Shown here: piece by piece, positions 1 through 64,000 of the stretch
How the letters are laid out: each line of letters starts with the position of its first letter
Numbering within the stretch: position 1 is the stretch's first letter
DNA from: an uncultured Candidatus Rokubacteria bacterium
GTDB lineage: Bacteria; Methylomirabilota; Methylomirabilia; Rokubacteriales; CSP1-6
NCBI GenBank assembly: GCA_963771355.1
Contig: CAVYTA010000005.1
Span: forward strand, 64,001 to 128,000
Direction of reading: 5' to 3'
Length of the DNA stretch: 64,000 nucleotides
Made by a program: the position numbers and the translations under genes
Notes under the pieces: model-generated
The model's database searches: none
Seen by the model: only the letters and a program-made list of their open reading frames with translations
Told to the model about the DNA's origin: nothing

Positions 1-764
1 GGGACTACGTGCGGTTCCTCCGGGGTGAGGTCGCGGGGGAGGAGGTCTTGTTCTCGCCGGCCCGATTCCGCCTGTGGATCGACTACTTCTCCAATGCCAA
101 CGGCCTCTATGCCGTGAACAACCGCGTCGGGGCCATCGCCGTGGCGGAGTGGCTGCCTCACCCCGGGGCCACCATTCTGGAGCTGGGCGGCGGGCTGGCG
201 AGCGCCGCGTGCGCGCTCCTGGAGGAATTCGCTGCCGCGGGTCGTCTCGGCGCGCTCGGCGCCTACCACTTCACGGAGCTGGTGCCGGCCTTCCTCCGCC
301 GCGGGCAGCAGACGCTCCAGGCACGGTTCCCCGATCTGCCCGGGCTCACGTTCGCCCCCCTGGACATGAACCGTCCATTCGAGCCGCAGGGCGTGGCGCC
401 CGGCAGCCGGTCCGTTGTCTACGCCGTCAACACCCTCCACGTGGCGCGCGATCTCTACTTCACGCTTGGCGAGATCCGTGACGCGCTCGCGCCGGGAGGG
501 CGTCTCGTCTTCTCGGAGTGCGTGCGCATGCAGCCGGGGCAGCCGCTCAACGCGGAGTTCATCTTCAACCTGATGGCGACCTTTCGGTCGCAGCGTCCTG
601 ACACACCCGGCCAGCCGCCGGCGGGGTTCTTGCTGCCGGGCCAGTGGAAGGCGACCCTGGAGACCGCCGGCTTCACCGACGTTCGTTTCTTGCCGGACGT
701 GCTGGCGTTCAGCGAGCGCTTCCCCCGCTTCCACGCCGCCGCCATCGGCGCGACACGCCCGTAG
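1..764 (+). CDS. Class I SAM-dependent methyltransferase (5' end outside window)
   Basis: ILELGGGLAS motif I, YHFTE, LDMN, VYAVNTLH, LAPGGRLVFSE; frame is open to the window edge. Confidence 0.8.
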   Translation, partial: DYVRFLRGEVAGEEVLFSPARFRLWIDYFSNANGLYAVNNRVGAIAVAEWLPHPGATILELGGGLASAACALLEEFAAAGRLGALGAYHFTELVPAFLRRGQQTLQARFPDLPGLTFAPLDMNRPFEPQGVAPGSRSVVYAVNTLHVARDLYFTLGEIRDALAPGGRLVFSECVRMQPGQPLNAEFIFNLMATFRSQRPDTPGQPPAGFLLPGQWKATLETAGFTDVRFLPDVLAFSERFPRFHAAAIGATRP

Positions 765-859
765 CGCACCGCGGCGGGATCGTCTTTCCCCACTCATCGA
801 GGGCCGATGTGGGCCCCGAGGACGGGGAAAGGTCAAGAACGGCGCGGGCCTGGTTGCGG

Positions 860-865
860 TAGAAT
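860..865 (+). promoter_or_regulatory. -10 box TAGAAT, probable leaderless promoter
   Basis: TAGAAT ends 9 nt before ATG 875; no SD motif. Confidence 0.5.
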
Positions 866-874
866 CCTACCGCC

Positions 875-1690
875 ATGCTCATCCGCTTGGCCGTCTTCTT
901 GGCCGTCTTCGCCATCGTGGCCCCGGTGGTGGTGGCCCTGATCGCCACCGGCCTCACGCGCGCGCTGGCCTCGGCGGCACCCCTGACGGCAGTCCTCCGG
1001 CGGCCCTCGCGGGGGCCCGCGCTGCGGTTCGGCGTCGATACCTTCGCCTTCCGGAACGACAGCCGCATCCATCATCGGGGCAAGCCCGACCTGTACGCGA
1101 ACTGGTGCTTCGTGATCGCGCGGGCGGTGGTCCAGTTCCAGCGCTTTGCCCGCTTCGAACCGGACGCGCCCCGCCTGACGCCCGCCGAGTACACCGCGCT
1201 CGTCCGTCGCATCACCCGGCGGCCGGCCTGGTGGACGCCGCTCCCGACCCACCGGCGCATCGTGGTGCCGGGCTTCGCCTCACTCCACGAGCTCACCCGC
1301 GACATGGAGAAGGCGGTGAAGGCCGGCCTCCGCGGGCGGCTGTGGACTCTCGTCCACTGGTCGAACTGGCGGATGGTCTTTCCTCACCCGCACGGTCAGC
1401 AGGAGCGGGTAGCCGCCGAGGCGGTCTCCGAGCTGCAGGGAGGGCGGCCGGTGCAGCTCTTCATCACGGACTTCCCCTGGATCAAGCTCAATCATTCGGT
1501 CCTGGCGTACGACTACACCGAGCGCGCGCCCGATATAGTGGACTTCGCCGTCTTCGACCCCAACGACCCCCAGGGGCCCGGCGTGGTTCGATTCGACTGT
1601 CGCGCGCAACGGTTCCGCCCCGCCCCCCTCTGCGGGGTGGCGGTGCCCCAGTTCCGGGCCTTCCGGCAGTACTGCTCTCCTCTCTACTGA
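875..1690 (+). CDS. Hypothetical membrane-anchored protein, possible papain-like Cys-His-Asp hydrolase
   Basis: N-terminal hydrophobic helix; NWCF ... NHSVLAY ... FDPND. Confidence 0.6.
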   Translation: MLIRLAVFLAVFAIVAPVVVALIATGLTRALASAAPLTAVLRRPSRGPALRFGVDTFAFRNDSRIHHRGKPDLYANWCFVIARAVVQFQRFARFEPDAPRLTPAEYTALVRRITRRPAWWTPLPTHRRIVVPGFASLHELTRDMEKAVKAGLRGRLWTLVHWSNWRMVFPHPHGQQERVAAEAVSELQGGRPVQLFITDFPWIKLNHSVLAYDYTERAPDIVDFAVFDPNDPQGPGVVRFDCRAQRFRPAPLCGVAVPQFRAFRQYCSPLY

Positions 1691-1718
1691 GCGGCGCCTT
1701 CGGCCAGAAAGGGATCCC

Positions 1719-2828
<1,110 letters not shown>

Positions 2829-2838
2829 GCTCGATGCT

Positions 2839-3654
2839 CTAGCCCGCGGTCCGCAGGCCGCTCAGCAGGTAGCGCTGCAGGAAGAAGACGAGCAGAAAGG
2901 TGGGCACCGAGACGAGTACCGCGGCGGCCATCACCATGCCCCAGTGCACGCCGGTCTGCTCCACGAAGCTGGCGAGGCCGACGGGCAGCGTGAACATCTT
3001 CCGGTCCGTCTGTAAGAGAAATGCGAAGGTGAAATCGTTCCAGGAGAGCGCGAAGGAGAAGATGGCCACCGAGAGGATGCCCGGCCGGGCCGAGGGCAGG
3101 CACACCTGGCGCAGGGCGCGCAGGCGGCTGGCGCCCGACACCCACGCCGCCTCCTCCAGCGACTGGGGCACGATCTGGAAGTACTGCCACATGAGCCAGA
3201 TGTTCAGCGGCAGGCTGATGGCCATGTGGGCCAGGATCAGACCGGTATACGTGTTCCGCATCTGGAGCGCGGAGAAGAGGATGTAGAGCGGGATGGCCAT
3301 CAGCATGGGCGGGAACATGTAGGAGAAGAGCGTGCCGAAGGCGAAGGTCTTCTTGCCCGGGAACGCGAAGCGGGTGAGGCCGTAGCCGGCCAAGGTCGCC
3401 GCAACCACATTGAGCACGATGGCGCCCACCGCCGCGATCAGGCTGTTCACGAAGTACCGGACGAACTCGGTGGCGAAGAGCAGCTCGCGGTAGTTGCCCA
3501 GCGAGAAGTCGAGGCGGAAGAACTGGTAGGGCGGCCGGAACAGGGCCTCCCTCGGCGTGAACGAGGTCAGCACCATCCAGTAGAACGGGAAGGCCACGAG
3601 CACCAGCACCACCAGCAACAGCGCGAACGGCCCGTAGATCTGCAGCCGGCTCAC
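2839..3654 (-). CDS. CUT1 ABC permease (MalG-like)
   Basis: SLEEAAWVSGAS EAA loop, SWNDF; GTG start overlaps upstream TGA (GTGA). Confidence 0.9.
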   Translation of the reverse strand: MSRLQIYGPFALLLVVLVLVAFPFYWMVLTSFTPREALFRPPYQFFRLDFSLGNYRELLFATEFVRYFVNSLIAAVGAIVLNVVAATLAGYGLTRFAFPGKKTFAFGTLFSYMFPPMLMAIPLYILFSALQMRNTYTGLILAHMAISLPLNIWLMWQYFQIVPQSLEEAAWVSGASRLRALRQVCLPSARPGILSVAIFSFALSWNDFTFAFLLQTDRKMFTLPVGLASFVEQTGVHWGMVMAAAVLVSVPTFLLVFFLQRYLLSGLRTAG

Positions 3655-4547
3655 CGCCCCACCTCGATCTCCTTGGTGGGGTCGAACAGCCTGAAGTAGA
3701 CGACCGCGCCCACCAGCAGCACCACGAACATCACGCTGCAGGCCGCCGCGGCCAGGCCGAAGTCGAACTCCTCGAAGGCCAGGCGGTAGGCGTAGAGCGG
3801 CAGCGTCTCCGTGTGCTTGAGGGGGCCGCCGTGGGTCACCAGCCAGATCGAGTCGAACTTGTTGAACATCCAGATGCCCCGGAGCAGGGCGATCACGATC
3901 AGCGTGGTGCGCAGGTTGGGCAGGGTGACGTCCCAGAAGGCGCGGAGGGTGCCGGCGCCCGAGACGGCAGCAGCCTCGTAGAGCTTGGGGTTGATCGCCT
4001 GCAGCCGGGCCAGGATCAGCAGGGTGGCGAAGGAGCCGTACTGCCAGCCCGCCATGCCGATGACCGACCACATGGCGGTGGCCAGGCCGCCGAAGAAGTT
4101 GATGGGCCGCGCGACCGCGCCGGTCTGCATCAGGATCTGGTTGACGACGCCGTACTCCTGCGAGAGCAGCCACTGGAAGATCAGCGCCACCACGATGGAC
4201 GGCAGCAGGTACGGCAGCACGAACAGGCTGCGCACGAAGTTGAGCCCGCGGAAGGCGCGGTTCAGCAGCAAGGCTGCGACGAGGCCCCAGACGAGCTGGA
4301 GCCCGACCGCGCCCAGCGTGAAGACCACCGAGCGCCAGAAGGCGTTCCAGAGCTCGGGCTCTTCCAGGATGTAGCGGTAGTTGGCCAGCCCGACCCACTT
4401 CATGGCCGGGTTGAAGGCGGTCTTCTTGAAGAAGCTGAGCATGACCGCGTACGCGATGGGCAGGTACGCGATCACCAGGAGGAAGACGAGGGCGGGGGCG
4501 GTGGTGCCGAAGATCCACGCGCGCCGTTCGGTCTGCGCGTTCTTCAT
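3651..4547 (-). CDS. CUT1 ABC permease (MalF-like)
   Basis: VGLANY, LYEAAAVSGA, THGGP. Confidence 0.92.
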   Translation of the reverse strand: MKNAQTERRAWIFGTTAPALVFLLVIAYLPIAYAVMLSFFKKTAFNPAMKWVGLANYRYILEEPELWNAFWRSVVFTLGAVGLQLVWGLVAALLLNRAFRGLNFVRSLFVLPYLLPSIVVALIFQWLLSQEYGVVNQILMQTGAVARPINFFGGLATAMWSVIGMAGWQYGSFATLLILARLQAINPKLYEAAAVSGAGTLRAFWDVTLPNLRTTLIVIALLRGIWMFNKFDSIWLVTHGGPLKHTETLPLYAYRLAFEEFDFGLAAAACSVMFVVLLVGAVVYFRLFDPTKEIEVGR

Positions 4548-4603
4548 CGGAGGGGGCCTCGACGGCCCCCTCCGACCTGCGGTTGCGCCGGCGAAGCCGG
4601 CGC
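4547..4603. repeat. REP-like double hairpin between SBP and permease genes
   Basis: TCGGAGGGGGCC-tcgac-GGCCCCCTCCGA (12-bp stem) and GCGCCGGC-gaa-GCCGGCGC (8-bp stem). Confidence 0.8.
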
Positions 4604-4627
4604 TCGACGGGGAACTCCTCAAGGGTA

Positions 4628-5947
4628 CTAGCCGGCCCGCCGCATCTTCTTGCGGACCTGGGCGGCAGCCTCGTCGACGACCGCGTCGGACTTCATGCCC
4701 TTGATGTTCCGCATCGCGAGCATCCAGCCGGCCAGATTCTCGTTGTGGAAGAGGCCGATGTGCTGGTTCAGCTCCTTGCCGTCCCAGTAGTAGAGCGGCA
4801 CGCCCTTGGTCCAGACGGAGTCGAGGAACTTCAGGACGTCCATCCGCTTCTGGATCACCGGGTTGTCCTGGTACTTGGCCGAGTGCAGCATTTGCCGGCT
4901 GGCCGGGATGATGTGCAGCGGCACCGCGTGATACCAGGAGATGACGTCGGGATGCTTCATGAAGAAGGTGACGTACTTCTTGGCGCCCTCCACGTTCGAC
5001 TTCTCCAGGATGTGGAAGCCCTGGATGGAGAGGTAGTAGGCTTCGGTCACCTTCTTCGGCAGCTCGAAGGGCACGGTGGCGTCGGCGATCTTGGGGTTGT
5101 TGGCGATGGTCTGGTCGAGCAGGCGCGAGCCCACGTACCAGGAGGTGGCCGCCTTCTCGGTGAAGTAAGTGGACATCAGCTCGCCCCAGTTGTAGGTGCT
5201 GGCCTCGGGCGAGAACTTGTGCAGCTCGTTGAGGTAGTCGAGCGTCTCGATGGCGCGCTTGCGCTGGTTGCCCTTATCGAGCGCCACTTCATATTCCTTC
5301 TTACCCGCGTTCCACTCGAACCAGTGCACGTCGTTCTTCATGAACATGGTCTCGAGCAGCAGGGTGGAGGCGCCGGTCTCCGCGGACGGTACGATGCAGC
5401 CGTACATGTTGGGCGGATCGTTCAGCGCCTTGGCCACTTTCAGGTAGTCGTCCCAGCTCTTGGGCGCCTCGAGCTTCTTCGCCTGGAAGAGGTCCTTGCG
5501 GTACCAGCCGTAGGTGAACTGCTGGCTGGTCGGGATCGAGCGGTCCGCGCCCTTGTAAACCATGCGGAGATTCTCGGCGGTGCCCCCGGTGGCCTTGAGC
5601 ACGTCACCCACGTCCGCGAGCTGGTTCTCCATCGCCAGGTTCATGGCCTGTCCGGCGCCGTACCAGACGATCTCGGGGGGAGTGCCGGCGGCGATCAGGG
5701 TAGCGACGCGCTTCGCGATGTTGGCGAAGCCCGGGTACTCCATCACCACCTCGATGCCGGTCTCCTTCTTGAAGTCCGCGTTGATCTTGTCGTAGACGGC
5801 GATGGCCTTCGGGTTCGACTCCTCGGATACGAACAGCACCTTGTTCTTGTCCTGGCCCCGGGCGCTGCGCACCAGCACCTGAGGCGCCACCGCGGCCGCG
5901 CCCGTGACGGCGGCGCCTTTCACGAACGTCCGGCGATCGATAGACAT
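4628..5947 (-). CDS. ABC extracellular solute-binding protein, Tat signal
   Basis: DRRTFVKG twin-arginine; WYRKDLF, PKSWDD. Confidence 0.92.
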   Translation of the reverse strand: MSIDRRTFVKGAAVTGAAAVAPQVLVRSARGQDKNKVLFVSEESNPKAIAVYDKINADFKKETGIEVVMEYPGFANIAKRVATLIAAGTPPEIVWYGAGQAMNLAMENQLADVGDVLKATGGTAENLRMVYKGADRSIPTSQQFTYGWYRKDLFQAKKLEAPKSWDDYLKVAKALNDPPNMYGCIVPSAETGASTLLLETMFMKNDVHWFEWNAGKKEYEVALDKGNQRKRAIETLDYLNELHKFSPEASTYNWGELMSTYFTEKAATSWYVGSRLLDQTIANNPKIADATVPFELPKKVTEAYYLSIQGFHILEKSNVEGAKKYVTFFMKHPDVISWYHAVPLHIIPASRQMLHSAKYQDNPVIQKRMDVLKFLDSVWTKGVPLYYWDGKELNQHIGLFHNENLAGWMLAMRNIKGMKSDAVVDEAAAQVRKKMRRAG

Positions 5948-5951
5948 GGCC

Positions 5952-7460
5952 TCATCCTCCTCGTGGTGTTGCGGGTTGGGCAGCCAGCGCGCGCGCCGTG
6001 AGCGCCGCGCGATCGATCTTGTTCGTCCCCGCCAGGGGTAGCTCGGGGACGAGGAATACGCGCCGCGGATGCTGGTACGCGGGGCCGTGGGCCAGGGCCC
6101 AGTCCTTCACCGCCTGCTCGGTGAGGCCGGAGCCGGCCCGCGCGACCACGAAGGCCACCGGCACCTGGCCCTTCAGCTCGTGATCCACCGGGAGCACCGC
6201 GGCCTGCAGCACGTCCGGATGGCGCTCCAGCGTGCCCTCGACGTCGCCCGGGTAGACGTTCTCGCCGCCGCAGACGAACATGTCGTCGGTGCGGCCCACG
6301 AAGTAGTAGAAGCCGTCGGCGTCGCGCCGGCAGACGTCGCTCGTATCGAACCAGCCGTCCTTCAGCCGCCGGGCCGTCTCCTCCGGCAGGTTGTGATAGG
6401 CCGCCATCACGCCCGGGTTGCGCGTGAGCAGCACACCCTCGTCGGGCCCGGGGTCAAGTCGGATCTCGCAGCCGGCCAGCGGGTAGCCGATCGAGGTAGC
6501 CGGGCGCGGCTTGCCCTCCGGGTGATTCGCGAACATCACCGGGCCCGCCTCGGTCACGCCGTAGCCGTTGGTGGCGACCGCGTTCGGGAACACGCGGTGA
6601 AGCGCCTCGAAGAGCGCGGGCGACGCGGGCGCGGAGCCCACGCCCACGTAGCGGACCGAGCTGACGTCGGTCCGCGCGAGGGCCGGGTCGTTGAGGATCA
6701 GGTGGAACATGGTCGGCACACCGGAGAGTCGGGTGACCTTGTAGCGGCCGATGGACTCCACGTAGAGGCGCTGGTCGAAGCGGGCCAGCAGGACGAGCGA
6801 AGAGCCCGCGGCCATGCCGACCTTGGTCCACACCAGCGCGTTCTTGTGGTAGAGCGGGGCGGCGACGAGGACGCGGTCGTCTGGCGTCATGCGGCGGGCC
6901 TTGACGAGCGCGTCGATCTGCCAGGCTTGGCCGGCGTGGGTGAGGAGCACGCCCTTCGGGCGGCCGGTGGAGCCGGAGGTGTAGGGCTGGAGGCAGACGT
7001 CGCCGGGCGCGGGCTCGACGGCGGCGAAGGGGCCGGGCTTGAGGAAGTCGGCGTAGCCGGTGTCGAAGTCCACCGTTGGGATGCCCGGCGGCGAGACCTT
7101 GCCGTGCGCGGCGTCGATGAACAGCAGCTTCAGGCCGGCGTCGCGGGCAATGAAGGCCAGCGCTTCCGCGGGGAGCTTGATGTTGAGCGGGACCGGGATG
7201 GCGCCGGCGCGCATTGTCCCGTAGAGGGCTTCGATGTACTCCGTACGGTTGAGGGCGAGGATGCCTACGCGGTCGCCGCGGGTCAGGCCGCGGGCGGTCA
7301 GGCCGGCGGCTACGGCGCGGCAGCGTGCGTCGAGGGCTTCGTAGGTGATCTCGCGGGGGGTATCCGGGCGCGAGAGATCTACGATCGCGATCCGCCCCTC
7401 ACCTTGCCCGCTCCCCTGAGGGGGTCGGGAGGAGGGCGCGATCAGCGTTCCGACGTTCAC
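5952..7460 (-). CDS. Class I adenylate-forming enzyme (acyl-CoA ligase)
   Basis: YTSGSTGRPKG, GYGVTE, GRTDD, NKIDR; GTG start inferred. Confidence 0.9.
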   Translation of the reverse strand: MNVGTLIAPSSRPPQGSGQGEGRIAIVDLSRPDTPREITYEALDARCRAVAAGLTARGLTRGDRVGILALNRTEYIEALYGTMRAGAIPVPLNIKLPAEALAFIARDAGLKLLFIDAAHGKVSPPGIPTVDFDTGYADFLKPGPFAAVEPAPGDVCLQPYTSGSTGRPKGVLLTHAGQAWQIDALVKARRMTPDDRVLVAAPLYHKNALVWTKVGMAAGSSLVLLARFDQRLYVESIGRYKVTRLSGVPTMFHLILNDPALARTDVSSVRYVGVGSAPASPALFEALHRVFPNAVATNGYGVTEAGPVMFANHPEGKPRPATSIGYPLAGCEIRLDPGPDEGVLLTRNPGVMAAYHNLPEETARRLKDGWFDTSDVCRRDADGFYYFVGRTDDMFVCGGENVYPGDVEGTLERHPDVLQAAVLPVDHELKGQVPVAFVVARAGSGLTEQAVKDWALAHGPAYQHPRRVFLVPELPLAGTNKIDRAALTARALAAQPATPRGG

Positions 7461-7468
7461 CCGCCTGG

Positions 7469-8452
7469 TCACGGGATGACGATGACTTTGCCGAAGACTT
7501 CGCGGTCCTGGAGTAGGCGCATGGCTTCGGCCGATTCGGCGAGGGGGAAGACGCGGTCGATGATGGGCTTGATGGTGCCGCGCTCGACCTCGATGAGGAG
7601 GGCTTCGAGGTCTTCGCGGGTCCAGCCGTTGGCGCCGATGATGTTGACCTCGCGGCGCCAGATGTAGCGGATGTCGGTCTTCGGATCGAAGCCGGCGGTG
7701 GCGCCGCAGGTGAGCAGGCGGCCGTGCGTGGCCAGGGTGCGCAGGCTCGGCACCCACGTGTCGCCGCCGGTGTAGTTCACGAGCACGTCCACGCCCTTCT
7801 TGCCCGAGATCTCCCACGCCTTCTTGGAGAAGTCTTCCTTCGTGTAGTCGATCACGTAATCCGCGCCCAGCTCCTTCAGGCGCCGGAGCTTGTCGGCGGA
7901 GGAAGCGCATGCGATCACCCGCGCCTTGAGGTTCTTGGCGATCTGCACGCAGCCGGTGCCGACGCCGCCGCTCGCACCCAGGATCAGCACCAGCTCGCCC
8001 CCTTGCAGCCTCCCGCGCGTGATCATCATTCTATAAGCGGTGCCGTAGGCGATGGGGAGCGACGCGGCCTGCTCGAAGGTGACCGCGTCGGGCATGTGGA
8101 TCAGGTTCTCGGCCTCGACCGCGATGCGCTCGCAGAGCCCGCCGTTGGCGTGTTCGCCCAGTGCGCCGCCCGGCTTGATGTGCGGGTCGATCAGCACGCG
8201 CCGGCCGACCCATTCGCGCCCCACCCCGGCGCCGACCGAATGCACCACGCCTGAAATGTCGCCGCCCGGGATGCGCGGCATGGTGACGGGCAGGCCGGGC
8301 ATGCCCTGGAGCACGAAGATGTCGAGGTAGTTGAGGCCGCAGGCCCTGACGGTGACCACCGCCTGGCCGGGCCCGGCGGCGGGCTCGGGCCAGTCCGTGC
8401 GGAGCCGGAGCTGGTCGAGGCCTCCGTGGGCGTCGATGGCGGCGGCGCGCAA
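7469..8452 (-). CDS. MDR-family oxidoreductase (quinone reductase-like)
   Basis: ACGLNYLD, GASGGVG, FGKVIV. Confidence 0.9.
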   Translation of the reverse strand: MRAAAIDAHGGLDQLRLRTDWPEPAAGPGQAVVTVRACGLNYLDIFVLQGMPGLPVTMPRIPGGDISGVVHSVGAGVGREWVGRRVLIDPHIKPGGALGEHANGGLCERIAVEAENLIHMPDAVTFEQAASLPIAYGTAYRMMITRGRLQGGELVLILGASGGVGTGCVQIAKNLKARVIACASSADKLRRLKELGADYVIDYTKEDFSKKAWEISGKKGVDVLVNYTGGDTWVPSLRTLATHGRLLTCGATAGFDPKTDIRYIWRREVNIIGANGWTREDLEALLIEVERGTIKPIIDRVFPLAESAEAMRLLQDREVFGKVIVIP

Positions 8453-8458
8453 TTGTTC

Positions 8459-9034
8459 TTATCTGGGGGGGAGCGGCGCCGCTCCTCCCCCAGACCCCCC
8501 CACCGCATTGCTTGTCCGGTGGGTGCTAGCTTCGGCGTGGTGGCCAGGGCGGCGCAGCTCGAAGCGGAAGTCGCAGTGCGAGGCGCCTTCCATCACGGTC
8601 TGCGTGCGCGTCAGCTTCACCGCGGGATTGAAGCCTTCCACCAGCGAGAAGTCGCGGTTGCAGGAGAGCAGCGCGCCGATCTCCGGGATGCCGAGCGCGC
8701 GGTACATCTCGGCGTAGCGACAGCGCGTGACGTTGAACGAGAGCTTCTCGTCGGTCTGCTCGAGCACGTCCATGCGGTAGGCGTCGCCCTTCTTCCAGTC
8801 CTCCAGCGCGCCCGCGAAGTGGGTGAGGCTGTCGCCACCCACGCGCCCCGCCAGCTCCTTGCCCTGGGCGCGCGCCACGTCGATGATCACCTGGCGCGCG
8901 GTCTCGAACACCTGCTCATGGCCGTACTGGGCGCCGAGCGCCTCCAGCACCGGCATCAGGATCCGCGCCTCGATCTCGCGGCGCTTGAGGACGCCGATCT
9001 CGTTCAGGTTGTCGGGAGGCATGGGGGGGCTCAT
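8459..9034 (-). CDS. L-2-amino-thiazoline-4-carboxylate hydrolase family protein
   Basis: RREIEARI, FNVTRCRYAEMY, LSCNRD, RTQTVMEGASHCDFRF. Confidence 0.85.
   Translation of the reverse strand: MSPPMPPDNLNEIGVLKRREIEARILMPVLEALGAQYGHEQVFETARQVIIDVARAQGKELAGRVGGDSLTHFAGALEDWKKGDAYRMDVLEQTDEKLSFNVTRCRYAEMYRALGIPEIGALLSCNRDFSLVEGFNPAVKLTRTQTVMEGASHCDFRFELRRPGHHAEASTHRTSNAVGGSGGGAAPLPPR
8462..8494. repeat. GC-rich palindrome overlapping the 3' end of the ATC-hydrolase gene
   Basis: GGAGCGGCGCCGCTCC perfect palindrome (8470-8485) flanked by TCTGGGGG / CCCCCAGA. Confidence 0.65.
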
Positions 9035-9045
9035 GGGGTCTCCTC

Positions 9046-9473
9046 TCAGGGCTTCCGCTCGGTCTCGTCGGCAGGCGGTCGCGGCGAAGCGTAACACGCG
9101 CGGCCGACGGCGACCAGCGTGCCCAGCGAGTCGCGGATCTCCACGTCGGCGACGCTGACCGTCCGGCCTACCCGCACCGTCTTGCCGACCGCGGTGAGGT
9201 CGCCCCGACGCGCCGGACGCAGGTAATCCACCCGCATGTCGATGGTCGGCACGCCCGGCGCGGTCTCGGTGATCACCGCGTAGTCGCCCGCGATGTCGGC
9301 CAGCGCGCTGACCACACCGCCGTGCAGCCAGTCGGAGCCGTCGTTGCGCAGGAACTCTTCCCGGTAGGGCAGGCGGATCTCGACCTTGCCCTTCTCGGCC
9401 TTGATGATCTCGAGACCGAGGAACCGCATGAACGGCGAGTGGCGGAAGCTCAGGTTGTCGACGTCCGGCCCGC

Positions 9474-9477
<4 letters not shown>
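9046..9477 (-). CDS. PaaI family hotdog thioesterase
   Basis: LHGGVVSALAD, TIDMRVDYLRP. Confidence 0.92.
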
Positions 9478-11006
<1,529 letters not shown>

Positions 11007-11014
11007 TCCGGCCG

Positions 11015-11043
11015 ATATTGCCTTCCCGCCCCGCGTCCGTCAA
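11015..11043 (-). promoter_or_regulatory. sigma70-type promoter TTGACG-N17-CAATAT (leaderless)
   Basis: -35 at 11043-11038, -10 at 11020-11015, ATG at 11006. Confidence 0.65.
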
Positions 11044-11073
11044 GACGGCGCCGGGCGTACCGTAGTAACGCCC

Positions 11074-11089
11074 GTTGAACCCGTTCAAC
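11074..11089. promoter_or_regulatory. Palindrome GTTGAAC-cc-GTTCAAC, candidate operator
   Basis: Perfect 7-bp inverted repeat 30 nt upstream of the -35 box. Confidence 0.45.
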
Positions 11090-11102
11090 CGCGGCGAGGG
11101 GG

Positions 11103-12281
11103 TCAGCGGACGTCGCCGCTGCTGACCCCTTTCCCAGCCGTCCTCTCCGGGGCCAGCTGCCATAGTTCCAGACTGCCGAGCTGAGCGATGCCGAGGGTCG
11201 TACCATCCTGACTGATTGACAGCGCGGAGACCGCCGCCGTTACCGGCACTTCGGCCACCACCTCACCAGTGCGGGCGCTGACGAGAGCGACGCCGGACGG
11301 TTTCAAATAGATCAGGTAAAGCTTCTGCCGGGTGGGGTACAGGTACACATGATTCGTTCCGGGCGCGGCCCTGACCCGTGCCTCACGCAGGACTTCAAAA
11401 CGTTGTCGTTCGGGGAAGAGCGTCGAAACGATCAGTGGCGTCCGGCCCTGCCGATCGGTGGTCGTGTGGCTGAAGGTAGAAACCGAACCGTCTTCGGCAA
11501 AGGCAACAAGGCGATCGGATGACCCGAGCGAAAACGGCTTGAGGGTTGATTCCTGTAGGCGCGTGCCATTGAGATCCCAAAGAACGAGTTGCCCGTCGGT
11601 ACGCACGGACAAGATCTGCGTTCCATCGGTCGAGAAGGAAGCGGTATCGAGCATCCATGACGGCCGGCCGTGGAGACGCAGGGTGAGACGCTCTTGCAGG
11701 CGCTCCCGCAGGGTCGTGGTCGCCCACGAGCGCAGCTGGCCTCCCGCCGAGTTACACAGAAGGATCTGGTGGTCATTGTCCTGGGAGCTCAGCGCCAGCA
11801 ACAGTCGTTCGTCGAAAGAAAAAGCCAAGGGCCGATAGTAGCTGGACGACGCCGCGCAAACCTTGGGGTTGGACCCGTCAAGGTCGCCGATCTTCAGGGT
11901 CGATTCCCCCTTTTCCGTCTGGGCAAAAGCCAGCCGCTTCCCGGAGGGGCTGAGCTTCATATGGACGTAGTGCAGCGATCGTGCCGGCAAGGCATCGAGC
12001 TCGGCGCCGGAAACGTAGTCGATCGCCCGGAACCCTCCGGCTCTCCCGAGTTCCCCCAGAAAGGTATAGGCCACCACGTGCGCGTCCGGATGAATCGTCA
12101 AGTGATTCACCTGATGCTGGATCGGGATACTTTTCAGGTGCCGGACGGTGGGCCCAGTGGTTGTGCTAGCTGCTTCCCGCGCATGCCCATGGCCGGAGAA
12201 CAGGACCACGAGCAAGGCGCACAGCACCAGGAGTGGGTGCATGGAGTAGGCGGCCTGATCTGGTCTTCGCCCGTCAGTCAT
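11103..12281 (-). CDS. Secreted WD40/TolB-like beta-propeller protein (start 12281 or 12242)
   Basis: Signal peptide; repeats LSPSGKRLAF, FSFDERLL, FSTDGTQI..LVLWD, ISQDGTTL..LELW. Confidence 0.75.
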   Translation of the reverse strand: MTDGRRPDQAAYSMHPLLVLCALLVVLFSGHGHAREAASTTTGPTVRHLKSIPIQHQVNHLTIHPDAHVVAYTFLGELGRAGGFRAIDYVSGAELDALPARSLHYVHMKLSPSGKRLAFAQTEKGESTLKIGDLDGSNPKVCAASSSYYRPLAFSFDERLLLALSSQDNDHQILLCNSAGGQLRSWATTTLRERLQERLTLRLHGRPSWMLDTASFSTDGTQILSVRTDGQLVLWDLNGTRLQESTLKPFSLGSSDRLVAFAEDGSVSTFSHTTTDRQGRTPLIVSTLFPERQRFEVLREARVRAAPGTNHVYLYPTRQKLYLIYLKPSGVALVSARTGEVVAEVPVTAAVSALSISQDGTTLGIAQLGSLELWQLAPERTAGKGVSSGDVR

Positions 12282-12328
12282 CGCGCCGGTCCGGGCAGGA
12301 GCGCAGCCGTTACCGCGCACGGGTGGGC

Positions 12329-13102
12329 TCATCGCGGGGGCCCTTCAGGCTTCTCGCCGAGCGCGAGCAGCTCCATGCCGAGCCCGTAGCCCAGGAGGTC
12401 GTGCATCTGCCGGCGCAGCGCCTCGGTCAGCAGGAGCCGGGTGTAACGCAATAGCAGAGTCGGGCGGCGGGCAAGGTCCTCCGCGAGTGCCCAGGCCCGC
12501 GCCAGAAGCTGGTCGGGGGGCAGGACCTCGGCCACGAGGCCCAGCTCGAGCGCCTTCTGCGCGTCGAGCGTCTGGCCGGTCAAGAGGAAATAGCGGCCGC
12601 GGTTCATCCCCAAGAGCAGCGGGTAGACAATGTGCATACCATCGCCCGGCACCACGTCGGAGGGGAAGTGCGCCGAATCCTGGAATTGCGCGGTATCGGC
12701 GGCGAGCACGATGTCGCACAAGAGCGGAATCTCGGAATGGCGCCAGGCCGGCCCGTTGATCGCGCTGATCACCGGCACTTCGATTTCGAGGAGCTTCATC
12801 AACAGGTGGCGGCCCTCCCAGTGGATGCGGTCGATCCGTTCGATCGACGGACGGGTAGGGAAGGATGAGGTGCCGGGGTTCGCCCGCGGCCCGGAAAACT
12901 CGGCGCCGGTGCCGGTGATGATCACCACCCGGTTATCCGGGTCGGCGCCGACATCGTAGAACGCGCTGGGCAGCTCGCCGTGGGGCAGGAATCCCCAGCG
13001 CAGCGAGCCGCCATCGGTATGGAGCGTCATCTGCAGGATGCCGTGGCGCCGCTCCATGCGGATGGTCTGGTACTTGTTGGCGTAGTCTTCGAGCTTGCTC
13101 AT
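12329..13102 (-). CDS. Crotonase-family beta-diketone hydrolase (6-oxocamphor hydrolase/CamK-like)
   Basis: EVPVISAINGPAWRHSEIP, FQDSAHFP..VVPGDG, NRGRYFLLTGQ. Confidence 0.85.
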   Translation of the reverse strand: MSKLEDYANKYQTIRMERRHGILQMTLHTDGGSLRWGFLPHGELPSAFYDVGADPDNRVVIITGTGAEFSGPRANPGTSSFPTRPSIERIDRIHWEGRHLLMKLLEIEVPVISAINGPAWRHSEIPLLCDIVLAADTAQFQDSAHFPSDVVPGDGMHIVYPLLLGMNRGRYFLLTGQTLDAQKALELGLVAEVLPPDQLLARAWALAEDLARRPTLLLRYTRLLLTEALRRQMHDLLGYGLGMELLALGEKPEGPPR

Positions 13103-13128
13103 CGGAGCCCTCCGGCAATGATGTCGAC

Positions 13129-13929
13129 TTACTGGGTGGCGCGTCGTTCAGCGACACAGGACTGGAGCGAGACGCCGAACGCTCCGCGAGGGTCCCATAG
13201 CCGCGCGCGTGTGAGTCCGATGCCGTGCGCTTCCACCACGGTGGCGGCGTCGAGGCACATCCACTCGCCCTCGGGCGCACGGTGGATGGCGACGGTGAGG
13301 TCCGCGTTCACGAACGTGTAGTGTGCCGGCTCGACCACGACCGCGATGCCGCTGGCCGAGTCCACCGCAATCATCAAGCGCTGGAGCGGCGAGACCGTCT
13401 CGCCCTCGACGAGCGCCACCCGCGGGCGCATCCACGCCGCCATGGGTCCCTTGCCCCACGTGCCGCTGGCGACGCGGATCTCCATCGCGGTGTGATAGCC
13501 GACGGGGTCGGGGAAAAAGCCGAACTGAAACGGCATCGCCCGCTCCACCGGCAATGGGCCGGGGTCGTCGTCGCCGAGCGCGGCCGGGAGCACGGCCGCC
13601 GTGCGCATCGCGACGGCCGCAGCCTGGACCAGCGGGGTCCCCTCGGCGGTGGTGAGCACGGCCTGCAGCCGCCGAACCTTCGCGCCGGCCCGAACCGTCT
13701 CGGCGCGCACCGCCAGCCGCGCAATGGGGACGGGACGCAGGAAGTCGAATGTCAATCGCGTGAGGAGGACACCGTCGCCGGCGAGCCGCTCCAGCTCGCG
13801 AGTCAGCAGCGCGGCGGGTGGCCCACCGTGCTGGTAGTCACGGCTCCACGGACCGCGCGTCGATTCGGTCGCGACGAAGCGATCGCCGTCGCGGACGAAG
13901 AACGCCGGCAGTGAATGAGCGGCGGACAC
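13129..13929 (-). CDS. Thioesterase family protein (TesB-like double hotdog)
   Basis: RGPWS..QHGGPPAALL, FVNADLTV; TATCCT -10 six nt before GTG. Confidence 0.85.
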   Translation of the reverse strand: MSAAHSLPAFFVRDGDRFVATESTRGPWSRDYQHGGPPAALLTRELERLAGDGVLLTRLTFDFLRPVPIARLAVRAETVRAGAKVRRLQAVLTTAEGTPLVQAAAVAMRTAAVLPAALGDDDPGPLPVERAMPFQFGFFPDPVGYHTAMEIRVASGTWGKGPMAAWMRPRVALVEGETVSPLQRLMIAVDSASGIAVVVEPAHYTFVNADLTVAIHRAPEGEWMCLDAATVVEAHGIGLTRARLWDPRGAFGVSLQSCVAERRATQ

Positions 13930-13988
13930 CCCCCGAGGATACCGTAACCGGCGTGGAGGAGGCCCCGGTACGCGAGGATCTGCCGCGG

Positions 13989-15221
13989 CTACGCGCGGCC
14001 CACGAGCGGGCCGAACCGGCGGACGAACTCGTCGGGTGAGAGGTTGCCGGCCTTCGCCAGCGCCGCTACCGTCTCGGGCTGCTCGAGGTCCTCGGCCTTG
14101 AGTCGCACCATGTAGGCGGCGAGCGTCTCGTACGCCTCGGATCCGACGTCCACGTACCGCACCCGGATTTTGCCCGTCTTGGCGTCGATCATCTGGTCGA
14201 AGGGCACCGGGACCAGCCGGCCGGCCTGGATCGTGACCATCGCACTGCTCCCGCCTTCGAGCAGGAACCGGGTCGCCCAGTACCCCAGGCTGCGGCAGTA
14301 CTGGATATCGTGGGCGCCGGGGGGCGCGCAGCGCAGCTCGTATCCCATGTCCTTGGCGGCGATCGTCACATCCAAGCCGCGGGCCTTCAGGCTGGCATTG
14401 ACCCGCTCCTTGAGCATCCCCCCCAGGTCCAGCTCGGCCAGACGCACGTTGCCATAGGTATCCCGTTCCACTCCACCCAGCGTGGCCGGATCGAGCCTCT
14501 CGGCCAGGCCCTCGGACAGGATGGCCACGCCGTGCTCGCGCCCGTGGGTCCGCCGCTTGATGATGGCCGCCTCCAGCACGTCGGCCACGCGGTCGAGGGT
14601 GATCTGCGGCTGGGTGAACTCCTCCGCGATCACCGTCAGGGTGGCGCCCGCCGCGCCGCCGATGCCGAGCGCGAGGTGCCCGGCGTGGCGGCCCATGACC
14701 GTCACGAAGAACCAGCGCTCGGTGGTGGCCGCATCCTGCATCAGGTTGCGAACCAGGTCCTTGCCGAGGTTGCACGCGGTGGCGAAGCCGAAGGTGACGA
14801 CGTCGCTCGGCAAGGGGAGATCGTTGTCGATGGTCTTGGGCACATGCGCCACCGTCAAGCCATCGAGGGCCCGAGCCAGTCGGGACGCGGCGAACGCCGT
14901 GTCGTCCCCGCCGATCGTGATCAGGTGATCGACGCTCAGTCGCTTGAGAGTCTCGGCCACCTTCGCGATGCCGTCCGGCGCCGTCGTCGGGTTTGTCCGC
15001 GACGTCCGGATGATGGAGCCGCCGTCGAAGTGGATGCGGGAGGTGTCGTTGATCCGAAGGGGAGTGACGTGCTCGGCATCGCCCCGAACAAGCCACTTGA
15101 AGCCGTCATAGCACCCGAGGACCTCCAGGCCTTGGTTGCGGGCCTCGATGGTGGCGGCCGCGATGACCGCGTTGATGCCGGGCGCCGGGCCGCCGCCGAC
15201 CAGGATGGCGAGCGTTTTCAT
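13989..15221 (-). CDS. pfp: Pyrophosphate-dependent phosphofructokinase
   Basis: GGGPAPGIN, GGDDT (PPi-type Asp), PKTIDNDL, MGR, GYELRC. Confidence 0.92.
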   Translation of the reverse strand: MKTLAILVGGGPAPGINAVIAAATIEARNQGLEVLGCYDGFKWLVRGDAEHVTPLRINDTSRIHFDGGSIIRTSRTNPTTAPDGIAKVAETLKRLSVDHLITIGGDDTAFAASRLARALDGLTVAHVPKTIDNDLPLPSDVVTFGFATACNLGKDLVRNLMQDAATTERWFFVTVMGRHAGHLALGIGGAAGATLTVIAEEFTQPQITLDRVADVLEAAIIKRRTHGREHGVAILSEGLAERLDPATLGGVERDTYGNVRLAELDLGGMLKERVNASLKARGLDVTIAAKDMGYELRCAPPGAHDIQYCRSLGYWATRFLLEGGSSAMVTIQAGRLVPVPFDQMIDAKTGKIRVRYVDVGSEAYETLAAYMVRLKAEDLEQPETVAALAKAGNLSPDEFVRRFGPLVGRA

Positions 15222-15334
15222 GGAAGTCCCGTACCCATCTTACGCGAGGCCATACGGCGGCGGCATCCTTCGTGTGAGAGCGGGGCACTTGACACCGCCC
15301 TCCCTCAGAGGTGGCGGCGAGCGTTCACGGCGTC

Positions 15335-15485
15335 TCCATGCTCTCCACCATGCCGTCGGCCAGTCCCGCGCGCACCTCCACCCGGCTGCCCTCCGGGGCA
15401 AACTTCAGGGCATATGACAGGAGGATCAGGAGCACTTGCTTGACCTTTCGTTCGTCGCCTCTAAATCCACCCAGCCGTCTATTCC
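15335..15485 (-). pseudogene. Histidine kinase HATPase_c fragment
   Basis: GDERKVKQVLLILLSYALKFAPEGSRVEV = N-box LLNLLSNALKFTPEG with both Asn lost; no G boxes. Confidence 0.75.
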
Positions 15486-15826
15486 TTGCCGGAGCGTGAT
15501 GCCCCGGCGGCTCGCCCACTACCGTACAGAGTGACGGCGGCTTAGTGCGTCTGGCGCGGCGCGACCTGTGCACTGGTTTTTACTACCTTGCCGCGCGGAA
15601 TCGTTTGTGTCGCTTGCAGGGCGCACAGATTGATCAGTGATCACGCCAGGCCCGCAAGTGGTCTGCGGGCTCCCACGCGCTCGCCATCGGGAGAGGTATA
15701 TGCTGTGGACGAGATGCAGCCGGGCAGGTGTTTCGCGATCTCTGACAAGTACTCGAGGGCGTGCTTGAAGCTGTACTCGAGGTCCGGGAAGAGACGAGTC
15801 TCGTAGAGCTAGGATGTATCTGAGCG

Positions 15827-17212
15827 ATGCGACCTACAACGAAGTTTGCCAGGATCGGGAATGACCGGGTCGGATACCAGGTCCTAGGGAACGGCCCCAT
15901 CGACTTGGTCTTCCTCACCGGCATGTCTTCTCACATTGATCTTCGGTGGGAGGAACCTCTGAACGAGTACTTCCTCCACCGCCTGGCATCGTTCAGTCGT
16001 CTGATCCTCTTCGACCGGCGCGGGACCGGTGTCTCAGATCCAGTGCCGTTCGATCATCTTCCCACCTGGGAGGAGTGGGCCGACGACATGCGGGTCGTCC
16101 TCGACACCGTCGGTTCCGAGCGCTCGGCTATTATGGCCTGGCTAGATGGCGGACCGATGGCCATGCTGTTTGCCGCCACCTATCCCGAGCGGACGGCGGC
16201 CCTTGTTCTGGCTCACACCGCGGCGAAGTACGTGCGTGCCGAAGACTACCCTCAGGGTTTTGCCCCCGAGATGGCCGACCAGCTCCTCCACATGGTCGAG
16301 GAACTTTGGGGCACAGAAGGGTTCGTGTCAATTGCCGCACCGAGCCGCGGTCAGGACGAGAGCTTCCGGCAACGGTATGCGCGGTATTTGCGGGCGGCGG
16401 CGCGACCCCGTGAGGCCGCGGCACAGCTTCGCAATCTCCTCTCGGCCGACGTCCGGCATGTCTTGCCCCTCATTCGCTGTTCGACCCTCGTGCTCAACCG
16501 GAGCGGATACCCGCTTGTCACTCCGGACCATGCTCGCTACCTTGTCGAGCACATCCCGGACGCGAGACTCGTCGAACTGCCCGGGAAGGACGGGGTCCTT
16601 GTGACTGAGTGTGCCAGCGAGATCCTTGACAGTATCGAAGAGTTCCTAAGCCGTATCCGTGGCGCGTCCATGTCCGATCGTGTTCTTGCCACCGTGCTGT
16701 TCACCGATATCGTGAACTCGACCGACCAGGCCGCCTCCATGGGCGACCGTCGGTGGAAGGCAGTACTCGAGACTCATGACGAGATCACTCGAGACCAAGT
16801 CGCCCGGTTCCAGGGTCGGTTCATCGAATCTACCGGAGACGGAGTTCTGGCCACGTTCGATCGGCCGGGGCGCGCTATCCGGGCTGCCGCGGCGATCCAA
16901 GAATCGATCCGCGCTCTCGGGATCGACATCCGCGCCGGGTTGCATGCTGGGGAGATCGAGTTGCGCGAGGGTGGACATCGGGTCGGCGGTATCGCTGTGC
17001 ACATTGCCGCTCGGGTCTCGGCGCTCGCCGCACCGGGAGAGATTCTGGTTTCCAGCACGGTGAAGGACCTGGTGGCCGGCTCGGGGGTCGAGTTCAGGGA
17101 CCAGGGGGTGCATGACCTCAAGGGAGTACCGGGCACTTGGCGGCTTTTCACGGTCGACGGTACCCGGCCGGAGGCCCATCCTGAAGGGTGGCCACGTCAC
17201 GAGCAACGGTGA
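15827..17212 (+). CDS. alpha/beta-hydrolase + class III nucleotide cyclase (LipJ/Rv1900c-like)
   Basis: FDRRGTGVSD hydrolase fold; LFTDIVNST, TGDG, RAGLHAGE, VHIAARV, LKGVPG. Confidence 0.92.
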   Translation: MRPTTKFARIGNDRVGYQVLGNGPIDLVFLTGMSSHIDLRWEEPLNEYFLHRLASFSRLILFDRRGTGVSDPVPFDHLPTWEEWADDMRVVLDTVGSERSAIMAWLDGGPMAMLFAATYPERTAALVLAHTAAKYVRAEDYPQGFAPEMADQLLHMVEELWGTEGFVSIAAPSRGQDESFRQRYARYLRAAARPREAAAQLRNLLSADVRHVLPLIRCSTLVLNRSGYPLVTPDHARYLVEHIPDARLVELPGKDGVLVTECASEILDSIEEFLSRIRGASMSDRVLATVLFTDIVNSTDQAASMGDRRWKAVLETHDEITRDQVARFQGRFIESTGDGVLATFDRPGRAIRAAAAIQESIRALGIDIRAGLHAGEIELREGGHRVGGIAVHIAARVSALAAPGEILVSSTVKDLVAGSGVEFRDQGVHDLKGVPGTWRLFTVDGTRPEAHPEGWPRHEQR

Positions 17213-17368
17213 GCTGTAGGCGAGCTCATCGTAAGTCGAGGCTCCCGTCCGTCCATGACGATTCGTAACTGAGCCGGGTGCGCGGCGGCGAGTGTGCCGC
17301 GTGCTATAGTTCGACCCAGTCGTCGCGGCAGCGTTGCGCTATCAGCGGACTCATCCAGAGAACAGCCA

Positions 17369-19325
17369 ATGCGGGGCAACTCGGAAGACCAACTTGCCGC
17401 CGGCCGCGAGGCGCTCCAGCGTCACTCGTGGCGCGAAGCCTTCGAGCAGCTGCGCGGCGCCGACGCTGCGGAGCCTCTGCCGCCGGAGGATCTCGAGCTG
17501 CTGGCCGAGGCCGCGCAGTGGGTCGGCCGGCTCGACGACTGCATCGCGGTGCGGGACCGTGCTCACGCCGCGTATCTCGCCCAGGGCAATCGGCGACGTG
17601 CCGGCTTCATCGCCCTCCTGATGAGCCACGACTACTTCGCCAAGGGCCAGAGCTCGATGGGGAACGGGTGGATACGGCGGGCCGAGCGGCTCCTCGAGGC
17701 GGATCAGGACTCGATCGAGTACGGACATCTGCTGAGGGCGCGTGGCCTCCTCGCCAAGAACCATGACGAGGGCCTGGCGCATGCGCGTGCGGCGTACGAG
17801 CTGGCAACCCGCCTGGGAGACCGCGACCTGGCCGCCCTGGAGCTGCTAGGAGCAAGGACGGCTCCTGGTCGCCAAAGGCGAGGTCGCCGAGGGGCTGGCG
17901 CTCCTCGAGGACGCCGCCATGCACGCGGTCAGCGGCACCCTCGGACCCCTCGCCACCGGCGACATCTTCTGCAACGCCATCGATGTCTGCCGGAGACTGG
18001 CCGACTTCGGGCGCGCCAGCGAGTGGACCGACGCCGCGCGCCAGTGGTGCGACCGCCAGGGCATCCTCGGGTTCCCGGGCGTGTGCCGCGTGTACCGGGC
18101 CGGCATCCTGCGTCTCCGGGGCGCGCTGTTGGACGCCGCACGCGAGGCCACCGACGCCTGCGAGGAGCTGCGTCCGTACGCTGTGGGCGCGACCGCCGAG
18201 GCCTTCTACGAGCTCGGAGAGGTCCGTCTCAGATTGGGCGACCTCGCGGCGGCCGGGGAGGCGTTCAGGCAGGCGCACGAGCTGGGCCGCGACCCGCAGC
18301 CCGGCTTGGCACTTCTCCGCCTGGCGGAGGGCAAGGTGGAGGCCGCGCGCACGGCGATCAAGAGCGCCCTCGCCGACGAATCCCGGGATCGGCTCGCCCG
18401 GAGCCAGCTCCTGCCCACGCAAGTGGAAATCGCACTGGCCGCGGGCGACCTCGACGGCGCCCGCGCCGCGGCTGACGAGCTCGAGGCCATCGCTGCCGTG
18501 TACGCGACGCCCGCGCTGGGGGCGGCCGCGCACTGCATGCGCGGCCGGGTCCAGGTCGCGGCCGGCGACGAGGCGGGGGCGTTGCGGAGCCTTCGCGCGG
18601 GCTGTCGCCTGTGGCAGGAGCTGGATGCCCCGTACGAGATGGCGCAAGCGCGGATGACCCTGGCCACCGTGTACCGCGCTGCCGGCGATCTGGAGACTGC
18701 CGCCCTCGAGCTCGCAGCGGCCCGCTTGGCATTCGAGCGCCTGGGCGCCGTGCTCGACATCGCCCGCGCAGTGCAGGCGCAGGCCGGCGTGGCCCCAGCC
18801 CTCGCGGCTGAGCCCGAGCTGTCGCGGGCGGAGACCCGTACGTTCATGTTCACCGATATCGTGCGGTCGACCCAGCTGATCGAGGCCATCGGCGACGAGG
18901 CGTGGGCGGATCTTGTCCGCTGGCACGACCAGACCCTCCGCGCCCTCTTCACCACCGCCGGCGGCGAGGAAGTCGATCATGCCGGCGACGGTTTCTTTGT
19001 AGCTTTCGCGGCTGCCCGCTCCGCGATCGAGTGCGGCGTCGCCATTCAGCGAACGCTCCTCGATCACCGCCGGAAGGAGGGCTTCGCCCCGCAGGTGCGC
19101 ATCGGACTTCACGCGGCGCCGGCGCAGCGCCACGGTGCCGCGTACCGCGGGAAGGGCGTGCACGCGGCGGCGCGCATCGCGGCGCTCGCCGAGGCCGGCG
19201 AGATCCTGGCGAGCCGGGACACGGTCGACTCCGCCCTGCCGGGGATCACGCGTTCCGCCCCGCGGCTCGTGACGCTCAAGGGGCTCTCGGAGCCGCTGGA
19301 GGTCGTCACCCTCAGCTGGCGGTAG
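17369..19325 (+). pseudogene. TPR/MalT-like helical region + class III cyclase with one +1 frameshift near 17847
   Basis: CTG C[T]AG GAG: deleting T17847 joins ORF 17369 to EQGRLLVAKGEV...; FTDIVRST, AGDGFF, VHAAARI. Confidence 0.8.
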
Positions 19326-19329
19326 CGCA

Positions 19330-19428
19330 CAGCGCCTGGAGGTCCTGGAAAGGTCGGACGTTCTCGATCGCGATCACGGCTTGATCCGCAAGGGTCTCCA
19401 CCAGTCCGAGCTCCTTGTCGATGAAGGT
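19330..19428 (-). pseudogene. GAF-domain C-terminal helix fragment
   Basis: Translates TFIDKELGLVETLADQAVIAIENVRPFQDLQAL. Confidence 0.75.
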
Positions 19429-19471
19429 CGAACCGCGGCAGGAACGTGCGAAGCTTCAGGGGAGCTCAGCC

Positions 19472-21076
19472 ATGGTCGCCTTCTACGACGTGATCGTCAT
19501 CGGGGCCGGCATCTCCGGCATGTACCAGCTCCACCGGTTGCGCGGGCTGGGCCTGCGCGTGCGCATTTTCGAGGCCGGCGACGGCGTCGGGGGCACGTGG
19601 TACTGGAACCGTTACCCGGGGGCCCGGTTCGACTCCGAGTCGTGGACCTACGGCTACTCGTTCTCGGACGAGATCCTGCGCGAGTGGGAGTGGAGCGAGC
19701 ACTTCGCGGCCCAGCCGGAGACGCTGCGCTACTGCAACTTCGTGGCCGACAAGCTGGACCTGCGCCGCGACATCGAGTTCGGCTGCCGGATCAAGGCCGC
19801 GGTCTACGACGAGCTCGGCGGGGAGTGGGAGATCGAGAGCGAGGACGGCCGGCGGGCGCGGGCCCGGTTCCTGATCACCGCCATCGGGCCGCTGTCGGCG
19901 CCGACCATGCCCACCATCCCGGGGGTCGAGAGCTTCCGCGGGGAGGCGTACCACACCGGCCGGTGGCCGCACGAGCCGGTCAGCTTCGTGGGCAAGCGCG
20001 TGGCGGTGATCGGCACCGGAGCGACCGCGGTGCAGGCGATCACCGAGATCGCCAAGACGGTGGGCCACCTGACGGTGTTCCAGCGCACGCCCAACTGGTG
20101 CGCGCCGCTCCACAACTCCAAGATCGACGCGGCCACCCAGGCGCGCATCAAGGCCACCTATCCGGAGATCTTCGCGGTCTGCCGCGAGTCGTTCGGCTGC
20201 TTCATCCACCAGGCCGACCCGCGCAATGCCCTCGAGGTGAGCCCCGAGGAGCGCGAGGCCTTTTTCGAGAAGCTCTACGGCGAGCCCGGCTTCGGCATCT
20301 GGATGGGCAATTTCCGGGACGTGCTGATCGACCACGAGGCCAATGCCACCATCACCGACTTCATGCGCCGGAAGATCCGCGCGCGCGTGAAGGACCCGGC
20401 CGTGGCGGAGAAGCTGATCCCCACCAATCACGGCTTCGGCACCCGCCGGGTGCCGCTCGAGAGCGGCTACTACGAGGTCTACAACCAGGGGAACGTGCGC
20501 CTCGTCGACATCCGGGAGACGCCGATCGAGCGGATCACCCCCGCCGGCGTGCAGACGAGCGACGCGGAGTACGCGGTGGACATGATCATCTACGCCACCG
20601 GCTTCGACGCCGTCACCGGAGCGTTCGACCGCATCGACGTCCGCGGGCGGGGCGGGCGGCGACTGCGGGAGAAGTGGGCGGAAGGCCCGCGCACCTACCT
20701 GGGGCTCCAGATCGAGGGCTTCCCGAATCTGTTCACGCTGGTCGGGCCCCACAACGCGGCGACCTTCTGCAACATCCCGCGCTGCATCGAGCAGAACGTG
20801 GATTGGGTGACCGCGCTCATCGCCTACATGCGCGACCAGGGCCACACCCGGGTGGAGCCGACGCTGGAGGCGGAGCGCGAGTGGACCCAGCATGTGCACG
20901 ACACCGGCCGCCGCATGCTCTTCACCCAGGTCGACTCGTGGATGATGGGCATCAACTCCAACGTGGCGGGCAAGCAGAAGCGCACCTTCATCGTCTACGC
21001 GGGCGGGGCGCCGAAGTACCGCGAGCGGTGCGACGAGGTCGCCGCCGCAGGCTACCGGGGCTTCGCGTTCGGGTAG
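19472..21076 (+). CDS. Baeyer-Villiger monooxygenase (type I)
   Basis: GAGISG, GGTWYWNRYPG, FRGEAYHTGRWP fingerprint, GTGATA, ATGF. Confidence 0.93.
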   Translation: MVAFYDVIVIGAGISGMYQLHRLRGLGLRVRIFEAGDGVGGTWYWNRYPGARFDSESWTYGYSFSDEILREWEWSEHFAAQPETLRYCNFVADKLDLRRDIEFGCRIKAAVYDELGGEWEIESEDGRRARARFLITAIGPLSAPTMPTIPGVESFRGEAYHTGRWPHEPVSFVGKRVAVIGTGATAVQAITEIAKTVGHLTVFQRTPNWCAPLHNSKIDAATQARIKATYPEIFAVCRESFGCFIHQADPRNALEVSPEEREAFFEKLYGEPGFGIWMGNFRDVLIDHEANATITDFMRRKIRARVKDPAVAEKLIPTNHGFGTRRVPLESGYYEVYNQGNVRLVDIRETPIERITPAGVQTSDAEYAVDMIIYATGFDAVTGAFDRIDVRGRGGRRLREKWAEGPRTYLGLQIEGFPNLFTLVGPHNAATFCNIPRCIEQNVDWVTALIAYMRDQGHTRVEPTLEAEREWTQHVHDTGRRMLFTQVDSWMMGINSNVAGKQKRTFIVYAGGAPKYRERCDEVAAAGYRGFAFG

Positions 21077-21108
21077 AAGCGGACCACTCAAGGAGGGCCG
21101 GGAGAGCC

Positions 21109-21900
21109 ATGATCAGCCAACGCTTCACACGCTGCTCCGCCAACGTCGCCGCAATCGGTCTCGCGTTTCTCCTGCCGAGCTTGACCGTCGCCCCCGTCGT
21201 CGGCGCGGCGGAGATCAAGGTCATGAGCACGGTGGCGATGACCGCCACGCTCGACGAGCTCAAGCCGAAATTCGAGGCGGCCACCGGCCACAAGGTCACG
21301 ATCGTCTACAGCGTCATCGCCGATCTGCGGAAGCGGATCCAGGAAGGCGAGACCGCGGACGTCATGATCCTGTCGCGGGCTGCGCTCGACGACCTCCAGG
21401 GCCAAGGCAAGGCCATGCCGGGCAGCATCGTCAATCTCGCGAGCTCCTACGTGGCCATCGGGGTGCGCGGCGGCGCCGCCAAGCCCGACATCGGATCGGC
21501 GGACGCGCTGAAGCGCACCCTCCTCGCCGCCAAGTCGATCGTCTATGCCGACCCGGTCAAGGGCGGCGCGAGTGGGGTCTATTTCGCGAAGGTCCTGGAC
21601 CGGCTCGGCATCACCGAGCAGATGAAGTCCAAGACGATCCTGGTACCGGGCGCCCAGGCCGCCGAGGTCGTCGCCAGGGGCGAAGCCGAGATGGGTGTCG
21701 CGCAGGCGTCGGAGATCGTTCCCATCGCCGGCGCGCAGCTGGTCGGCCCGCTGCCCGGAGACTTGAACAATGTAACCGTCTTCGCGGCCGGCATCGGACT
21801 CGCAAGCAAGGCTCCAGCGGCGGCCAAGGCGCTGGTCGAATATGTCACGGGGCCCGTGGGAGCGGGGGTGCTCAAGTCCAAGGGCCTGGATCCGGCCTAG
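21109..21900 (+). CDS. ModA-like periplasmic substrate-binding protein
   Basis: Signal peptide; KPDIGS, GGASGVYF, VARGEAEMG, LVGPLP. Confidence 0.85.
   Translation: MISQRFTRCSANVAAIGLAFLLPSLTVAPVVGAAEIKVMSTVAMTATLDELKPKFEAATGHKVTIVYSVIADLRKRIQEGETADVMILSRAALDDLQGQGKAMPGSIVNLASSYVAIGVRGGAAKPDIGSADALKRTLLAAKSIVYADPVKGGASGVYFAKVLDRLGITEQMKSKTILVPGAQAAEVVARGEAEMGVAQASEIVPIAGAQLVGPLPGDLNNVTVFAAGIGLASKAPAAAKALVEYVTGPVGAGVLKSKGLDPA
21868..21898 (+). repeat. Direct repeat copy 1 (3' end of modA-like gene)
   Basis: GTGCTCAagTCCAAGGGCCTGGATCCGGCCT; 29/31 identical to 26274-26304. Confidence 0.85.
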
Positions 21901-21939
21901 GACCTAGCCGAACTCGGCGTCAACGATATTTGACAGCCA

Positions 21940-22265
21940 TTAGCCGTGCTGCCGGCGGATGTCGGCCTGGTGATGTAGCTCGTGGCCGGCAATGATGTAG
22001 GCGAGGGCGCGTACGCTCCGGATGGTCCAGTCCGCGGGGGTGCGGCGTTGTCAGGCCGCCGCGTTCAGGCCGCGCAGGAACGCGATGGACGCGCACCGCC
22101 ATGAGCTCGGCCACGACGTCGCCGAGTGGACGCTCGCGGAAGCTGGCGGCCGCCGCGTAGTCCGCGAACTCGACCTGACTCCACTTGACGGGGTCGGCGC
22201 GCGCGATGCACAGCGGGCGGTAGCCAAAGACGCGCTCCACGTCGGCCAGATGCCCGACGACCTCA
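21940..22265 (-). pseudogene. DinB/YfiT-family remnant (5'-truncated, frameshifted)
   Basis: EVVGHLADVERVFGYR ... ASIAFLRGL ... SVRALAYIIAGHELHH spread over different frames. Confidence 0.8.
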
Positions 22266-23135
22266 GCCTTCGGCATTGCGCAGCGTCGGGTCCAGGAGAT
22301 CGCGCAGCCCGTCGCCGAGCAGGTTCGCGCCCAGCACGACGAGGGCGATCATGAGCCCGGGAGCGGTGGCGAGCCACCACGCATTGGACAGGTAGTCACG
22401 GCCCTCAGCCAGCATTGAACCCCACGACGGCAGCGGCGCCTGGACGCCCATCCCGAGGAAGCTGAGACCGGATTCCAGCAGAACCATGGTGGCGAACTGG
22501 CTGGAGCCGATCACGAGGATAGGCGCCACGGTATTCGGCAGGACGTGTCGCAGGATGATGCGCATATCGCGGGCGCCGAGCATGGCGGCGGCATCGATGT
22601 AGTCGAGGCTGCGAATCGTGAGGACGTGAGCCCGGATCGTCCGCGCGTAGAGCACCCATCCGCTGAGCGCGAGGACCCCCACCAGCGTGATCGGGCTCGT
22701 GCCGACCACGGCGACGATGGCGATGGCGAGCATGATGACCGGAAAAGCCAGCTGCACGTCCGCCACTCGCATGATGACGGCGTCCGTTTTCCCGCTGCCC
22801 CAGCTCGCGGCGAGCCCCACCGCCACGCCCACCACTCCGGCGATGGCGACGGCGGTCGCGGCGAGGGCCAGGGAGACACGCCCGCCGTGGAGCAGGCGAG
22901 CCAGGATGTCCCGGCCGAGATTGTCCGTGCCGAGCAGGTGCGCGCGCGTGCCGCCCAGGCCCCAGGGTGGAGCGAGGCGCTGGCTGAAGCTCGGCTTTAC
23001 GGGATCGTAGCTCGTGAGCGCCGGGGCGAGGAGGCTCGCCAAGACAACGGCGCCGAACAGAACGCCCCCGATCGCAATGGTGGGATGGCGACGTCCCCAG
23101 CGCCGAAGCCGCCCGGTGTCGTCGCGGGATGCCAT
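22263..23135 (-). CDS. Peptide/nickel ABC permease (DppC-like)
   Basis: HLLGTDNLGRD, ESGLSFLG, PSWG, GDGLRD. Confidence 0.93.
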   Translation of the reverse strand: MASRDDTGRLRRWGRRHPTIAIGGVLFGAVVLASLLAPALTSYDPVKPSFSQRLAPPWGLGGTRAHLLGTDNLGRDILARLLHGGRVSLALAATAVAIAGVVGVAVGLAASWGSGKTDAVIMRVADVQLAFPVIMLAIAIVAVVGTSPITLVGVLALSGWVLYARTIRAHVLTIRSLDYIDAAAMLGARDMRIILRHVLPNTVAPILVIGSSQFATMVLLESGLSFLGMGVQAPLPSWGSMLAEGRDYLSNAWWLATAPGLMIALVVLGANLLGDGLRDLLDPTLRNAEG

Positions 23136-24055
23136 CACGAATACCGGATGCGGGGATCGATGACCGTGTAGAGCAGATCCACGAGGAGATTGATGGCGAC
23201 GAACACGGTGGCGGAGAGGATGAGCACCGTCTGGACCACCGGGAAGTCGCGGAAGAAGATGGCATCGACGATGAGCTTGCCCATGCCTGGCCACGCGAAG
23301 ACCGATTCGGTGATGACGGCGCCGCCGAGGAGCGAGCCGATCTGAAGCCCGATGACCGTCAGTACCGGGATGGCCGCATTGCGGAGGGCATGGCGGAGCA
23401 CGACGCTTTGCTCGGCGAGGCCTTTGGCGCGGCCGGTGCGGATATAGTCGCGATTGAGTATCTCGAGCATGCTCGAGCGGGTGAGACGCGCGACCAATGC
23501 GGTGGGAAAGGCCGCGAGGGTTACCGCCGGCAAGACCAGGGACGTCCAGCTCGCGAAGCCGGAGGTCGGCAGCCAGCGCAGCGCCACGCCGAAGAGCAGG
23601 ATGAGCATGATGCCGAGCCAGAAATTCGGCAGCGATTGACCGAGCACGGCGAGGATGGTGCCAGCCACGTCGTAGCGCGTGCCCCGGAGCACCGCGGTGA
23701 TGATGCCGAGCGAGACGCCGCCGGCGATCGTGACGAGCATGGCCGCGACCGTGAGCTGCACGGTGGCGGGTAGCCGCTCCAGGACCACCCGCAGGGCGGG
23801 CGCCCGGTACTGGAAGGACTGGCCGAAATCCCCCTGGGCCACGCTGCGCAGGAAGAGGCCGTACTGGACGATCAAGGGCTCGCGCAGCCCCAGCTGCCGG
23901 TTCAGCTCCGCCACCGCGGACTCGGGAGCGCCGTCGGGCAGCAGCATCCGGGCCGGGTCGCCGGGCAGGACGCGAAGGATGATGAACACCAGCACCGATA
24001 CGCCCAGTAGCGTCAGCGCCGACTGCGCCACGCGCCGGAGGATATAGGTTCTCAT
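23135..24055 (-). CDS. Peptide/nickel ABC permease (DppB-like)
   Basis: PGDPA, GDFGQS, RAKGL, HALRNA, DPRIR. Confidence 0.95.
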   Translation of the reverse strand: MRTYILRRVAQSALTLLGVSVLVFIILRVLPGDPARMLLPDGAPESAVAELNRQLGLREPLIVQYGLFLRSVAQGDFGQSFQYRAPALRVVLERLPATVQLTVAAMLVTIAGGVSLGIITAVLRGTRYDVAGTILAVLGQSLPNFWLGIMLILLFGVALRWLPTSGFASWTSLVLPAVTLAAFPTALVARLTRSSMLEILNRDYIRTGRAKGLAEQSVVLRHALRNAAIPVLTVIGLQIGSLLGGAVITESVFAWPGMGKLIVDAIFFRDFPVVQTVLILSATVFVAINLLVDLLYTVIDPRIRYS

Positions 24056-24094
24056 CGGTCGCGCGGCTCTGCCGGCTCCGGCGCGGCCGGCCCG

Positions 24095-25627
24095 CTACAC
24101 GATGCCGACGTCACTCAGGAGGACGTAGTAGTCGCGGCGCGCCTCGAAGTTGCGCAGGCGATCGCTGACGCCGTAGATCGCGACGGTGTAGTAGAGCCAG
24201 AGCTCGGCATCCTCGTCCCAGATGATGCGCTCGAGCTCCTCGTACTTCGCCTGCCGCACCTTGGGGTCAGGCACGCGCCCCTCCGCGACGAGCTGCTCCA
24301 CCCGGGGATTCGTGTACCGGGTGAGCTTCTCGGAGCCGGCCCTGGTGAACCACTGGCCGAAGTACCAGTCGGGGTCGTGGGGCATGTGCGCCCAGCCGGA
24401 GAAGAAGAGATCGTAGGTGCCCGCCGTCCGCTGCTCGCGCGCGGAGGCGATCTCGAGGTTCTTGATATTGAGCTTGATGCCCACGTCGCCGAGCATCGCC
24501 GCGACGGCCTGCGTGATCTCGAGCTGCTTGGGGTAGAGGTCCTTCATCAGCACGATATCGACGGAGACATTGGAGTAGCCGGCTTGCTTGAGGATTTGCC
24601 GCGCCCTCTCGGGATCATAGACCTTGGCCGGCAGGCTCGCATGGCCGATGAGGCCGGGGGGCACGGGGCTGTCCACGGACCGCCCATATCCGAGGAGCAG
24701 CTCCTTGATGATCACGTTGCGGTCGATGGCGAGCGAGATGGCCTGGCGCAGCCGCTGGTCCTTCACGGGCTCGCGGCCGAGCTGGAAGATCCAGCGCTGG
24801 GCCTCGATGGCGGGCACGTCGAGCACCTTGACGCCGCGCGTGCCCTTGAGCGTCTCAACCAGATCCGGCGTGACCCGGTCGATCACCTGCAGCTCGCCGG
24901 CCCGGAGGGCGGCCGTGCGCGTGGATAGCTCCGGAATGAACCGGAAGGTGACCTTCTCGACCTTGGGGATGCCCGGCTTCCAGTAGCTCGGATTCGCGGT
25001 CATCGCGATCTGATCGCCGTGGGTCCAGGACGCGAAACGGAAGGGACCGGTGCCGATTGGCTTCTGGAAGAAGGCCTCTTCGTTTTTCGCCACGCTCGGC
25101 GGCAGCATGCCCAGCATGGTGAGATGGGCGGGGAGGGAGCCGAAGGGCCGCTTGGACGTGACGATGACCGCGTAGTCTCCGTCCTTCTCCACGGACTCGA
25201 TGTCCTGGTACACGAAGGACTTGATGAGCTTGCTATTGCTCTGGACGCGCCTGAGCGTGAAGACCACGCTGTCCGCGTTGAACGGCGTCCCGTCGTGAAA
25301 GGCGACCCCCTTGCGGAGCGTGAACCGCCAGGTCGTGTTGTTGATCGGGCGCCAGGTCTCGGCGAGCGCGGGAACGAACTTGGAGTCATTGGTCACGTCG
25401 ATGAGCGGGTCGAAGAGGTGGCGCAGGACGGAGGTCGTGGAGATCGAGTAGTGGTTGGCGGGATCGAGCGTGAGCATGCGCTCGGACAGGCCGGCGGCGA
25501 TCTCGCCGCTGCGCTTGGCCTGCCCGGCGGCCAGGCCCGGCGCGCCGGCCAGCGCCAGGCCCGCCGCGCCCACCGCCAGGAAGTCGCGACGGCCGATATG
25601 ATCGAATCGTGGATGCTGCTCGCGCAT
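24095..25627 (-). CDS. Family 5 solute-binding protein (DppA-like), Tat signal
   Basis: GRRDFL; LRKGVAFHDG, PIGTGPF. Confidence 0.92.
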   Translation of the reverse strand: MREQHPRFDHIGRRDFLAVGAAGLALAGAPGLAAGQAKRSGEIAAGLSERMLTLDPANHYSISTTSVLRHLFDPLIDVTNDSKFVPALAETWRPINNTTWRFTLRKGVAFHDGTPFNADSVVFTLRRVQSNSKLIKSFVYQDIESVEKDGDYAVIVTSKRPFGSLPAHLTMLGMLPPSVAKNEEAFFQKPIGTGPFRFASWTHGDQIAMTANPSYWKPGIPKVEKVTFRFIPELSTRTAALRAGELQVIDRVTPDLVETLKGTRGVKVLDVPAIEAQRWIFQLGREPVKDQRLRQAISLAIDRNVIIKELLLGYGRSVDSPVPPGLIGHASLPAKVYDPERARQILKQAGYSNVSVDIVLMKDLYPKQLEITQAVAAMLGDVGIKLNIKNLEIASAREQRTAGTYDLFFSGWAHMPHDPDWYFGQWFTRAGSEKLTRYTNPRVEQLVAEGRVPDPKVRQAKYEELERIIWDEDAELWLYYTVAIYGVSDRLRNFEARRDYYVLLSDVGIV

Positions 25628-25818
25628 GGGCTCTCTCCTGTGTGATGCCGTTCGGGACACAGCAAACACCTACGCCGGCTCGCATCACGGGCCCCCATAC
25701 CGCGGGCGCCCCGCATGGCTGCGGCCCGATTGTATCGAACCCGCCGGGCTGGGGTCCGGCGAAAACTGAGTCGCCCAGCTCATCAGGGCGAGCAGATCAT
25801 GGGCACCCATCGAGCTTC

Positions 25819-25845
25819 TGTCGATCCTGTCGGCCACCGTTCGAC
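25819..25845 (+). promoter_or_regulatory. ECF42-type promoter TGTCGA-N17-CGAC
   Basis: Motif lies directly upstream of a DGPF/YciI gene. Confidence 0.55.
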
Positions 25846-25890
25846 TACTTGCTGGAATGCCCAGCCTGAGAGACCCGGAAAGGAGCGATC

Positions 25891-26223
25891 ATGCGCTATC
25901 TGATGCTCATCTGCACCGATCCGTCGGCGGAGCCATACGACCCCGAGCAGGACAATATCGAGTCATGGGTGTCCGAGATGGACGGCAAGGGAATTCGAAA
26001 GGCGGGCGACCGCTTGGCCGGGGTGGATCAAGCCATCACCGTCCGCAAGCGGAGCGGTAAGGTCCTGAAAACGAACGGGCCATTTGCCGAGACCAAGGAG
26101 TGGATCGCCGGCTATGACGTGATTGAGTGCGCAAGCCTTGATGAGGCGATCGGGGTGGCCGCGAAGCACCCCATGGCGCGCTTCGGGAAGATCGAGATTA
26201 GGCCCTTCTGGCGGACCGACTAG
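25891..26223 (+). CDS. YciI (DGPF) family protein
   Basis: MRYLMLI, NGPFAETKEWIAGY, IEIRP. Confidence 0.92.
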   Translation: MRYLMLICTDPSAEPYDPEQDNIESWVSEMDGKGIRKAGDRLAGVDQAITVRKRSGKVLKTNGPFAETKEWIAGYDVIECASLDEAIGVAAKHPMARFGKIEIRPFWRTD

Positions 26224-26273
26224 CGCCCCGGAGAGATTGAGCCCATGATCCGGGCCCTTCGGTGTGGGGCGGA

Positions 26274-26304
26274 GTGCTCATATCCAAGGGCCTGGATCCG
26301 GCCT
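26274..26304 (+). repeat. Direct repeat copy 2 (orphan modA-like 3' end, VLISKGLDPA*)
   Basis: GTGCTCAtaTCCAAGGGCCTGGATCCGGCCT, read through a TGA stop. Confidence 0.85.
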
Positions 26305-26321
26305 GAGAGTCGCGGCCCAGG

Positions 26322-27248
26322 TCACCCCATGAAGTCCCGGACGATCCGGTTGAACTTGTCCGGATTCTCCATGAACATGAAGTGGTTTCCGCCCTCGTTC
26401 TCCTCGAAGATCTCGATCCTCGAGCCGCGGACCTGCTTCTGGATCCACACCTGTGACTTCCAGGGCACGACGCTCGCCCGGCCCCCGACCACCAGAGTCG
26501 GCAGGTTGATGCGCGGAATGACCCGGCGCCAGTCCTGGGTCGCGTGATTGTAGAGGAGCGCGGCCGCGTACTGCCGCGGCATCTTCAGGTTCTGCTGGAC
26601 CACCCAGCTCACCTCGGACCGGGAGTAGGCCTTCGTGAACATTCCCCCGATGAACCCTTCGGTGGTCTTGACCCCGTCCGGGCCGGCGAGCTGGTTGATC
26701 GTGTCGTAGAGGGAGGTGGGGTCGAAGATCGCGCCCGCGTCCTCTTTCTCCTGCGGCGACCACCGAGGGTCCGCGGTGATCATCGGCATCTGGTCCACGA
26801 AGATCAGCTTCGACAGGCGGTCCTGGCGCCAGAGCTGCCAGTAGCTCCAGATGACGGAGCTTCCCATCGAGTGCCCCATGAGGGTGACGTCGGTCAAGTT
26901 ACGGGCGATGAGCAGGTCCTGCACATCCTTGGCGAGCCGCTGGATGGTGTAGCCGTTGTCGGGCTTGTCCGACTCCCCATGGCCGCGCATGTCCACCGCG
27001 ATCACCCGGTAGCGGTCACTGAGGCCGCTGAGCTGATGCTTGAACTGGGCGGCGGTTTGCGACCAGCCCGGGATGCATATGAGTGGCTTACCGGATCCGG
27101 CTTCCTCGTAGCGGAGGGTGACCCCGTCGTTGGTGGTCACCGCGCCTTTGGTGGCTGTGGCCGTGGACGGCGGCGACGTGGAGGCTCGCGAGCAGGCGAC
27201 GGCGGCGGCTGATACGGCGGCCCCGGTGATGAAGGTGCGGCGATCCAT
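26322..27248 (-). CDS. alpha/beta hydrolase (perhydrolase-like) with Tat/lipoprotein-like signal
   Basis: DRRTFI...AVAC; DMRGHG, GHSMG, GNHF. Confidence 0.88.
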   Translation of the reverse strand: MDRRTFITGAAVSAAAVACSRASTSPPSTATATKGAVTTNDGVTLRYEEAGSGKPLICIPGWSQTAAQFKHQLSGLSDRYRVIAVDMRGHGESDKPDNGYTIQRLAKDVQDLLIARNLTDVTLMGHSMGSSVIWSYWQLWRQDRLSKLIFVDQMPMITADPRWSPQEKEDAGAIFDPTSLYDTINQLAGPDGVKTTEGFIGGMFTKAYSRSEVSWVVQQNLKMPRQYAAALLYNHATQDWRRVIPRINLPTLVVGGRASVVPWKSQVWIQKQVRGSRIEIFEENEGGNHFMFMENPDKFNRIVRDFMG

Positions 27249-27329
27249 AGGGCTCCCCCCTCGACGTTGTGAGAGGCGTTGCATGGACGCGAACCAGCGA
27301 CTGCAGGCTACCATACCGCCACCGAGCGC

Positions 27330-28472
27330 TCAGGACGGTCTGGATGCCGCCTGAACCTGCCGGAAGACGCGCTGGGCGTTTCCGCCAAGGACTTTCGCCA
27401 CCTCCGCGCTTCGGTAGCCATGGTCGAGCAGGGCGGCGGCGAGGGATGGCCACCGCGCGTAGCTGGTGAAGATGGCGTTGGGGCCGATGCCATCCATGTC
27501 CGTGCCCAGGCCGACGTGGTCGACTCCTACCACGTCCACCAGGCGCGAGACGTAGTGCACGTAGCCGCTGATATCATCGCCGCGCCGTCCGAAGATGATC
27601 GGCATGGCGCCGATGACGCCGCCCGTCCTGGCCACCAGGCGGGCGTGCTCGGGACTGATGAAGCGAGACCAGCCGGTGGCGTCCTGGATGTTGGAGTGGG
27701 ACAGGATGATGGGCTGGGTGGTCGTCTCCACCACCCCTGCCACGACGGCAGGGGTGGCGTGCGCCACGTCCACCACGATGCCCAATCGATTCATCTCCCG
27801 CACGACCGCCCGGCCGAAGGCGGTCAGTCCGCCATGCACCGGCGGCGCCGTCTGGATGTCTCCCAGCTCGTTCACCCGGTAATGGACGAGCTGTAGCGAG
27901 CGGATGCCACGGTCGAACGCTTCCTGTACCCGGTCGATGCGGCCTTCCAGGAAGTCGCTCCCCTCGACGGCGAGCAGGCCCCGCACCGGAGGGCCGGGGT
28001 CCTCGGCGGCCGTCACGCTCAGCACTGTCGGCATCCCCGCACTCGCACTCCAGCCCACCAGAGTGTCGAGCTGCCGGTACATGGACGCATACAGCTCGCC
28101 CGGCCGCGGCTCGCGGGTGGCGTAGAGCCCCCCGCGTGAATTGACGCCCAGGACCGGCGCGTCCGACGTGGCGGTAAGGCTGATCAGCTTCACCAGTCCG
28201 GCCTCGGCGGCCTGCCGATGACCGGCAAGCGAATCGTTCGACATGCTCCGGAAGAGGCCGGGATGGGAGTGGAGGTCGAACGAAAGCGTGGCCGCGAGCA
28301 GCTCGCGCGTGGGGCCGGACGGCGGAGCTCCGACGGTGGCGCAGGCCGTGGCCACGATGGGTACGGCCGCCGTGGCGAGGAAGCCGCGCCGGCTGAGTCC
28401 GCCGGCCTTGTGCCGCAGGTCGGCAACGGCCAGGAGCTGCGACCACCAATCGAAGCAACTCGGGCTGCACAT
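27330..28472 (-). CDS. Membrane dipeptidase (M19)
   Basis: DLHSH, VEG, GGLTAFG, DVAH, SHS, HVGLGTDMDG; SRRGFL Tat-like. Confidence 0.88.
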   Translation of the reverse strand: MCSPSCFDWWSQLLAVADLRHKAGGLSRRGFLATAAVPIVATACATVGAPPSGPTRELLAATLSFDLHSHPGLFRSMSNDSLAGHRQAAEAGLVKLISLTATSDAPVLGVNSRGGLYATREPRPGELYASMYRQLDTLVGWSASAGMPTVLSVTAAEDPGPPVRGLLAVEGSDFLEGRIDRVQEAFDRGIRSLQLVHYRVNELGDIQTAPPVHGGLTAFGRAVVREMNRLGIVVDVAHATPAVVAGVVETTTQPIILSHSNIQDATGWSRFISPEHARLVARTGGVIGAMPIIFGRRGDDISGYVHYVSRLVDVVGVDHVGLGTDMDGIGPNAIFTSYARWPSLAAALLDHGYRSAEVAKVLGGNAQRVFRQVQAASRPS

Positions 28473-28479
28473 GTCGCGA

Positions 28480-29508
28480 TCACCGGAACGCCGGCAGCAC
28501 CTCTTTGGCGAAGAGCTGCATCGATTTCATGATGCGCGGGTGCTCGAGGTCGCCGAACCAGAAGCTGCAGTTGAAGTGGGTGATGCCGACCATCTCCTTC
28601 ACGCGCGTGATCTGGCGGATGACGGTGTCCGGCGTGCCGATCACGAGGAAGCGATCGAGCAGGTCGTCGGTGTCCGGCTCTTTCGGGCCGGGGACGGCCA
28701 CGGCGCGGCCGCGCTCCACTTTCTCGTAGTGATTGCGCAGGCTGAGCGTGACGCGCATGTTCCAGCGCGCTTCCTCGGCGGCGGCGCGCGCGTCGGCCGC
28801 GTTCTCGGTGACATAGACCGCGCGCTGCACGCCGACCGCCGGCATGCGAGACGGCTTCAGCTCCGCGATCAGGCGATCGAACTGCCTCCGGAAGTCCGCC
28901 ATACGCTCGATCGGGACACCGAAGCCGCCGGTGAGCAGGTTGAAGCCGCGCCGCACCGTCGCTTCGACCGACTCGGGGCTCTGCGCCGTCACCCAGATGG
29001 GCGGGTGCGGCTTCTGCAGCGGCTGCGGGAAGATCGTCGTCTCCGGAATCTGGAAGAGCTTGCCGGCGTAGGTGAACGGCTCCCCGGTGAAGGCCTTGAG
29101 GATGATGTCGACGGACTCTTCCCATCGCGCCCGGGCGGTGTCGAGCTCCAGGCCCAGACGCTCGAACTCGTAGTGCTGGTAGCCGCGCCCGAGCCCGATG
29201 TCGACACGGCCGCCGGCCAGCTGGTCCAGGGTGGCGATCTCCTCCGCGATGACGAGTGGGTGATGCAGTGGCACCACGATGACAGCGGTCCCCACGCGCA
29301 GCCGCGTGGTCTTCGCGGCGAGAAAGGTGGCGAGCTGCGCCGGACGCGAGAGGTAGCCGTAGGTCGAGAAATGATGCTCGGCGAGCCACACATTGCTGAA
29401 GCCGAGCGTCTCGGCCGCCTGCGCGATGTCGACGGCCCGCGAGTAGATCTCCTGCGAGGAGCGCATGGACGGCGACTGCATCAGGAGGAAGGTGCCGAAA
29501 TTGATCAT
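28480..29508 (-). CDS. LLM-class flavin-dependent oxidoreductase
   Basis: VWLAEHHF, AEEIATLD, GLGRGY, PLQKPHPPIW. Confidence 0.93.
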   Translation of the reverse strand: MINFGTFLLMQSPSMRSSQEIYSRAVDIAQAAETLGFSNVWLAEHHFSTYGYLSRPAQLATFLAAKTTRLRVGTAVIVVPLHHPLVIAEEIATLDQLAGGRVDIGLGRGYQHYEFERLGLELDTARARWEESVDIILKAFTGEPFTYAGKLFQIPETTIFPQPLQKPHPPIWVTAQSPESVEATVRRGFNLLTGGFGVPIERMADFRRQFDRLIAELKPSRMPAVGVQRAVYVTENAADARAAAEEARWNMRVTLSLRNHYEKVERGRAVAVPGPKEPDTDDLLDRFLVIGTPDTVIRQITRVKEMVGITHFNCSFWFGDLEHPRIMKSMQLFAKEVLPAFR

Positions 29509-29515
29509 GGGCCAC

Positions 29516-29544
29516 ACTCTGCCCGGTCGCGGTAGCCCCGTCAA
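29516..29544 (-). promoter_or_regulatory. sigma70-type promoter TTGACG-N17-CAGAGT (leaderless LLM gene)
   Basis: -10 ends 7 nt before ATG 29508; homologous copy at 49161-49204. Confidence 0.65.
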
Positions 29545-29654
29545 GCGCGCGAGGGAGTCAAAACGGCGGCGCGCGAACGGCCACGCAAGGTCGGGGGTGC
29601 GCGTCCCGCGCGCCGCCAGCTTCAGGTCTTACTTCTCGTCGCGGATCGCCGCCT

Positions 29655-30803
29655 TCAGCGGAGTCCTTTGTTCGGGTTGATCAGATACTTCCCGCCGGTG
29701 GCTTGCTTGCCATAGACGGCGATCTCCTCGAGCCGCAGCGCCTCGGCGAGAGAAACTTCCTTCGTGTAGGTGCTCGCGAACGTGGTCTTGATCTCGGCCG
29801 CGACTCGCTCTCGGAGCTTCTGGGCGGCCTCGAAGCCAATCTTCTGCAGGAAGGGGGTGAGCAGCCAGCCGCCAATCCCCCACGCCATGCCGAAGGCGCG
29901 GTTGAACTCGGTCGGCCCGCGGTCGAGTCCCCCGTAGATGTATACCTGCTTGTGGGTGGTGGACCCATAGCGGCTGTATTCCTTCGCCGTCTTGTTCGCG
30001 GCAATCTCCATGGCGGTGAGTATCTGCCCGGCCAGTCTTCCCCCGCCGATCGCATCGAAGGCCACCGTGGCCCCGGTGGCGACCAGAGCCTCGGTCAGCT
30101 CGTCCATGAAGGTTGGCGAGTCCGAGTTGCACACGTAGGGGGCCCCGAGCTTCTTCAGGACGTCCACCTGCTCGGACTTGCGCACGATGTTCACCAGGCC
30201 AACGCGGTCCTTGATGCAGATCTTGTTGAGCATCTGCCCGAGATTGGAGGCGGCTGCCGTGTGCACGAGCGCCTTGTGACCCTCCGCGCGCATGGTTTCG
30301 ACCATGCCGAGCGCGGTGAGCGGGTTGACGAAGCAGGAGGCGCCCTCGGCAGCGGTCGTACCTGGCGGCAGTACCAGGCATTGCACGGCCTTGATGCAGC
30401 GGTACTGCGAGTACATGGCGCCACCGAGGATGGCGACCGTCTTCCCCATCAGCGCTTGCGCGGCGGGAGACGTCCCCGCCTGGACGACCACCCCGGCCCC
30501 TTCGTTGCCGACGGGCAGCGACTGCTCCAGACGCCCGGCCATCGCCTTCATCACCGCCGGCGAGATGCTCGCCGTCACTGCGGGGTCGTCAGCCGTGCCG
30601 GACGCCTTGGCCGTGCTCATGTCGGCTCCGCCGAAGAGAAGTCCCTGGTCGGAGGGATTGATAGGGGCGGCGTCGATGCGGACGACTACCTCCTCGGGTT
30701 TGGGCTCAGGGGTGGGGATACTGACGAGCGATAGCTCGAGGATGCCCTCCTTCTTGACCGTTGAACGAAGCTGAAGTCCCGTGCGCGCGCCGGTGTTTGC
30801 CAT
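29655..30803 (-). CDS. MDR-family NAD(P)H oxidoreductase (enoyl reductase-like)
   Basis: APINPSD, GNEGAG, VNPLTA, AAASNLG. Confidence 0.88.
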   Translation of the reverse strand: MANTGARTGLQLRSTVKKEGILELSLVSIPTPEPKPEEVVVRIDAAPINPSDQGLLFGGADMSTAKASGTADDPAVTASISPAVMKAMAGRLEQSLPVGNEGAGVVVQAGTSPAAQALMGKTVAILGGAMYSQYRCIKAVQCLVLPPGTTAAEGASCFVNPLTALGMVETMRAEGHKALVHTAAASNLGQMLNKICIKDRVGLVNIVRKSEQVDVLKKLGAPYVCNSDSPTFMDELTEALVATGATVAFDAIGGGRLAGQILTAMEIAANKTAKEYSRYGSTTHKQVYIYGGLDRGPTEFNRAFGMAWGIGGWLLTPFLQKIGFEAAQKLRERVAAEIKTTFASTYTKEVSLAEALRLEEIAVYGKQATGGKYLINPNKGLR

Positions 30804-30888
30804 GTGTGACCTCCATGTTCGGGGAGCCCGCGCTGCCGAGCCGCGGCGCTCATGTCCCGCATTACGAGATCCCTCTCTTCGCGGTGAA

Positions 30889-31263
30889 TCAGGAATCCGA
30901 CGGCGCGTATCGAGCATCGACGTATGCCCACGCGCGTACTCCCGATTGAAGGACGACGGCCACTCGCTTGACCGCCGCCACTTCGTACCGGTCGGCATGC
31001 TGAATTTCATCGGGCGTGACCGGAAAGACCGTCCCGGACACAACGTCGGAAGCGCGTCCGGTGAACCTGGCCATGGTGTGGAGCGCCTTTCCGCTGATGG
31101 CGACGACCGTCTGATCTTCGATCCTGAGCGAGACCAGCTCGAATCCTCGCAACGCATCGCCGGTACCCGTCAGTTGCCGACCAAACGTCGCCATTTGTAC
31201 CGCCTCGAGCTGGAGGGTGCCGTACGAGAAGAGAAGGTGGAGCGCGGTCGGCGCGACGGTCAC
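30889..31263 (-). CDS. Gamma-glutamylcyclotransferase family protein
   Basis: LFSYGTL, ADRYE, AWAYV; GTGA overlap with upstream gene. Confidence 0.85.
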   Translation of the reverse strand: MTVAPTALHLLFSYGTLQLEAVQMATFGRQLTGTGDALRGFELVSLRIEDQTVVAISGKALHTMARFTGRASDVVSGTVFPVTPDEIQHADRYEVAAVKRVAVVLQSGVRAWAYVDARYAPSDS

Positions 31264-31730
31264 TGCTGGTAGCCGTAGAGCCGCCAGACCCCCTGCTCTC
31301 GCTGGGCGACCTCTGGCTCGCGCTGCCACGAGAGGATGGATGTCCACGTGCCAAGCCACCGTAGCCGCCCCGAGACTTCGCCCGTCGAGTAGACCCACGC
31401 CTGGTCTCCCGCCATTCGCGCTTCGTCGATACGGACCCGCGCCTGGAGGGTGTCATAGACCGCAAACATCACCCGGAGCTGCTCGCGGATGGCCGGCTTC
31501 GTGAGCGGATCGGATCGATAGCGGTCCGAGACATGCCTCAGCACCCCTGCCTCGTCCAGGGCCTGGAAGCGTTCAATCGCGTGAGCGAGCGTCTGCTGGA
31601 GCTCCAGGACCACGGCACGAGGAGCGGGGATTCCCGGCAGACCCGTCGCCCCTTGCTGCGCCTCGGCGGCGAGCGGCGCGGCGAGGAGACCAAAGCCCAC
31701 GCGAGTCAGGAACGTGCGACGGCCTATCAC
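31260..31730 (-). CDS. Tat-exported NTF2/SnoaL-like protein
   Basis: GRRTFL...AAPLAAEAQQ; helix then beta strands ending GVWRLYG. Confidence 0.6.
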   Translation of the reverse strand: MIGRRTFLTRVGFGLLAAPLAAEAQQGATGLPGIPAPRAVVLELQQTLAHAIERFQALDEAGVLRHVSDRYRSDPLTKPAIREQLRVMFAVYDTLQARVRIDEARMAGDQAWVYSTGEVSGRLRWLGTWTSILSWQREPEVAQREQGVWRLYGYQQ

Positions 31731-31790
31731 TGGATGAGGGTCTTCTCCCCGGCGATTGTACATGAAGCTCGAGGGCGTCGAAGCGAGCGG

Positions 31791-33026
31791 CTACAGTTGA
31801 TCGCGCATTGGCAGCAGGGGGAGATAGAAGAGACGGCTGAGCCCTTGCTTCATATCGTCGTCGGAGAGCCGGCGCGAGAGCTTGAGATCCTCCCGGAAGA
31901 CGTCGGAGAGACGACGCGCGATACCGGGGTCGAGGAAGACAAGGTTGAGCTCGGCGTTCAACGCGAACGAGCGGTTGTCCAGATTGGCGCTCCCGATACT
32001 CGACCACCGGCCGTCGATGACCATGGTCTTCGCGTGCAGGAGGGCCGGTGCGTACTCGTAGATCTTCACCCCTGCCTTGCTGGCGCGTGGGAAATGCGTC
32101 TGGCTCGACAGGCGTACCAGGCGGTCCAGGAGACCCTGCGTCACGCCCGCGGTGATGATCGACACGTCGACTCCGCGCTGCGCCGCCCGGACGAGAGCGT
32201 CCATCATGGCCTCATCCGGTACGAAGTAGGGGTTGGTCAGGTAGATCGACGAGCGCGCCCCATCGATGGCGAGCAGGAAGAGCAGGTAGGCTTCCGCGGC
32301 GCCGCTTGCCGGCGAGCTCTTCACCGACTGGATGGCCAGAGCGCCCCGCCGCCGAGACTCGGGGAAGTAGGTGTCGCCGCCGAGCAGGATTCCGGTGGCC
32401 TCCCGCCAGTTTTCGGCGAACGCGGACTGCAGGAAGCGCACGATCGGCCCTTCCACCCGTACGTCGGTCTGTCTCCAGTGCTTGGGCTGCCGTCCGTCAC
32501 CCGTCCATTGCTCACCCACGCCGGTTCCGCCCGTGAATCCGACCCGGCCGTCGACCACGAGGATGCGGCGGTGGTTCCGGTGATTGATGCGCTTGATGGC
32601 CAGCGGATTGAGCGAGTTGTACTTCGCCGCCTGACAGCCCGCGTCTTCGAGCATCGTCCAGTACTGCCGCGGCATGTGACTCGAGCCGACCGCATCGACC
32701 AGCACGTTGACGCTCACGCCGGCTCGACACCGCTCGGCCAGTGCTGCCGCCAGCTCCCCGGAAATGTCGCCGTCCTCGTAGATGAAGTTGGCGAAGGTGA
32801 TGGTGGACTTCGCGCTCCGGATCGCGGCGAGCATCGCCGGAAAGATCTCGTTACCGTTCAACAGGACCTGGGCGCGATTGCCGGGAACGGGCGTCGAAAG
32901 CGTATGGGCTTCGAGCGTCCGGACGAAGGCCGGCTCTCCGACGCGCACGTCGGGGGTGGCGTACTGCGGTCGAGTCAGCGTGCATCCCGCGAGCAGGATG
33001 GTCAGTCCGATGGCGAATACGCTCAT
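31791..33026 (-). CDS. Phospholipase D / cardiolipin synthase-like lipoprotein
   Basis: LLAGC lipobox; NHRRILVVDG and LHAKTMVIDG; GSANLD. Confidence 0.88.
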   Translation of the reverse strand: MSVFAIGLTILLAGCTLTRPQYATPDVRVGEPAFVRTLEAHTLSTPVPGNRAQVLLNGNEIFPAMLAAIRSAKSTITFANFIYEDGDISGELAAALAERCRAGVSVNVLVDAVGSSHMPRQYWTMLEDAGCQAAKYNSLNPLAIKRINHRNHRRILVVDGRVGFTGGTGVGEQWTGDGRQPKHWRQTDVRVEGPIVRFLQSAFAENWREATGILLGGDTYFPESRRRGALAIQSVKSSPASGAAEAYLLFLLAIDGARSSIYLTNPYFVPDEAMMDALVRAAQRGVDVSIITAGVTQGLLDRLVRLSSQTHFPRASKAGVKIYEYAPALLHAKTMVIDGRWSSIGSANLDNRSFALNAELNLVFLDPGIARRLSDVFREDLKLSRRLSDDDMKQGLSRLFYLPLLPMRDQL

Positions 33027-33189
33027 GGCTCGTCGACCCATGGCTGCCGACACTGCAGCCGACGTGCCAGCGCGCTCAGACACTCGTAATGTCTGATGTC
33101 CGGTTGGATGGGGGAAAAAGTTTACCGAACACTATCAGGTAGGAATGACGCGATGCAAGCGGAAGAAGTTTCCAGGACGCGGGCGGACG

Positions 33190-33228
33190 TCACACTGCCG
33201 GCACCGTGCCGCCGTCGATCACGTATTC
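33190..33228 (-). pseudogene. SDR C-terminal scar (EYVIDGGTVPAV*)
   Basis: 13 codons matching the end of the SDR at 63694 (EYAIDGGTVPVV*). Confidence 0.65.
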
Positions 33229-34900
33229 AGGACCGCAGCACCTGGCCCGCGGCCGCCCCGGTGAGCTTTCCGTCCGCCCAGGTCACCGCGCCGTTGACGA
33301 CCGTGTACTCGACGCCGCGCGACGGCATGACCATCCGCTTGGCGCCGCCGGGCAGGTCGAACCGCCGCTCGCCACGATTGGTCGAGCCGACCCGGCCCGC
33401 GTCGAAGATGGCCAGGTCCGCGGCGAGACCGGGGGCGAGCCGGCCACGGTCGCGGACCCCGAATACCTCGGCCGGATCCGAAGTGAGCCGCCGCACGCCT
33501 TCCTCCAGCGTCAGCGCCTGGCGCTCGCGCACCCACGTGCCCAGCAGGTAGGTCGGGTAGCCTGCGTCGCACAGCATGTCGACATGGGCGCCGCCGTCAC
33601 CCAGCGCCACCAGCACACTCTTGTCGTTCAGGATCTCCGTCATCCGGTCGACCCGCGTGTTGAAGGAGGCCATGGTGAATTCGACCTCGAGGTCGTCCTG
33701 GAGGGTCAGGTCCAGGAAGGTGTCGACGCCGTCCTTGCCCTGCTCGCGGGCGAGATCCGCGATCGAGCGGCCCTCGAGCGCTTTGAGGGCCGGCGACCTG
33801 ACCTCGTGCACGTTGATGCGCGCCCAGTTGCCGAAGGCCATCGGCTGCTTCAGCTCCTCGCGGAACTGGTTGCGGAAGGCGACATCGGCGTAGACCGCCG
33901 CCTGGGCCGGCTTCGACTTGTCGACGAACACCCGGTTCCAGCTCGGGAAGGCGGCGAAGGAGAACGGGTTGCGCATGTTGATGTCGCGGGTCAGGGGCAG
34001 GGGCGAGGTCTGGGGCCGTGCGCCGCGCGCGATCAACGGCGCGGCCTTTCGCAACGTCTCGCGCACCGCCTCCGGGATGTCGTCGCGATCGAAGAGGGCC
34101 AGAAAGGTGACGTGCTGGCCGCTCTCGCGCAGCAGGAAGTCGAGCAGCTCGTACTCCTCGTCGTCCATCACCGCGATCTTGCGGGTCAAGGCGATCTCGA
34201 TGGCGCCCTTGCCGCGCTCCTTCAGCGCGTTCGCGTAGGCCTTGAGCTCGTCGCGGCTGGCGTTGCGGCAGGCGAGCGGGCGACCCTGGAAGCCGACGTG
34301 CTGGTTGAGGATGGTGGTCGAGAAGCCGAAGGCGCCGGCGTCGATTGCCTCGCCGAGCAGCGCCTTGATCTGCGCCGTCTCGTCGGGGGTGGCGGCGCGC
34401 TCTATCGACGCCTCCCCCATCACGTAGTGGCGGAACGGGGTCAGGGGCGCCAGGAAGCCGAGATTGAGCGAGGGTTTCCGCCGTGCCGCGGCCTCGAGGA
34501 ATTCGGGGAAGGTCTCCCAGTCCCAGGTGATGCCCATGTTGAGGACGTCGAACGGAATCGCTTCGACGTTGACCAGGTCCCGCATGGCGACCTCGCGCGC
34601 CTTGGGCTTGCACGGCGCGATGCCGACCCCGCAGTTTCCCATGATGACGCTGGTGACCCCGTGCCACGATGAGGGTGTCACCGCGCCATCCCAGCAGATC
34701 TGGGCATCATAGTGGGTGTGCGGATCGATGAAGCCGGGCGCGACCACGAGATCGCTGGCATCGATGACGGTGGCGGCGCCCTCGGTCACCCGGCCGATCT
34801 CGGCGATCTTGCCGTCCGCCACCGCCACGTCGGCCCGCCGAGCCGCTGCGCCGGTGCCGTCCACCAGCATGCCGTTTCTGATCACCAGATCGTAGGCCAT
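33227..34900 (-). CDS. N-acyl-D-amino-acid deacylase family amidohydrolase
   Basis: PGFIDPHTHYD, GNCG, DGGAH, RGRLAPGLAAD. Confidence 0.9.
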   Translation of the reverse strand: MAYDLVIRNGMLVDGTGAAARRADVAVADGKIAEIGRVTEGAATVIDASDLVVAPGFIDPHTHYDAQICWDGAVTPSSWHGVTSVIMGNCGVGIAPCKPKAREVAMRDLVNVEAIPFDVLNMGITWDWETFPEFLEAAARRKPSLNLGFLAPLTPFRHYVMGEASIERAATPDETAQIKALLGEAIDAGAFGFSTTILNQHVGFQGRPLACRNASRDELKAYANALKERGKGAIEIALTRKIAVMDDEEYELLDFLLRESGQHVTFLALFDRDDIPEAVRETLRKAAPLIARGARPQTSPLPLTRDINMRNPFSFAAFPSWNRVFVDKSKPAQAAVYADVAFRNQFREELKQPMAFGNWARINVHEVRSPALKALEGRSIADLAREQGKDGVDTFLDLTLQDDLEVEFTMASFNTRVDRMTEILNDKSVLVALGDGGAHVDMLCDAGYPTYLLGTWVRERQALTLEEGVRRLTSDPAEVFGVRDRGRLAPGLAADLAIFDAGRVGSTNRGERRFDLPGGAKRMVMPSRGVEYTVVNGAVTWADGKLTGAAAGQVLRS

Positions 34901-34926
34901 GGCTTCCTCCTGTGCATGCGGGCGAG

Positions 34927-34992
34927 ATCGTACCATACGGCCCTCGCCGCCGCTGGCGCCGGCTTGACCGTCTGGTGGCGGCTGGATAGGAT
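34927..34992. promoter_or_regulatory. Divergent promoters: TGGTACGAT (-) and TTGACC-N17-TAGGAT (+)
   Basis: Extended -10 at 34935-34927; -35 at 34964-34969 and -10 at 34987-34992. Confidence 0.6.
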
Positions 34993-35020
34993 CTGCCTCG
35001 CGGAGGGGAGCCCATAGCCC

Positions 35021-36514
35021 ATGGCAGTGCGCGAGAGCGGCCGGCGAGTGGATGGCGAGTTCGCGGTGGTGATCCGCGGCGGGCGTGTGGTCGATCCCGC
35101 TCAGGGAATCGACACGCCGCGGGACGTCGCCATCGAGGACGGCGTGGTGGCCGCCGTCGGCACGAATCTGCGCGGGCGCGCCGTGCTCCCGGCCGAGGGC
35201 TGTGTGGTCGCGCCCGGCTTCATCGACCTGCACAGCCACGCGCAGAGCGTGGGCGGGCACCGGCTCCAGGCCTTCGACGGCGTCACCACCACGCTCGAGC
35301 TCGAGGCGGGCGCGATCCCGGTGGCGGAGGCGTATGCCCGGGCGGCCGCGGAGGGCCGGCCCTTGAACTTCGGCTACTCCGCGTCCTGGGCCGCCGCCCG
35401 GATACAGGTGCTCGCCGGGCACCGCGGCGACGGGCGGGCGACGACCATGCTCTCGCATTTCGCGAACCCCGCCTGGCAGCGGGAAGCCACCGCCGCCGAG
35501 GAAGACCGCATCGTCGGCCTCCTGGAGACCGAGCTGGCGGGAGGCGGCCTCGGCATCGGCGTGCTGGTGGGCTACGCGCCGGGGACGAGCCCCGCCGAAT
35601 ACCTGCGGGTGGCGCGTCTCGCCGCGTCGAGCCGGGTGCCGACCTTCACGCATGTGCGGGATCTCGTCGCCTTCGCGCCCACCACGCGCATGGACGGCGC
35701 CGAGGAGCTGGTGCGCGCCGCCGCCGAGACGGGCGCCCACATGCACTACTGCCACGTGAACAGCACCTCGCTGCGCCACGTCGACCGGGTCCTCGGTCTC
35801 GTCGATCGGGTGCGCCGCGAGGGCGCGACCGTTACCACCGAGGCCTATCCCTACGGCGCCGGGAGCACCGCGATCGGGGCGGCGTTCCTCTCGCCCGAGC
35901 GGCTCCCCGAGCGGGGCCTCCGGCCCACCGACCTCCTCTATGTGCCCACCAACGAGCGAGTGCGCGACGCCGAGCACCTCAATCGCCTGCGCGCCGACGA
36001 TCCGGGCGGGCTCTGCATCGTCCACTTCCTCGACGAGACGAACGCAGGTGACGCGGCGGTGATGCGCGCCGCCCTGAGCCACGCGGACACCATGGTGGCC
36101 AGCGATGCCATGCCCTTGACCTGGCTCGGAGCCCCCGCCGACGAGACGTGGCCGCTGCCGCCGAGCGCGCTCACGCACCCGCGCACGGCAGGAACCTTCG
36201 CCCGCTCCTTCCGGAGGCTGGTCGGCGACGGCGGCCTGAGCGTCGCCGAGTTCGTCCGGCGCGCGAGCCTGCTTCCCGCGGAGGTGCTCAAGGTGGCCAG
36301 CGGCGGCGCCGCGCGCAAGGGCACGCTCGCGGTGGGAGCGGACGCGGACGTCGTGGTGTTCGCGCCGGATGCGTTCCGCGACCAGGCGACCTACGAGGCG
36401 TCCACCCGGCCGTCCGCGGGAGTGCGGCACCTTCTGGTCGGCGGCGCGCCGGTGATTCGCGACGGCGCGCTGCTGCTCGATGCGCGGCCGGGTCGCCCCG
36501 CGCGGAAGGCGTAG
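35021..36514 (+). CDS. Amidohydrolase (D-glutamate deacylase-like)
   Basis: PGFIDLHSH, TEAYPY, ASDA, HPRTAGTF, KGTLAVGADAD. Confidence 0.88.
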   Translation: MAVRESGRRVDGEFAVVIRGGRVVDPAQGIDTPRDVAIEDGVVAAVGTNLRGRAVLPAEGCVVAPGFIDLHSHAQSVGGHRLQAFDGVTTTLELEAGAIPVAEAYARAAAEGRPLNFGYSASWAAARIQVLAGHRGDGRATTMLSHFANPAWQREATAAEEDRIVGLLETELAGGGLGIGVLVGYAPGTSPAEYLRVARLAASSRVPTFTHVRDLVAFAPTTRMDGAEELVRAAAETGAHMHYCHVNSTSLRHVDRVLGLVDRVRREGATVTTEAYPYGAGSTAIGAAFLSPERLPERGLRPTDLLYVPTNERVRDAEHLNRLRADDPGGLCIVHFLDETNAGDAAVMRAALSHADTMVASDAMPLTWLGAPADETWPLPPSALTHPRTAGTFARSFRRLVGDGGLSVAEFVRRASLLPAEVLKVASGGAARKGTLAVGADADVVVFAPDAFRDQATYEASTRPSAGVRHLLVGGAPVIRDGALLLDARPGRPARKA

Positions 36515-36613
36515 CGTCCGGGCGAGTGCTACCCCGCCCGCCGGTATCACCGAAGCTGTTCCGCGTTGACGGGTGCGGTTCTGAACGCTCGATACGACGA
36601 GGGAGGTGCCATC

Positions 36614-37639
36614 GTGCCATTCGGAGGGAATGACTGGCTCGCGTTGACCCGGGAATCGGCGCTGGAGCCGGCGATGCCCATTTGCGATCCCCACCACCAC
36701 TTCTGGGACTTCCGCACCGAGCGCATTCCCTATCAGCGGTATTTGCTCGACGAGCTCGCCGCCGACATCCACAGCGGCCACGACGTGCGCTCCACGGTGT
36801 TCGTCGAGGCGCGGGCGATGTACCGCGCCGGCGGCCCGGAGGAGATGCGTCCGGTGGGGGAGGTCGAATTCGTCCAGGGACTGGCCGCGGCGAGCGCCAG
36901 CGAGCTCTACGGGCCTGGTCGAGCCGCCGCCGCCATCGTCGGTCACGCCAACCTGAACCTGGGGGCGCGCGTGGCTCCGGTGCTCGAGGCATTGCAGGCG
37001 GCGAGCCCCAACCGGTTTCGGGGCATCCGCCATTCCGTGACGTGGGATCCCCACCCGGCGGTGGAGAACACCGCCGCGCACAAGATCGAGGGGCAGCTGG
37101 CGAGCGACGAGTTCCGCGCCGGCGCGCGGGTGCTGGCGCGGATGGGGCTGTCGTTCGACGCGTGGCTCTATTTTCCGCAGCTTCCCGAGCTGGCGGCGTT
37201 CGCCAAGGCCGTTCCGGACCTGCCGATCATCCTGAATCATATCGGCGGTCTCCTGCGGGTCGGCCCCTATGCCAACCGAGACGAGGAGGTGCTCGCCACC
37301 TGGCGCCGCGGGATCGCGGCGGTAGCCGCGTGCCCCAACATCTACGTCAAGCTCGGTGGCGTCGGCATGCCCCGCACCGGGTTTGACTGGCATGCCCGGA
37401 GCAAGCCCATCGGCTCGGAAGAGCTGGCGGGGTCAATGGCTCCCTTCATGACCTACTGCATCGAGCAGTTCGGGCCCACCCGCTGCATGTTCGAAAGCAA
37501 CTTCCCCGTCGACAAGGTCGCGTACTCGTACCACGTGATGTACAACGCCTTCAAGCGATTGACGAAGGGCTACTCCGCTTCCGACCGCGCCGCGATGTTC
37601 CACGACACGGCGGCTCGCGTTTATCGGATCGCCGTCTAA
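36614..37639 (+). CDS. Amidohydrolase_2 family protein
   Basis: CDPHHHFW, RFRGIR, LNHIG, FESNFPVD. Confidence 0.9.
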   Translation: MPFGGNDWLALTRESALEPAMPICDPHHHFWDFRTERIPYQRYLLDELAADIHSGHDVRSTVFVEARAMYRAGGPEEMRPVGEVEFVQGLAAASASELYGPGRAAAAIVGHANLNLGARVAPVLEALQAASPNRFRGIRHSVTWDPHPAVENTAAHKIEGQLASDEFRAGARVLARMGLSFDAWLYFPQLPELAAFAKAVPDLPIILNHIGGLLRVGPYANRDEEVLATWRRGIAAVAACPNIYVKLGGVGMPRTGFDWHARSKPIGSEELAGSMAPFMTYCIEQFGPTRCMFESNFPVDKVAYSYHVMYNAFKRLTKGYSASDRAAMFHDTAARVYRIAV

Positions 37640-37673
37640 CGATTTGATGCGCGAGCAACTCGAGGAGGCCGCA

Positions 37674-38006
37674 ATGTCAAAATTGTCCGAATGCCTGCTG
37701 ATCGTAACCGCCGAAGTCGACGCGGCGGTCGAGGCGGAGTGGAATCACTGGTACGACGCGGTTCACCTGCCGGACGCGCTGAAGTGTCCGGGGGTGAGAA
37801 GTGGGCGACGGTATGTGTCGTCTGGCGAGATATCAGAGACTACCCGCGGCAAGACCGAACGGACCACGAAACGGATTTACACGACGATCTACGAGCTCGA
37901 CAGCCCGAGTGCCACCGGCACGCCGGAGTTCCAGGCCATGCGGGGCTGGTACCAGTTCGCCCCGCATGTCCGCTCGCGCACACAGACCATCGTCCCGGTG
38001 GGTTGA
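37674..38006 (+). CDS. Small EthD/DUF4286-like dimeric alpha-beta barrel protein
   Basis: EWNHWYDAVHLPD...PGVRSGRRY...YTTIYELDS. Confidence 0.7.
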   Translation: MSKLSECLLIVTAEVDAAVEAEWNHWYDAVHLPDALKCPGVRSGRRYVSSGEISETTRGKTERTTKRIYTTIYELDSPSATGTPEFQAMRGWYQFAPHVRSRTQTIVPVG

Positions 38007-38038
38007 TCGACCCCGGGCAAGGGTCACGACACCGGCGT

Positions 38039-38962
38039 CTACTCAGTCCTCCGCGGCCCCACCGAGAAGGGGCCGACCACGGGCCCGCTCCCGGCCACCG
38101 TGGTCCGTCGCAGAACCCGGCGGTACTGGGTGTAGTCGTAGGGGATGGCGCGATGCATGAGACAGCGGTTGTCCCACATCACCAGATCCCGGGGACGCCA
38201 CCGATGGAAGTAGCAGAAGCGCGGCTCGCTGACATGCTCGCGCAGCCAGTCATGCAGCTGCTGGCCTTCCTCGAGCGTTCCGCCGCCGATCTCGCGCGAC
38301 GTGTTGCAGGTGAAGTAGAGGGAGCGCTGGTTGCCCCGATCGGGGTGCACGCGGATCAGGGGGTGGGTCACCGGCGGGAAGGCGTCGCGCTCGGCCGCGG
38401 TGGTGGGGGGCATCTCGGGCTCCAGCCGCCGGATGCCTTCGTAGCTGTGAACCATGTGGAGGGGCTCGAGACGGCGCTTCATGTCGTCGGGCAACGCGTC
38501 GTAGGCCAGGAGCATGTTCGAGAAGCCGGTCTCGCCGCCCTCGGCGCCCTCCGGCAGCACCTCGATGCCGTAGAGGATGGAGGCCAGCGACGGGACGAAG
38601 CGATACGAGCTGTCCGTGTGCCACCGCGCATTGTTACGCTGGAAGATGACCCGGGGGTCCTCCGCGGGCAGGTGCACGCCCTCGGGCGAGACGTTGGCGA
38701 CGTTGTAGACCTCGACCTTCCCCCGCGTCTTGTCCTTCTCGGGGAACCCCTCGAGGGGACCGAACTGGAGCGAAAAGGCCATGAGCTCGTCGTCGGTGAG
38801 GTGCTGGTCGCGGAAGCACAGCAGATGGTGCTCCTGGAACGCATCGCGAACGCGCGTCACCGTCGCGGCGTCGAGCGGTTGCGCCAGGTCGATTCCCACC
38901 ACCTCGGCGCCCAGCGCGGGCGACAGGCGGTGAATGGTCGCGTCGGTCAACACTCGAGCCAT
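38039..38962 (-). CDS. TauD/TfdA family 2OG-Fe(II) dioxygenase
   Basis: WHTDSSY, HPLIRVHP, WDNRCLMHR, LRRTT. Confidence 0.93.
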   Translation of the reverse strand: MARVLTDATIHRLSPALGAEVVGIDLAQPLDAATVTRVRDAFQEHHLLCFRDQHLTDDELMAFSLQFGPLEGFPEKDKTRGKVEVYNVANVSPEGVHLPAEDPRVIFQRNNARWHTDSSYRFVPSLASILYGIEVLPEGAEGGETGFSNMLLAYDALPDDMKRRLEPLHMVHSYEGIRRLEPEMPPTTAAERDAFPPVTHPLIRVHPDRGNQRSLYFTCNTSREIGGGTLEEGQQLHDWLREHVSEPRFCYFHRWRPRDLVMWDNRCLMHRAIPYDYTQYRRVLRRTTVAGSGPVVGPFSVGPRRTE

Positions 38963-39103
38963 ATCGTTCCTCCCGTGTCGGTCGTGGTGCCGGCGATTGT
39001 CCCACGATTGCGGTCTCGCGGCCAGACGAGGAGTCGTGGCATCGCGAGTCGGGAGATCGGATAGTCTGTATCCGACCGCTTGCGGAGATCAAGGAGAAAC
39101 GTC

Positions 39104-40276
39104 ATGCCCATGGACTCTGTGAACGAGCCGGATCGTGTCACCGATCCGAGCTCTCCCGTTCGTGACGAGCGGTCCTCTGCGACGGCCGAGCCCCTCGAGG
39201 CCGGGCCGGCCTTGTGCCTCTCCGGCGGGGGATACCGGGCGATGGTGTTCCACGTGGGCGTGCTCTGGCGTCTCAACGAGGCGCGCTACCTGCCGCGCCT
39301 GGCTCGCATCTCCAGTGTCTCGGGCGGGTCGATCACGGCCGGCGTCCTCGCCCTGCACTGGAAGGACCTGGCGTTCGATGCGGGCATCGCCAAGGCGTTC
39401 CAGGAGCAGGTCGTGGGCCCGATTCGGGACCTCGCCGGCCGGACGCTCGACGCCAAGTCGATCCTCGGAGGGCTGCTCCTGCCGGGCAGCATCGGTGAAA
39501 AGGTGGCGGCCGCCTACGACCGGCACCTCTTTCACGGGGCCACGCTTCAGGACCTGCCCGACACGCCGCGCTTCGTCATCAACGCCACCAACGTCCAGTC
39601 CGGCGCCCTGTGGCGATTCTCGAAGCCGTTCATGGCCGACTACCGGGTGGGACGAGTGGACGGACCCACGCTCCCGCTCGCTCTCGCCGTCGCCGCCTCC
39701 TCCGCGTTTCCCCCCGTCCTTTCACCCGTCGAGCTCGAGCTCGAGCCAGGCCAGGTACGCGCGCAGCCGGGCAATGATTTGTGTCGCGCCCCCTACACGA
39801 CCCACGTGGTGCTCACCGACGGCGGTGTCTATGACAACATGGGGCTCGAAACCGTCTGGAAGCGCTATCAGACGGTGCTGGTGAGCGACGCCGGCGGCAA
39901 GACTCAGCCAGAAGACGAGCCCGGGGAGGACTGGGCGCGGCACTCCCTGCGCGTCCTCAACCTGGTCGACAACCAGGTCCGGAGTCTTCGCAAGCGCCAG
40001 GTCATCGCGGCGTTCAAGGATGGAACGCGTCAGGGGGCGTACTGGGGCATTCGCACCGACATTGACGACTATCAGCTTGCCTCCGCATTCCCGGGCCCCT
40101 TCGCGAGGACCCTCGAGCTGGCCAACCTGCCGACGCGGCTCCAGCGCATGGAGCCCGAGATCCAGGAGCGCCTCATCAACTGGGGCTTCGCGGTCTGTGA
40201 TGCCGCGCTCCGCCGCCACGTGGAACCGGGGCTGCCGAAGCCGGATGGCCTGCCGTACCCCGCGCGAGGGATTTGA
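39104..40276 (+). CDS. Patatin-like phospholipase
   Basis: LSGGGYRA oxyanion hole, SSVSGG nucleophile, DGGVYDN. Confidence 0.9.
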   Translation: MPMDSVNEPDRVTDPSSPVRDERSSATAEPLEAGPALCLSGGGYRAMVFHVGVLWRLNEARYLPRLARISSVSGGSITAGVLALHWKDLAFDAGIAKAFQEQVVGPIRDLAGRTLDAKSILGGLLLPGSIGEKVAAAYDRHLFHGATLQDLPDTPRFVINATNVQSGALWRFSKPFMADYRVGRVDGPTLPLALAVAASSAFPPVLSPVELELEPGQVRAQPGNDLCRAPYTTHVVLTDGGVYDNMGLETVWKRYQTVLVSDAGGKTQPEDEPGEDWARHSLRVLNLVDNQVRSLRKRQVIAAFKDGTRQGAYWGIRTDIDDYQLASAFPGPFARTLELANLPTRLQRMEPEIQERLINWGFAVCDAALRRHVEPGLPKPDGLPYPARGI

Positions 40277-40293
40277 CCTGGAGGATGAGACCC

Positions 40294-42393
40294 ATGGCGC
40301 AAGGACCTGGAGAAGGGCAGCCCGGGAAGCTCACCCGGGAGCAGATGGACGCACTGCTCTACGGCGGGCGCAGCAGCCCGCGCTTCACGCAGGACTCGCC
40401 GGTGCTGCCCGACGTCTGGATCAAGTACGCCGAGGCGCCGAACGAGCCCCATGAGCTATTGCTGACGCCGTTCCAGGATTCGCAGGAGGGTACCGTCTCT
40501 GCGGGCCAGCTGAGCCGAGTGCTCAAGGCGTGCCTGGCTCTGCCGCAGGGCCGGCGCCCTCCCGGCGAGCCCCGGCGCCACGAGGGCCGCGGCGCCTCGG
40601 TAGCTTACAACCAGTCGACCGTTCTCGCCCGTCTCTGGTTCGACGAGCTGGTGCGAGTGGTGCTGCCGCTGTCGGCCTGGTGGCATCGGCTCGGCGAGAC
40701 GGGCCGGCCGACGGGCGCCGACCCGGACACGGCACCCGACGCGCAGGCGGCCGCGCGGCGGCTGACGCGACGGAACCTGTTGCAGTCGTTGCGCGCGCCG
40801 GCGGGGCAACAGCGTCTTGCCGAGGCGCTCGCCCACCCGGCCGCCGCGCCGCCCGAGCTCGCGCCCGACCTCCTCTGGATGGTGCACATCGTCGGCAGCC
40901 TCGGCCTGGTGTGGACGCGCGCTCGCGCTCAGGACACCACCGCTCAGTGGTGGCCGGAGGACGAAGAGGTGGTGGGAAAGATGGACGCGGCGCGGCGCCA
41001 GCTCTATGACGAGGCGCTCGCTCGGCACTACCGCGAGGTCGTGAAGAGCGTCATCGCGCTGACGGAAGGCCTCGAGGACGCACCCTGGTTGAGTGACGCG
41101 AAGCTGGAGACGGCCATGCAGGATCAGCCGATGGTGTGGACGGTCAGCCTGAACCGTCAGGCGCGGTCCACCATGTGGCGATCGCGCGCTACCGTCAAGG
41201 CGGACGCCGCCGCGCGGGTCTTCGACATCACCTGCAGCGAGCTCGCGTGGGCGGTGATCGACAGCGGCATCGACGCGCGTCACATCGCGTTCCGTCGCCG
41301 CAAGGGCGACGGGAAGCCCTATGACGAGCCCTTCGAGAACGACAAGAACCGGACCCGCATCGTCGCCAGCTACGACTTCAGCATCGTGCGCCGATTGCTC
41401 AGCGAGGAGACACTCGACGCCACTCTCCTGGAGTTGCCGGCGGGGCGTACCGCGGACGAGATTGCCCAGCGGGAGGTGGATGTCCAGGTCCTCAAGCGCC
41501 GGCTGGAGCGAGGGGCGGAGATCGACTGGGACGTCGTCGGTCGACTGATCCAGATCCCTCACGTGACGACCAGCGGGCGCGAGGGCTATCGGCCTCCCCA
41601 GCAAGAGCACGGGACCCACGTGGCCGGGATCCTGGCGGGGGACTGTCGCTCCACCGACCGCGACGATTCGAGCGCGTCCGCTCCGGTGGGCATCTGCCCG
41701 GACCTGCAGCTCTACGACCTGCGCGTGCTCGATGCCCGAGGCGAGGGCGACGAATTCAACGTGATGGCGTCGTTGCAGTTCGTCCGGCACCTCAACTCGA
41801 ATCACGGCGTCATGAGGGTGCACGGTGCGAACGTGAGCCTGTCGATCCGGCACGACATCGCCAACTTCGCCTGCGGGCGCACGCCGGTGTGCGAGGAGTG
41901 CGAACGGCTAGTGGGCGGCGGTATCGTGGTGGTGGCGGCGGCCGGAAACGACGGGTATCTGCAGTACCTGACCCCGCGCGGTCCGCAGGACAGCTATCGC
42001 AGCATCAGCATCACCGACCCCGGCAACGCGGCCGGCGTCATCACGGTGGGCTCCACGCACCGGTTCCAGCCGCATACGTACGGCGTCAGCTACTTTTCGA
42101 GTCGCGGGCCCACCGGCGACGGGCGGGCGAAGCCCGACGTGGTGGCCCCGGGGGAGAAGATCGAGGCGCCGGTGGGCGGCAAGGACGACTTGAAGCGCAT
42201 GGATGGGACCAGCATGGCGACGCCGCACGTGAGCGGCGCGGCGGCGCTGCTGATCGCGCGTCACCGGGAGCTGGCCGGCCAGCCCGCCCGGATCAAGGAG
42301 GTGCTCTGCGCGACCGCGACCGATCTGGGCCGGGAGCGTTACTTCCAGGGCGCCGGGCTGGTTGACACGCTCCGCGCCCTGCAGTCCGTTTGA
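40294..42393 (+). CDS. S8 subtilisin-like serine protease with long unknown N-terminal region
   Basis: IDSGID, HGTHVAG, AAGN, GTSMATPHV; GGAGG RBS at 40280-40284; no signal peptide. Confidence 0.92.
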   Translation: MAQGPGEGQPGKLTREQMDALLYGGRSSPRFTQDSPVLPDVWIKYAEAPNEPHELLLTPFQDSQEGTVSAGQLSRVLKACLALPQGRRPPGEPRRHEGRGASVAYNQSTVLARLWFDELVRVVLPLSAWWHRLGETGRPTGADPDTAPDAQAAARRLTRRNLLQSLRAPAGQQRLAEALAHPAAAPPELAPDLLWMVHIVGSLGLVWTRARAQDTTAQWWPEDEEVVGKMDAARRQLYDEALARHYREVVKSVIALTEGLEDAPWLSDAKLETAMQDQPMVWTVSLNRQARSTMWRSRATVKADAAARVFDITCSELAWAVIDSGIDARHIAFRRRKGDGKPYDEPFENDKNRTRIVASYDFSIVRRLLSEETLDATLLELPAGRTADEIAQREVDVQVLKRRLERGAEIDWDVVGRLIQIPHVTTSGREGYRPPQQEHGTHVAGILAGDCRSTDRDDSSASAPVGICPDLQLYDLRVLDARGEGDEFNVMASLQFVRHLNSNHGVMRVHGANVSLSIRHDIANFACGRTPVCEECERLVGGGIVVVAAAGNDGYLQYLTPRGPQDSYRSISITDPGNAAGVITVGSTHRFQPHTYGVSYFSSRGPTGDGRAKPDVVAPGEKIEAPVGGKDDLKRMDGTSMATPHVSGAAALLIARHRELAGQPARIKEVLCATATDLGRERYFQGAGLVDTLRALQSV

Positions 42394-42403
42394 GGAGGCG
42401 CAC

Positions 42404-43540
42404 ATGACGTTCACCCTCGAGGCCCTGGAAGCGAAGCACGGCGACTCGCTGCTCTTGCACTGGGGCCGCGAGCGTCTGATCGTCATCGACGGCGGGCCCT
42501 CTGGCGTCTTTCGCAAGACACTCCTGCCCCGCCTCGAGGCGATCCGGGCGGAGCGCGACGTCGAGACGCTGCCCATCCGCATGCTCATGGTCAGCCACAT
42601 CGACGACGACCATATCCATGGCGTACTCGACTGGACACGTCACATGGCCGATCTGCGCAAGGAGAGTAAGCCCCTCCCGTGGGAAGTGAAAAGCTTGTGG
42701 CACAACGCCTTCGATGACATCGTGGGCAACGTCGAGCCGCTGTCGTCCGCCCTGGGAGCGGCGGTGGCGCCGGTGATGAACGACGCCCCGTTGCCCGCGG
42801 ACCTGGGGCTCGACCGCTATGGCGCGCTCGTCATGGCCAGCGTCGCGCAGGGAAAGACCCTGCGCGACGACGCCCGGGCGCTCAAGCTGTCGGTCAACCA
42901 GCCGTTCAAGGGGCTGGTGTGGGCGCCGACCACGGAGAAGCGGGAAGTCGCGCTCGAGGACGGCCTGACGCTCAGGGTCATCGGCCCGCTCGAGGGCCAG
43001 GTGGAGGCGCTGCGGGCGGACTGGGACAAGAAGCTCCAGGAGATGAAAGAGAAGAAGCCCGGGGCCGAGGCGCGGGCCATCGCGGCCGACTTCGTGGACA
43101 AGTCGGTCTACAACCTGTCGAGCATCGTGGTGCTCGCGTCCCTCGGCGGCCGTCGCATGTTGCTGACCGGAGATGCGCGCGGCGACTTTGTCCGTGACGG
43201 GTTGCGAGACGCGGGCCTCTTCCCGAACGACCGCATTCACGTCGATCTTCTGAAGGTGCCGCATCACGGCAGCGCCCGGAACGTCAGGAGGGACTTCTTC
43301 GAACAGGTCACCGCCGACCACTACGTGATCTCTGCGGACGGGCGACACGACAACCCAGACGTGGAGATGCTGGCGATGCTGACCGAGGCGCGCGGGGCGG
43401 CCGAGTACACCATCCACTTCACGAACAAGGTTCCGGACGTGAAGAAGTTCTTCGACGGAGATCTGCCCAAGGGCCGCAAGTACCGGGTGATGTACCGAGA
43501 GGACGAGGCGACCTCGGTGAAGGTGGCGCTCGGCGGCTGA
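42404..43540 (+). CDS. MBL-fold metallo-hydrolase (ComEC/Avs1a-like)
   Basis: HGDS, IDGG, SHIDDDH, NLSS, TGDA, KVPHHGS. Confidence 0.88.
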   Translation: MTFTLEALEAKHGDSLLLHWGRERLIVIDGGPSGVFRKTLLPRLEAIRAERDVETLPIRMLMVSHIDDDHIHGVLDWTRHMADLRKESKPLPWEVKSLWHNAFDDIVGNVEPLSSALGAAVAPVMNDAPLPADLGLDRYGALVMASVAQGKTLRDDARALKLSVNQPFKGLVWAPTTEKREVALEDGLTLRVIGPLEGQVEALRADWDKKLQEMKEKKPGAEARAIAADFVDKSVYNLSSIVVLASLGGRRMLLTGDARGDFVRDGLRDAGLFPNDRIHVDLLKVPHHGSARNVRRDFFEQVTADHYVISADGRHDNPDVEMLAMLTEARGAAEYTIHFTNKVPDVKKFFDGDLPKGRKYRVMYREDEATSVKVALGG

Positions 43541-43550
43541 TTTCCGGCGG

Positions 43551-43650
43551 TATGATAGCGCCGTGGCCGGCACCGAACGTCTGACCCTCGGCAGATTTCT
43601 CGCCCGATTCGTCTTCGCCCTGCTCGTGGTGGACGCCACCTACAGCATCA
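43551..43650 (+). pseudogene. N-terminal remnant of small membrane protein (DUF6524-like) with leaderless promoter
   Basis: TATGAT 6 nt before GTG 43563; GRFLARFVFALLVVDATY, then similarity is lost. Confidence 0.45.
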
Positions 43651-43677
43651 AGTATCGAGGAAGCCCTGCCCCAACCA

Positions 43678-44820
43678 TCACCCCGCCAGGCGATAGAAGC
43701 GCTGGGCGTTCTCACCGAGAACCTTGCGGCGGGCGTCCTCGGGCAACGGCGCCAGGCGTTCCTTCAGCTCGCGGACCACGCCGAACGAGGCGTCGATGTG
43801 CGGATAGTCGGAGGCCCAGATGAAGTAGTCAGCGCCGAGGTGCTCGACCATCTGCGCGGTGACCGACTCGTCCGGGTCGGCGGAGATCAGGCACTGGCGG
43901 TAGAAATACGCGCTCGGCTCCATGCGGATGGGCGTCTGGTGTTTCATGATCCGGTACTTGTGATCGAGGCGATCGAGCCAGGCCGCGATCCAGTTGGAGC
44001 CGGCCTCCAGCACCGCGCACTTGAGGCGCGGATAGCGCTCGAACATCCCGGCGGCAAGCATCTGCGTGAAGGCCGCCATCACATCGATAGCCAGGAACGC
44101 GATGCTGAACAGTGCGTCGGAGGGATCGCGGCGCTGCCACTGTCGGAACCATTGTCGATCGCGCACGATCACGTGGAAGGCGATCGGCATCTCCAGTTCC
44201 TGAGCCGTCTCCCAGAAGCGCGCGAAGAGCGGGTCGTCAAAGTGGCGGCCGCGGCGGGCGGCCAGGTCCGGCGAGAGGAAGATGCCCACGCAGCCGTCTC
44301 GCCGCGCGCGAATGGTCTCCTGCACGGCGCCTTCAGGATCGAGGAGCGAGATGTGGGCGACCGGGTAGAGCCGCTTGCGATCCGTGCGGCAGAAGTCCAC
44401 CAACCACCGGTTGTAAGCGCGCGTGTAGGCGGTGGCCAGCCCCCCGTCGGTGACGTGCCCCTCCCAGCAAATGCCGATGGTGGGATAGAGGAGAACCGAG
44501 TCGATTCCCTCGGCGTCCATGACGCGCAGCCGCTCCACAGGATCATAGCCGCCGGCCGGACTCCCCTCGGCGTAGGTCATCCCGCCGCGGGTGAGGAGGC
44601 GCGTGGCATCCATCTCGATACCGCCGAGCGCTCCCATCTGCCCGCGCAGTGTCTTAAGCGGCTGGCCGTCGATGAGGAGCACCTCGTAGCCCTGCTCGTC
44701 GCGGGCGATCTGGATGGCGCGAGTCCGGTACGCGGGCTCGAGGTACTTCAGCCAGGTGTCGGCCGGCTCGAGGACGTGGCCATCGGCATCCACTACCGGG
44801 GCACCGACCGGGGTCGTCAT
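43678..44820 (-). CDS. Amidohydrolase_2 family protein
   Basis: DADGHVLE, RAYNRW, LEAG, WASDYPH. Confidence 0.9.
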   Translation of the reverse strand: MTTPVGAPVVDADGHVLEPADTWLKYLEPAYRTRAIQIARDEQGYEVLLIDGQPLKTLRGQMGALGGIEMDATRLLTRGGMTYAEGSPAGGYDPVERLRVMDAEGIDSVLLYPTIGICWEGHVTDGGLATAYTRAYNRWLVDFCRTDRKRLYPVAHISLLDPEGAVQETIRARRDGCVGIFLSPDLAARRGRHFDDPLFARFWETAQELEMPIAFHVIVRDRQWFRQWQRRDPSDALFSIAFLAIDVMAAFTQMLAAGMFERYPRLKCAVLEAGSNWIAAWLDRLDHKYRIMKHQTPIRMEPSAYFYRQCLISADPDESVTAQMVEHLGADYFIWASDYPHIDASFGVVRELKERLAPLPEDARRKVLGENAQRFYRLAG

Positions 44821-45039
44821 CGTCTTCGCCTCCCTTGCGCCGGGCGGATGCCCGGATCGCCTGTTTGCCGACCAGCGAACGTTCGACGGTTGGCAGCTTA
44901 CTCCAAGAGACGTCCCGGAGCCGCCCCCCCCCGCGGCGCCGGCCCTGCTCCGGGCATTCCTCCGCGCCTTGCGGACACGATACCCGGAGTGTCGAATGGA
45001 ACGGGAGTAGGCGACACGTGTTTCCGCGCAGTTGGTGCC

Positions 45040-45054
45040 TGGCATTCGCGTTGC
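45040..45054 (+). promoter_or_regulatory. Candidate sigma54 promoter TGGCATTCGCGTTGC
   Basis: GG(-24)/GC(-12) at correct spacing, upstream of ATG 45139. Confidence 0.5.
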
Positions 45055-45138
45055 CTTTAGCGGCCGAGGTCAACGAAACTCGGACGTGAGACGGCCGGGC
45101 CCCACGCCCGCAGCCTCCCGTCGACAAGGAGCGTCACG

Positions 45139-46506
45139 ATGACCCTTGAGACTCATCCGATCGCTGCCCTTCGCTCCCAGCTTGCCGGCTCCGTTCTCGC
45201 CCCCTCGGATGCGGAATATGACGACGCCCGACGCCTTCACAACGGCCTGATCGACCGGCGGCCGGCCCTGGTCGTCCGCTGCCACGGGACGGCCGACGTC
45301 CAGGCGGCCGTGCGTTTCGGCCGCGAGCGGGGCCTCGAGATCGCCGTCCGTGGTGGCGGCCATAACGTGGCCGGCAATGCGGTCTGCGACGGCGGCCTCA
45401 TGATCGACCTGTCTCCGATGCGTGCGGTGCACGTCGACCCGCGCACGCGCCGAGCGCGGGCTCAGGGCGGCGCGACCTGGGGGGACTACAACCGTGAAAC
45501 CCAGCTCCACGGCCTCGCCAGCACTGGGGGCGTCGTCTCTTCCACGGGCGTCGGGGGGCTGACCCTCGGCGGCGGGCTGGGCTGGCTGATGGGCAAGCAC
45601 GGCATGGCGGTGGACACCCTCCGGGCCGTCGAGCTCGTCACCGCCACCGGCGAGATCGTGCAGTCGAGCCCAAAGGAGCACCCCGACCTCTTCTGGGCCC
45701 TGCGCGGGGGTGGCGGCAATTTCGGCGTCGCGACGTGGCTCGAATACGAGCTGTATCCGGTGGGCCCGACGGTGATCGCCGGGCTCGTCGCGCACCCCTT
45801 CACCGCGGCGCGCGACGTCCTCAGATTCTACCGCGACTTCACGGCGTCACTGCCCGACGAGCTAACGGCGTTCGCCGGCCTCCTGCACGCCCCCGACGGC
45901 TCGGGCGCCAAGCTGGCGGCCATCATCGTGTGTCATGCGGGGAGTCTGGAGGCCGGAGCCGCGGCGGTGGCCCCCGTCAAGCGCTTCGGCTCGCCCGTCA
46001 TGGACGTGATTGGACCGATGCCGTACACGGCGGTGAACATGATGGTCGACGGGGGATTTCCTCGCGGCGCGTTGAACTACTGGAAGTCGAACTTCCTTTC
46101 GACGCTCGGTGACGCGGCCATCGACACGATGATCGAGCACTTCGCCGGCGCGCCCTCGCCGATGAGCGGCCTTCTGCTCGAGCACTTCCACGGTGCGGCG
46201 ACGCGCGTGGGGCCGACGGAGACCGCCTTCCCCCACCGCGCGGTGGGGTACAACTTCTTGGCGGTCGGGGAGTGGATGGAGGCCTCGGCCACCACGGCCA
46301 ACGTCGCCTGGACACGCGGGGCATATGCCGCGCTGGCGCCACATTTCGCCGCGGGCCGGTACGTCAATTATCTGAACGCGGAGGAGATGGACCAGGCGGG
46401 CGCGGTGGAGGCCGCGTTCGGGCCGAACTGGAAGCGGTTGCGCGAGGTCAAGCGACGCTATGATCCCGAGAACGTCTTCCATCTGAACCAGAACATCAAG
46501 CCGTGA
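45139..46506 (+). CDS. FAD-linked oxidase, BBE/6-hydroxy-D-nicotine oxidase family
   Basis: RGGGHN, GLTLGGG, DLFWALRGGGGNFG, YVNY, KRRYDPENVF. Confidence 0.93.
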   Translation: MTLETHPIAALRSQLAGSVLAPSDAEYDDARRLHNGLIDRRPALVVRCHGTADVQAAVRFGRERGLEIAVRGGGHNVAGNAVCDGGLMIDLSPMRAVHVDPRTRRARAQGGATWGDYNRETQLHGLASTGGVVSSTGVGGLTLGGGLGWLMGKHGMAVDTLRAVELVTATGEIVQSSPKEHPDLFWALRGGGGNFGVATWLEYELYPVGPTVIAGLVAHPFTAARDVLRFYRDFTASLPDELTAFAGLLHAPDGSGAKLAAIIVCHAGSLEAGAAAVAPVKRFGSPVMDVIGPMPYTAVNMMVDGGFPRGALNYWKSNFLSTLGDAAIDTMIEHFAGAPSPMSGLLLEHFHGAATRVGPTETAFPHRAVGYNFLAVGEWMEASATTANVAWTRGAYAALAPHFAAGRYVNYLNAEEMDQAGAVEAAFGPNWKRLREVKRRYDPENVFHLNQNIKP

Positions 46507-46602
46507 GTGGAGCGCGCGTGGTGTGGAGCGCGGCGGCTCACGACGACGAGCAGAGTCGACCTTGACAGCCTCCAGCTGATCTCCGTATATGAAGGGGCCC
46601 CC

Positions 46603-47487
46603 ATGACAGTGGAGCGCCCGAACATCCCCGATAACGCGACCGGCCTCGTCGTCGGCACCGGCGACTTCCTCTACGACGTGTTCCGCCCCTGGGGTGTCCT
46701 GCCCGCCGGCTGGAGCTTCGGGTTGATCAGCCACGTCGCGGTCGACTCGAAGGACCGCGTGTACTTCTACCAGCGCAAGGACCCGCCGATCCTCGTGTTC
46801 GACCGGGACGGGAACTTCCTGACGGGCTGGGGTGACGGCCGGTTCCGCGATGCGCACGGCATCTACGCGGGCGCGGACGATCACCTCTACGTCTGCAACC
46901 GGGACGAGCATGAGGTGCTCAAGCTGACACCGGAGGGCCGGATCGTCCTGACTCTCGGCCAGCGCGGCCGGCCGGCGCTGCAGGCACCCTTCAACCATCC
47001 CGCCGACGTGGCCGTCGCGCCGAACGGAGAGATCTACGTCGCAGATGGCTACGGCAACTCCGCCGTGCACCGTTTCTCGCCCGAGGGCAAGCATCTCGGC
47101 TCCTGGGGAGCGCCGGGCGCCGGCCGCGGGCAGTTCACCACGCCGCACGGCATCTGGATCGACCGGCGTGAGCGCGTGCTCGTCGCCGACCGCGAGAACA
47201 ACCGCGTCCAGCTCTTCAGCCCCGAGGGCGACTATTACAGCGAGTGGGCCGACCTGTATCACCCGATGGACATCTATGTCGACGGCGCCGGCACTGTCTA
47301 CGTCACGGACCAGATTCCGCGCATCACCATGTACTCTCCGGAGGGGCGCGTGCTGTCGCGGGGCCGGCCGGTGACGATGGGCGCGCACGGGGTGTGGGGC
47401 GACTCGCGCGGCAACCTCTACCTCGCCGAGGTCGCCGTGAACCAGGTCACCAAGCTCGCCCGGCGGCCGCCTGCCGGCCCGGCCTGA
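46603..47487 (+). CDS. NHL-repeat protein (peptidyl-alpha-hydroxyglycine lyase-like)
   Basis: VAVDSKDRVY, FNHPADVAV, ADGYGN, PHGI, ADRENNRVQ; TTGACA at 46562. Confidence 0.88.
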   Translation: MTVERPNIPDNATGLVVGTGDFLYDVFRPWGVLPAGWSFGLISHVAVDSKDRVYFYQRKDPPILVFDRDGNFLTGWGDGRFRDAHGIYAGADDHLYVCNRDEHEVLKLTPEGRIVLTLGQRGRPALQAPFNHPADVAVAPNGEIYVADGYGNSAVHRFSPEGKHLGSWGAPGAGRGQFTTPHGIWIDRRERVLVADRENNRVQLFSPEGDYYSEWADLYHPMDIYVDGAGTVYVTDQIPRITMYSPEGRVLSRGRPVTMGAHGVWGDSRGNLYLAEVAVNQVTKLARRPPAGPA

Positions 47488-47517
47488 GGAGCTGGCGCCA
47501 CGAGCACGGCGCAGGAG

Positions 47518-47649
47518 GCCCGCATCGCCGGCCTCGACCGCGTGCTCGCCCACATCCAGCGCCGGGGCGGGGCCTGGATCGCCCGGCGTGACGCGATCGC
47601 GCGGCACTGGCTCCGAACCCACGGCCGGTCGAGCGGGGCTTCTGCCTGA
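47518..47649 (+). pseudogene. C-terminal remnant of PuuE-type allantoinase/polysaccharide deacetylase
   Basis: ARIAGLDRVLAHIQRRGGAWIARRDAIARHW...*. Confidence 0.7.
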
Positions 47650-47662
47650 ATCGACGAGGCCG

Positions 47663-48334
47663 CTACCGTCCGGCGAGGGCACGATTCTCCAGCCGGCTCA
47701 AGAGCCGTACCACCGGCCACAGCATCAGAAAGTAAATTACCGCCGCCACCACGATGGGCGTCGGACTGTAGGTGATGCTCTGCGCTTGACGCGCCTGATA
47801 GAGGAGCTCGGGCACAGCCACCACGCTGCCGAGCGAGGTGAGCTTCACCACCTCGAGCGTGTTGGAGAGCAGGTCGGGCAGCACGTTGCGCACCGCCTGG
47901 GGCAGCACCACGTAGGCCATGGCCTGCAGGCGGGAGAGGCCGGTGGACCGCGCGGCCTCGACCTGGCCGGCCGGTACGGAATCGATTCCCGCCCGCAGGA
48001 TTTCGCCGTAGTAGGCCCCGGTGTTGAGGAAGAAGGCGACGGCCACACAGGCGAAGCCGCCCAGCTCCAGCCCCGCGAACGGGAGCCCGGCGAACAATAG
48101 AATGAGTAGCACCAAGGGCGGAAAGGCCCGGAAGAAATCGACCCAGGCCATCAGCGGCCAGCGCAGCACGGGATTCTTCACACTTGCCAGCAGGGCCAGG
48201 ATCAGCCCGCCGAACAGGCCGAGCGGCACCACCAGCAGCGACAGCAGCACGGTGTTGCGCAGCCCCGCCAGCACGATCGGCCAGGAAGCGGCGATGATCT
48301 CCGGATTGAAGAAGGTCTGGATCATCGCTTCCAC
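47663..48334 (-). CDS. Polar amino-acid ABC permease
   Basis: FFRAFPPLV, AYYGEILRAG, QVEAARSTG, LPQA. Confidence 0.93.
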   Translation of the reverse strand: MEAMIQTFFNPEIIAASWPIVLAGLRNTVLLSLLVVPLGLFGGLILALLASVKNPVLRWPLMAWVDFFRAFPPLVLLILLFAGLPFAGLELGGFACVAVAFFLNTGAYYGEILRAGIDSVPAGQVEAARSTGLSRLQAMAYVVLPQAVRNVLPDLLSNTLEVVKLTSLGSVVAVPELLYQARQAQSITYSPTPIVVAAVIYFLMLWPVVRLLSRLENRALAGR

Positions 48335-49005
48335 GCGAACTTGGTCTCGACCCAGCGGGCCGCCACCACGACGGGGAGGAACAGCACCAGGTAGGCGGCG
48401 GCGCCCATCATCAGCGGCGAGGGATTGTAGGAGTTGGACATCGCCGAGCTTGCTTGCCCGAGGATCTCGGTGACGGCGACGACGGTGCCAAGCGCGGTGC
48501 CCTTGGTGATGGCGATGGTACGGTTAGTGAGCGGGGGGATGGTGAGCCGGAGGGCCTGCGGCAGCACGACGTTCATCAGGGTGTGGCCGAACGACAGGCC
48601 GGTCGAGCGCGCGGCCTCCCACTGGCCCTTGGGCACCGAGGTGATGCCGGCCCAGAAGATCTCCTCGGAGAAGGCCATCAGCACGAAGGCGAGCGACAGC
48701 CAGGTCGAGACGAAGCCCGAGGGTGAGAGGTCGACGCTGGGCAGGCCGAAATAGATGAGGACGATGACGACCAGCGGCGGCAGCGAGCGGAACAGGTCGA
48801 CGGTGAAGATGATGAGCCAGTTGAGCGGACGGATGGCGAGGCTTCTGAGCAGCGCCAGGGCCAGGCCGGCGGCAATGCCGGTGACGACGATGAGGAGGGC
48901 CAGCTCGATCGTGACCACCACGCCGGACAGGATGTCCGGCAGGTACTTGAGCATGACCTTGGTGTTGAAGAACGTGTCGGTGAAGCGGTCCCAGTTCCCG
49001 CTCAA
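48322..49005 (-). CDS. Polar amino-acid ABC permease (TTG start coupled to upstream TGA)
   Basis: LFRSLPPLV, GQWEAARSTG, LPQA, KGTAL. Confidence 0.88.
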   Translation of the reverse strand: MSGNWDRFTDTFFNTKVMLKYLPDILSGVVVTIELALLIVVTGIAAGLALALLRSLAIRPLNWLIIFTVDLFRSLPPLVVIVLIYFGLPSVDLSPSGFVSTWLSLAFVLMAFSEEIFWAGITSVPKGQWEAARSTGLSFGHTLMNVVLPQALRLTIPPLTNRTIAITKGTALGTVVAVTEILGQASSAMSNSYNPSPLMMGAAAYLVLFLPVVVAARWVETKFAWKR

Positions 49006-49168
49006 TGCCGTTGGATCTGGCCGATGAAGGTGCGCGTGCGCTCCTGGGCGGGGTTCTCGAAGATGGCGGCGGGCGGACCCTGCTCCACGATGGCGCCCGC
49101 ATCCATGAAGAGGACCCGGTCGGTGGCGTTCCGGGCAAAGCCCATCTCGTGGCTGACCACGATCATGG
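48964..49168. repeat. Direct repeat A (ATPase 3' end + permease 5' end)
   Basis: 49002-49168 equals 52701-52867 with 3 substitutions; weaker similarity extends to 48964/52660. Confidence 0.92.
49002..49166 (-). pseudogene. Duplicated C-terminal 54 codons of the ABC ATPase as a mini-ORF (MIVVSHEMGF...QIQRH*)
   Basis: In frame from ATG 49166 to TGA 49002. Confidence 0.8.
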
Positions 49169-49173
49169 GCGAC

Positions 49174-49203
49174 ACTCTGCCCGGTCACCGTGATCCCAGT
49201 CAA
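49174..49203 (-). promoter_or_regulatory. Promoter TTGACT-N18-CAGAGT, homolog of the LLM gene promoter
   Basis: 49161-49186 matches 29503-29528 at 25/26 nt. Confidence 0.7.
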
Positions 49204-49384
49204 GTCGGCGGGGGATGGCAGGTCAATCCGGAGGAAGCACCACGTTCGCCGCCCGGTAGAAGATGAGGATGAGGGCGATGGCCAGCATGCTCGTGCTGGA
49301 CGCCGCTCCCGCCACCCGATACCATGGTGGGACCAGTCCGAGCTCCAGCCAGCGCCCCGCCACCATCAGGCCGGCGAAGGCACC

Positions 49385-49424
49385 GATCGTGGTGTGCGTC
49401 ACCTGATCGTGGTGTGCGTCACCT
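49385..49424 (+). repeat. 20-bp perfect tandem duplication
   Basis: GATCGTGGTGTGCGTCACCT x2. Confidence 0.9.
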
Positions 49425-49482
49425 GGACGAGCACCCGGGAGCAAACGGGAGATTGTTGGTCGTCAAGAGGAGATCGAACACG

Positions 49483-50739
49483 ATGATGCGGACGGCCAGC
49501 GTGCTTCGCGCAATTGTCCGGTCCACCAATGCCGCAGGCTCGATGCTTAGCCGAGCCGGGCTGCCTCTCGTCTCGCTCGACGAGGGAAGTTTGCTCGACG
49601 CCGCCCGCCGCGCCACGGGGCTGGACGACCTGGGCGGCGACGGCTTTCGCGAGCCCTTGAGGATGGTGCTGCAGGGACTCGAAGCCGAGGCCCGGCTCAC
49701 GCTCGTGGGCCGCATCGCGGCGCGGCAAGACGTCATCGGCCTCCTCGCGAATCGCCTGCGTCTCGAGGAGGACGGCAAGCGGCATCCGGAGATCGGGGCG
49801 CAAGACGTCCCGCAGCCGCTCTTCATCGTGGGGCTGCCGCGCACGGGAAGCACGCTCCTCCACCACCTTCTGGCCCAGGACCCGGGCAGTCGCGTCGCCC
49901 AGGCATGGGAGGTCATGTTCCCGTCGCCGCCGCCCGAGGCCCGGAGGTACCAGACCGACCCGCGGATCGCCCGTGCCGCTCGGCAGCTCGCGTGGTTCGA
50001 TGCGCTCACCCCCGAGTTCAAGTCGATCCACCCCCTCGGGGCACAGCTCGCGCTCGAGTGCATCGCCATCATGAGTCCGACCTTTCTCTCCCCCCGCTTC
50101 CACACGACCTACCACGTGCCGACATACCAGGAGTGGCTCGAGCGACAAGACCTGCGCCCGGCCTACCGCTTTCACCGTCGGTTTCTCCAGCAGCTGCAAT
50201 GGCGGGCGCCGGCCCGGCGATGGGTCCTGAAGGCGCCCTCGCACCTCTTTGCCTTCGACGCGCTCCTGGAGACGTATCCCGACGCCCGCATCGTGCAGAC
50301 CCACCGCGATCCACTCACCGTGCTGGCGTCCGTCGCGAGCCTGACCGCCGTCCTCCAGCGCGCGTTCACCGACGACCTTAACCCCCTCGAGATCGGCCGC
50401 GAGGTGAGCCGGCGCTGGACGAACGGGCTCGACCGGGCCATGCGGCTCCGGCGCAGCGGCCGAGTTCTCGCCGAGCGATTCATCGACGTGCACTATCACG
50501 AGATGGTCCGTGACCCCATGGCGGTGGTGCGGCGGATCTACGCGCACTTCGACATCCCGCTGACCGAGGCCGCGGCGGAGTCGATGCGCCGGTTCCTCGC
50601 CGAGAACCCCAAGGACAAGCACGGCGCCCATCGGTACTCCCTGAGCTCGTTCGGGCTCGAGGCGGACGATCTTGCCCGGCGGTTCAAGGCCTATCGCGAG
50701 TTTTACGGCGTGCCCCGGGAAGAGGTTTCGCCGCAGTGA
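49483..50739 (+). CDS. PAPS-dependent sulfotransferase (Sulfotransfer_3-like)
   Basis: IVGLPRTGSTLLH 5'-PSB, WVLKAPSHL, THRDP...S 3'-PB; AAGAGGAG RBS. Confidence 0.9.
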   Translation: MMRTASVLRAIVRSTNAAGSMLSRAGLPLVSLDEGSLLDAARRATGLDDLGGDGFREPLRMVLQGLEAEARLTLVGRIAARQDVIGLLANRLRLEEDGKRHPEIGAQDVPQPLFIVGLPRTGSTLLHHLLAQDPGSRVAQAWEVMFPSPPPEARRYQTDPRIARAARQLAWFDALTPEFKSIHPLGAQLALECIAIMSPTFLSPRFHTTYHVPTYQEWLERQDLRPAYRFHRRFLQQLQWRAPARRWVLKAPSHLFAFDALLETYPDARIVQTHRDPLTVLASVASLTAVLQRAFTDDLNPLEIGREVSRRWTNGLDRAMRLRRSGRVLAERFIDVHYHEMVRDPMAVVRRIYAHFDIPLTEAAAESMRRFLAENPKDKHGAHRYSLSSFGLEADDLARRFKAYREFYGVPREEVSPQ

Positions 50740-50748
50740 GGCGCGACA

Positions 50749-52464
50749 CTACCTGACGAAGCCCTGGCGTTCGAGATACTCGAGCACTCGGCGTGCGTTC
50801 TGATCGGGGCCGGTGACCACGGTGTCGAGGGTGATCTCGGGGGACTCCGGCGTCTCGTAGGGGTCGTCGATACCCGTGAACCCCGTGATTTCTCCGCGCC
50901 GGGCTTTCGCGTAGACACCTTTGCTGTCGCGCCGCTCGCAGACCTCCAGCGGCGTGTCCACGAAGACCTCGACGAAGTGATCGGCCCCCACCAGGTGGCG
51001 CACCTCGTCGCGCGTCGTGCGGTACGGGCTCACCGCCGCGCACAGGGCCACGCCCCCGTGCCGCACGATCTCGGCGGCGACGAATCCGATACGCCGGATA
51101 TTGGTGTCGCGGTCCTCCTTGCTGAAGCCCAGGCCCTTGGATAGGTGGGTGCGTACCACGTCACCGTCCAGCACGGTGATCTGCCGGCCGCGCTCGAGCA
51201 GCAGCACGGTGAGGATCTCGGCGGTGGTGGACTTGCCGGCGCCGCTGAGCCCGGTGAACCACACGCACACGCCCTGTCGGTGGCGCGGAGGGTAGGTGTC
51301 CATGAGGATCTGGCCGACCTCGGGCCGGGTAAACCAACCGGGGAGCTTCTCGCCGGCGTTGAGGAAATCTTCACGGACCTGGGTGCCCGAGATGGAGGCA
51401 GTCCGCGCGTTCGTGGGGATGCGCGAAATCTCCTCGTAACGGTCCTCGTCGGGCAGGTACATCATCTCGCCGAACGGCAGCATCCCGATGCCCAGCTCCT
51501 CCTGGAAGCGCCCGACCAGCTCCTGGGCGTCGTAGGCCCCGTAGAAGGGCTTGCCGGCGGAGTCCAGGCCGGGGCTGGCGTGATCGCGGCCGACGATGAA
51601 GTGGCTCGCCCCATGATTGCGCCGGATAAGAGCGTGCCACACTGCCTCGCGCGGTCCCGCCATGCGCATGGCGAGCGGGAGGAGGGCCAGGAGCACGCGC
51701 CCACGCTCGTAGTAGCGCTCGACCAGCACCTTGTAGGTCCGCACGCGCGTGTAGTAGTCCACGTCGCCCGGCTTGGTCATCCCCACCACCGGGTGCAGGA
51801 GTAGGGTGCCTGCCACCGCGTCGGCCGCGCGCCGGGTGAGCTCCTCATGGGCCCGATGCAGCGGATTCCGCGTCTGGAATGCGACGACATTGGCGGCGCC
51901 TAGGGCGGCGAGCCGGGCGCGGGTCTCGGCGGGGGTCAGGCGGATGTCGCGGAAGTCATGACGCGGCGGCAGGGCCAGGATCTGCAAGGGGCCCGACAGG
52001 TTGATGTCACCCCACCGCTGCGTCTCGGCGACCAGCGGGTGGCGCACATCGCACGTACCGAGAACCTGCTGCGCTGTCGCCGCCCGATCCCACTCGTAGG
52101 CCTCATCGATCGTCATGAGCCCCAGCAGCTCGTTGTGGGCGTCGCGGAGCGCCACCTGCTGGTCGAGGCGCACTGCCGGCGTCCGGTCCACCGGCAGGAC
52201 GACGGGGATGGGAAAGAGCTGGCCGGTTGCCAGCCGCATCTCGCCTACCACCCGCTCGAAGTCGCTCCGGCTCATGAAACGGTTGAGTGGCGAGAACCCG
52301 CCGGTGGCCAGGAGCTCGAGGTCATAGACCGCGCGCTCCGAGAGCTGGATCGAGGGAAGACGATTGGCGCGGGCGCGCAGCTCGGCCTGGGCTTCTGCGG
52401 GGACAATCAGGTTGACGAGAGACCCGCCGACGGGCGGGACCAACCCGGTAGAGGACGTGGTCAT
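50749..52464 (-). CDS. sat/cysC: Bifunctional sulfate adenylyltransferase / APS kinase (PAPS synthase)
   Basis: FQTRNPLHRAH, VGRDHA, ISGT, WFTGLSGAGKST, LDGD, FTGIDDPYE. Confidence 0.95.
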   Translation of the reverse strand: MTTSSTGLVPPVGGSLVNLIVPAEAQAELRARANRLPSIQLSERAVYDLELLATGGFSPLNRFMSRSDFERVVGEMRLATGQLFPIPVVLPVDRTPAVRLDQQVALRDAHNELLGLMTIDEAYEWDRAATAQQVLGTCDVRHPLVAETQRWGDINLSGPLQILALPPRHDFRDIRLTPAETRARLAALGAANVVAFQTRNPLHRAHEELTRRAADAVAGTLLLHPVVGMTKPGDVDYYTRVRTYKVLVERYYERGRVLLALLPLAMRMAGPREAVWHALIRRNHGASHFIVGRDHASPGLDSAGKPFYGAYDAQELVGRFQEELGIGMLPFGEMMYLPDEDRYEEISRIPTNARTASISGTQVREDFLNAGEKLPGWFTRPEVGQILMDTYPPRHRQGVCVWFTGLSGAGKSTTAEILTVLLLERGRQITVLDGDVVRTHLSKGLGFSKEDRDTNIRRIGFVAAEIVRHGGVALCAAVSPYRTTRDEVRHLVGADHFVEVFVDTPLEVCERRDSKGVYAKARRGEITGFTGIDDPYETPESPEITLDTVVTGPDQNARRVLEYLERQGFVR

Positions 52465-52528
52465 GTGACTCTCCTGGCGCTAAGTGGAATTGGCCAGGGG
52501 CATTCTACTCGCGGCCGACGGAGCCGCA

Positions 52529-52550
52529 GCATAGGACTTAGGGCCTATGC
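52529..52550. promoter_or_regulatory. Inverted repeat GCATAGG-N8-CCTATGC upstream of sat
   Basis: Perfect 7-bp arms; TAGAAT -10 on the minus strand at 52507-52502. Confidence 0.5.
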
Positions 52551-52659
52551 CAACTGCTTCCGGACCTTCTCCGGGGATTGTTCGACCCCAGCTGCCCCGC
52601 CGACGGATTCCGCGAGCGCTGCCTCGAGTGGGCCAACGTGGATGCATGTCGAACGTGAC

Positions 52660-52867
52660 GTTGAAGGACGTCTCGGTGAAGCGATCCCACCTCGACGACA
52701 TCAATGCCGCTGGATCTGGCCGATGAAGGTGCGCGTGCGCTCCTGGGCGGGGTTCTCGAAGATGGCGGCGGGCGGACCCTGCTCCACGATGGCGCCCTCA
52801 TCCATGAAGAGGACCCGGTCGGCGGCGTTCCGGGCAAAGCCCATCTCGTGGCTGACCACGATCATGG
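52660..52867. repeat. Direct repeat B (ATPase 3' end + truncated, diverged permease start MSSRWDRFTETSFN)
   Basis: See repeat A. Confidence 0.9.
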
Positions 52868-53441
52868 TCATGCCGCTCTCGCGCAAGGAGCGCATGACCT
52901 CGAGCACCGAGCCCACCAGCTCCGGATCGAGCGCGCTGGTCGGCTCGTCGAACAACATGACCCGAGGCTCGAGCGCGATCGCGCGCGCGATGGCCACTCG
53001 TTGCTGCTGGCCGCCCGAGAGCTGGCCCGGCGTGTGACCGGCGCGGTCACCGAGGCCGACCCGCTCCAGGGCGGCCTGGCCCAGCGCCTCGGCGCCGGCA
53101 CGCGACTTGCCCGCGACCTTGCGGAGCGCGAGCGTCACGTTGCCGAGCGCCGTCATGTGCGGATAGAGATTGAAGGACTGGAACACCATGCCGATGCGCT
53201 GGCGGGCATGGTTGATGTCGGTCCGCGGGTCGAGCATGTCGATACCGTCCACCACCACGCTGCCGGAGGACGGCTCCTCCAGTCGATTGAGGCAGCGCAG
53301 CAGGGTCGACTTGCCCGAGCCCGACGGCCCGATGACGAACACCAGCTCGCGCTCGGCCACCCGGAGATCGACACCCTTCAGGACATGAAGGGCGCCGAAA
53401 TGCTTGTGGAGGCCGCGCGCGTCGACGATCGGGTTGTTCAT
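52701..53441 (-). CDS. Polar amino-acid ABC ATP-binding protein (GlnQ-like)
   Basis: GPSGSGKST, LSGGQQQR, FDEPTSALDPE, SHEMGFA. Confidence 0.95.
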   Translation of the reverse strand: MNNPIVDARGLHKHFGALHVLKGVDLRVAERELVFVIGPSGSGKSTLLRCLNRLEEPSSGSVVVDGIDMLDPRTDINHARQRIGMVFQSFNLYPHMTALGNVTLALRKVAGKSRAGAEALGQAALERVGLGDRAGHTPGQLSGGQQQRVAIARAIALEPRVMLFDEPTSALDPELVGSVLEVMRSLRESGMTMIVVSHEMGFARNAADRVLFMDEGAIVEQGPPAAIFENPAQERTRTFIGQIQRH

Positions 53442-53450
53442 TCCCTCAGG

Positions 53451-54302
53451 TCAGCTGCACTTGAGCTCGTGCGGCGTGGGGTCGTAGCCCGGCATGCCCG
53501 GCACGCCGTAGCCCGGCGTGATCACCACCTCGAGGCCGTCGGCCGGCGGCTTGCGGCCGAACCACTTCTCGGAAAGCTTGGCGATGCTGCCGTCCTTCTT
53601 CATGCAGTCGAGCGCATCCTGGAGCTCGGCGCGGAGCTTCGGGTTGTTCTTGGGCACCGGCGCCGCCCAGTGGGCGCGCGTGTCCTTGAGCTCCAGGTCG
53701 GCCACGAATTGCGGGTTCTTCGACGCGGCGTAGACGATGGTGGTGTTGCCGCCGAGGGTCGCATAGGCGCGGCCGGAGAGGACCGCCTGGGTGGCGTCCG
53801 GCTGGTTGTCGTAGACCTGTACCGTGAAGTCGTGCTCGGCACCCTTGGCCTTGGACAGCGTCTCATACGGGGTGCCCTTGTTGACGGCCACCGACTTCCC
53901 CTTGAGGTCGGTCCAGTCCTTGATCGGGGCCGAGCCCTTCTTGATGCCGAACTGGTACGCGGTCCACAGGTAGCCCGCGGTGAACAGCATGTTCTCCGCC
54001 CGCTCCTTGGTCACCGTGGTCGGCGCGGCGATGAAGTCGTAGCGGCCGGACTGCATGCCCGGGATCAGGGTGGAGAAGCTCACGGCGTCGATGGTGATCT
54101 CGCGCTTCAGGCGGCGCGCGACCTCGGTGAAAAGGTCGATCTGGAAGCCCTCGACGCCGCCGCCCATCTTGGGCATGGCGTGCGGCGCGAAGGTGCCATC
54201 GACGCCGGTCCTGAGCGGCGGAAGCTTGTCCTGGGCGAGCGCGGGACCCGCGCAGAGAAGAGCGGTTACCGCAATGGCGGCAAAGCGACGATGCATCATC
54301 AT
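53451..54302 (-). CDS. Polar amino-acid ABC substrate-binding protein (SBP3)
   Basis: Signal peptide; EGFQIDL, TKER, DLKGKSV, KWFG. Confidence 0.93.
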   Translation of the reverse strand: MMMHRRFAAIAVTALLCAGPALAQDKLPPLRTGVDGTFAPHAMPKMGGGVEGFQIDLFTEVARRLKREITIDAVSFSTLIPGMQSGRYDFIAAPTTVTKERAENMLFTAGYLWTAYQFGIKKGSAPIKDWTDLKGKSVAVNKGTPYETLSKAKGAEHDFTVQVYDNQPDATQAVLSGRAYATLGGNTTIVYAASKNPQFVADLELKDTRAHWAAPVPKNNPKLRAELQDALDCMKKDGSIAKLSEKWFGRKPPADGLEVVITPGYGVPGMPGYDPTPHELKCS

Positions 54303-54354
54303 GAGCCTCCCAAAGAAAGTAAGGTGACGTGCCCCGGCAACAATATCAATCCCG

Positions 54355-55641
54355 CTACTTCACGAAACCCAGGAGGCGCGGGATGAGGAGCACGGTGTCA
54401 GGGATGAAAGCCACCAGGAGCAGCACGGCCACGATGGCGGCCAGGAAGGGCAAGAGCGGCTTCACGAGCTTTTCCATGGGCAGGCCGCTGATGGCCATGC
54501 CGAGGAAGAGGCAGAGCCCGACCGGTGGGGTGACGTGGCCGATGGCGGAGGCGATGACGCAGACCATCCCGAAGTGGATGGGATGAATGCCGAGGGACTG
54601 AGCCCCGGGCAGCAGCACCGGCACGGTGACGAGGATGATCTCCGATGGCGTCAGGAACGTCCCGAGGAAGATGTAGAGGAAGATCACGATGATCATGAAT
54701 CCCCACCAGCTCGGCGCCACCGCCGTGATCGCCTCGGCGACGCGGAAGGGGAACTTGGAGTAGGTCAGCACCCAGCCGAAGGCGCCCACCAGCCCGATGA
54801 TGAGGCCGATCACGCCGCTGAGCCGCGCGGAGTCGGCGAAGATCTCCGGCATGTCGCGCCACGACAGCTCCCGGTAGAAGAGCGGCGGGACGAGGAGCGC
54901 GTAGACGACGGCCACCGCGGCCGCCTCGGTGGGCGTGAACCAGCCGATGAGGATGCCGCCCATGATGATGACGGGGATCATGATGGCGGGCAGCGCGTTC
55001 CGGAGGGCCTGAGCGAATTGGGCGCGGGTAGGCGGCGGCTCCTTCGGATAGTTGCGCTTCCGGGCGATGATGAAAGTCGGCACCGCCATCCCGATGCCGA
55101 CCAGCAGGCCGGGGAGATAGCCCCCGGCGAAGATGGCGGCCACCGATTCGTCCGCCATCCACGCGTAGATGACGGCCACGATCGACGGCGGGATGATGGG
55201 GGCCAGGATGGCGGTGCAGATGGTCAGCACCGTCGCGAAGTCCTTGTCGTAGCCTTTGCGGACCATCTGGGGGATGAGGAAGGTGCCCAGGGCGGAGACG
55301 TCGGCCACCGCCGAGCCGGAGATGCCGCCGAAGATCATGCTGTCCACGATGTTCACGTAGGCGAGGCCGCCCCGGAACCGCCCTACCAGCACGGTCGCGA
55401 GGTCGATGATGGCCCGGGCCACGCCGCCCCGCGCCGCGATATTGCCGGCGAGGATGAAGAGCGGGGCAGCGAGGAGCAGGAACGAGTCCGAGAGCAGTCC
55501 CACGAAACGCGTAGGGATGATGATCGGATTCAGCGTGGGGAAGACCAAGGCGGCGGCCAGGGTGCCCACCCCGAGCGCGATGCCGATGGGCATCCCGAGG
55601 ACGACGAAGATGACGAAGACGATCAGGAGGGTTTCCGCCAT
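54355..55641 (-). CDS. dctM: TRAP transporter large permease
   Basis: GGISGSAVAD, IIPPS, FTPTEA, TPPVG. Confidence 0.95.
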   Translation of the reverse strand: MAETLLIVFVIFVVLGMPIGIALGVGTLAAALVFPTLNPIIIPTRFVGLLSDSFLLLAAPLFILAGNIAARGGVARAIIDLATVLVGRFRGGLAYVNIVDSMIFGGISGSAVADVSALGTFLIPQMVRKGYDKDFATVLTICTAILAPIIPPSIVAVIYAWMADESVAAIFAGGYLPGLLVGIGMAVPTFIIARKRNYPKEPPPTRAQFAQALRNALPAIMIPVIIMGGILIGWFTPTEAAAVAVVYALLVPPLFYRELSWRDMPEIFADSARLSGVIGLIIGLVGAFGWVLTYSKFPFRVAEAITAVAPSWWGFMIIVIFLYIFLGTFLTPSEIILVTVPVLLPGAQSLGIHPIHFGMVCVIASAIGHVTPPVGLCLFLGMAISGLPMEKLVKPLLPFLAAIVAVLLLVAFIPDTVLLIPRLLGFVK

Positions 55642-56141
55642 AGGGCCCTCAGCGAGACGGCGAGATTTCGCAGCATCGGCGGCAGGATGAGAAGGGCGCC
55701 CACAGGGACGGCGGCGTACACCCAGCCGAGCGGCAAGCTGAGCCCGGCGCTGGACTGGAGCTGCGCGTTCGGCACGAGGACCCAGCTCGAGCGGAGGAGT
55801 GACAGAAAAAAGAGAATCGCCGCCCCGTTGACGACGACGCTGATGAGCGCGCCGGCCCGCGGCCCCATGCGCTCCACGAAGTACTCGAGGCGAGTGTGCT
55901 CGCCGCGCTGCATGGCGGCGGCGGCGCCGATCATGACGAGCCAGACGAACAGATAACGCGGGACCTCGTCGAGACCGTCGATGCCGGCAAACCCGCTGAA
56001 GCGCATGATCACCTGGGCGAAGACGGCCAGGGTCATGACGGCCAGAAGCAGGCCGCCCAGGTAGCCGAGCCCCCGGTAGGTCACGCGCGCCCAGCGGTCG
56101 AAGGCGTTGTAGGGAGCGGGGTCGAGCGGGCCCCCCGCCAC
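55623..56141 (-). CDS. dctQ: TRAP transporter small permease
   Basis: 4 TM helices; EVPRYLFVW..GA, GEH. Confidence 0.9.
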   Translation of the reverse strand: MAGGPLDPAPYNAFDRWARVTYRGLGYLGGLLLAVMTLAVFAQVIMRFSGFAGIDGLDEVPRYLFVWLVMIGAAAAMQRGEHTRLEYFVERMGPRAGALISVVVNGAAILFFLSLLRSSWVLVPNAQLQSSAGLSLPLGWVYAAVPVGALLILPPMLRNLAVSLRALWRKPS

Positions 56142-56142
56142 G

Positions 56143-57141
56143 CTACTTGATGCTCAGGATGTAGTCGACCATCTTGCGGGCGTCCTTGCCCGCCGGGGTC
56201 GCGTAGAACTCCTCGTACACGCTCATCGTCGCCTGCCGGAACGGCGTGGCATCGGGCTTGGTGATGGTCACGCCCTTGGCCTTCACCTGCTCCTGGATAC
56301 CTTTGTCCTCGTCGAGGATGAAGGTGCGGTTCCACTGCTCGGCGTGCCGGGCCGCGTCCATGATGGCCTTCTGCCCGGCCGCGTCCTGCTTCGCCCACGA
56401 GGCCTTGGACATGATGAGGGCCACGCACTGATGCGTGTGCCGGACATCCGCCACGTACTTGACGATGTCGTAGAACTTGTTGTGGTAGAAGGTGTTGATC
56501 CCGCCCTCCGCCGCGTCGATCACCTTGGTCTGGAGCGACGTCGCCACCTCCGGGAACGCGATGGGCGTCGAGATCATTCCCAGCGCCTTGAAGGTCGCCA
56601 CCAGGATCTTGTCCTCCTGGACGCGGATCTTCTTGCCCTTCACGTCGGCGACCGAGTTGACGGGGAAATGGCCATAGATCCCGCGGTAGCCTGCGGCGAA
56701 GAAGGCGACGAGCTTGAGACCCTTCTTGTCGAGGACCGGATCGTAGTACTTCTTCAGGGTGTCGGTGCCGTCGAGGGCGGCGTAGACATGCTGGTAGTCG
56801 CGGAAGATGTAGGGGAGCTGGAACACGCTCATCTCCGGCACGAGGGTCGAGAGCGGAGCGGTGGTCATCGGCGACAAATCGACGGTGCCGAGCTGGACCT
56901 GCTGCCCCACCTCGCGCTCGCCGCCGAGGGCCCCCGAGTGGTGGTGGACGACCTTGAGCTTGCCGCCCGTCAGCTCGGCGAGCTTGTCGTTGAACTGCTG
57001 TGCGGCCAGCGCGGTTCCGTGCTTGGGCGGATTGACGTTGCCCATGACCAGCTCGGTGGGCTGAGCCAGGGCCGGGCCCGTGACGGCGAGGACACCCGAG
57101 GACAGCAGCGCGACGAGGGCGAGGCGCTTGAAACCGGTCAT
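56143..57141 (-). CDS. dctP: TRAP substrate-binding protein
   Basis: LGGERE, LPYIF, GKKIRV, EVATSLQTKVID; AAGGAGGT RBS. Confidence 0.93.
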   Translation of the reverse strand: MTGFKRLALVALLSSGVLAVTGPALAQPTELVMGNVNPPKHGTALAAQQFNDKLAELTGGKLKVVHHHSGALGGEREVGQQVQLGTVDLSPMTTAPLSTLVPEMSVFQLPYIFRDYQHVYAALDGTDTLKKYYDPVLDKKGLKLVAFFAAGYRGIYGHFPVNSVADVKGKKIRVQEDKILVATFKALGMISTPIAFPEVATSLQTKVIDAAEGGINTFYHNKFYDIVKYVADVRHTHQCVALIMSKASWAKQDAAGQKAIMDAARHAEQWNRTFILDEDKGIQEQVKAKGVTITKPDATPFRQATMSVYEEFYATPAGKDARKMVDYILSIK

Positions 57142-57289
57142 GGTCTTACCTCCTTGTGGGTTGCCGGGGATGATCGTCTCCGGCGCCTGCGGTGTCAAGA
57201 GCAGTGGCTTGGAAGGGATCGCCGCCCGTCGACGGCACCGATAGGACACCGGACGGCTGGGCGTGAGACGATGGCTTGGGAATTCAAGG

Positions 57290-57661
57290 ATGCCGGAGAT
57301 CCGCTCGATCAACGCGGTAACGTTTGCCACGTCGGACATGGCCCGCGCGGTGCGGTTCTATGAGGCGCTCGGCTTCTCGAAAGCCTATGGGGGCGAGACC
57401 GCGGCCTTCACGTCGTTCCGGGTCGGCCCGGGATCCCTGAATCTCACGCGGGCGGACGATCAGCCGCCGTTCACGGGAATGGTGCGCGTGATTTTCTACG
57501 TCGACGATGTTGACGCCATGTACGCGCGTGTGCTGGCCCGCGGTTTCGCGCCGGAGGCGCCGCCTCGAGACGCGGAATGGGGCGAGCGCTATTTTCACCT
57601 GACCGACCCTGACGGCCACGCCCTTTCCTTCGCACGGCCCTTACGGGCTGCCGACGGATAG
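57290..57661 (+). CDS. VOC/glyoxalase family protein
   Basis: SDMARAVRFYEALG, FYVDDVD, WGERYF..DPDGH. Confidence 0.9.
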   Translation: MPEIRSINAVTFATSDMARAVRFYEALGFSKAYGGETAAFTSFRVGPGSLNLTRADDQPPFTGMVRVIFYVDDVDAMYARVLARGFAPEAPPRDAEWGERYFHLTDPDGHALSFARPLRAADG

Positions 57662-57896
57662 CGCGCGATTGACCGCCCCTACTCGACCGGGTGCGCGCTA
57701 GTCCTGCTTTGCTCGGGGGGCGTCGATTGCCGCGACCGACTGAACAGCGGGGCGTCCCTTCGACGGATCGGAAGTCGGCGCACGATCTTCGCTGGGCTCC
57801 GAGCGGCCTTCTTCGCGGCTCCCTCCAAGCGCTCTGAGACCGCCGAGGGGAGCGTGTCGCTCGGGGAGCGACGCGGCCGGACCGAGCCCGGGACGG

Positions 57897-58766
57897 CTAC
57901 TTCTTCCCGCCCTGGGCCTTCCGTGCGGGGGTCGTGGCGGCGGGCTCGGTACGGGCGACCTTGACGGGAGGCTTGCGTGGGGCGGCCCCGGCGGCGCGCT
58001 TGGCGAGGCTCTCCTTGAGGGCCTCCATGAGATCGATAACCTGGCTCCGCGGTGCCTCGGCGGTCGCCGTCGTGATCTCCTTGCCCTCGACCTTCTGGTT
58101 CACCATGTCGAGGATGCGCTCGCGATACTCGTCCCGGTACTGGTCGGGCTTGAACTCCTCGGTCGAGAGCTCGTCGACCAGCTTCCGGGCGAGCTCCCCT
58201 TCGCGCTCCTGGACCTTGGCGGACTTTCCCTTGTCGATCTCGCCGAAGTCGCGCACCTCGTCGGCAAAGTACATCGTGTGGAGCATGAGGCCGTCCTGCG
58301 CGGGGCGGACCAGGACGAGGCTCTCCTTGCCGCGCATGAGGAACCGGGCGACCGCCACGCGGTTGGCCTTGGCCATGGTCTCGGCGAGGAGTCGATAGGC
58401 CTTGTCTCCGCCCTTGTCGGGTCCGAGGTAGTACGTCTTCTCGAAGTAGATCGGATCCACCTGGGTGAGGGGCACGAACTCCGCGATGTCGATCACCTTG
58501 GAGTCCTCGCCCTCGAGCGACTTGAGCTCCTCGTCGCTCACCCGCACGTACTGGTCCTTGGAGAACTCGTAGCCGCGCACGAGCTCGTTCCGCTCGACCA
58601 CCACCTGGCAGGCGGGACAGAATGTCTGCTGCTTGATGCGGGATCCGCACTTGGCGTGGAGCATGTTGAAGGCCACGTTCGCGGAGACCGCGGCGGAGTA
58701 GAGCTTCACGGGGATGGAGACGAGCCCGAAGGAGATGGTGCCGGACCCGATGGAATGCGGCGGCAT
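57897..58766 (-). CDS. ku: NHEJ Ku protein
   Basis: GTISFGLVSIPVKLY, RGYE, YYLGP, AYRLL, VIDLMEALKESL, basic tail. Confidence 0.96.
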   Translation of the reverse strand: MPPHSIGSGTISFGLVSIPVKLYSAAVSANVAFNMLHAKCGSRIKQQTFCPACQVVVERNELVRGYEFSKDQYVRVSDEELKSLEGEDSKVIDIAEFVPLTQVDPIYFEKTYYLGPDKGGDKAYRLLAETMAKANRVAVARFLMRGKESLVLVRPAQDGLMLHTMYFADEVRDFGEIDKGKSAKVQEREGELARKLVDELSTEEFKPDQYRDEYRERILDMVNQKVEGKEITTATAEAPRSQVIDLMEALKESLAKRAAGAAPRKPPVKVARTEPAATTPARKAQGGKK

Positions 58767-58898
58767 GGAGCACTCCTCCTGTATGGTGAACTGAATTCGA
58801 CGGTATCACGGGCTTCTCGGGGGTTCAAAACCTTGGCAGCGTCGGCGGCCGGCTCCAATGGATAGGGTGCGAGGCGGCGGTCATGGGCGAGGGATGGT

Positions 58899-61457
58899 AT
58901 GAGCGCGCGTGCCCGGGCGCTCGACGCGTACCGGGCCAAGCGCGATCCCGCGCGGACGCCCGAGCCCTTCAGCGGGCGGCGCGCGGCGGGGAGCCGGCTT
59001 TTCGTCGTCCAGAAGCATGCCGCCCGGCGCCTCCACTACGACCTCCGCCTGGAGATGGACGGCGTCCTCAAGAGCTGGGCGGTGCCCAAGGGCCCATCGA
59101 TGCGTCACGGCGAGAGGCGCCTGGCCGTCCACGTCGAGGATCATCCCGTGGAGTACGCGGACTTCGAGGGCGTGATCCCGCGTGACAACTATGGCGCCGG
59201 CTCGGTGATCGTCTGGGACCGCGGCTGGTATCGTCTCGCCAAAGGCGAAGACCCCCTCCGCGAGCTCGCGCAGGGCAAGCTCGAATTCGAGCTCTACGGG
59301 ATGAAGCTCCGCGGGCGCTGGACGCTGGCGCGGATGGGCGGGCGCCGCGCGGAGGGAGTGGCACCGGCCAAGGACTGGCTCCTCCTCAAGGCGCCCGACG
59401 CCTACGCCGATAGCGAGGAGCCGGTCGAGCGCGCGCCCGAATCGGTCTTCTCCGGCCTCACCGTGGAGGAGATCGGCGGGGAGTCCGAGAAGCGCGCCGC
59501 GCTCGATACCGTCCTCGCGTCGCTCGAGGCGCCGGTCGGCGAGGTCGTCGCCCGGCGGCAGCCGCTCATGCTTGCGACGCTCGCGGAGCGGACGCCGGCG
59601 GGACCCGGCTGGCTCTTCGAGATCAAGTACGACGGGGTGCGCGTCCTCGCCGAGCGGGACGGCGACACGGTGGCGCTCTACGGCCGGAAGGGAGATGCGG
59701 TGACCGCGCGCTATCCGGAGGTGGTGCGCGCGCTCCGGGCTCTGCCGGTATCCCGCTTCGTGATCGACGGCGAGATCGTGGCCCTCGGCGAGGATGGCCG
59801 GCCGAGCTTCCAGCGTCTCCAGGCCCGGATGCACCTCACGCGTGCCGACGACATCGATGCCGCCCGCGCGGCGGTGCCGGCCACCGGGATCTTCTTCGAC
59901 TGCCTGGCCATCGAAGGTCGCGATCTCCGGCGCCGGCCGCTCCTCGAGCGCAAGGGATGCCTCGAGCTCCTGGTGCCCACCCGCGGCGTGGCCCGCTACT
60001 GCGAGCACGTCGCGGGGGGCGGGGCCGCGTTCTTCGAGGCGGTGGGAGAGCTCGGTCTCGAAGGCATCGTCGCCAAGCGGGCGGCGAGCGCCTACGCGGG
60101 CGGGCGCTCCCGCGACTGGGTCAAGGTGAAGTGCCAGCACCGGCAAGAGTTCGTCATCGGCGGTTACACCGCGCCCCAGGGCTCGCGCGGCTACTTCGGA
60201 GCGCTCCACCTCGGCCTCTACGAGGAGGATCGCCTCGTCTACGTATCCAAGGTGGGGACCGGATTCGACGAGCGCGCCCTCGCCGCGATCGCGAAGCGCC
60301 TTGCCCCGCTCGCCCGCGCCACGTCACCGTTCGCGGCGGGCTCGCCGACCGGCCGCGGGCATCACTGGGTGGAGCCGCGGCTCGTCTGCGAGGTACGCTT
60401 CACCGACTGGACGGCCGACGGGGGCATCCGCCATCCCGCCTTCCTCGGACTCCGGGATGACCGACGGCCCGAGGAGTGCCGGCGGGAGCGGCCATTCGAG
60501 CTTCCGTCCGCCCCCCCGGCGCCGGCGGCCCCCGAGGAAGGAGAAGCGCCGCCGCCGCCTCCGGTGGAACGCCAGGTGGTGAAGGTCACCAACCCCAAAA
60601 AGGTCTTCTGGCCGGCGGAAGGCTATACCAAGGCCGATCTCGTCGCGTACTACGAGACGGTGGCGCCGCACCTCCTGCCCTACCTTCGCGACCGCCCCTT
60701 GGTTCTCACACGCTATCCCGACGGGATCACCGGCAAGTCTTTCTTCCAGAAGGACGCCCCCGACTTCGCCCCCGCGTGGATTCGCACCGAGCGCATCTAC
60801 TCGCACGACACGGAGCGGGACATCGATTATTTCGTCGTGGACGACGTGGAGTCGCTCCGCTACGTGGCGAACCTCGGCACGATCCCTCTCCACTTCTGGG
60901 GGGCGCGAGTCCCGCACCTGGACCGGCCGGATTGGCTCGTCCTCGACCTCGACCCGAAGGGCGCGCCGTTCACCGACGTGGTGGCGGTCGCCCGCACGCT
61001 CCGGCGCATTCTCGAGCGGCTCGAGGTGCCGAGCCACGTCAAGACCTCGGGAGCCACCGGGCTGCACATCCTGGTGCCCCTCGGCGCCCGCTACACCCAC
61101 GACGAGGCGCGCACCTTCGCGCGACTCCTCGCCACGCTCGGCGTCGAGGCGGCCGGCGGCATCGCGACCATTGCCCGTCCCATCCGGGCCCGTGGCGGCA
61201 AGGTCTACATCGACTTCGGCCAGAATGGCCACGGCCGCACCATCGTGGCGCCGTACTCCGTGCGCCCGCTGCCGGGGGCGCCGGTGTCGTGTCCGCTTCG
61301 CTGGGACGAGGTAACCCCGAAGCTCGACCCCGCGCGCTTCACCATCGCCACCGCGCCGGCCCGGTTCGCGCGGATGCGCGACCCCCTCGCGGCGATCCTC
61401 ACTCACCCGGGCATCGATCTCGCCGAGACGCTGGCGCGCCTGGCCGAGCGGCGATAA
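58899..61457 (+). CDS. ligD: DNA ligase D (phosphoesterase-ligase-polymerase)
   Basis: QKHAARRLHYDLRLE; EIKYDG, EGIVAK, WVKVK; RYPDG..FFQK, DLDP, KTSG..GLH. Confidence 0.96.
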   Translation: MSARARALDAYRAKRDPARTPEPFSGRRAAGSRLFVVQKHAARRLHYDLRLEMDGVLKSWAVPKGPSMRHGERRLAVHVEDHPVEYADFEGVIPRDNYGAGSVIVWDRGWYRLAKGEDPLRELAQGKLEFELYGMKLRGRWTLARMGGRRAEGVAPAKDWLLLKAPDAYADSEEPVERAPESVFSGLTVEEIGGESEKRAALDTVLASLEAPVGEVVARRQPLMLATLAERTPAGPGWLFEIKYDGVRVLAERDGDTVALYGRKGDAVTARYPEVVRALRALPVSRFVIDGEIVALGEDGRPSFQRLQARMHLTRADDIDAARAAVPATGIFFDCLAIEGRDLRRRPLLERKGCLELLVPTRGVARYCEHVAGGGAAFFEAVGELGLEGIVAKRAASAYAGGRSRDWVKVKCQHRQEFVIGGYTAPQGSRGYFGALHLGLYEEDRLVYVSKVGTGFDERALAAIAKRLAPLARATSPFAAGSPTGRGHHWVEPRLVCEVRFTDWTADGGIRHPAFLGLRDDRRPEECRRERPFELPSAPPAPAAPEEGEAPPPPPVERQVVKVTNPKKVFWPAEGYTKADLVAYYETVAPHLLPYLRDRPLVLTRYPDGITGKSFFQKDAPDFAPAWIRTERIYSHDTERDIDYFVVDDVESLRYVANLGTIPLHFWGARVPHLDRPDWLVLDLDPKGAPFTDVVAVARTLRRILERLEVPSHVKTSGATGLHILVPLGARYTHDEARTFARLLATLGVEAAGGIATIARPIRARGGKVYIDFGQNGHGRTIVAPYSVRPLPGAPVSCPLRWDEVTPKLDPARFTIATAPARFARMRDPLAAILTHPGIDLAETLARLAERR

Positions 61458-61490
61458 GGGCCCATCTGCGACGTCCCGGTAAGCCGGGAC

Positions 61491-61618
61491 GCCGGGCGGC
61501 GAGAAGGGTCCAGATGCGAGGCGGCGCCCGACGGCCGCACGCGAAGGCGTACTTTCTGTACGTTGAGCGTGCGGCCGAGGGCGCCAACGACGCAGATGGG
61601 CCCTTCTCGCCGCCCGGC
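61491..61618. repeat. 128-nt MITE/REP-like long hairpin with 28-bp terminal inverted repeats
   Basis: GCCGGGCGGCGAGAAGGGtCCAgaTGCG ... CGCAGATGGGCCCTTCTCGCCGCCCGGC (25/28) plus nested stems. Confidence 0.8.
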
Positions 61619-62346
61619 TAGGCCAGCAGCTCGGTGAGCTTCCGGGCCAGGGGCGGGCCGGTGGCGCCGTCCTCGTGCTTGAAATAGACGAAGGCGCCCC
61701 CGGCGCCGAAGAGCTCGCGGATCGTCCCCGCCCAGTGCGCGAGCGCCTCCGGCGAGTATTCGACGGCGCGGAGGCGAAAATAACCCCAGTCGGCGGTGGC
61801 CACCGCCGGGGTAGCGCCGTCGTCGTGGTCGACGATGCACAGCGCGACGTTCCGCCCGCGCAGCAGCCCGTAGACCTCCTCGTCGAACCAGCTCGGGTGG
61901 CGAAATTCGAAGGCCACGCGCAGATCGAGCGGGAGCAGCGCGAGCACACCGCCGAGGCGCTCCGTGTCCTTCTTGAAGTTCGGCGGGAGCTGGAAGAGGA
62001 GGGGGCCGAGCTTCCCGGCGAGGAGGCGCGCCGTGTCGCAGAAGTAGCGGACGGGCTCCTCCACCTCCCGGAGCCGCTGGAAGTGGGTGATCCGCTGGGA
62101 CGCCTTCAGCGCGAAGGTGAAGCGATCCGGGGTGGCCGCCGTCCAGCCGGCGACGGTCTTGGCGTTCGGCAGGCGGTAGAAAGTGTAGTTGATCTCGACG
62201 GTGGGGAAGCGCTCGGCGTAGTAGGGGAGCATTTTGGCCGTCGAGAGGCCCTCCGGATAGAAGGCTCCTTTCCACTCCGGGTAGTTGTACCCGGAGGTCC
62301 CGACGAGGATGCGCGCAGTCGCGGGGTCGTCTTGCGCCGGCACCAT
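61618..62346 (-). CDS. DUF72 (YecE) family protein
   Basis: GTSGYNY..W, VEINYTFY, LFQLPP, AFEFRH, YFRLR. Confidence 0.93.
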   Translation of the reverse strand: MVPAQDDPATARILVGTSGYNYPEWKGAFYPEGLSTAKMLPYYAERFPTVEINYTFYRLPNAKTVAGWTAATPDRFTFALKASQRITHFQRLREVEEPVRYFCDTARLLAGKLGPLLFQLPPNFKKDTERLGGVLALLPLDLRVAFEFRHPSWFDEEVYGLLRGRNVALCIVDHDDGATPAVATADWGYFRLRAVEYSPEALAHWAGTIRELFGAGGAFVYFKHEDGATGPPLARKLTELLA

Positions 62347-62355
62347 GCCGTCAGA

Positions 62356-62784
62356 CTAGGACGCGCCCTCGCCTCGGTCAAGGCGAAGCGGCTCAAGCTG
62401 GCGCTCAGGGTCCGACATCGCCTTGAACAGCGCCGCCCACTTGAGCAAGGCGTCGAGCGCCGGGCACAGGGCCTGGCCCCAGTCCGTCAGGCAGTACTCG
62501 ACCTTGGGTGGAACCTGGTGGTGGACGATACGTCGGACGATTCCGTCGGCTTCCATCCGGCGAAGCTGCTGGATCAGCATCTTCTGGGAAATGGCCGGAA
62601 TCGCCCGTTCCAGGCTCGAGAAGCGCAGCACCTTGCCACCGAAGAGATGAAACAGGATCATCAGCTTCCAGCGCCCCTCGAGAATCTTCAGGGCTTCCTC
62701 AACGCCTCGAGCGGCCGAAGTCGGTGTCAGCTCACCGCCCTTACCTTCAGGTCGGTACCTTACTTTCTTGTGCGTTCTTGCCAT
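62356..62784 (-). CDS. HxlR-family winged-helix regulator
   Basis: GRWKLMIL, ISQKML, VPPKVEY.LT..G. Confidence 0.92.
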   Translation of the reverse strand: MARTHKKVRYRPEGKGGELTPTSAARGVEEALKILEGRWKLMILFHLFGGKVLRFSSLERAIPAISQKMLIQQLRRMEADGIVRRIVHHQVPPKVEYCLTDWGQALCPALDALLKWAALFKAMSDPERQLEPLRLDRGEGAS

Positions 62785-62851
62785 TGGGTCAGCATATTTC
62801 TATCCTCTGACCGATGCAATGCAACGAGGAGCGTGACGAGGAGGACCGGAG

Positions 62852-63694
62852 ATGACCATCGGACGACCCGAATCCGTGTCCCGAACCTTCATGACCCAGG
62901 TGACGCCCTTTTCATTCGATCCGACCGAATTCGCCGGCAAGCGTGCCCTTGTCACTGGCGGGACCAAGGGCATGGGTGAGGCCATCGTGCGGCGCCTCGC
63001 TGCCGGCGGCGCGAGGGTGGCGACCACCGCACGCTCACCGTTACCAGAAAGCCAGGTTGTGGAATTGTTCGTCCAAGCCGACATCAGCACTGGCGAGGGC
63101 GTGGACAAGGTGGTCCGAGGAGTACTGGACCGTCTCGGCGGGGTGGATATCCTCGTCAGCAACGTCGGCGGCTCCTCCGCCCCGAGCGGCGGCGTGCTGG
63201 CTCTCGGCGACCAGGATTGGCAGGACACCATCAACGCCAACCTGCTCGGGGCGGTCCGCCTCGACCGCGGGCTGCTGCCCGGTATGCTGGAGCAGGGATC
63301 CGGCGTCATCATCCATATCTCGTCGATCCAGCGGCGCCTGCCGCTGTTCGAGGCGACGCTCGCCTATGCGGCGGCCAAGGCCGCGCTGACGACCTACAGC
63401 AAGGGGTTGTCGAAGGAAGTCGGGCCCAGGGGCGTCCGCGTGAATACGGTCGCGCCCGGCTTCATCGAAACGACGGCCGCACATGGCCTCATCGTTCGGC
63501 TCGCAGAACAGGCCGGGACTGACGAGGATGCTGCCCGCCGGGGCCTGATCGCCACTCTTGGAGGGATTCCGATTGGCAGGCCCGGCCGGCCCGAAGAGGT
63601 CGCTGAATTGGTGGCCTTCCTCGTTTCCAACCGGGCCGCCTCGATTCACGGGAGCGAATACGCAATCGATGGCGGCACCGTACCGGTCGTCTGA
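62852..63694 (+). CDS. SDR oxidoreductase
   Basis: TGGTKGMG, NVGG, YAAAK, VAPG, IDGG. Confidence 0.93.
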   Translation: MTIGRPESVSRTFMTQVTPFSFDPTEFAGKRALVTGGTKGMGEAIVRRLAAGGARVATTARSPLPESQVVELFVQADISTGEGVDKVVRGVLDRLGGVDILVSNVGGSSAPSGGVLALGDQDWQDTINANLLGAVRLDRGLLPGMLEQGSGVIIHISSIQRRLPLFEATLAYAAAKAALTTYSKGLSKEVGPRGVRVNTVAPGFIETTAAHGLIVRLAEQAGTDEDAARRGLIATLGGIPIGRPGRPEEVAELVAFLVSNRAASIHGSEYAIDGGTVPVV

Positions 63695-63714
63695 CCCGTC
63701 GGCCTCCCTACCGG

Positions 63715-64000
63715 CTATTTCTCGCCGAGGTAGGTCTTCCGGACGAGGTCCGAGCGCAACAGCTCGGCGGCCGCGTCCTGGAGCACGATGCGTCCGGTCT
63801 GGATGACGTATCCCCGGTGCGCGACGCGGAGGGCCATGCGGGCGTTCTGCTCGACGAGCAGGATGGTGGTGCCCTGGCGATTGATGTCCTCGACGATCTT
63901 GAAGATGGCGTCGACGAGGATGGGGGAGAGGCCCATCGACGGCTCGTCGAGCAGGAGCAGGCTCGGCCGCGCCATCAGCGCGCGCCCGATGGCCAGCATC
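63715..64000 (-). CDS. livF: Branched-chain amino-acid ABC ATPase (partial; 5' end outside window)
   Basis: MLAIGRALM, LDEPSMGL, VEQNA, YLG. Confidence 0.9.
   Translation of the reverse strand, partial: MLAIGRALMARPSLLLLDEPSMGLSPILVDAIFKIVEDINRQGTTILLVEQNARMALRVAHRGYVIQTGRIVLQDAAAELLRSDLVRKTYLGEK

Follow-up and report, generated by a model that had tools for sequence, protein, structure and literature searches.

How did a four-gene ABC transporter operon of an uncultured Candidatus Rokubacteria bacterium come to be split by a pair of sulfation genes lying between direct repeats? The window analyzed here, a 64,000-nucleotide stretch of one contig of its assembly, had been described in a first-pass annotation as carrying a self-sufficient sulfation cassette taken up from a relative and possibly able to re-excise. 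Protein profiles and coordinates confirm the described anatomy in the assembly (Table 1): convergent sulfotransferase and sat-cysC genes separate the substrate-binding protein and ATPase genes from two permease genes, and all four operon genes are intact. The final 167 bp of the ATPase gene are present twice (49002-49168 and 52701-52867) with 98% identity and a spacing of 3699 in the assembly, the copies differing by three substitutions, two of which are non-synonymous. With the permease start included, the repeat estimated earlier at ~205 bp covers 208 columns at 93.75% identity, and its bit score is 311, while hexamer shuffling of this 16-kb region, repeated 20 times, gave scores of 36.5 or less. 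The two permease starts have the sequences originally reported, and, as also reported, no integrase or transposase was found among the main ORFs of ~40-64 kb.

Table 1. Features at and around the split operon, in window coordinates.
Feature	Position	Strand	Remark
Polar amino-acid ABC substrate-binding protein (SBP_bac_3)	53451..54302	-	Profile match
ABC ATPase (GlnQ-like), intact; right repeat is its last 167 bp	52701..53441	-	
Permease 1 start vestige, 41 bp, L037-type allele; remainder of permease deleted	52660..52700	-	
Spacer of ~90 bp at deletion joint	52567..52659	.	No match to the permeases, the genome or the fetched loci
Sat-CysC upstream region	52465..52566	-	Conserved with L048, there directly after permease 2
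Bifunctional sulfate adenylyltransferase/APS kinase (PAPS synthase), 571 aa	50749..52464	-	PRK05537
PAPS-dependent sulfotransferase (PF13469), 418 aa	49483..50739	+	Start picked by homology
CopD-like gene 3' scrap, about 60-70 codons	49223..49433	-	
20-bp tandem duplication within copD scrap, beside deletion joint	49385..49424	.	Sequence
Luciferase-like monooxygenase gene, copy of promoter-like region and first two codons	49161..49217	-	
Left repeat: remaining 3' part of the ATPase gene, an open mini-ORF of 54 codons	49002..49168	-	
Permease 1, intact, TTG start	48322..49005	-	
Permease 2, intact	47663..48334	-	
Resident luciferase-like monooxygenase gene, carrying a promoter-like region of its own	28480..29556	-	

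The borders of the insert are scraps of genes, with no defined ends (terminal inverted repeats or an att core), and its GC content (0.66-0.71) equals that of the flanks. Recipient sequence is duplicated at the joint rather than deleted, and each gene involved has a single copy in the genome. The copy of the luciferase-like gene's promoter-like region ends in an 8-bp microhomology, CCATGATC, shared with the interior of the ATPase gene, and the mini-ORF ends in a stop codon that shares bases with the TTG start codon of permease 1. This promoter-like copy, the mini-ORF and the copD scrap with its tandem duplication had been overlooked in the first pass.

The sulfotransferase has an intact reading frame, matches PF13469 with 165.6 bits (gathering cut-off 27) and is the only member of this family in the genome; Sat-CysC, the only ATP sulfurylase, passes the PRK05537 equivalog cut-off (816.9 versus 669 bits). 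As expected for its family, Sat-CysC would supply the sulfotransferase with PAPS; no PAPS/APS reductase family was matched in the genome, so Sat-CysC is probably devoted to sulfation alone. The pN/pS ratios on the window branch (0.18 for the sulfotransferase, 0.085 for Sat-CysC and 0.04-0.07 for the operon genes) indicate purifying selection. The sulfotransferase is patchily distributed (16 of 159 family genomes), and the usual cluster in the genus and its close kin consists of Sat-CysC, the sulfotransferase, an HpnN-like transporter and CopD; in four of the seven same-genus genomes, the pair is located elsewhere together with the latter two genes. The transporter is termed HpnN-like only, the G006 protein scoring 542.9 against the TIGR03480 equivalog cut-off of 751.85. 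Here, the bulk of copD and the HpnN-like gene, together 4.2-4.3 kb in relatives, have been deleted. Judging from the usual HpnN-like neighbor, the sulfotransferase probably acts on a lipid or on some other hydrophobic compound, and the conserved cluster may point to a sulfated lipid. Literature searches listed no study of this cluster and none describing scars of this type in Rokubacteria. In the genus and its close kin, the pair forms an accessory cluster; it is not a self-contained cassette, and its delivery of a new capacity is not supported. A foreign origin of the pair was ruled out by the flank-like GC content, presence in genus-mates, trees and a silent divergence that follows that of the operon and its neighbors.

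Comparison with relatives, as proposed in the first pass, revealed an uninterrupted operon at all 29 junctions examined, and the relatives' site (G000:C5 157-165 kb) showed neither a second copy nor a hole with remnants. All 29 relatives match the right repeat copy better than the left one, so the left is the decaying copy. Locus L048 of a close relative, which is 90-95% identical to the window across all genes and whose sequence has many frameshift errors, shows the order substrate-binding protein, ATPase, permease 1, permease 2, Sat-CysC, sulfotransferase, HpnN-like transporter and CopD. In L037, an independent short contig, HpnN is missing and CopD is followed after ~25 bp by permease 1, the contig ending 65 bp into the permease; the sulfotransferase tree places L037 as sister to the window (support 0.85). 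The operon tree groups the window with other genera rather than with its genus-mates, indicating horizontal exchange of the operon, and the downstream neighborhood (FAD oxidoreductase) is that of G001, G004 and G007. The upstream half groups with L048, the alternative being rejected (AU p 0.02), whereas the L048 grouping is not rejected for the downstream half (AU p 0.37, 1 versus 5 informative sites; 5000 replicates in each case). The placement of copD directly before the luciferase-like gene occurs in none of the 159 genomes.

The joints carry two alleles. The vestige differs from the L037 allele by one mismatch and one 3-nt gap in 41 columns and from the window's own permease by seven mismatches (of 38) and the same gap, bearing out the original suggestion that the diverged start is a second allele. 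The alleles are reversed in L037, where the CopD-side permease bears the allele of the vestige. The divergence of the permease start contrasts with that of the 167-bp part, with its three differing sites (Fisher p 0.0004). The junction promoter copy has nine differences plus gaps in 59 columns relative to the resident copy, and 9 and 12 differences relative to the copies of two other genomes; the resident and junction promoter-like regions are 82% identical over 55 bp. We regard the junction copy as a putative captured promoter by homology and position, since a sigma-70 consensus scan of 47.4-54.5 kb returned 0 promoters. Three weak terminator-like sites were found in the same interval (2.3 in shuffles), none of them between the ATPase and Sat genes.

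Because close relatives hold the pair beside an intact operon, a trimmed duplication scar is the most likely origin, and we give about an even chance to this scar having been left by additive recombination among soil bacteria that are related, as opposed to a mobile cassette. The incoming DNA probably came from a relative. It would have had the L048-type order, ended in the promoter and start of the luciferase-like gene and been joined through the 8-bp microhomology at an internal ATG of the ATPase gene. A single crossover, or an event anchored in an equivalent way, would have brought it into the resident operon, so that the incoming genes came to lie between two copies of the ATPase end and of the two permeases. 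Reciprocal deletions, trimming each copy, would then have taken the first permease pair except for 41 bp, along with the HpnN-like gene and the greater part of copD. The captured promoter and translational coupling to the 54-codon ATPase remnant would keep the downstream permeases expressed, and the transporter, judged from its genes, therefore probably still works. The 3.5-kb insert would be the leftover after deletions and not the arriving unit; as this piece has neither origin nor recombinase, its excision via the repeats would amount to plain loss. The earlier interpretation stands with regard to the missing integrase, the uninterrupted operon of relatives and the second allele, and is not supported with regard to the self-sufficient cassette. 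Against additive recombination, alleles as far apart as the two permease starts should differ at more than three sites in 167 bp, and the scheme therefore needs a gene conversion or another recombination in addition. The L048 grouping that is not rejected for the downstream half, the reversed alleles of L037 and the lack of copD directly before the luciferase-like gene in 159 genomes also weigh against it.

A rather less likely origin is an intrachromosomal tandem duplication at the same microhomology, with reciprocal loss (SNAP-type) and later allelic replacement of the permease start. The identical gene order can be derived in this way from the L048 order, the luciferase-like gene is found downstream, oriented as this route predicts, and local repeat pairs in the genome are mostly direct (34 unique direct versus 2 unique inverted). 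The HpnN loss and the copD-permease adjacency are shared with L037, the sulfotransferase sister, as if the duplication were older than the split between the window and L037, and the process is described as demonstrated in the laboratory (PMC9016547). However, internal duplication needs a second event to account for the two alleles and the 15-20% different promoter copy, and the region downstream of permease 2 shows no trace of another Sat, sulfotransferase or HpnN copy. In addition, the ATPase remnant is only 1.8% diverged, compared with ~10% silent change on the branch since L037.

We consider it unlikely that the locus is a chimera formed in assembling this long-read metagenome-assembled genome from strains that live together but differ in gene order. 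The assembly has eight contigs, public contigs contradict its single-base indels at another locus (positions 546 and 1086), the two alleles meet at the repeat, and the junctions are known from the assembly. A chimera would yield neither decay confined to one of the repeat copies (29 of 29), nor a microhomology fusion at a start codon, nor nested deletions shared with the independent contig L037. Moreover, each gene involved has one copy, genome contamination is 2.16%, and a public contig (X1 record 3) bridges the assembly's form at a second scar. Finally, 77-92% of the words from the interval 47.6-54.4 kb are present in 18 of 24 runs (seven studies), which means that the operon and the sulfation genes co-occur there at near identity, a result concerning presence and not order; runs X19-X24 (word share ≤0.41) were left out of this evidence. 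A non-autonomous mobile cassette targeting the ATPase gene by homology and cycling in and out as a circle would fit the RecA-recombination length of the direct repeats, the patchy sulfotransferase, and the filled and empty forms found side by side in three runs at another scar, but is very improbable, as the 3.7-kb unit has no second occurrence in 159 genomes or 23 metagenome loci, its borders are gene scraps rather than defined ends, there is no recombinase, origin or att-like site, and the empty form of the second scar is a clean deletion (joint 2275 to 4367) rather than a repeat excision.

Taken alone, the locus is an ordinary rearrangement, and it corrects the earlier view of a new mobile sulfation cassette. 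Its greater value is as a worked example, with three natural states that can be aligned along a single path of duplication and trimming. About a dozen similar scars are present in the same genome, and a check of the second scar in four soil runs showed it to be real and polymorphic. These observations together make integrase-free shuffling testable in an abundant uncultured phylum. Tentatively, integrase-free reshuffling and topping up of accessory genes may be routine in soil Rokubacteria, proceeding through additive recombination, duplication of gene ends and trimming; the locus would then be a natural, datable intermediate that was rescued by promoter capture and an ATPase-tail leader peptide, with L048 representing the state before and L037 and the window two trimmed outcomes.

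Among known systems, the sulfotransferase shares its fold family with two mycobacterial sulfotransferases, PDB 2zq5 and 2z6v, which we take to be Stf1 and Stf9 (E 8e-68 and 8e-58, near full length). Both are labelled uncharacterised. The enzyme studied here is linked to its own PAPS synthase; its usual neighbor in relatives, an HpnN-like RND transporter, has been lost from this genome. BtSULT and ErSULT, described as lipid sulfotransferases of gut bacteria (PMC13449962), are alike in PAPS use and family, a likeness drawn from their description and not from sequence. Insertion sequences, integron cassettes, integrative elements and genomic islands differ from the locus, which shows no recombinase among the main ORFs scanned and no defined ends, recurrence or foreign composition.

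The event itself is of a known kind (single-crossover duplication; duplication-and-loss shuffling), an ordinary shuffle of gene order. Single crossovers of recircularised DNA are described as leaving duplications of 109-950 bp, and illegitimate joints as carrying microhomologies of 3-10 bp (PMC3240628); the recombinase-free process, the duplicated gene end (167-208 bp) and the 8-bp joint of the locus fall within these descriptions of single-crossover integration and homology-facilitated illegitimate recombination (HFIR). HFIR proper, as described there, removes a similar-sized piece of recipient DNA at the joint; the locus instead has recipient sequence in duplicate, and, compared with the cases of that report, it reflects a natural event between soil bacteria with several later deletions. 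The SNAP, or duplication-and-loss, model as outlined in PMC7055797 and PMC9016547 combines loss of opposite copies, a new order and pseudogene scraps beside working copies. Relative to L048, the permeases are retained downstream and the ATPase and sulfation genes upstream, as in duplication and loss. SNAP is described in those reports at the megabase scale and with positive selection of the duplication in a new niche; the locus involves ~10 kb, and its two alleles may point to foreign DNA. The SNAP authors proposed, according to the same reports, that such intermediates be sought in natural genomes.

The description of the locus in the first-pass annotation is borne out in the genome (5.5 Mb in 8 contigs, 99.77% complete, 2.16% contaminated). 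Two copies of the final 167 bp of the ABC ATPase gene are present (98% identity, three differing sites), a sulfotransferase and a PAPS synthase (Sat-CysC) lie between them, and all four transporter genes of the operon are intact. With the permease start included, the repeat extends over 208 columns (93.75% identity) and scores 311 bits compared with a best of 36.5 bits in 20 shuffles. The uninterrupted operon was seen at 29 of 29 junctions extracted from relatives whose match reached the ATPase end. The ATPase-permease junction is hypervariable among them.

Features of the sulfation locus and related loci (window coordinates unless a contig of the genome, C3 to C6, or a fetched locus, L, is named)
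Feature	Position	Remarks
ABC operon	47663-54302 (-)	
Intact ATPase gene end	52701-52867	Right repeat
ATPase tail	49002-49168	Left repeat
Sat-CysC		Between repeats; PRK05537 above cut-off
Sulfotransferase		Between repeats; PF13469
Luciferase-like upstream region	29503-29556	Resident copy
C-terminal gene scrap	47488-47649 (+)	Between NHL gene and permease 2; about 45 codons; 38% to an ORF in L013; presumably polysaccharide-deacetylase type; full copy not found in the genome
Non-homologous end-joining locus	57897-62346	Ku, LigD (three domains), DUF72; 5 kb from the sulfation locus
Three genes in a row	39104-43540	ORF taken to be patatin-like from motifs, 706-aa S8 protease, metallo-hydrolase-like ORF (no Pfam match); could be a defence-type operon
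Recurrent gene set	33229-46506	Within ~50 kb in G001, G004, G006, G007; orders differ
Sat-CysC/sulfotransferase/HpnN-like RND/CopD cluster	L027 13368-19210	Conserved in Rokubacteria-type genomes; also L041, L044, L048, L069
HpnN-like gene cluster	C5 605336-615252	With phosphonate-synthesis-like genes (mutase, decarboxylase halves, nucleotidyltransferase), labels read from N-terminal sequences
Second scar	C5 350782-353137 (L093 2283-4638)	Peptide-permease end and luciferase-like gene end recur as scraps two genes further on
Single-base indels	L093 546, 1086	Three or four runs contradict the assembly
Further unique direct repeats	C5 47395-48929; C3 51331-54134; C6 321065-322679; C6 2744724-2746531	Gene end against non-coding scrap, sometimes internally deleted

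The insert is made up of scraps. In the operon direction, the ATPase gene is followed by 41 bp of permease start, ~90 bp of no traced origin, the Sat upstream region, and Sat-CysC, and then by the opposed sulfotransferase, a deletion, the end of copD, a copy of the region upstream of a luciferase-like monooxygenase gene, and the ATPase tail. The deletion (4.2-4.3 kb past the sulfotransferase) took the HpnN-like gene and most of copD, whose last 60-70 codons persist and contain a tandem duplication of 20 bp as well as private amino-acid changes. The luciferase-like copy is 57 bp long and is homologous to that gene's upstream region together with its first two codons; genomes G001 and G003 have orthologous copies. 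It is joined to the ATPase tail at an 8-mer common to both, CCATGATC, and fusion there sets an ATG in frame, so that the tail reads as an open ORF of 54 codons; its stop and the TTG of permease 1 overlap just as in the intact operon. The captured upstream region and this ORF would keep the permeases expressed; a consensus scan found no promoter at the locus.

Among the 41 genomes searched, the contiguous 3-kb Sat-CysC/sulfotransferase pair (80-84% DNA identity) was found in four of seven same-genus genomes (G001, G004, G006, and G007), in each away from the intact operon, and partially in G005. Of the titled genome records, the closest that carry the sulfotransferase (77-84% identity) bear the names Ca. 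Rokubacteria, Ca. Methylomirabilota, and, once, Verrucomicrobiia. Silent-site divergence of Sat and sulfotransferase moves in step with that of the operon and FAD oxidoreductase across relatives (0.17-0.20 versus 0.11-0.17 to contig L048, 0.39-0.40 versus 0.28-0.36 to G006, and 0.41-0.51 versus 0.30-0.50 to G001/G004). The pair is native to the group. As an accessory gene, the sulfotransferase is present in 16 of 159 family genomes, and ATP sulfurylase occurs in 30 of 83 near-complete family genomes. Among the 13 closest metagenome loci, 10 have an HpnN-like RND transporter as the usual neighbour of the sulfotransferase; of the other three, one is without it and two have no sequence upstream. 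CopD comes after the transporter in the closest loci. In genome loci, the transporter lies within 1.5 kb in 11 of 18; the two counts are not independent, because some may represent the same organisms.

Two contigs appear to give the history of the locus. L048 (ENA assembly, 90-95% identical to the window, frameshift errors present) carries Sat-CysC immediately downstream of the intact operon, followed by the sulfotransferase, HpnN-like gene, and CopD. L037 (JGI contig, 92% identical) has the sulfotransferase, no HpnN, and an intact copD, ~25 bp beyond which permease 1 starts; the contig stops 65 bp into that gene. The sulfotransferase tree places the window's gene as sister to that of L037 (0.85), both within a clade that includes L048 and L036 (0.98). 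If the stretch from ATPase end to copD was duplicated and opposite copies were then lost, the window's gene order would result.

We give an even chance to additive recombination from a relative as the source of this duplication. Two genomes are favoured by the distinct permease-start allele of the 41-bp remnant, which the annotation had already taken for a second allele. Over 41 columns it differs from the permease start of L037 by a single mismatch and a 3-nt gap, and from the window's working permease by 7 mismatches and that gap. Two genomes are also favoured by the junction promoter copy (9 mismatches in 59 columns to the resident copy, 12 and 9 to those of other genomes), by the grouping of the operon with other genera in the tree, and by a downstream neighbourhood resembling G001, G004, and G007 and not L048. 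Counted against two genomes are the three differences, and no more, between the 167-bp copies and the more derived state of the left repeat in 29 of 29 comparisons, a pattern that suggests recent decay or gene conversion. Internal duplication with a later allele swap is rather less likely. AU tests rejected the non-L048 grouping for the upstream half (0.02) and neither grouping for the downstream half (0.37, 0.63). Identity of the operon is 92-96% to genomes from four other genera versus 83-90% to genus-mates, which points to recent exchange across genera. Ku and LigD could supply end joining for the locus.

An assembly chimera is improbable: the same samples contain both operon and sulfation parts at near identity, with 77-92% of sampled words of 47.6-54.4 kb contained in 18 of 24 listed runs (7 studies), one of which may be the source of the genome; such word shares say nothing on gene order. 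The locus is real in the assembly and probably so in nature. Genome-wide, local repeat pairs were direct in 106 cases (34 unique) versus inverted in 17 (2 unique), as counted with a home-made gene caller in one genome without control, tandem paralogues biasing towards direct pairs. Fifteen unique direct pairs at 12 loci, the sulfation locus among them, combine a coding copy with a non-coding one. Assembled and clean empty forms of the second scar, L093, both occur in public soil contigs: among contigs of four runs, one bridges the left border in the assembled form, others reach the borders by ~30 letters, none covers the whole scar, and three runs also show the clean empty form alongside. In four genus-mates the order is the filled one but the scrap is absent. 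The disagreement of runs at the two indels in L093 indicates residual assembly errors in the genome.

Beyond this pair the genome has no PF13469 gene and no ATP sulfurylase, and the search for a PF01507 reductase gave no match; the pair is therefore probably the entire PAPS-sulfation capacity of the genome. In this sense the annotation's term self-sufficient holds; the delivery of a new capacity by such a cassette is not supported. Purifying selection acts on the window's branch (pN/pS 0.18-0.19 for the sulfotransferase, 0.085 for Sat-CysC). The structures nearest to the sulfotransferase, 2zq5 and 2z6v, are both uncharacterised entries. M. tuberculosis has four sulfotransferases of such type (PMC3141025), and PMC13449962 describes STF1 as without known substrate and its gut relatives as sulfating sterols or hydroxy fatty acids. 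These lipid substrates, together with the HpnN-like neighbour, suggest a hydrophobic acceptor, and the conserved cluster suggests an undescribed sulfated lipid. The genome keeps two more distant HpnN-like genes (51%) at other sites.

If the two repeats recombined, the operon would be whole again and 3,699 bp would be removed; as the excised piece would have no means of replication, this would mean loss rather than mobility. Single crossovers of recircularised DNA leave duplications of 109-950 bp (PMC3240628), and gene order is changed by duplication with stepwise loss (PMC7055797 and PMC9016547). The sulfation locus is probably a further case of these already described processes.

Follow-up and report, generated by a model that had tools for sequence, protein, structure and literature searches.

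Candidate promoter capture at a microhomology junction in a split ABC transporter operon of an uncultured Rokubacteria bacterium

Two permease genes of an ABC transporter stand apart from the rest of their operon in the genome studied here (G000; 8 contigs, 5.5 Mb, 70% GC), and they are preceded by a stretch that resembles the start region of a different gene, one for a luciferase-like monooxygenase (LLM). How did that start region come to lie there, and might it now serve the permeases? The window, as the analysed stretch of 64,000 nucleotides is called below, corresponds to G000:C5:64001-128000. On our reading of the sequence, a diverged LLM promoter-like start was fused to a duplicated ATPase tail through a microhomology of 8 bp, likely as a head-to-tail join between two related haplotypes, and became a predicted promoter for the permeases; we lean towards this account.

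The features of the locus are collected in Table 1. In order of transcription they are the substrate-binding protein (SBP) gene, the ATPase gene, a permease stub, sat/APS kinase, a convergent sulfotransferase gene, a CopD-like remnant, allele A of the LLM-gene upstream element, a second ATPase tail, permeases 1 and 2, about 18 kb of other genes, allele B of the element, and the LLM gene. All of the genes discussed are on the minus strand except that for the sulfotransferase, which, with a length of 1.26 kb, separates the permeases from the upstream part of the operon.

Table 1. Features of the locus in descending order of position (window coordinates).
Feature	Position	Strand	Remarks
Substrate-binding protein (SBP), polar-amino-acid-type ABC transporter	53451..54302	-	PF00497; 95%/94% nt identity to G059/G021
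Complete ABC ATPase gene, 246 aa	52701..53441	-	PF00005
Direct repeat copy 1, ATPase 3' end	52701..52867	-	From microhomology to stop codon, 167 bp; 3 mismatches to copy 2
5' stub of first permease	52652..52702	-	Truncated; own ATG overlaps ATPase stop
ATP sulfurylase/APS kinase fusion (sat)	50749..52464	-	PF01747+PF01583; sole ATP sulfurylase found in genome, single copy
Sulfotransferase	49483..50739	+	Sole PF13469 match in genome; 82% aa identity to G004 ortholog
Deletion scar	49386..49436	-	20-bp tandem duplication at 49425-49386; about 4.2 kb missing versus 4 relatives (MMPL gene and most of CopD-like gene)
3' remnant of CopD-like membrane protein gene	49223..49431	-	81% aa identity to residues 483-541 of G004 protein; PF05425 on full-length ortholog
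Diverged allele (A) of LLM-gene upstream element	49161..49216	-	Predicted leaderless sigma-70-type promoter: -35 (TTGAC hexamer) at 49203-49198, 18-nt spacer, -10 (CAGAGT) at 49179-49174, 7 nt, ATG at 49166
8-bp microhomology	49161..49168	-	Junction of LLM start and ATPase codons 192-194
54-aa ORF	49002..49166	-	ATPase residues 193-246 (repeat copy 2); stop overlaps permease TTG; no Pfam match
Intact permease 1	48322..49005	-	PF00528; 95%/94% nt identity to G059/G021
Intact permease 2	47663..48334	-	PF00528
Resident LLM-gene upstream element (allele B)	29503..29557	-	Predicted leaderless promoter, 19.7 kb downstream of junction on same strand: -35 at 29544-29539, 17-nt spacer, -10 at 29521-29516, 7 nt, ATG at 29508
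Luciferase-like monooxygenase (LLM) gene, 342 aa	28480..29508	-	PF00296

The LLM upstream element and its diverged copy

The first-pass annotation had proposed that 49161-49204 is homologous to 29503-29545. This is confirmed, and the similarity extends slightly beyond those limits, to about 49216/29557. Self-BLAST of the window, suggested there as a check, recovers the promoter homolog with an E value of 1e-6 (82% identity over 55 nt; 2.5e-7 for the whole genome), and the 26-nt core differs between the LLM copy and the copy at 49161 by a single mismatch (25/26). Only these two sites lie within five mismatches of the core on either strand of the 5.5-Mb genome, the next being three sites with six. 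A sequence-only model, trained on six LLM-upstream elements with the 49161 copy left out, scores that copy at 43.9 bits (E 1.5e-10), and the next match in the genome reaches 23.2 bits. A common genome-wide repeat, named in advance as an outcome that would speak against the proposal, is therefore not what is seen. In 151 genomes of the family, with 37 candidates scored in each, E values below 1e-9 occur only for four training LLM-upstream elements and the 49161 copy.

That the similarity reflects convergence on a promoter consensus, or a dispersed repeat, is hardly credible. Leaderless-type TTGAC...ATG sites are frequent in this genome, and a look-alike in genome G162 precedes an unrelated gene; yet the identity of the two copies reaches outside the boxes, and neither the mismatch counts nor the gap from 43.9 to 23.2 bits leaves room for another site of the kind. 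The 49161 element is also no recent copy of the resident LLM promoter, a possibility ruled out by an identity of only 82%, no closer than to the alleles of other genomes.

The look-alike (G162:C8:770366-770411, minus strand; locus L181) scores 35.5 bits and adjoins the ATG of an unrelated, apparently frameshifted ORF, which we take to be SnoaL-like; it represents either a second capture or convergence. Among the 26 loci with weaker matches to the model, six (L183, L184, L187, L190, L194, L199) contain distant LLM paralogs. In L184 the motif stands immediately before the LLM start, which hints at a promoter style common to the family. Between the dehydrogenase stop and the resident LLM promoter the window has a strong hairpin (29556-29635, -39 kcal/mol) followed by a short T run; it is absent in the sister lineage L097 and is possibly a terminator or a small palindromic insertion.

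The claimed layout, TTGAC-N17/18-CAGAGT-N7-ATG, is present at both copies, with spacers of 18 and 17 nt. For a leaderless sigma-70-type promoter, boxes 17-18 nt apart and an ATG 5-9 nt after the -10 box are expected; allele A has 18 and 7 nt. Its -10 box matches the consensus at only three of six bases. Differences between the alleles fall mostly outside the -35 and -10 boxes, and the spacer varies. The genome as a whole has 54 sites, where 21 are expected, at which an in-frame ATG follows TTGAC at a distance of 35-38 nt (Poisson P 2e-9), figures that rest on crude gene calls, on a distance range picked after the histogram had been seen, and on a set of 54 that includes the resident copy. An xAxxxT hexamer follows at 17-18 nt in 38 of these 54 sites, as against 116 of 239 sites at distances of 45-89 (P 0.004) and 567 of all 5231 TTGAC sites. 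Fourteen of the 38 hexamers begin with C, as does the CAGAGT of both LLM-type copies. These patterns point to a predicted leaderless class, TTGAC-N17/18-xAxxxT-N5-9-ATG, into which both copies fit. A strict sigma-70 scan of 26000-32000 returned no site, the resident copy included, its threshold of 9 of 12 excluding this class. A literature search, with most subscription journals outside its coverage, found no paper on leaderless promoters in Rokubacteria.

The identity of the element as a promoter is predicted, from pattern and conservation, and on that prediction the locus has the feature that defines promoter capture: the predicted promoter of another gene lies directly upstream of the permeases as the result of a rearrangement. 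An orphan element is found in genome G002 (L207:15770-15824; G002:C22, about 23780-23823, minus strand), placed after an oxidoreductase-like gene and with no gene behind it. Both the ATG and the conserved A of the -10 box are gone from this decayed copy, whose spacer is close to that of the 49161 allele.

The junction, the direct repeat and the split operon

The 8-bp microhomology is exact and holds both the LLM start codon and Met193 of the ATPase, in frame, so that the coincidence of the element's ATG with an internal ATG of the ATPase gene, claimed earlier, holds. Its length falls in the range of 3-10 bp that homology-facilitated illegitimate recombination (HFIR) requires at one junction. 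Random joins of the LLM locus to the SBP/ATPase region give 8 bp or more with a probability of 4.4e-4 (400,000 random joins). Of 42 microhomologies of at least 8 bp between the LLM locus and the ATPase gene, 28 keep promoter, start and frame; the in-frame join thus requires no special selection, and we rejected it as a sign of selection.

The 54-aa ORF, with its TGA overlapping the TTG of the permease, is present as described. From its position within the ATPase, the peptide would lack the Walker A, signature and Walker B motifs. The TTG/TGA overlap occurs in four of nine aligned relatives and is thus ancestral, and no purine-rich ribosome site precedes the permease TTG. From these two observations, translation of the tail would be expected to help that of permease 1, and the predicted translational coupling is inherited, not created, by the join.

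The strongest self-match of the window, 48964-49168 against 52660-52867 (94%), is absent from the first-pass account. It consists of the short 5' stub of the permease and a repeat of 167 bp (52701-52867 / 49002-49168) from the 3' end of the ATPase gene. Each half of the junction therefore has a counterpart on the same strand, that of the right half 3.7 kb upstream (52701-52867) and that of the left half 19.7 kb downstream (29503-29557). This is the geometry expected where the end of one unit has been joined to the start of the next, and it likely marks a head-to-tail duplication of the interval from ATPase to LLM gene. Between ATPase tail and LLM start there are two fillings in tandem that have nothing but their ends in common.

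One filling holds the sulfation cassette. Its CopD-like remnant ends a few bases before the promoter homolog. Neither CysD nor the PAPS-reductase family has a match in the genome; retention of the cassette for sulfate assimilation is accordingly not supported, and it likely supplies PAPS for sulfation instead. The spacer of about 140 bp between stub and sat (52508-52650) has no match above shuffles in the genome, in the fetched loci or upstream of four sat orthologs. We infer that the cassette should be able to pop out through the 167-bp repeat, which would leave the operon whole again.

G059 and G021 are the nearest relatives (91-95%) of the SBP, the ATPase and the two permeases alike, which indicates one allele split in two. 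An origin of the two halves from different lineages was considered and is not supported, the nearest relatives being the same in four trees that are themselves weakly supported (0-3 starred branches of 6). The operon as a whole (47663-54302) is nearer to G059, of another family (91-95%), and to G021, of another genus, than to members of its own genus (82-91%), which suggests transfer across lineages.

Genes for the non-homologous end joining proteins Ku and LigD occupy 57897-61457 of the window, at a distance of 4-7 kb from the locus. The two proteins could join ends at microhomologies; the proximity of their genes is no evidence that they did. Self-BLAST also finds other short or inverted repeats at 21850-21898 / 26252-26304, at 34712-34747 / 35204-35239 / 63448-63468, and at 61419-61638.

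Relatives and divergence of the pieces

A match running from the ATPase tail through permease 1 was found in 11 of 60 relatives, and a match across the junction in none. The unbroken operon SBP-ATPase-permease-permease is present in all seven relatives for which the wider region was fetched. The full cassette, sat-sulfotransferase-MMPL-CopD-like, was found in four members of the genus; about 4.2 kb are missing from the copy studied here. In G004 and G007 the ABC operon follows the cassette 23-29 kb downstream on the same strand, and in G006 the cassette lies 44 kb upstream of the LLM ortholog, again on the same strand and also upstream of the FAD oxidase ortholog. The genes that follow the CopD-like gene vary among the four genomes, and none is the LLM gene. 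Three other genomes of the genus (G001, G003, G007) and two more alleles from metagenomes have the element in front of their LLM orthologs, with differing upstream neighbours; the LLM orthologs of G005 and G006 lack it.

The earlier suggestion to look for relatives in which the sulfation cassette abuts an LLM ortholog gave nothing. No cassette gene occurs in 183 LLM loci, a collection of overlapping sets with many short flanks and five distinct alleles bearing the element (23 loci from the relatives search, the best 80 of 551 metagenome matches and the best 80 of 187 genome matches), and neither the LLM gene nor the element occurs in 30 CopD-like loci. The donor arrangement, cassette-allele A-LLM, is therefore a putative one. 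In G004, G006, G007, G001 and G003 (L021-L033, L210-L212) the same accessory blocks are found in an order that differs per genome, with breakpoints often near stop codons.

The pieces have diverged unequally. The ATPase copies differ at 3 of 167 positions (1.8%), the promoter alleles at 10 of 55 (18%; Fisher P 7e-5), and the stub at 8 of 39 (P 9e-5 against the ATPase copies; 4 of 31, P 0.012, when the last 8 nt are omitted). A simple tandem duplication should leave copies equally diverged along their length, which is not what is found, so that two haplotypes or a later conversion are needed. Both ATPase tails share the private changes of this genome. All three differences between them sit on the downstream copy (two non-synonymous, one synonymous), and at one of these sites the G004 codon is that of the downstream copy. 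The tails read as one allele that was probably duplicated recently, the downstream tail drifting.

Allele A is 80-84% identical to every allele compared, the resident one included, which fits an origin in another lineage. Its identity to the resident allele is 82%, as against 88% between the resident allele and that of the sister lineage L097, which is 93% alike over the LLM region and also shares the dehydrogenase gene upstream of the resident allele. Unlike the resident allele, allele A has the -35 context and 18-nt spacer seen in G003/L099. The stub shows 8 differences in 39 positions from the intact permease of its own genome and 10-19 from 11 relatives; a genus-typical donor allele, considered as its source, is not supported, its nearest relative being its own permease.

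Non-synonymous to synonymous private changes number 8:44 in the permeases, 11:19 in the SBP and 4:19 in the ATPase (SBP versus permeases, P 0.03). Those of the permeases mostly predate the event. With only about 2% neutral change since then, the kept boxes, the open 54-aa frame and the intact permeases cannot show selection.

Origin of the arrangement

The simplest reading is unequal exchange between two diverged haplotypes. In one chromosome the interval from ABC operon to LLM gene would have been filled by the sulfation cassette, in another by the permeases and the 18-kb block. An unequal exchange, guided at one end by homology and completed at the other by end joining or a template switch at the microhomology, would have set both fillings in tandem. 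Redundant parts (one permease pair, MMPL/CopD) would have been lost before or after the exchange, and the donor could be either haplotype. A ComEC-family gene is present in the genome. That the ATPase tails are nearly identical calls for a further assumption, be it a conspecific partner, a template switch or a later conversion. A leaderless transcript is predicted to start at or next to 49166; the 54-aa tail would be translated as a non-functional peptide, and, as before in the ancestral operon, the overlapping TTG would serve ribosomes for re-initiation; the split transporter would then be made from two promoters.

Its main rival, an old intragenomic duplication followed by tail conversion, strikes us as distinctly less probable. 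Here a unit of at least about 23-28 kb, from ATPase tail to LLM promoter, would have arisen in tandem by template switch at the microhomology, with complementary deletions and a later conversion of the tails. Three deletions suffice, copy 1 losing the permeases and the 18-kb block and copy 2 the cassette; geometry and size match the repeats of 7-32 kb bordered by 4-15 bp that PMC1428787 describes. The two tails belong to a single ATPase allele, the permease closest to the stub is that of the same genome, and the same-strand order in G006, cassette then FAD oxidase and LLM orthologs, would suit such an interval. Set against this, divergence is much greater in the promoter alleles (18%) and the stub (13-20%) than in the tails (1.8%), no further remnants common to both copies were found, and the adjacency of dehydrogenase, promoter and LLM gene is common to L097, so that the duplication would predate that split. 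If true, such a duplication would yield the same junction and the same predicted promoter capture, with no donor. Whatever its origin, the element might be a passive remnant, the permeases being silent or read through from the sat promoter or the upstream part of the operon. We regard this as unlikely, though less so than the intragenomic origin. Promoter activity is only predicted and selection since the event is undetectable; remnants do arise, as the decayed G002 orphan attests, no strong terminator-like fold is evident in three stretches folded between stub and element, and the excess of non-synonymous change in the SBP over the permeases is compatible with some relaxation of the transporter. 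Yet the copy, unlike the G002 orphan, keeps the spacing of -35, spacer, -10 and ATG of the predicted leaderless class, the ATPase is without relaxation, and read-through must cross a convergent gene.

An assembly chimera of two co-occurring strains is a much weaker candidate and in our view very improbable. The source is a metagenome-assembled genome in 8 contigs with 2.2% contamination, and its arrangement is found in no relative; however, assemblers do not join sequences on an overlap as short as 8 bp, and the locus bears evolved scars (a stub cut short, three derived changes confined to one tail, and a deletion of 4.2 kb accompanied by the 20-bp duplication) that make a chimera unlikely. 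Fourteen DNA runs from five studies, one of which runs may be the source, contain 79-92% of the sampled words of a 6.8-kb stretch; cassette and operon both occur in the samples behind these runs, a result that does not imply their adjacency. Two RNA runs contain fractions of 0.36 and 0.32 of the words and were not counted as evidence. Less probable still is a decayed integrative element that entered the ATPase gene carrying a replacement 3' end, in the manner of lambdoid elements in icd. A 167-bp direct repeat with a complete gene restored upstream and a 3' fragment left downstream is what such an event would produce. However, none of the 11 matches to tyrosine recombinases (PF00589), the family to which the search was confined, lies in or near the window; the repeat begins exactly at the microhomology with the LLM start; and the cargo cassette is chromosomal in four relatives of the genus.

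The mechanism first proposed, HFIR, stands in part. As set out in PMC3240628, HFIR combines a homologous end with an illegitimate end of 3-10 bp microhomology and usually causes deletion. The one microhomology end of that size, the foreign-looking allele and the ComEC-family gene fit. HFIR usually deletes recipient DNA of similar size, whereas here 167 bp are duplicated, nothing of the resident operon is lost, and both tails are one allele. In the polarity first proposed the event is an insertion without deletion, so that HFIR fits only when reversed, with the promoter resident and the permeases incoming. PMC3240628 also ascribes duplications of 109-950 bp to a re-circularised donor with single crossover, and PMC3784515 reports that transformation can trigger tandem duplications (merodiploids). 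The locus resembles these in the direct repeat of that size flanking an insert and in a duplication that incoming DNA may have triggered; it differs in that a diverged donor should leave donor-type bases in the repeats, where none are seen, and in having no IS repeats at the unit borders. Homologous recombination in soil populations, Rokubacteria among them, is described in PMC7305173.

Capture of promoters by rearrangement is a standard route according to PMC5526668, in which the citT duplication of the E. coli long-term experiment is cited as Blount 2012. The likeness lies in a duplication-type junction that sets a foreign promoter, here predicted, before genes that were cut off. The differences are the natural, uncultured lineage and a diverged, predicted leaderless allele that brings its own start codon. 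The microhomology-bordered duplications of PMC1428787 are likewise head to tail, and the junction of 8 bp and a unit within 7-32 kb agree with them; the units here differ in sharing only their ends, and these ends have diverged by 1.8% and 18%. Among the papers listed by our literature search there was no directly comparable natural case in bacteria, either of HFIR with microhomology and duplication or of promoter capture at a microhomology. Judged from its sequence, the locus behaves as a promoter-capture duplication junction, and it fits neither strict HFIR in the polarity first proposed nor a simple duplication of identical copies.

A broader and frankly speculative view, which we think improbable, is that leaderless promoters in Rokubacteria-like genomes act as portable promoter-plus-start modules and form a recurrent route of reshuffling, this locus being a caught intermediate and the G002 orphan and G162 look-alike further cases. 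With the start codon inside the promoter, in a context resembling internal Met codons, one microhomology join could supply transcription, initiation and frame. If so, the ATPase tail would be a sacrificial coupling leader for the TTG-start permease.

The classes of mechanism involved are already well described, and the locus, seen in one genome, is a natural case of a known process and not a new system. If the promoter is active, it would be a near-intact natural record of an operon split and rewired without mobile elements, by microhomology duplication, promoter capture and complementary loss. It also adds evidence, at the level of sequence, for a predicted class of leaderless promoters in a lineage for which genomes are the only source of knowledge.
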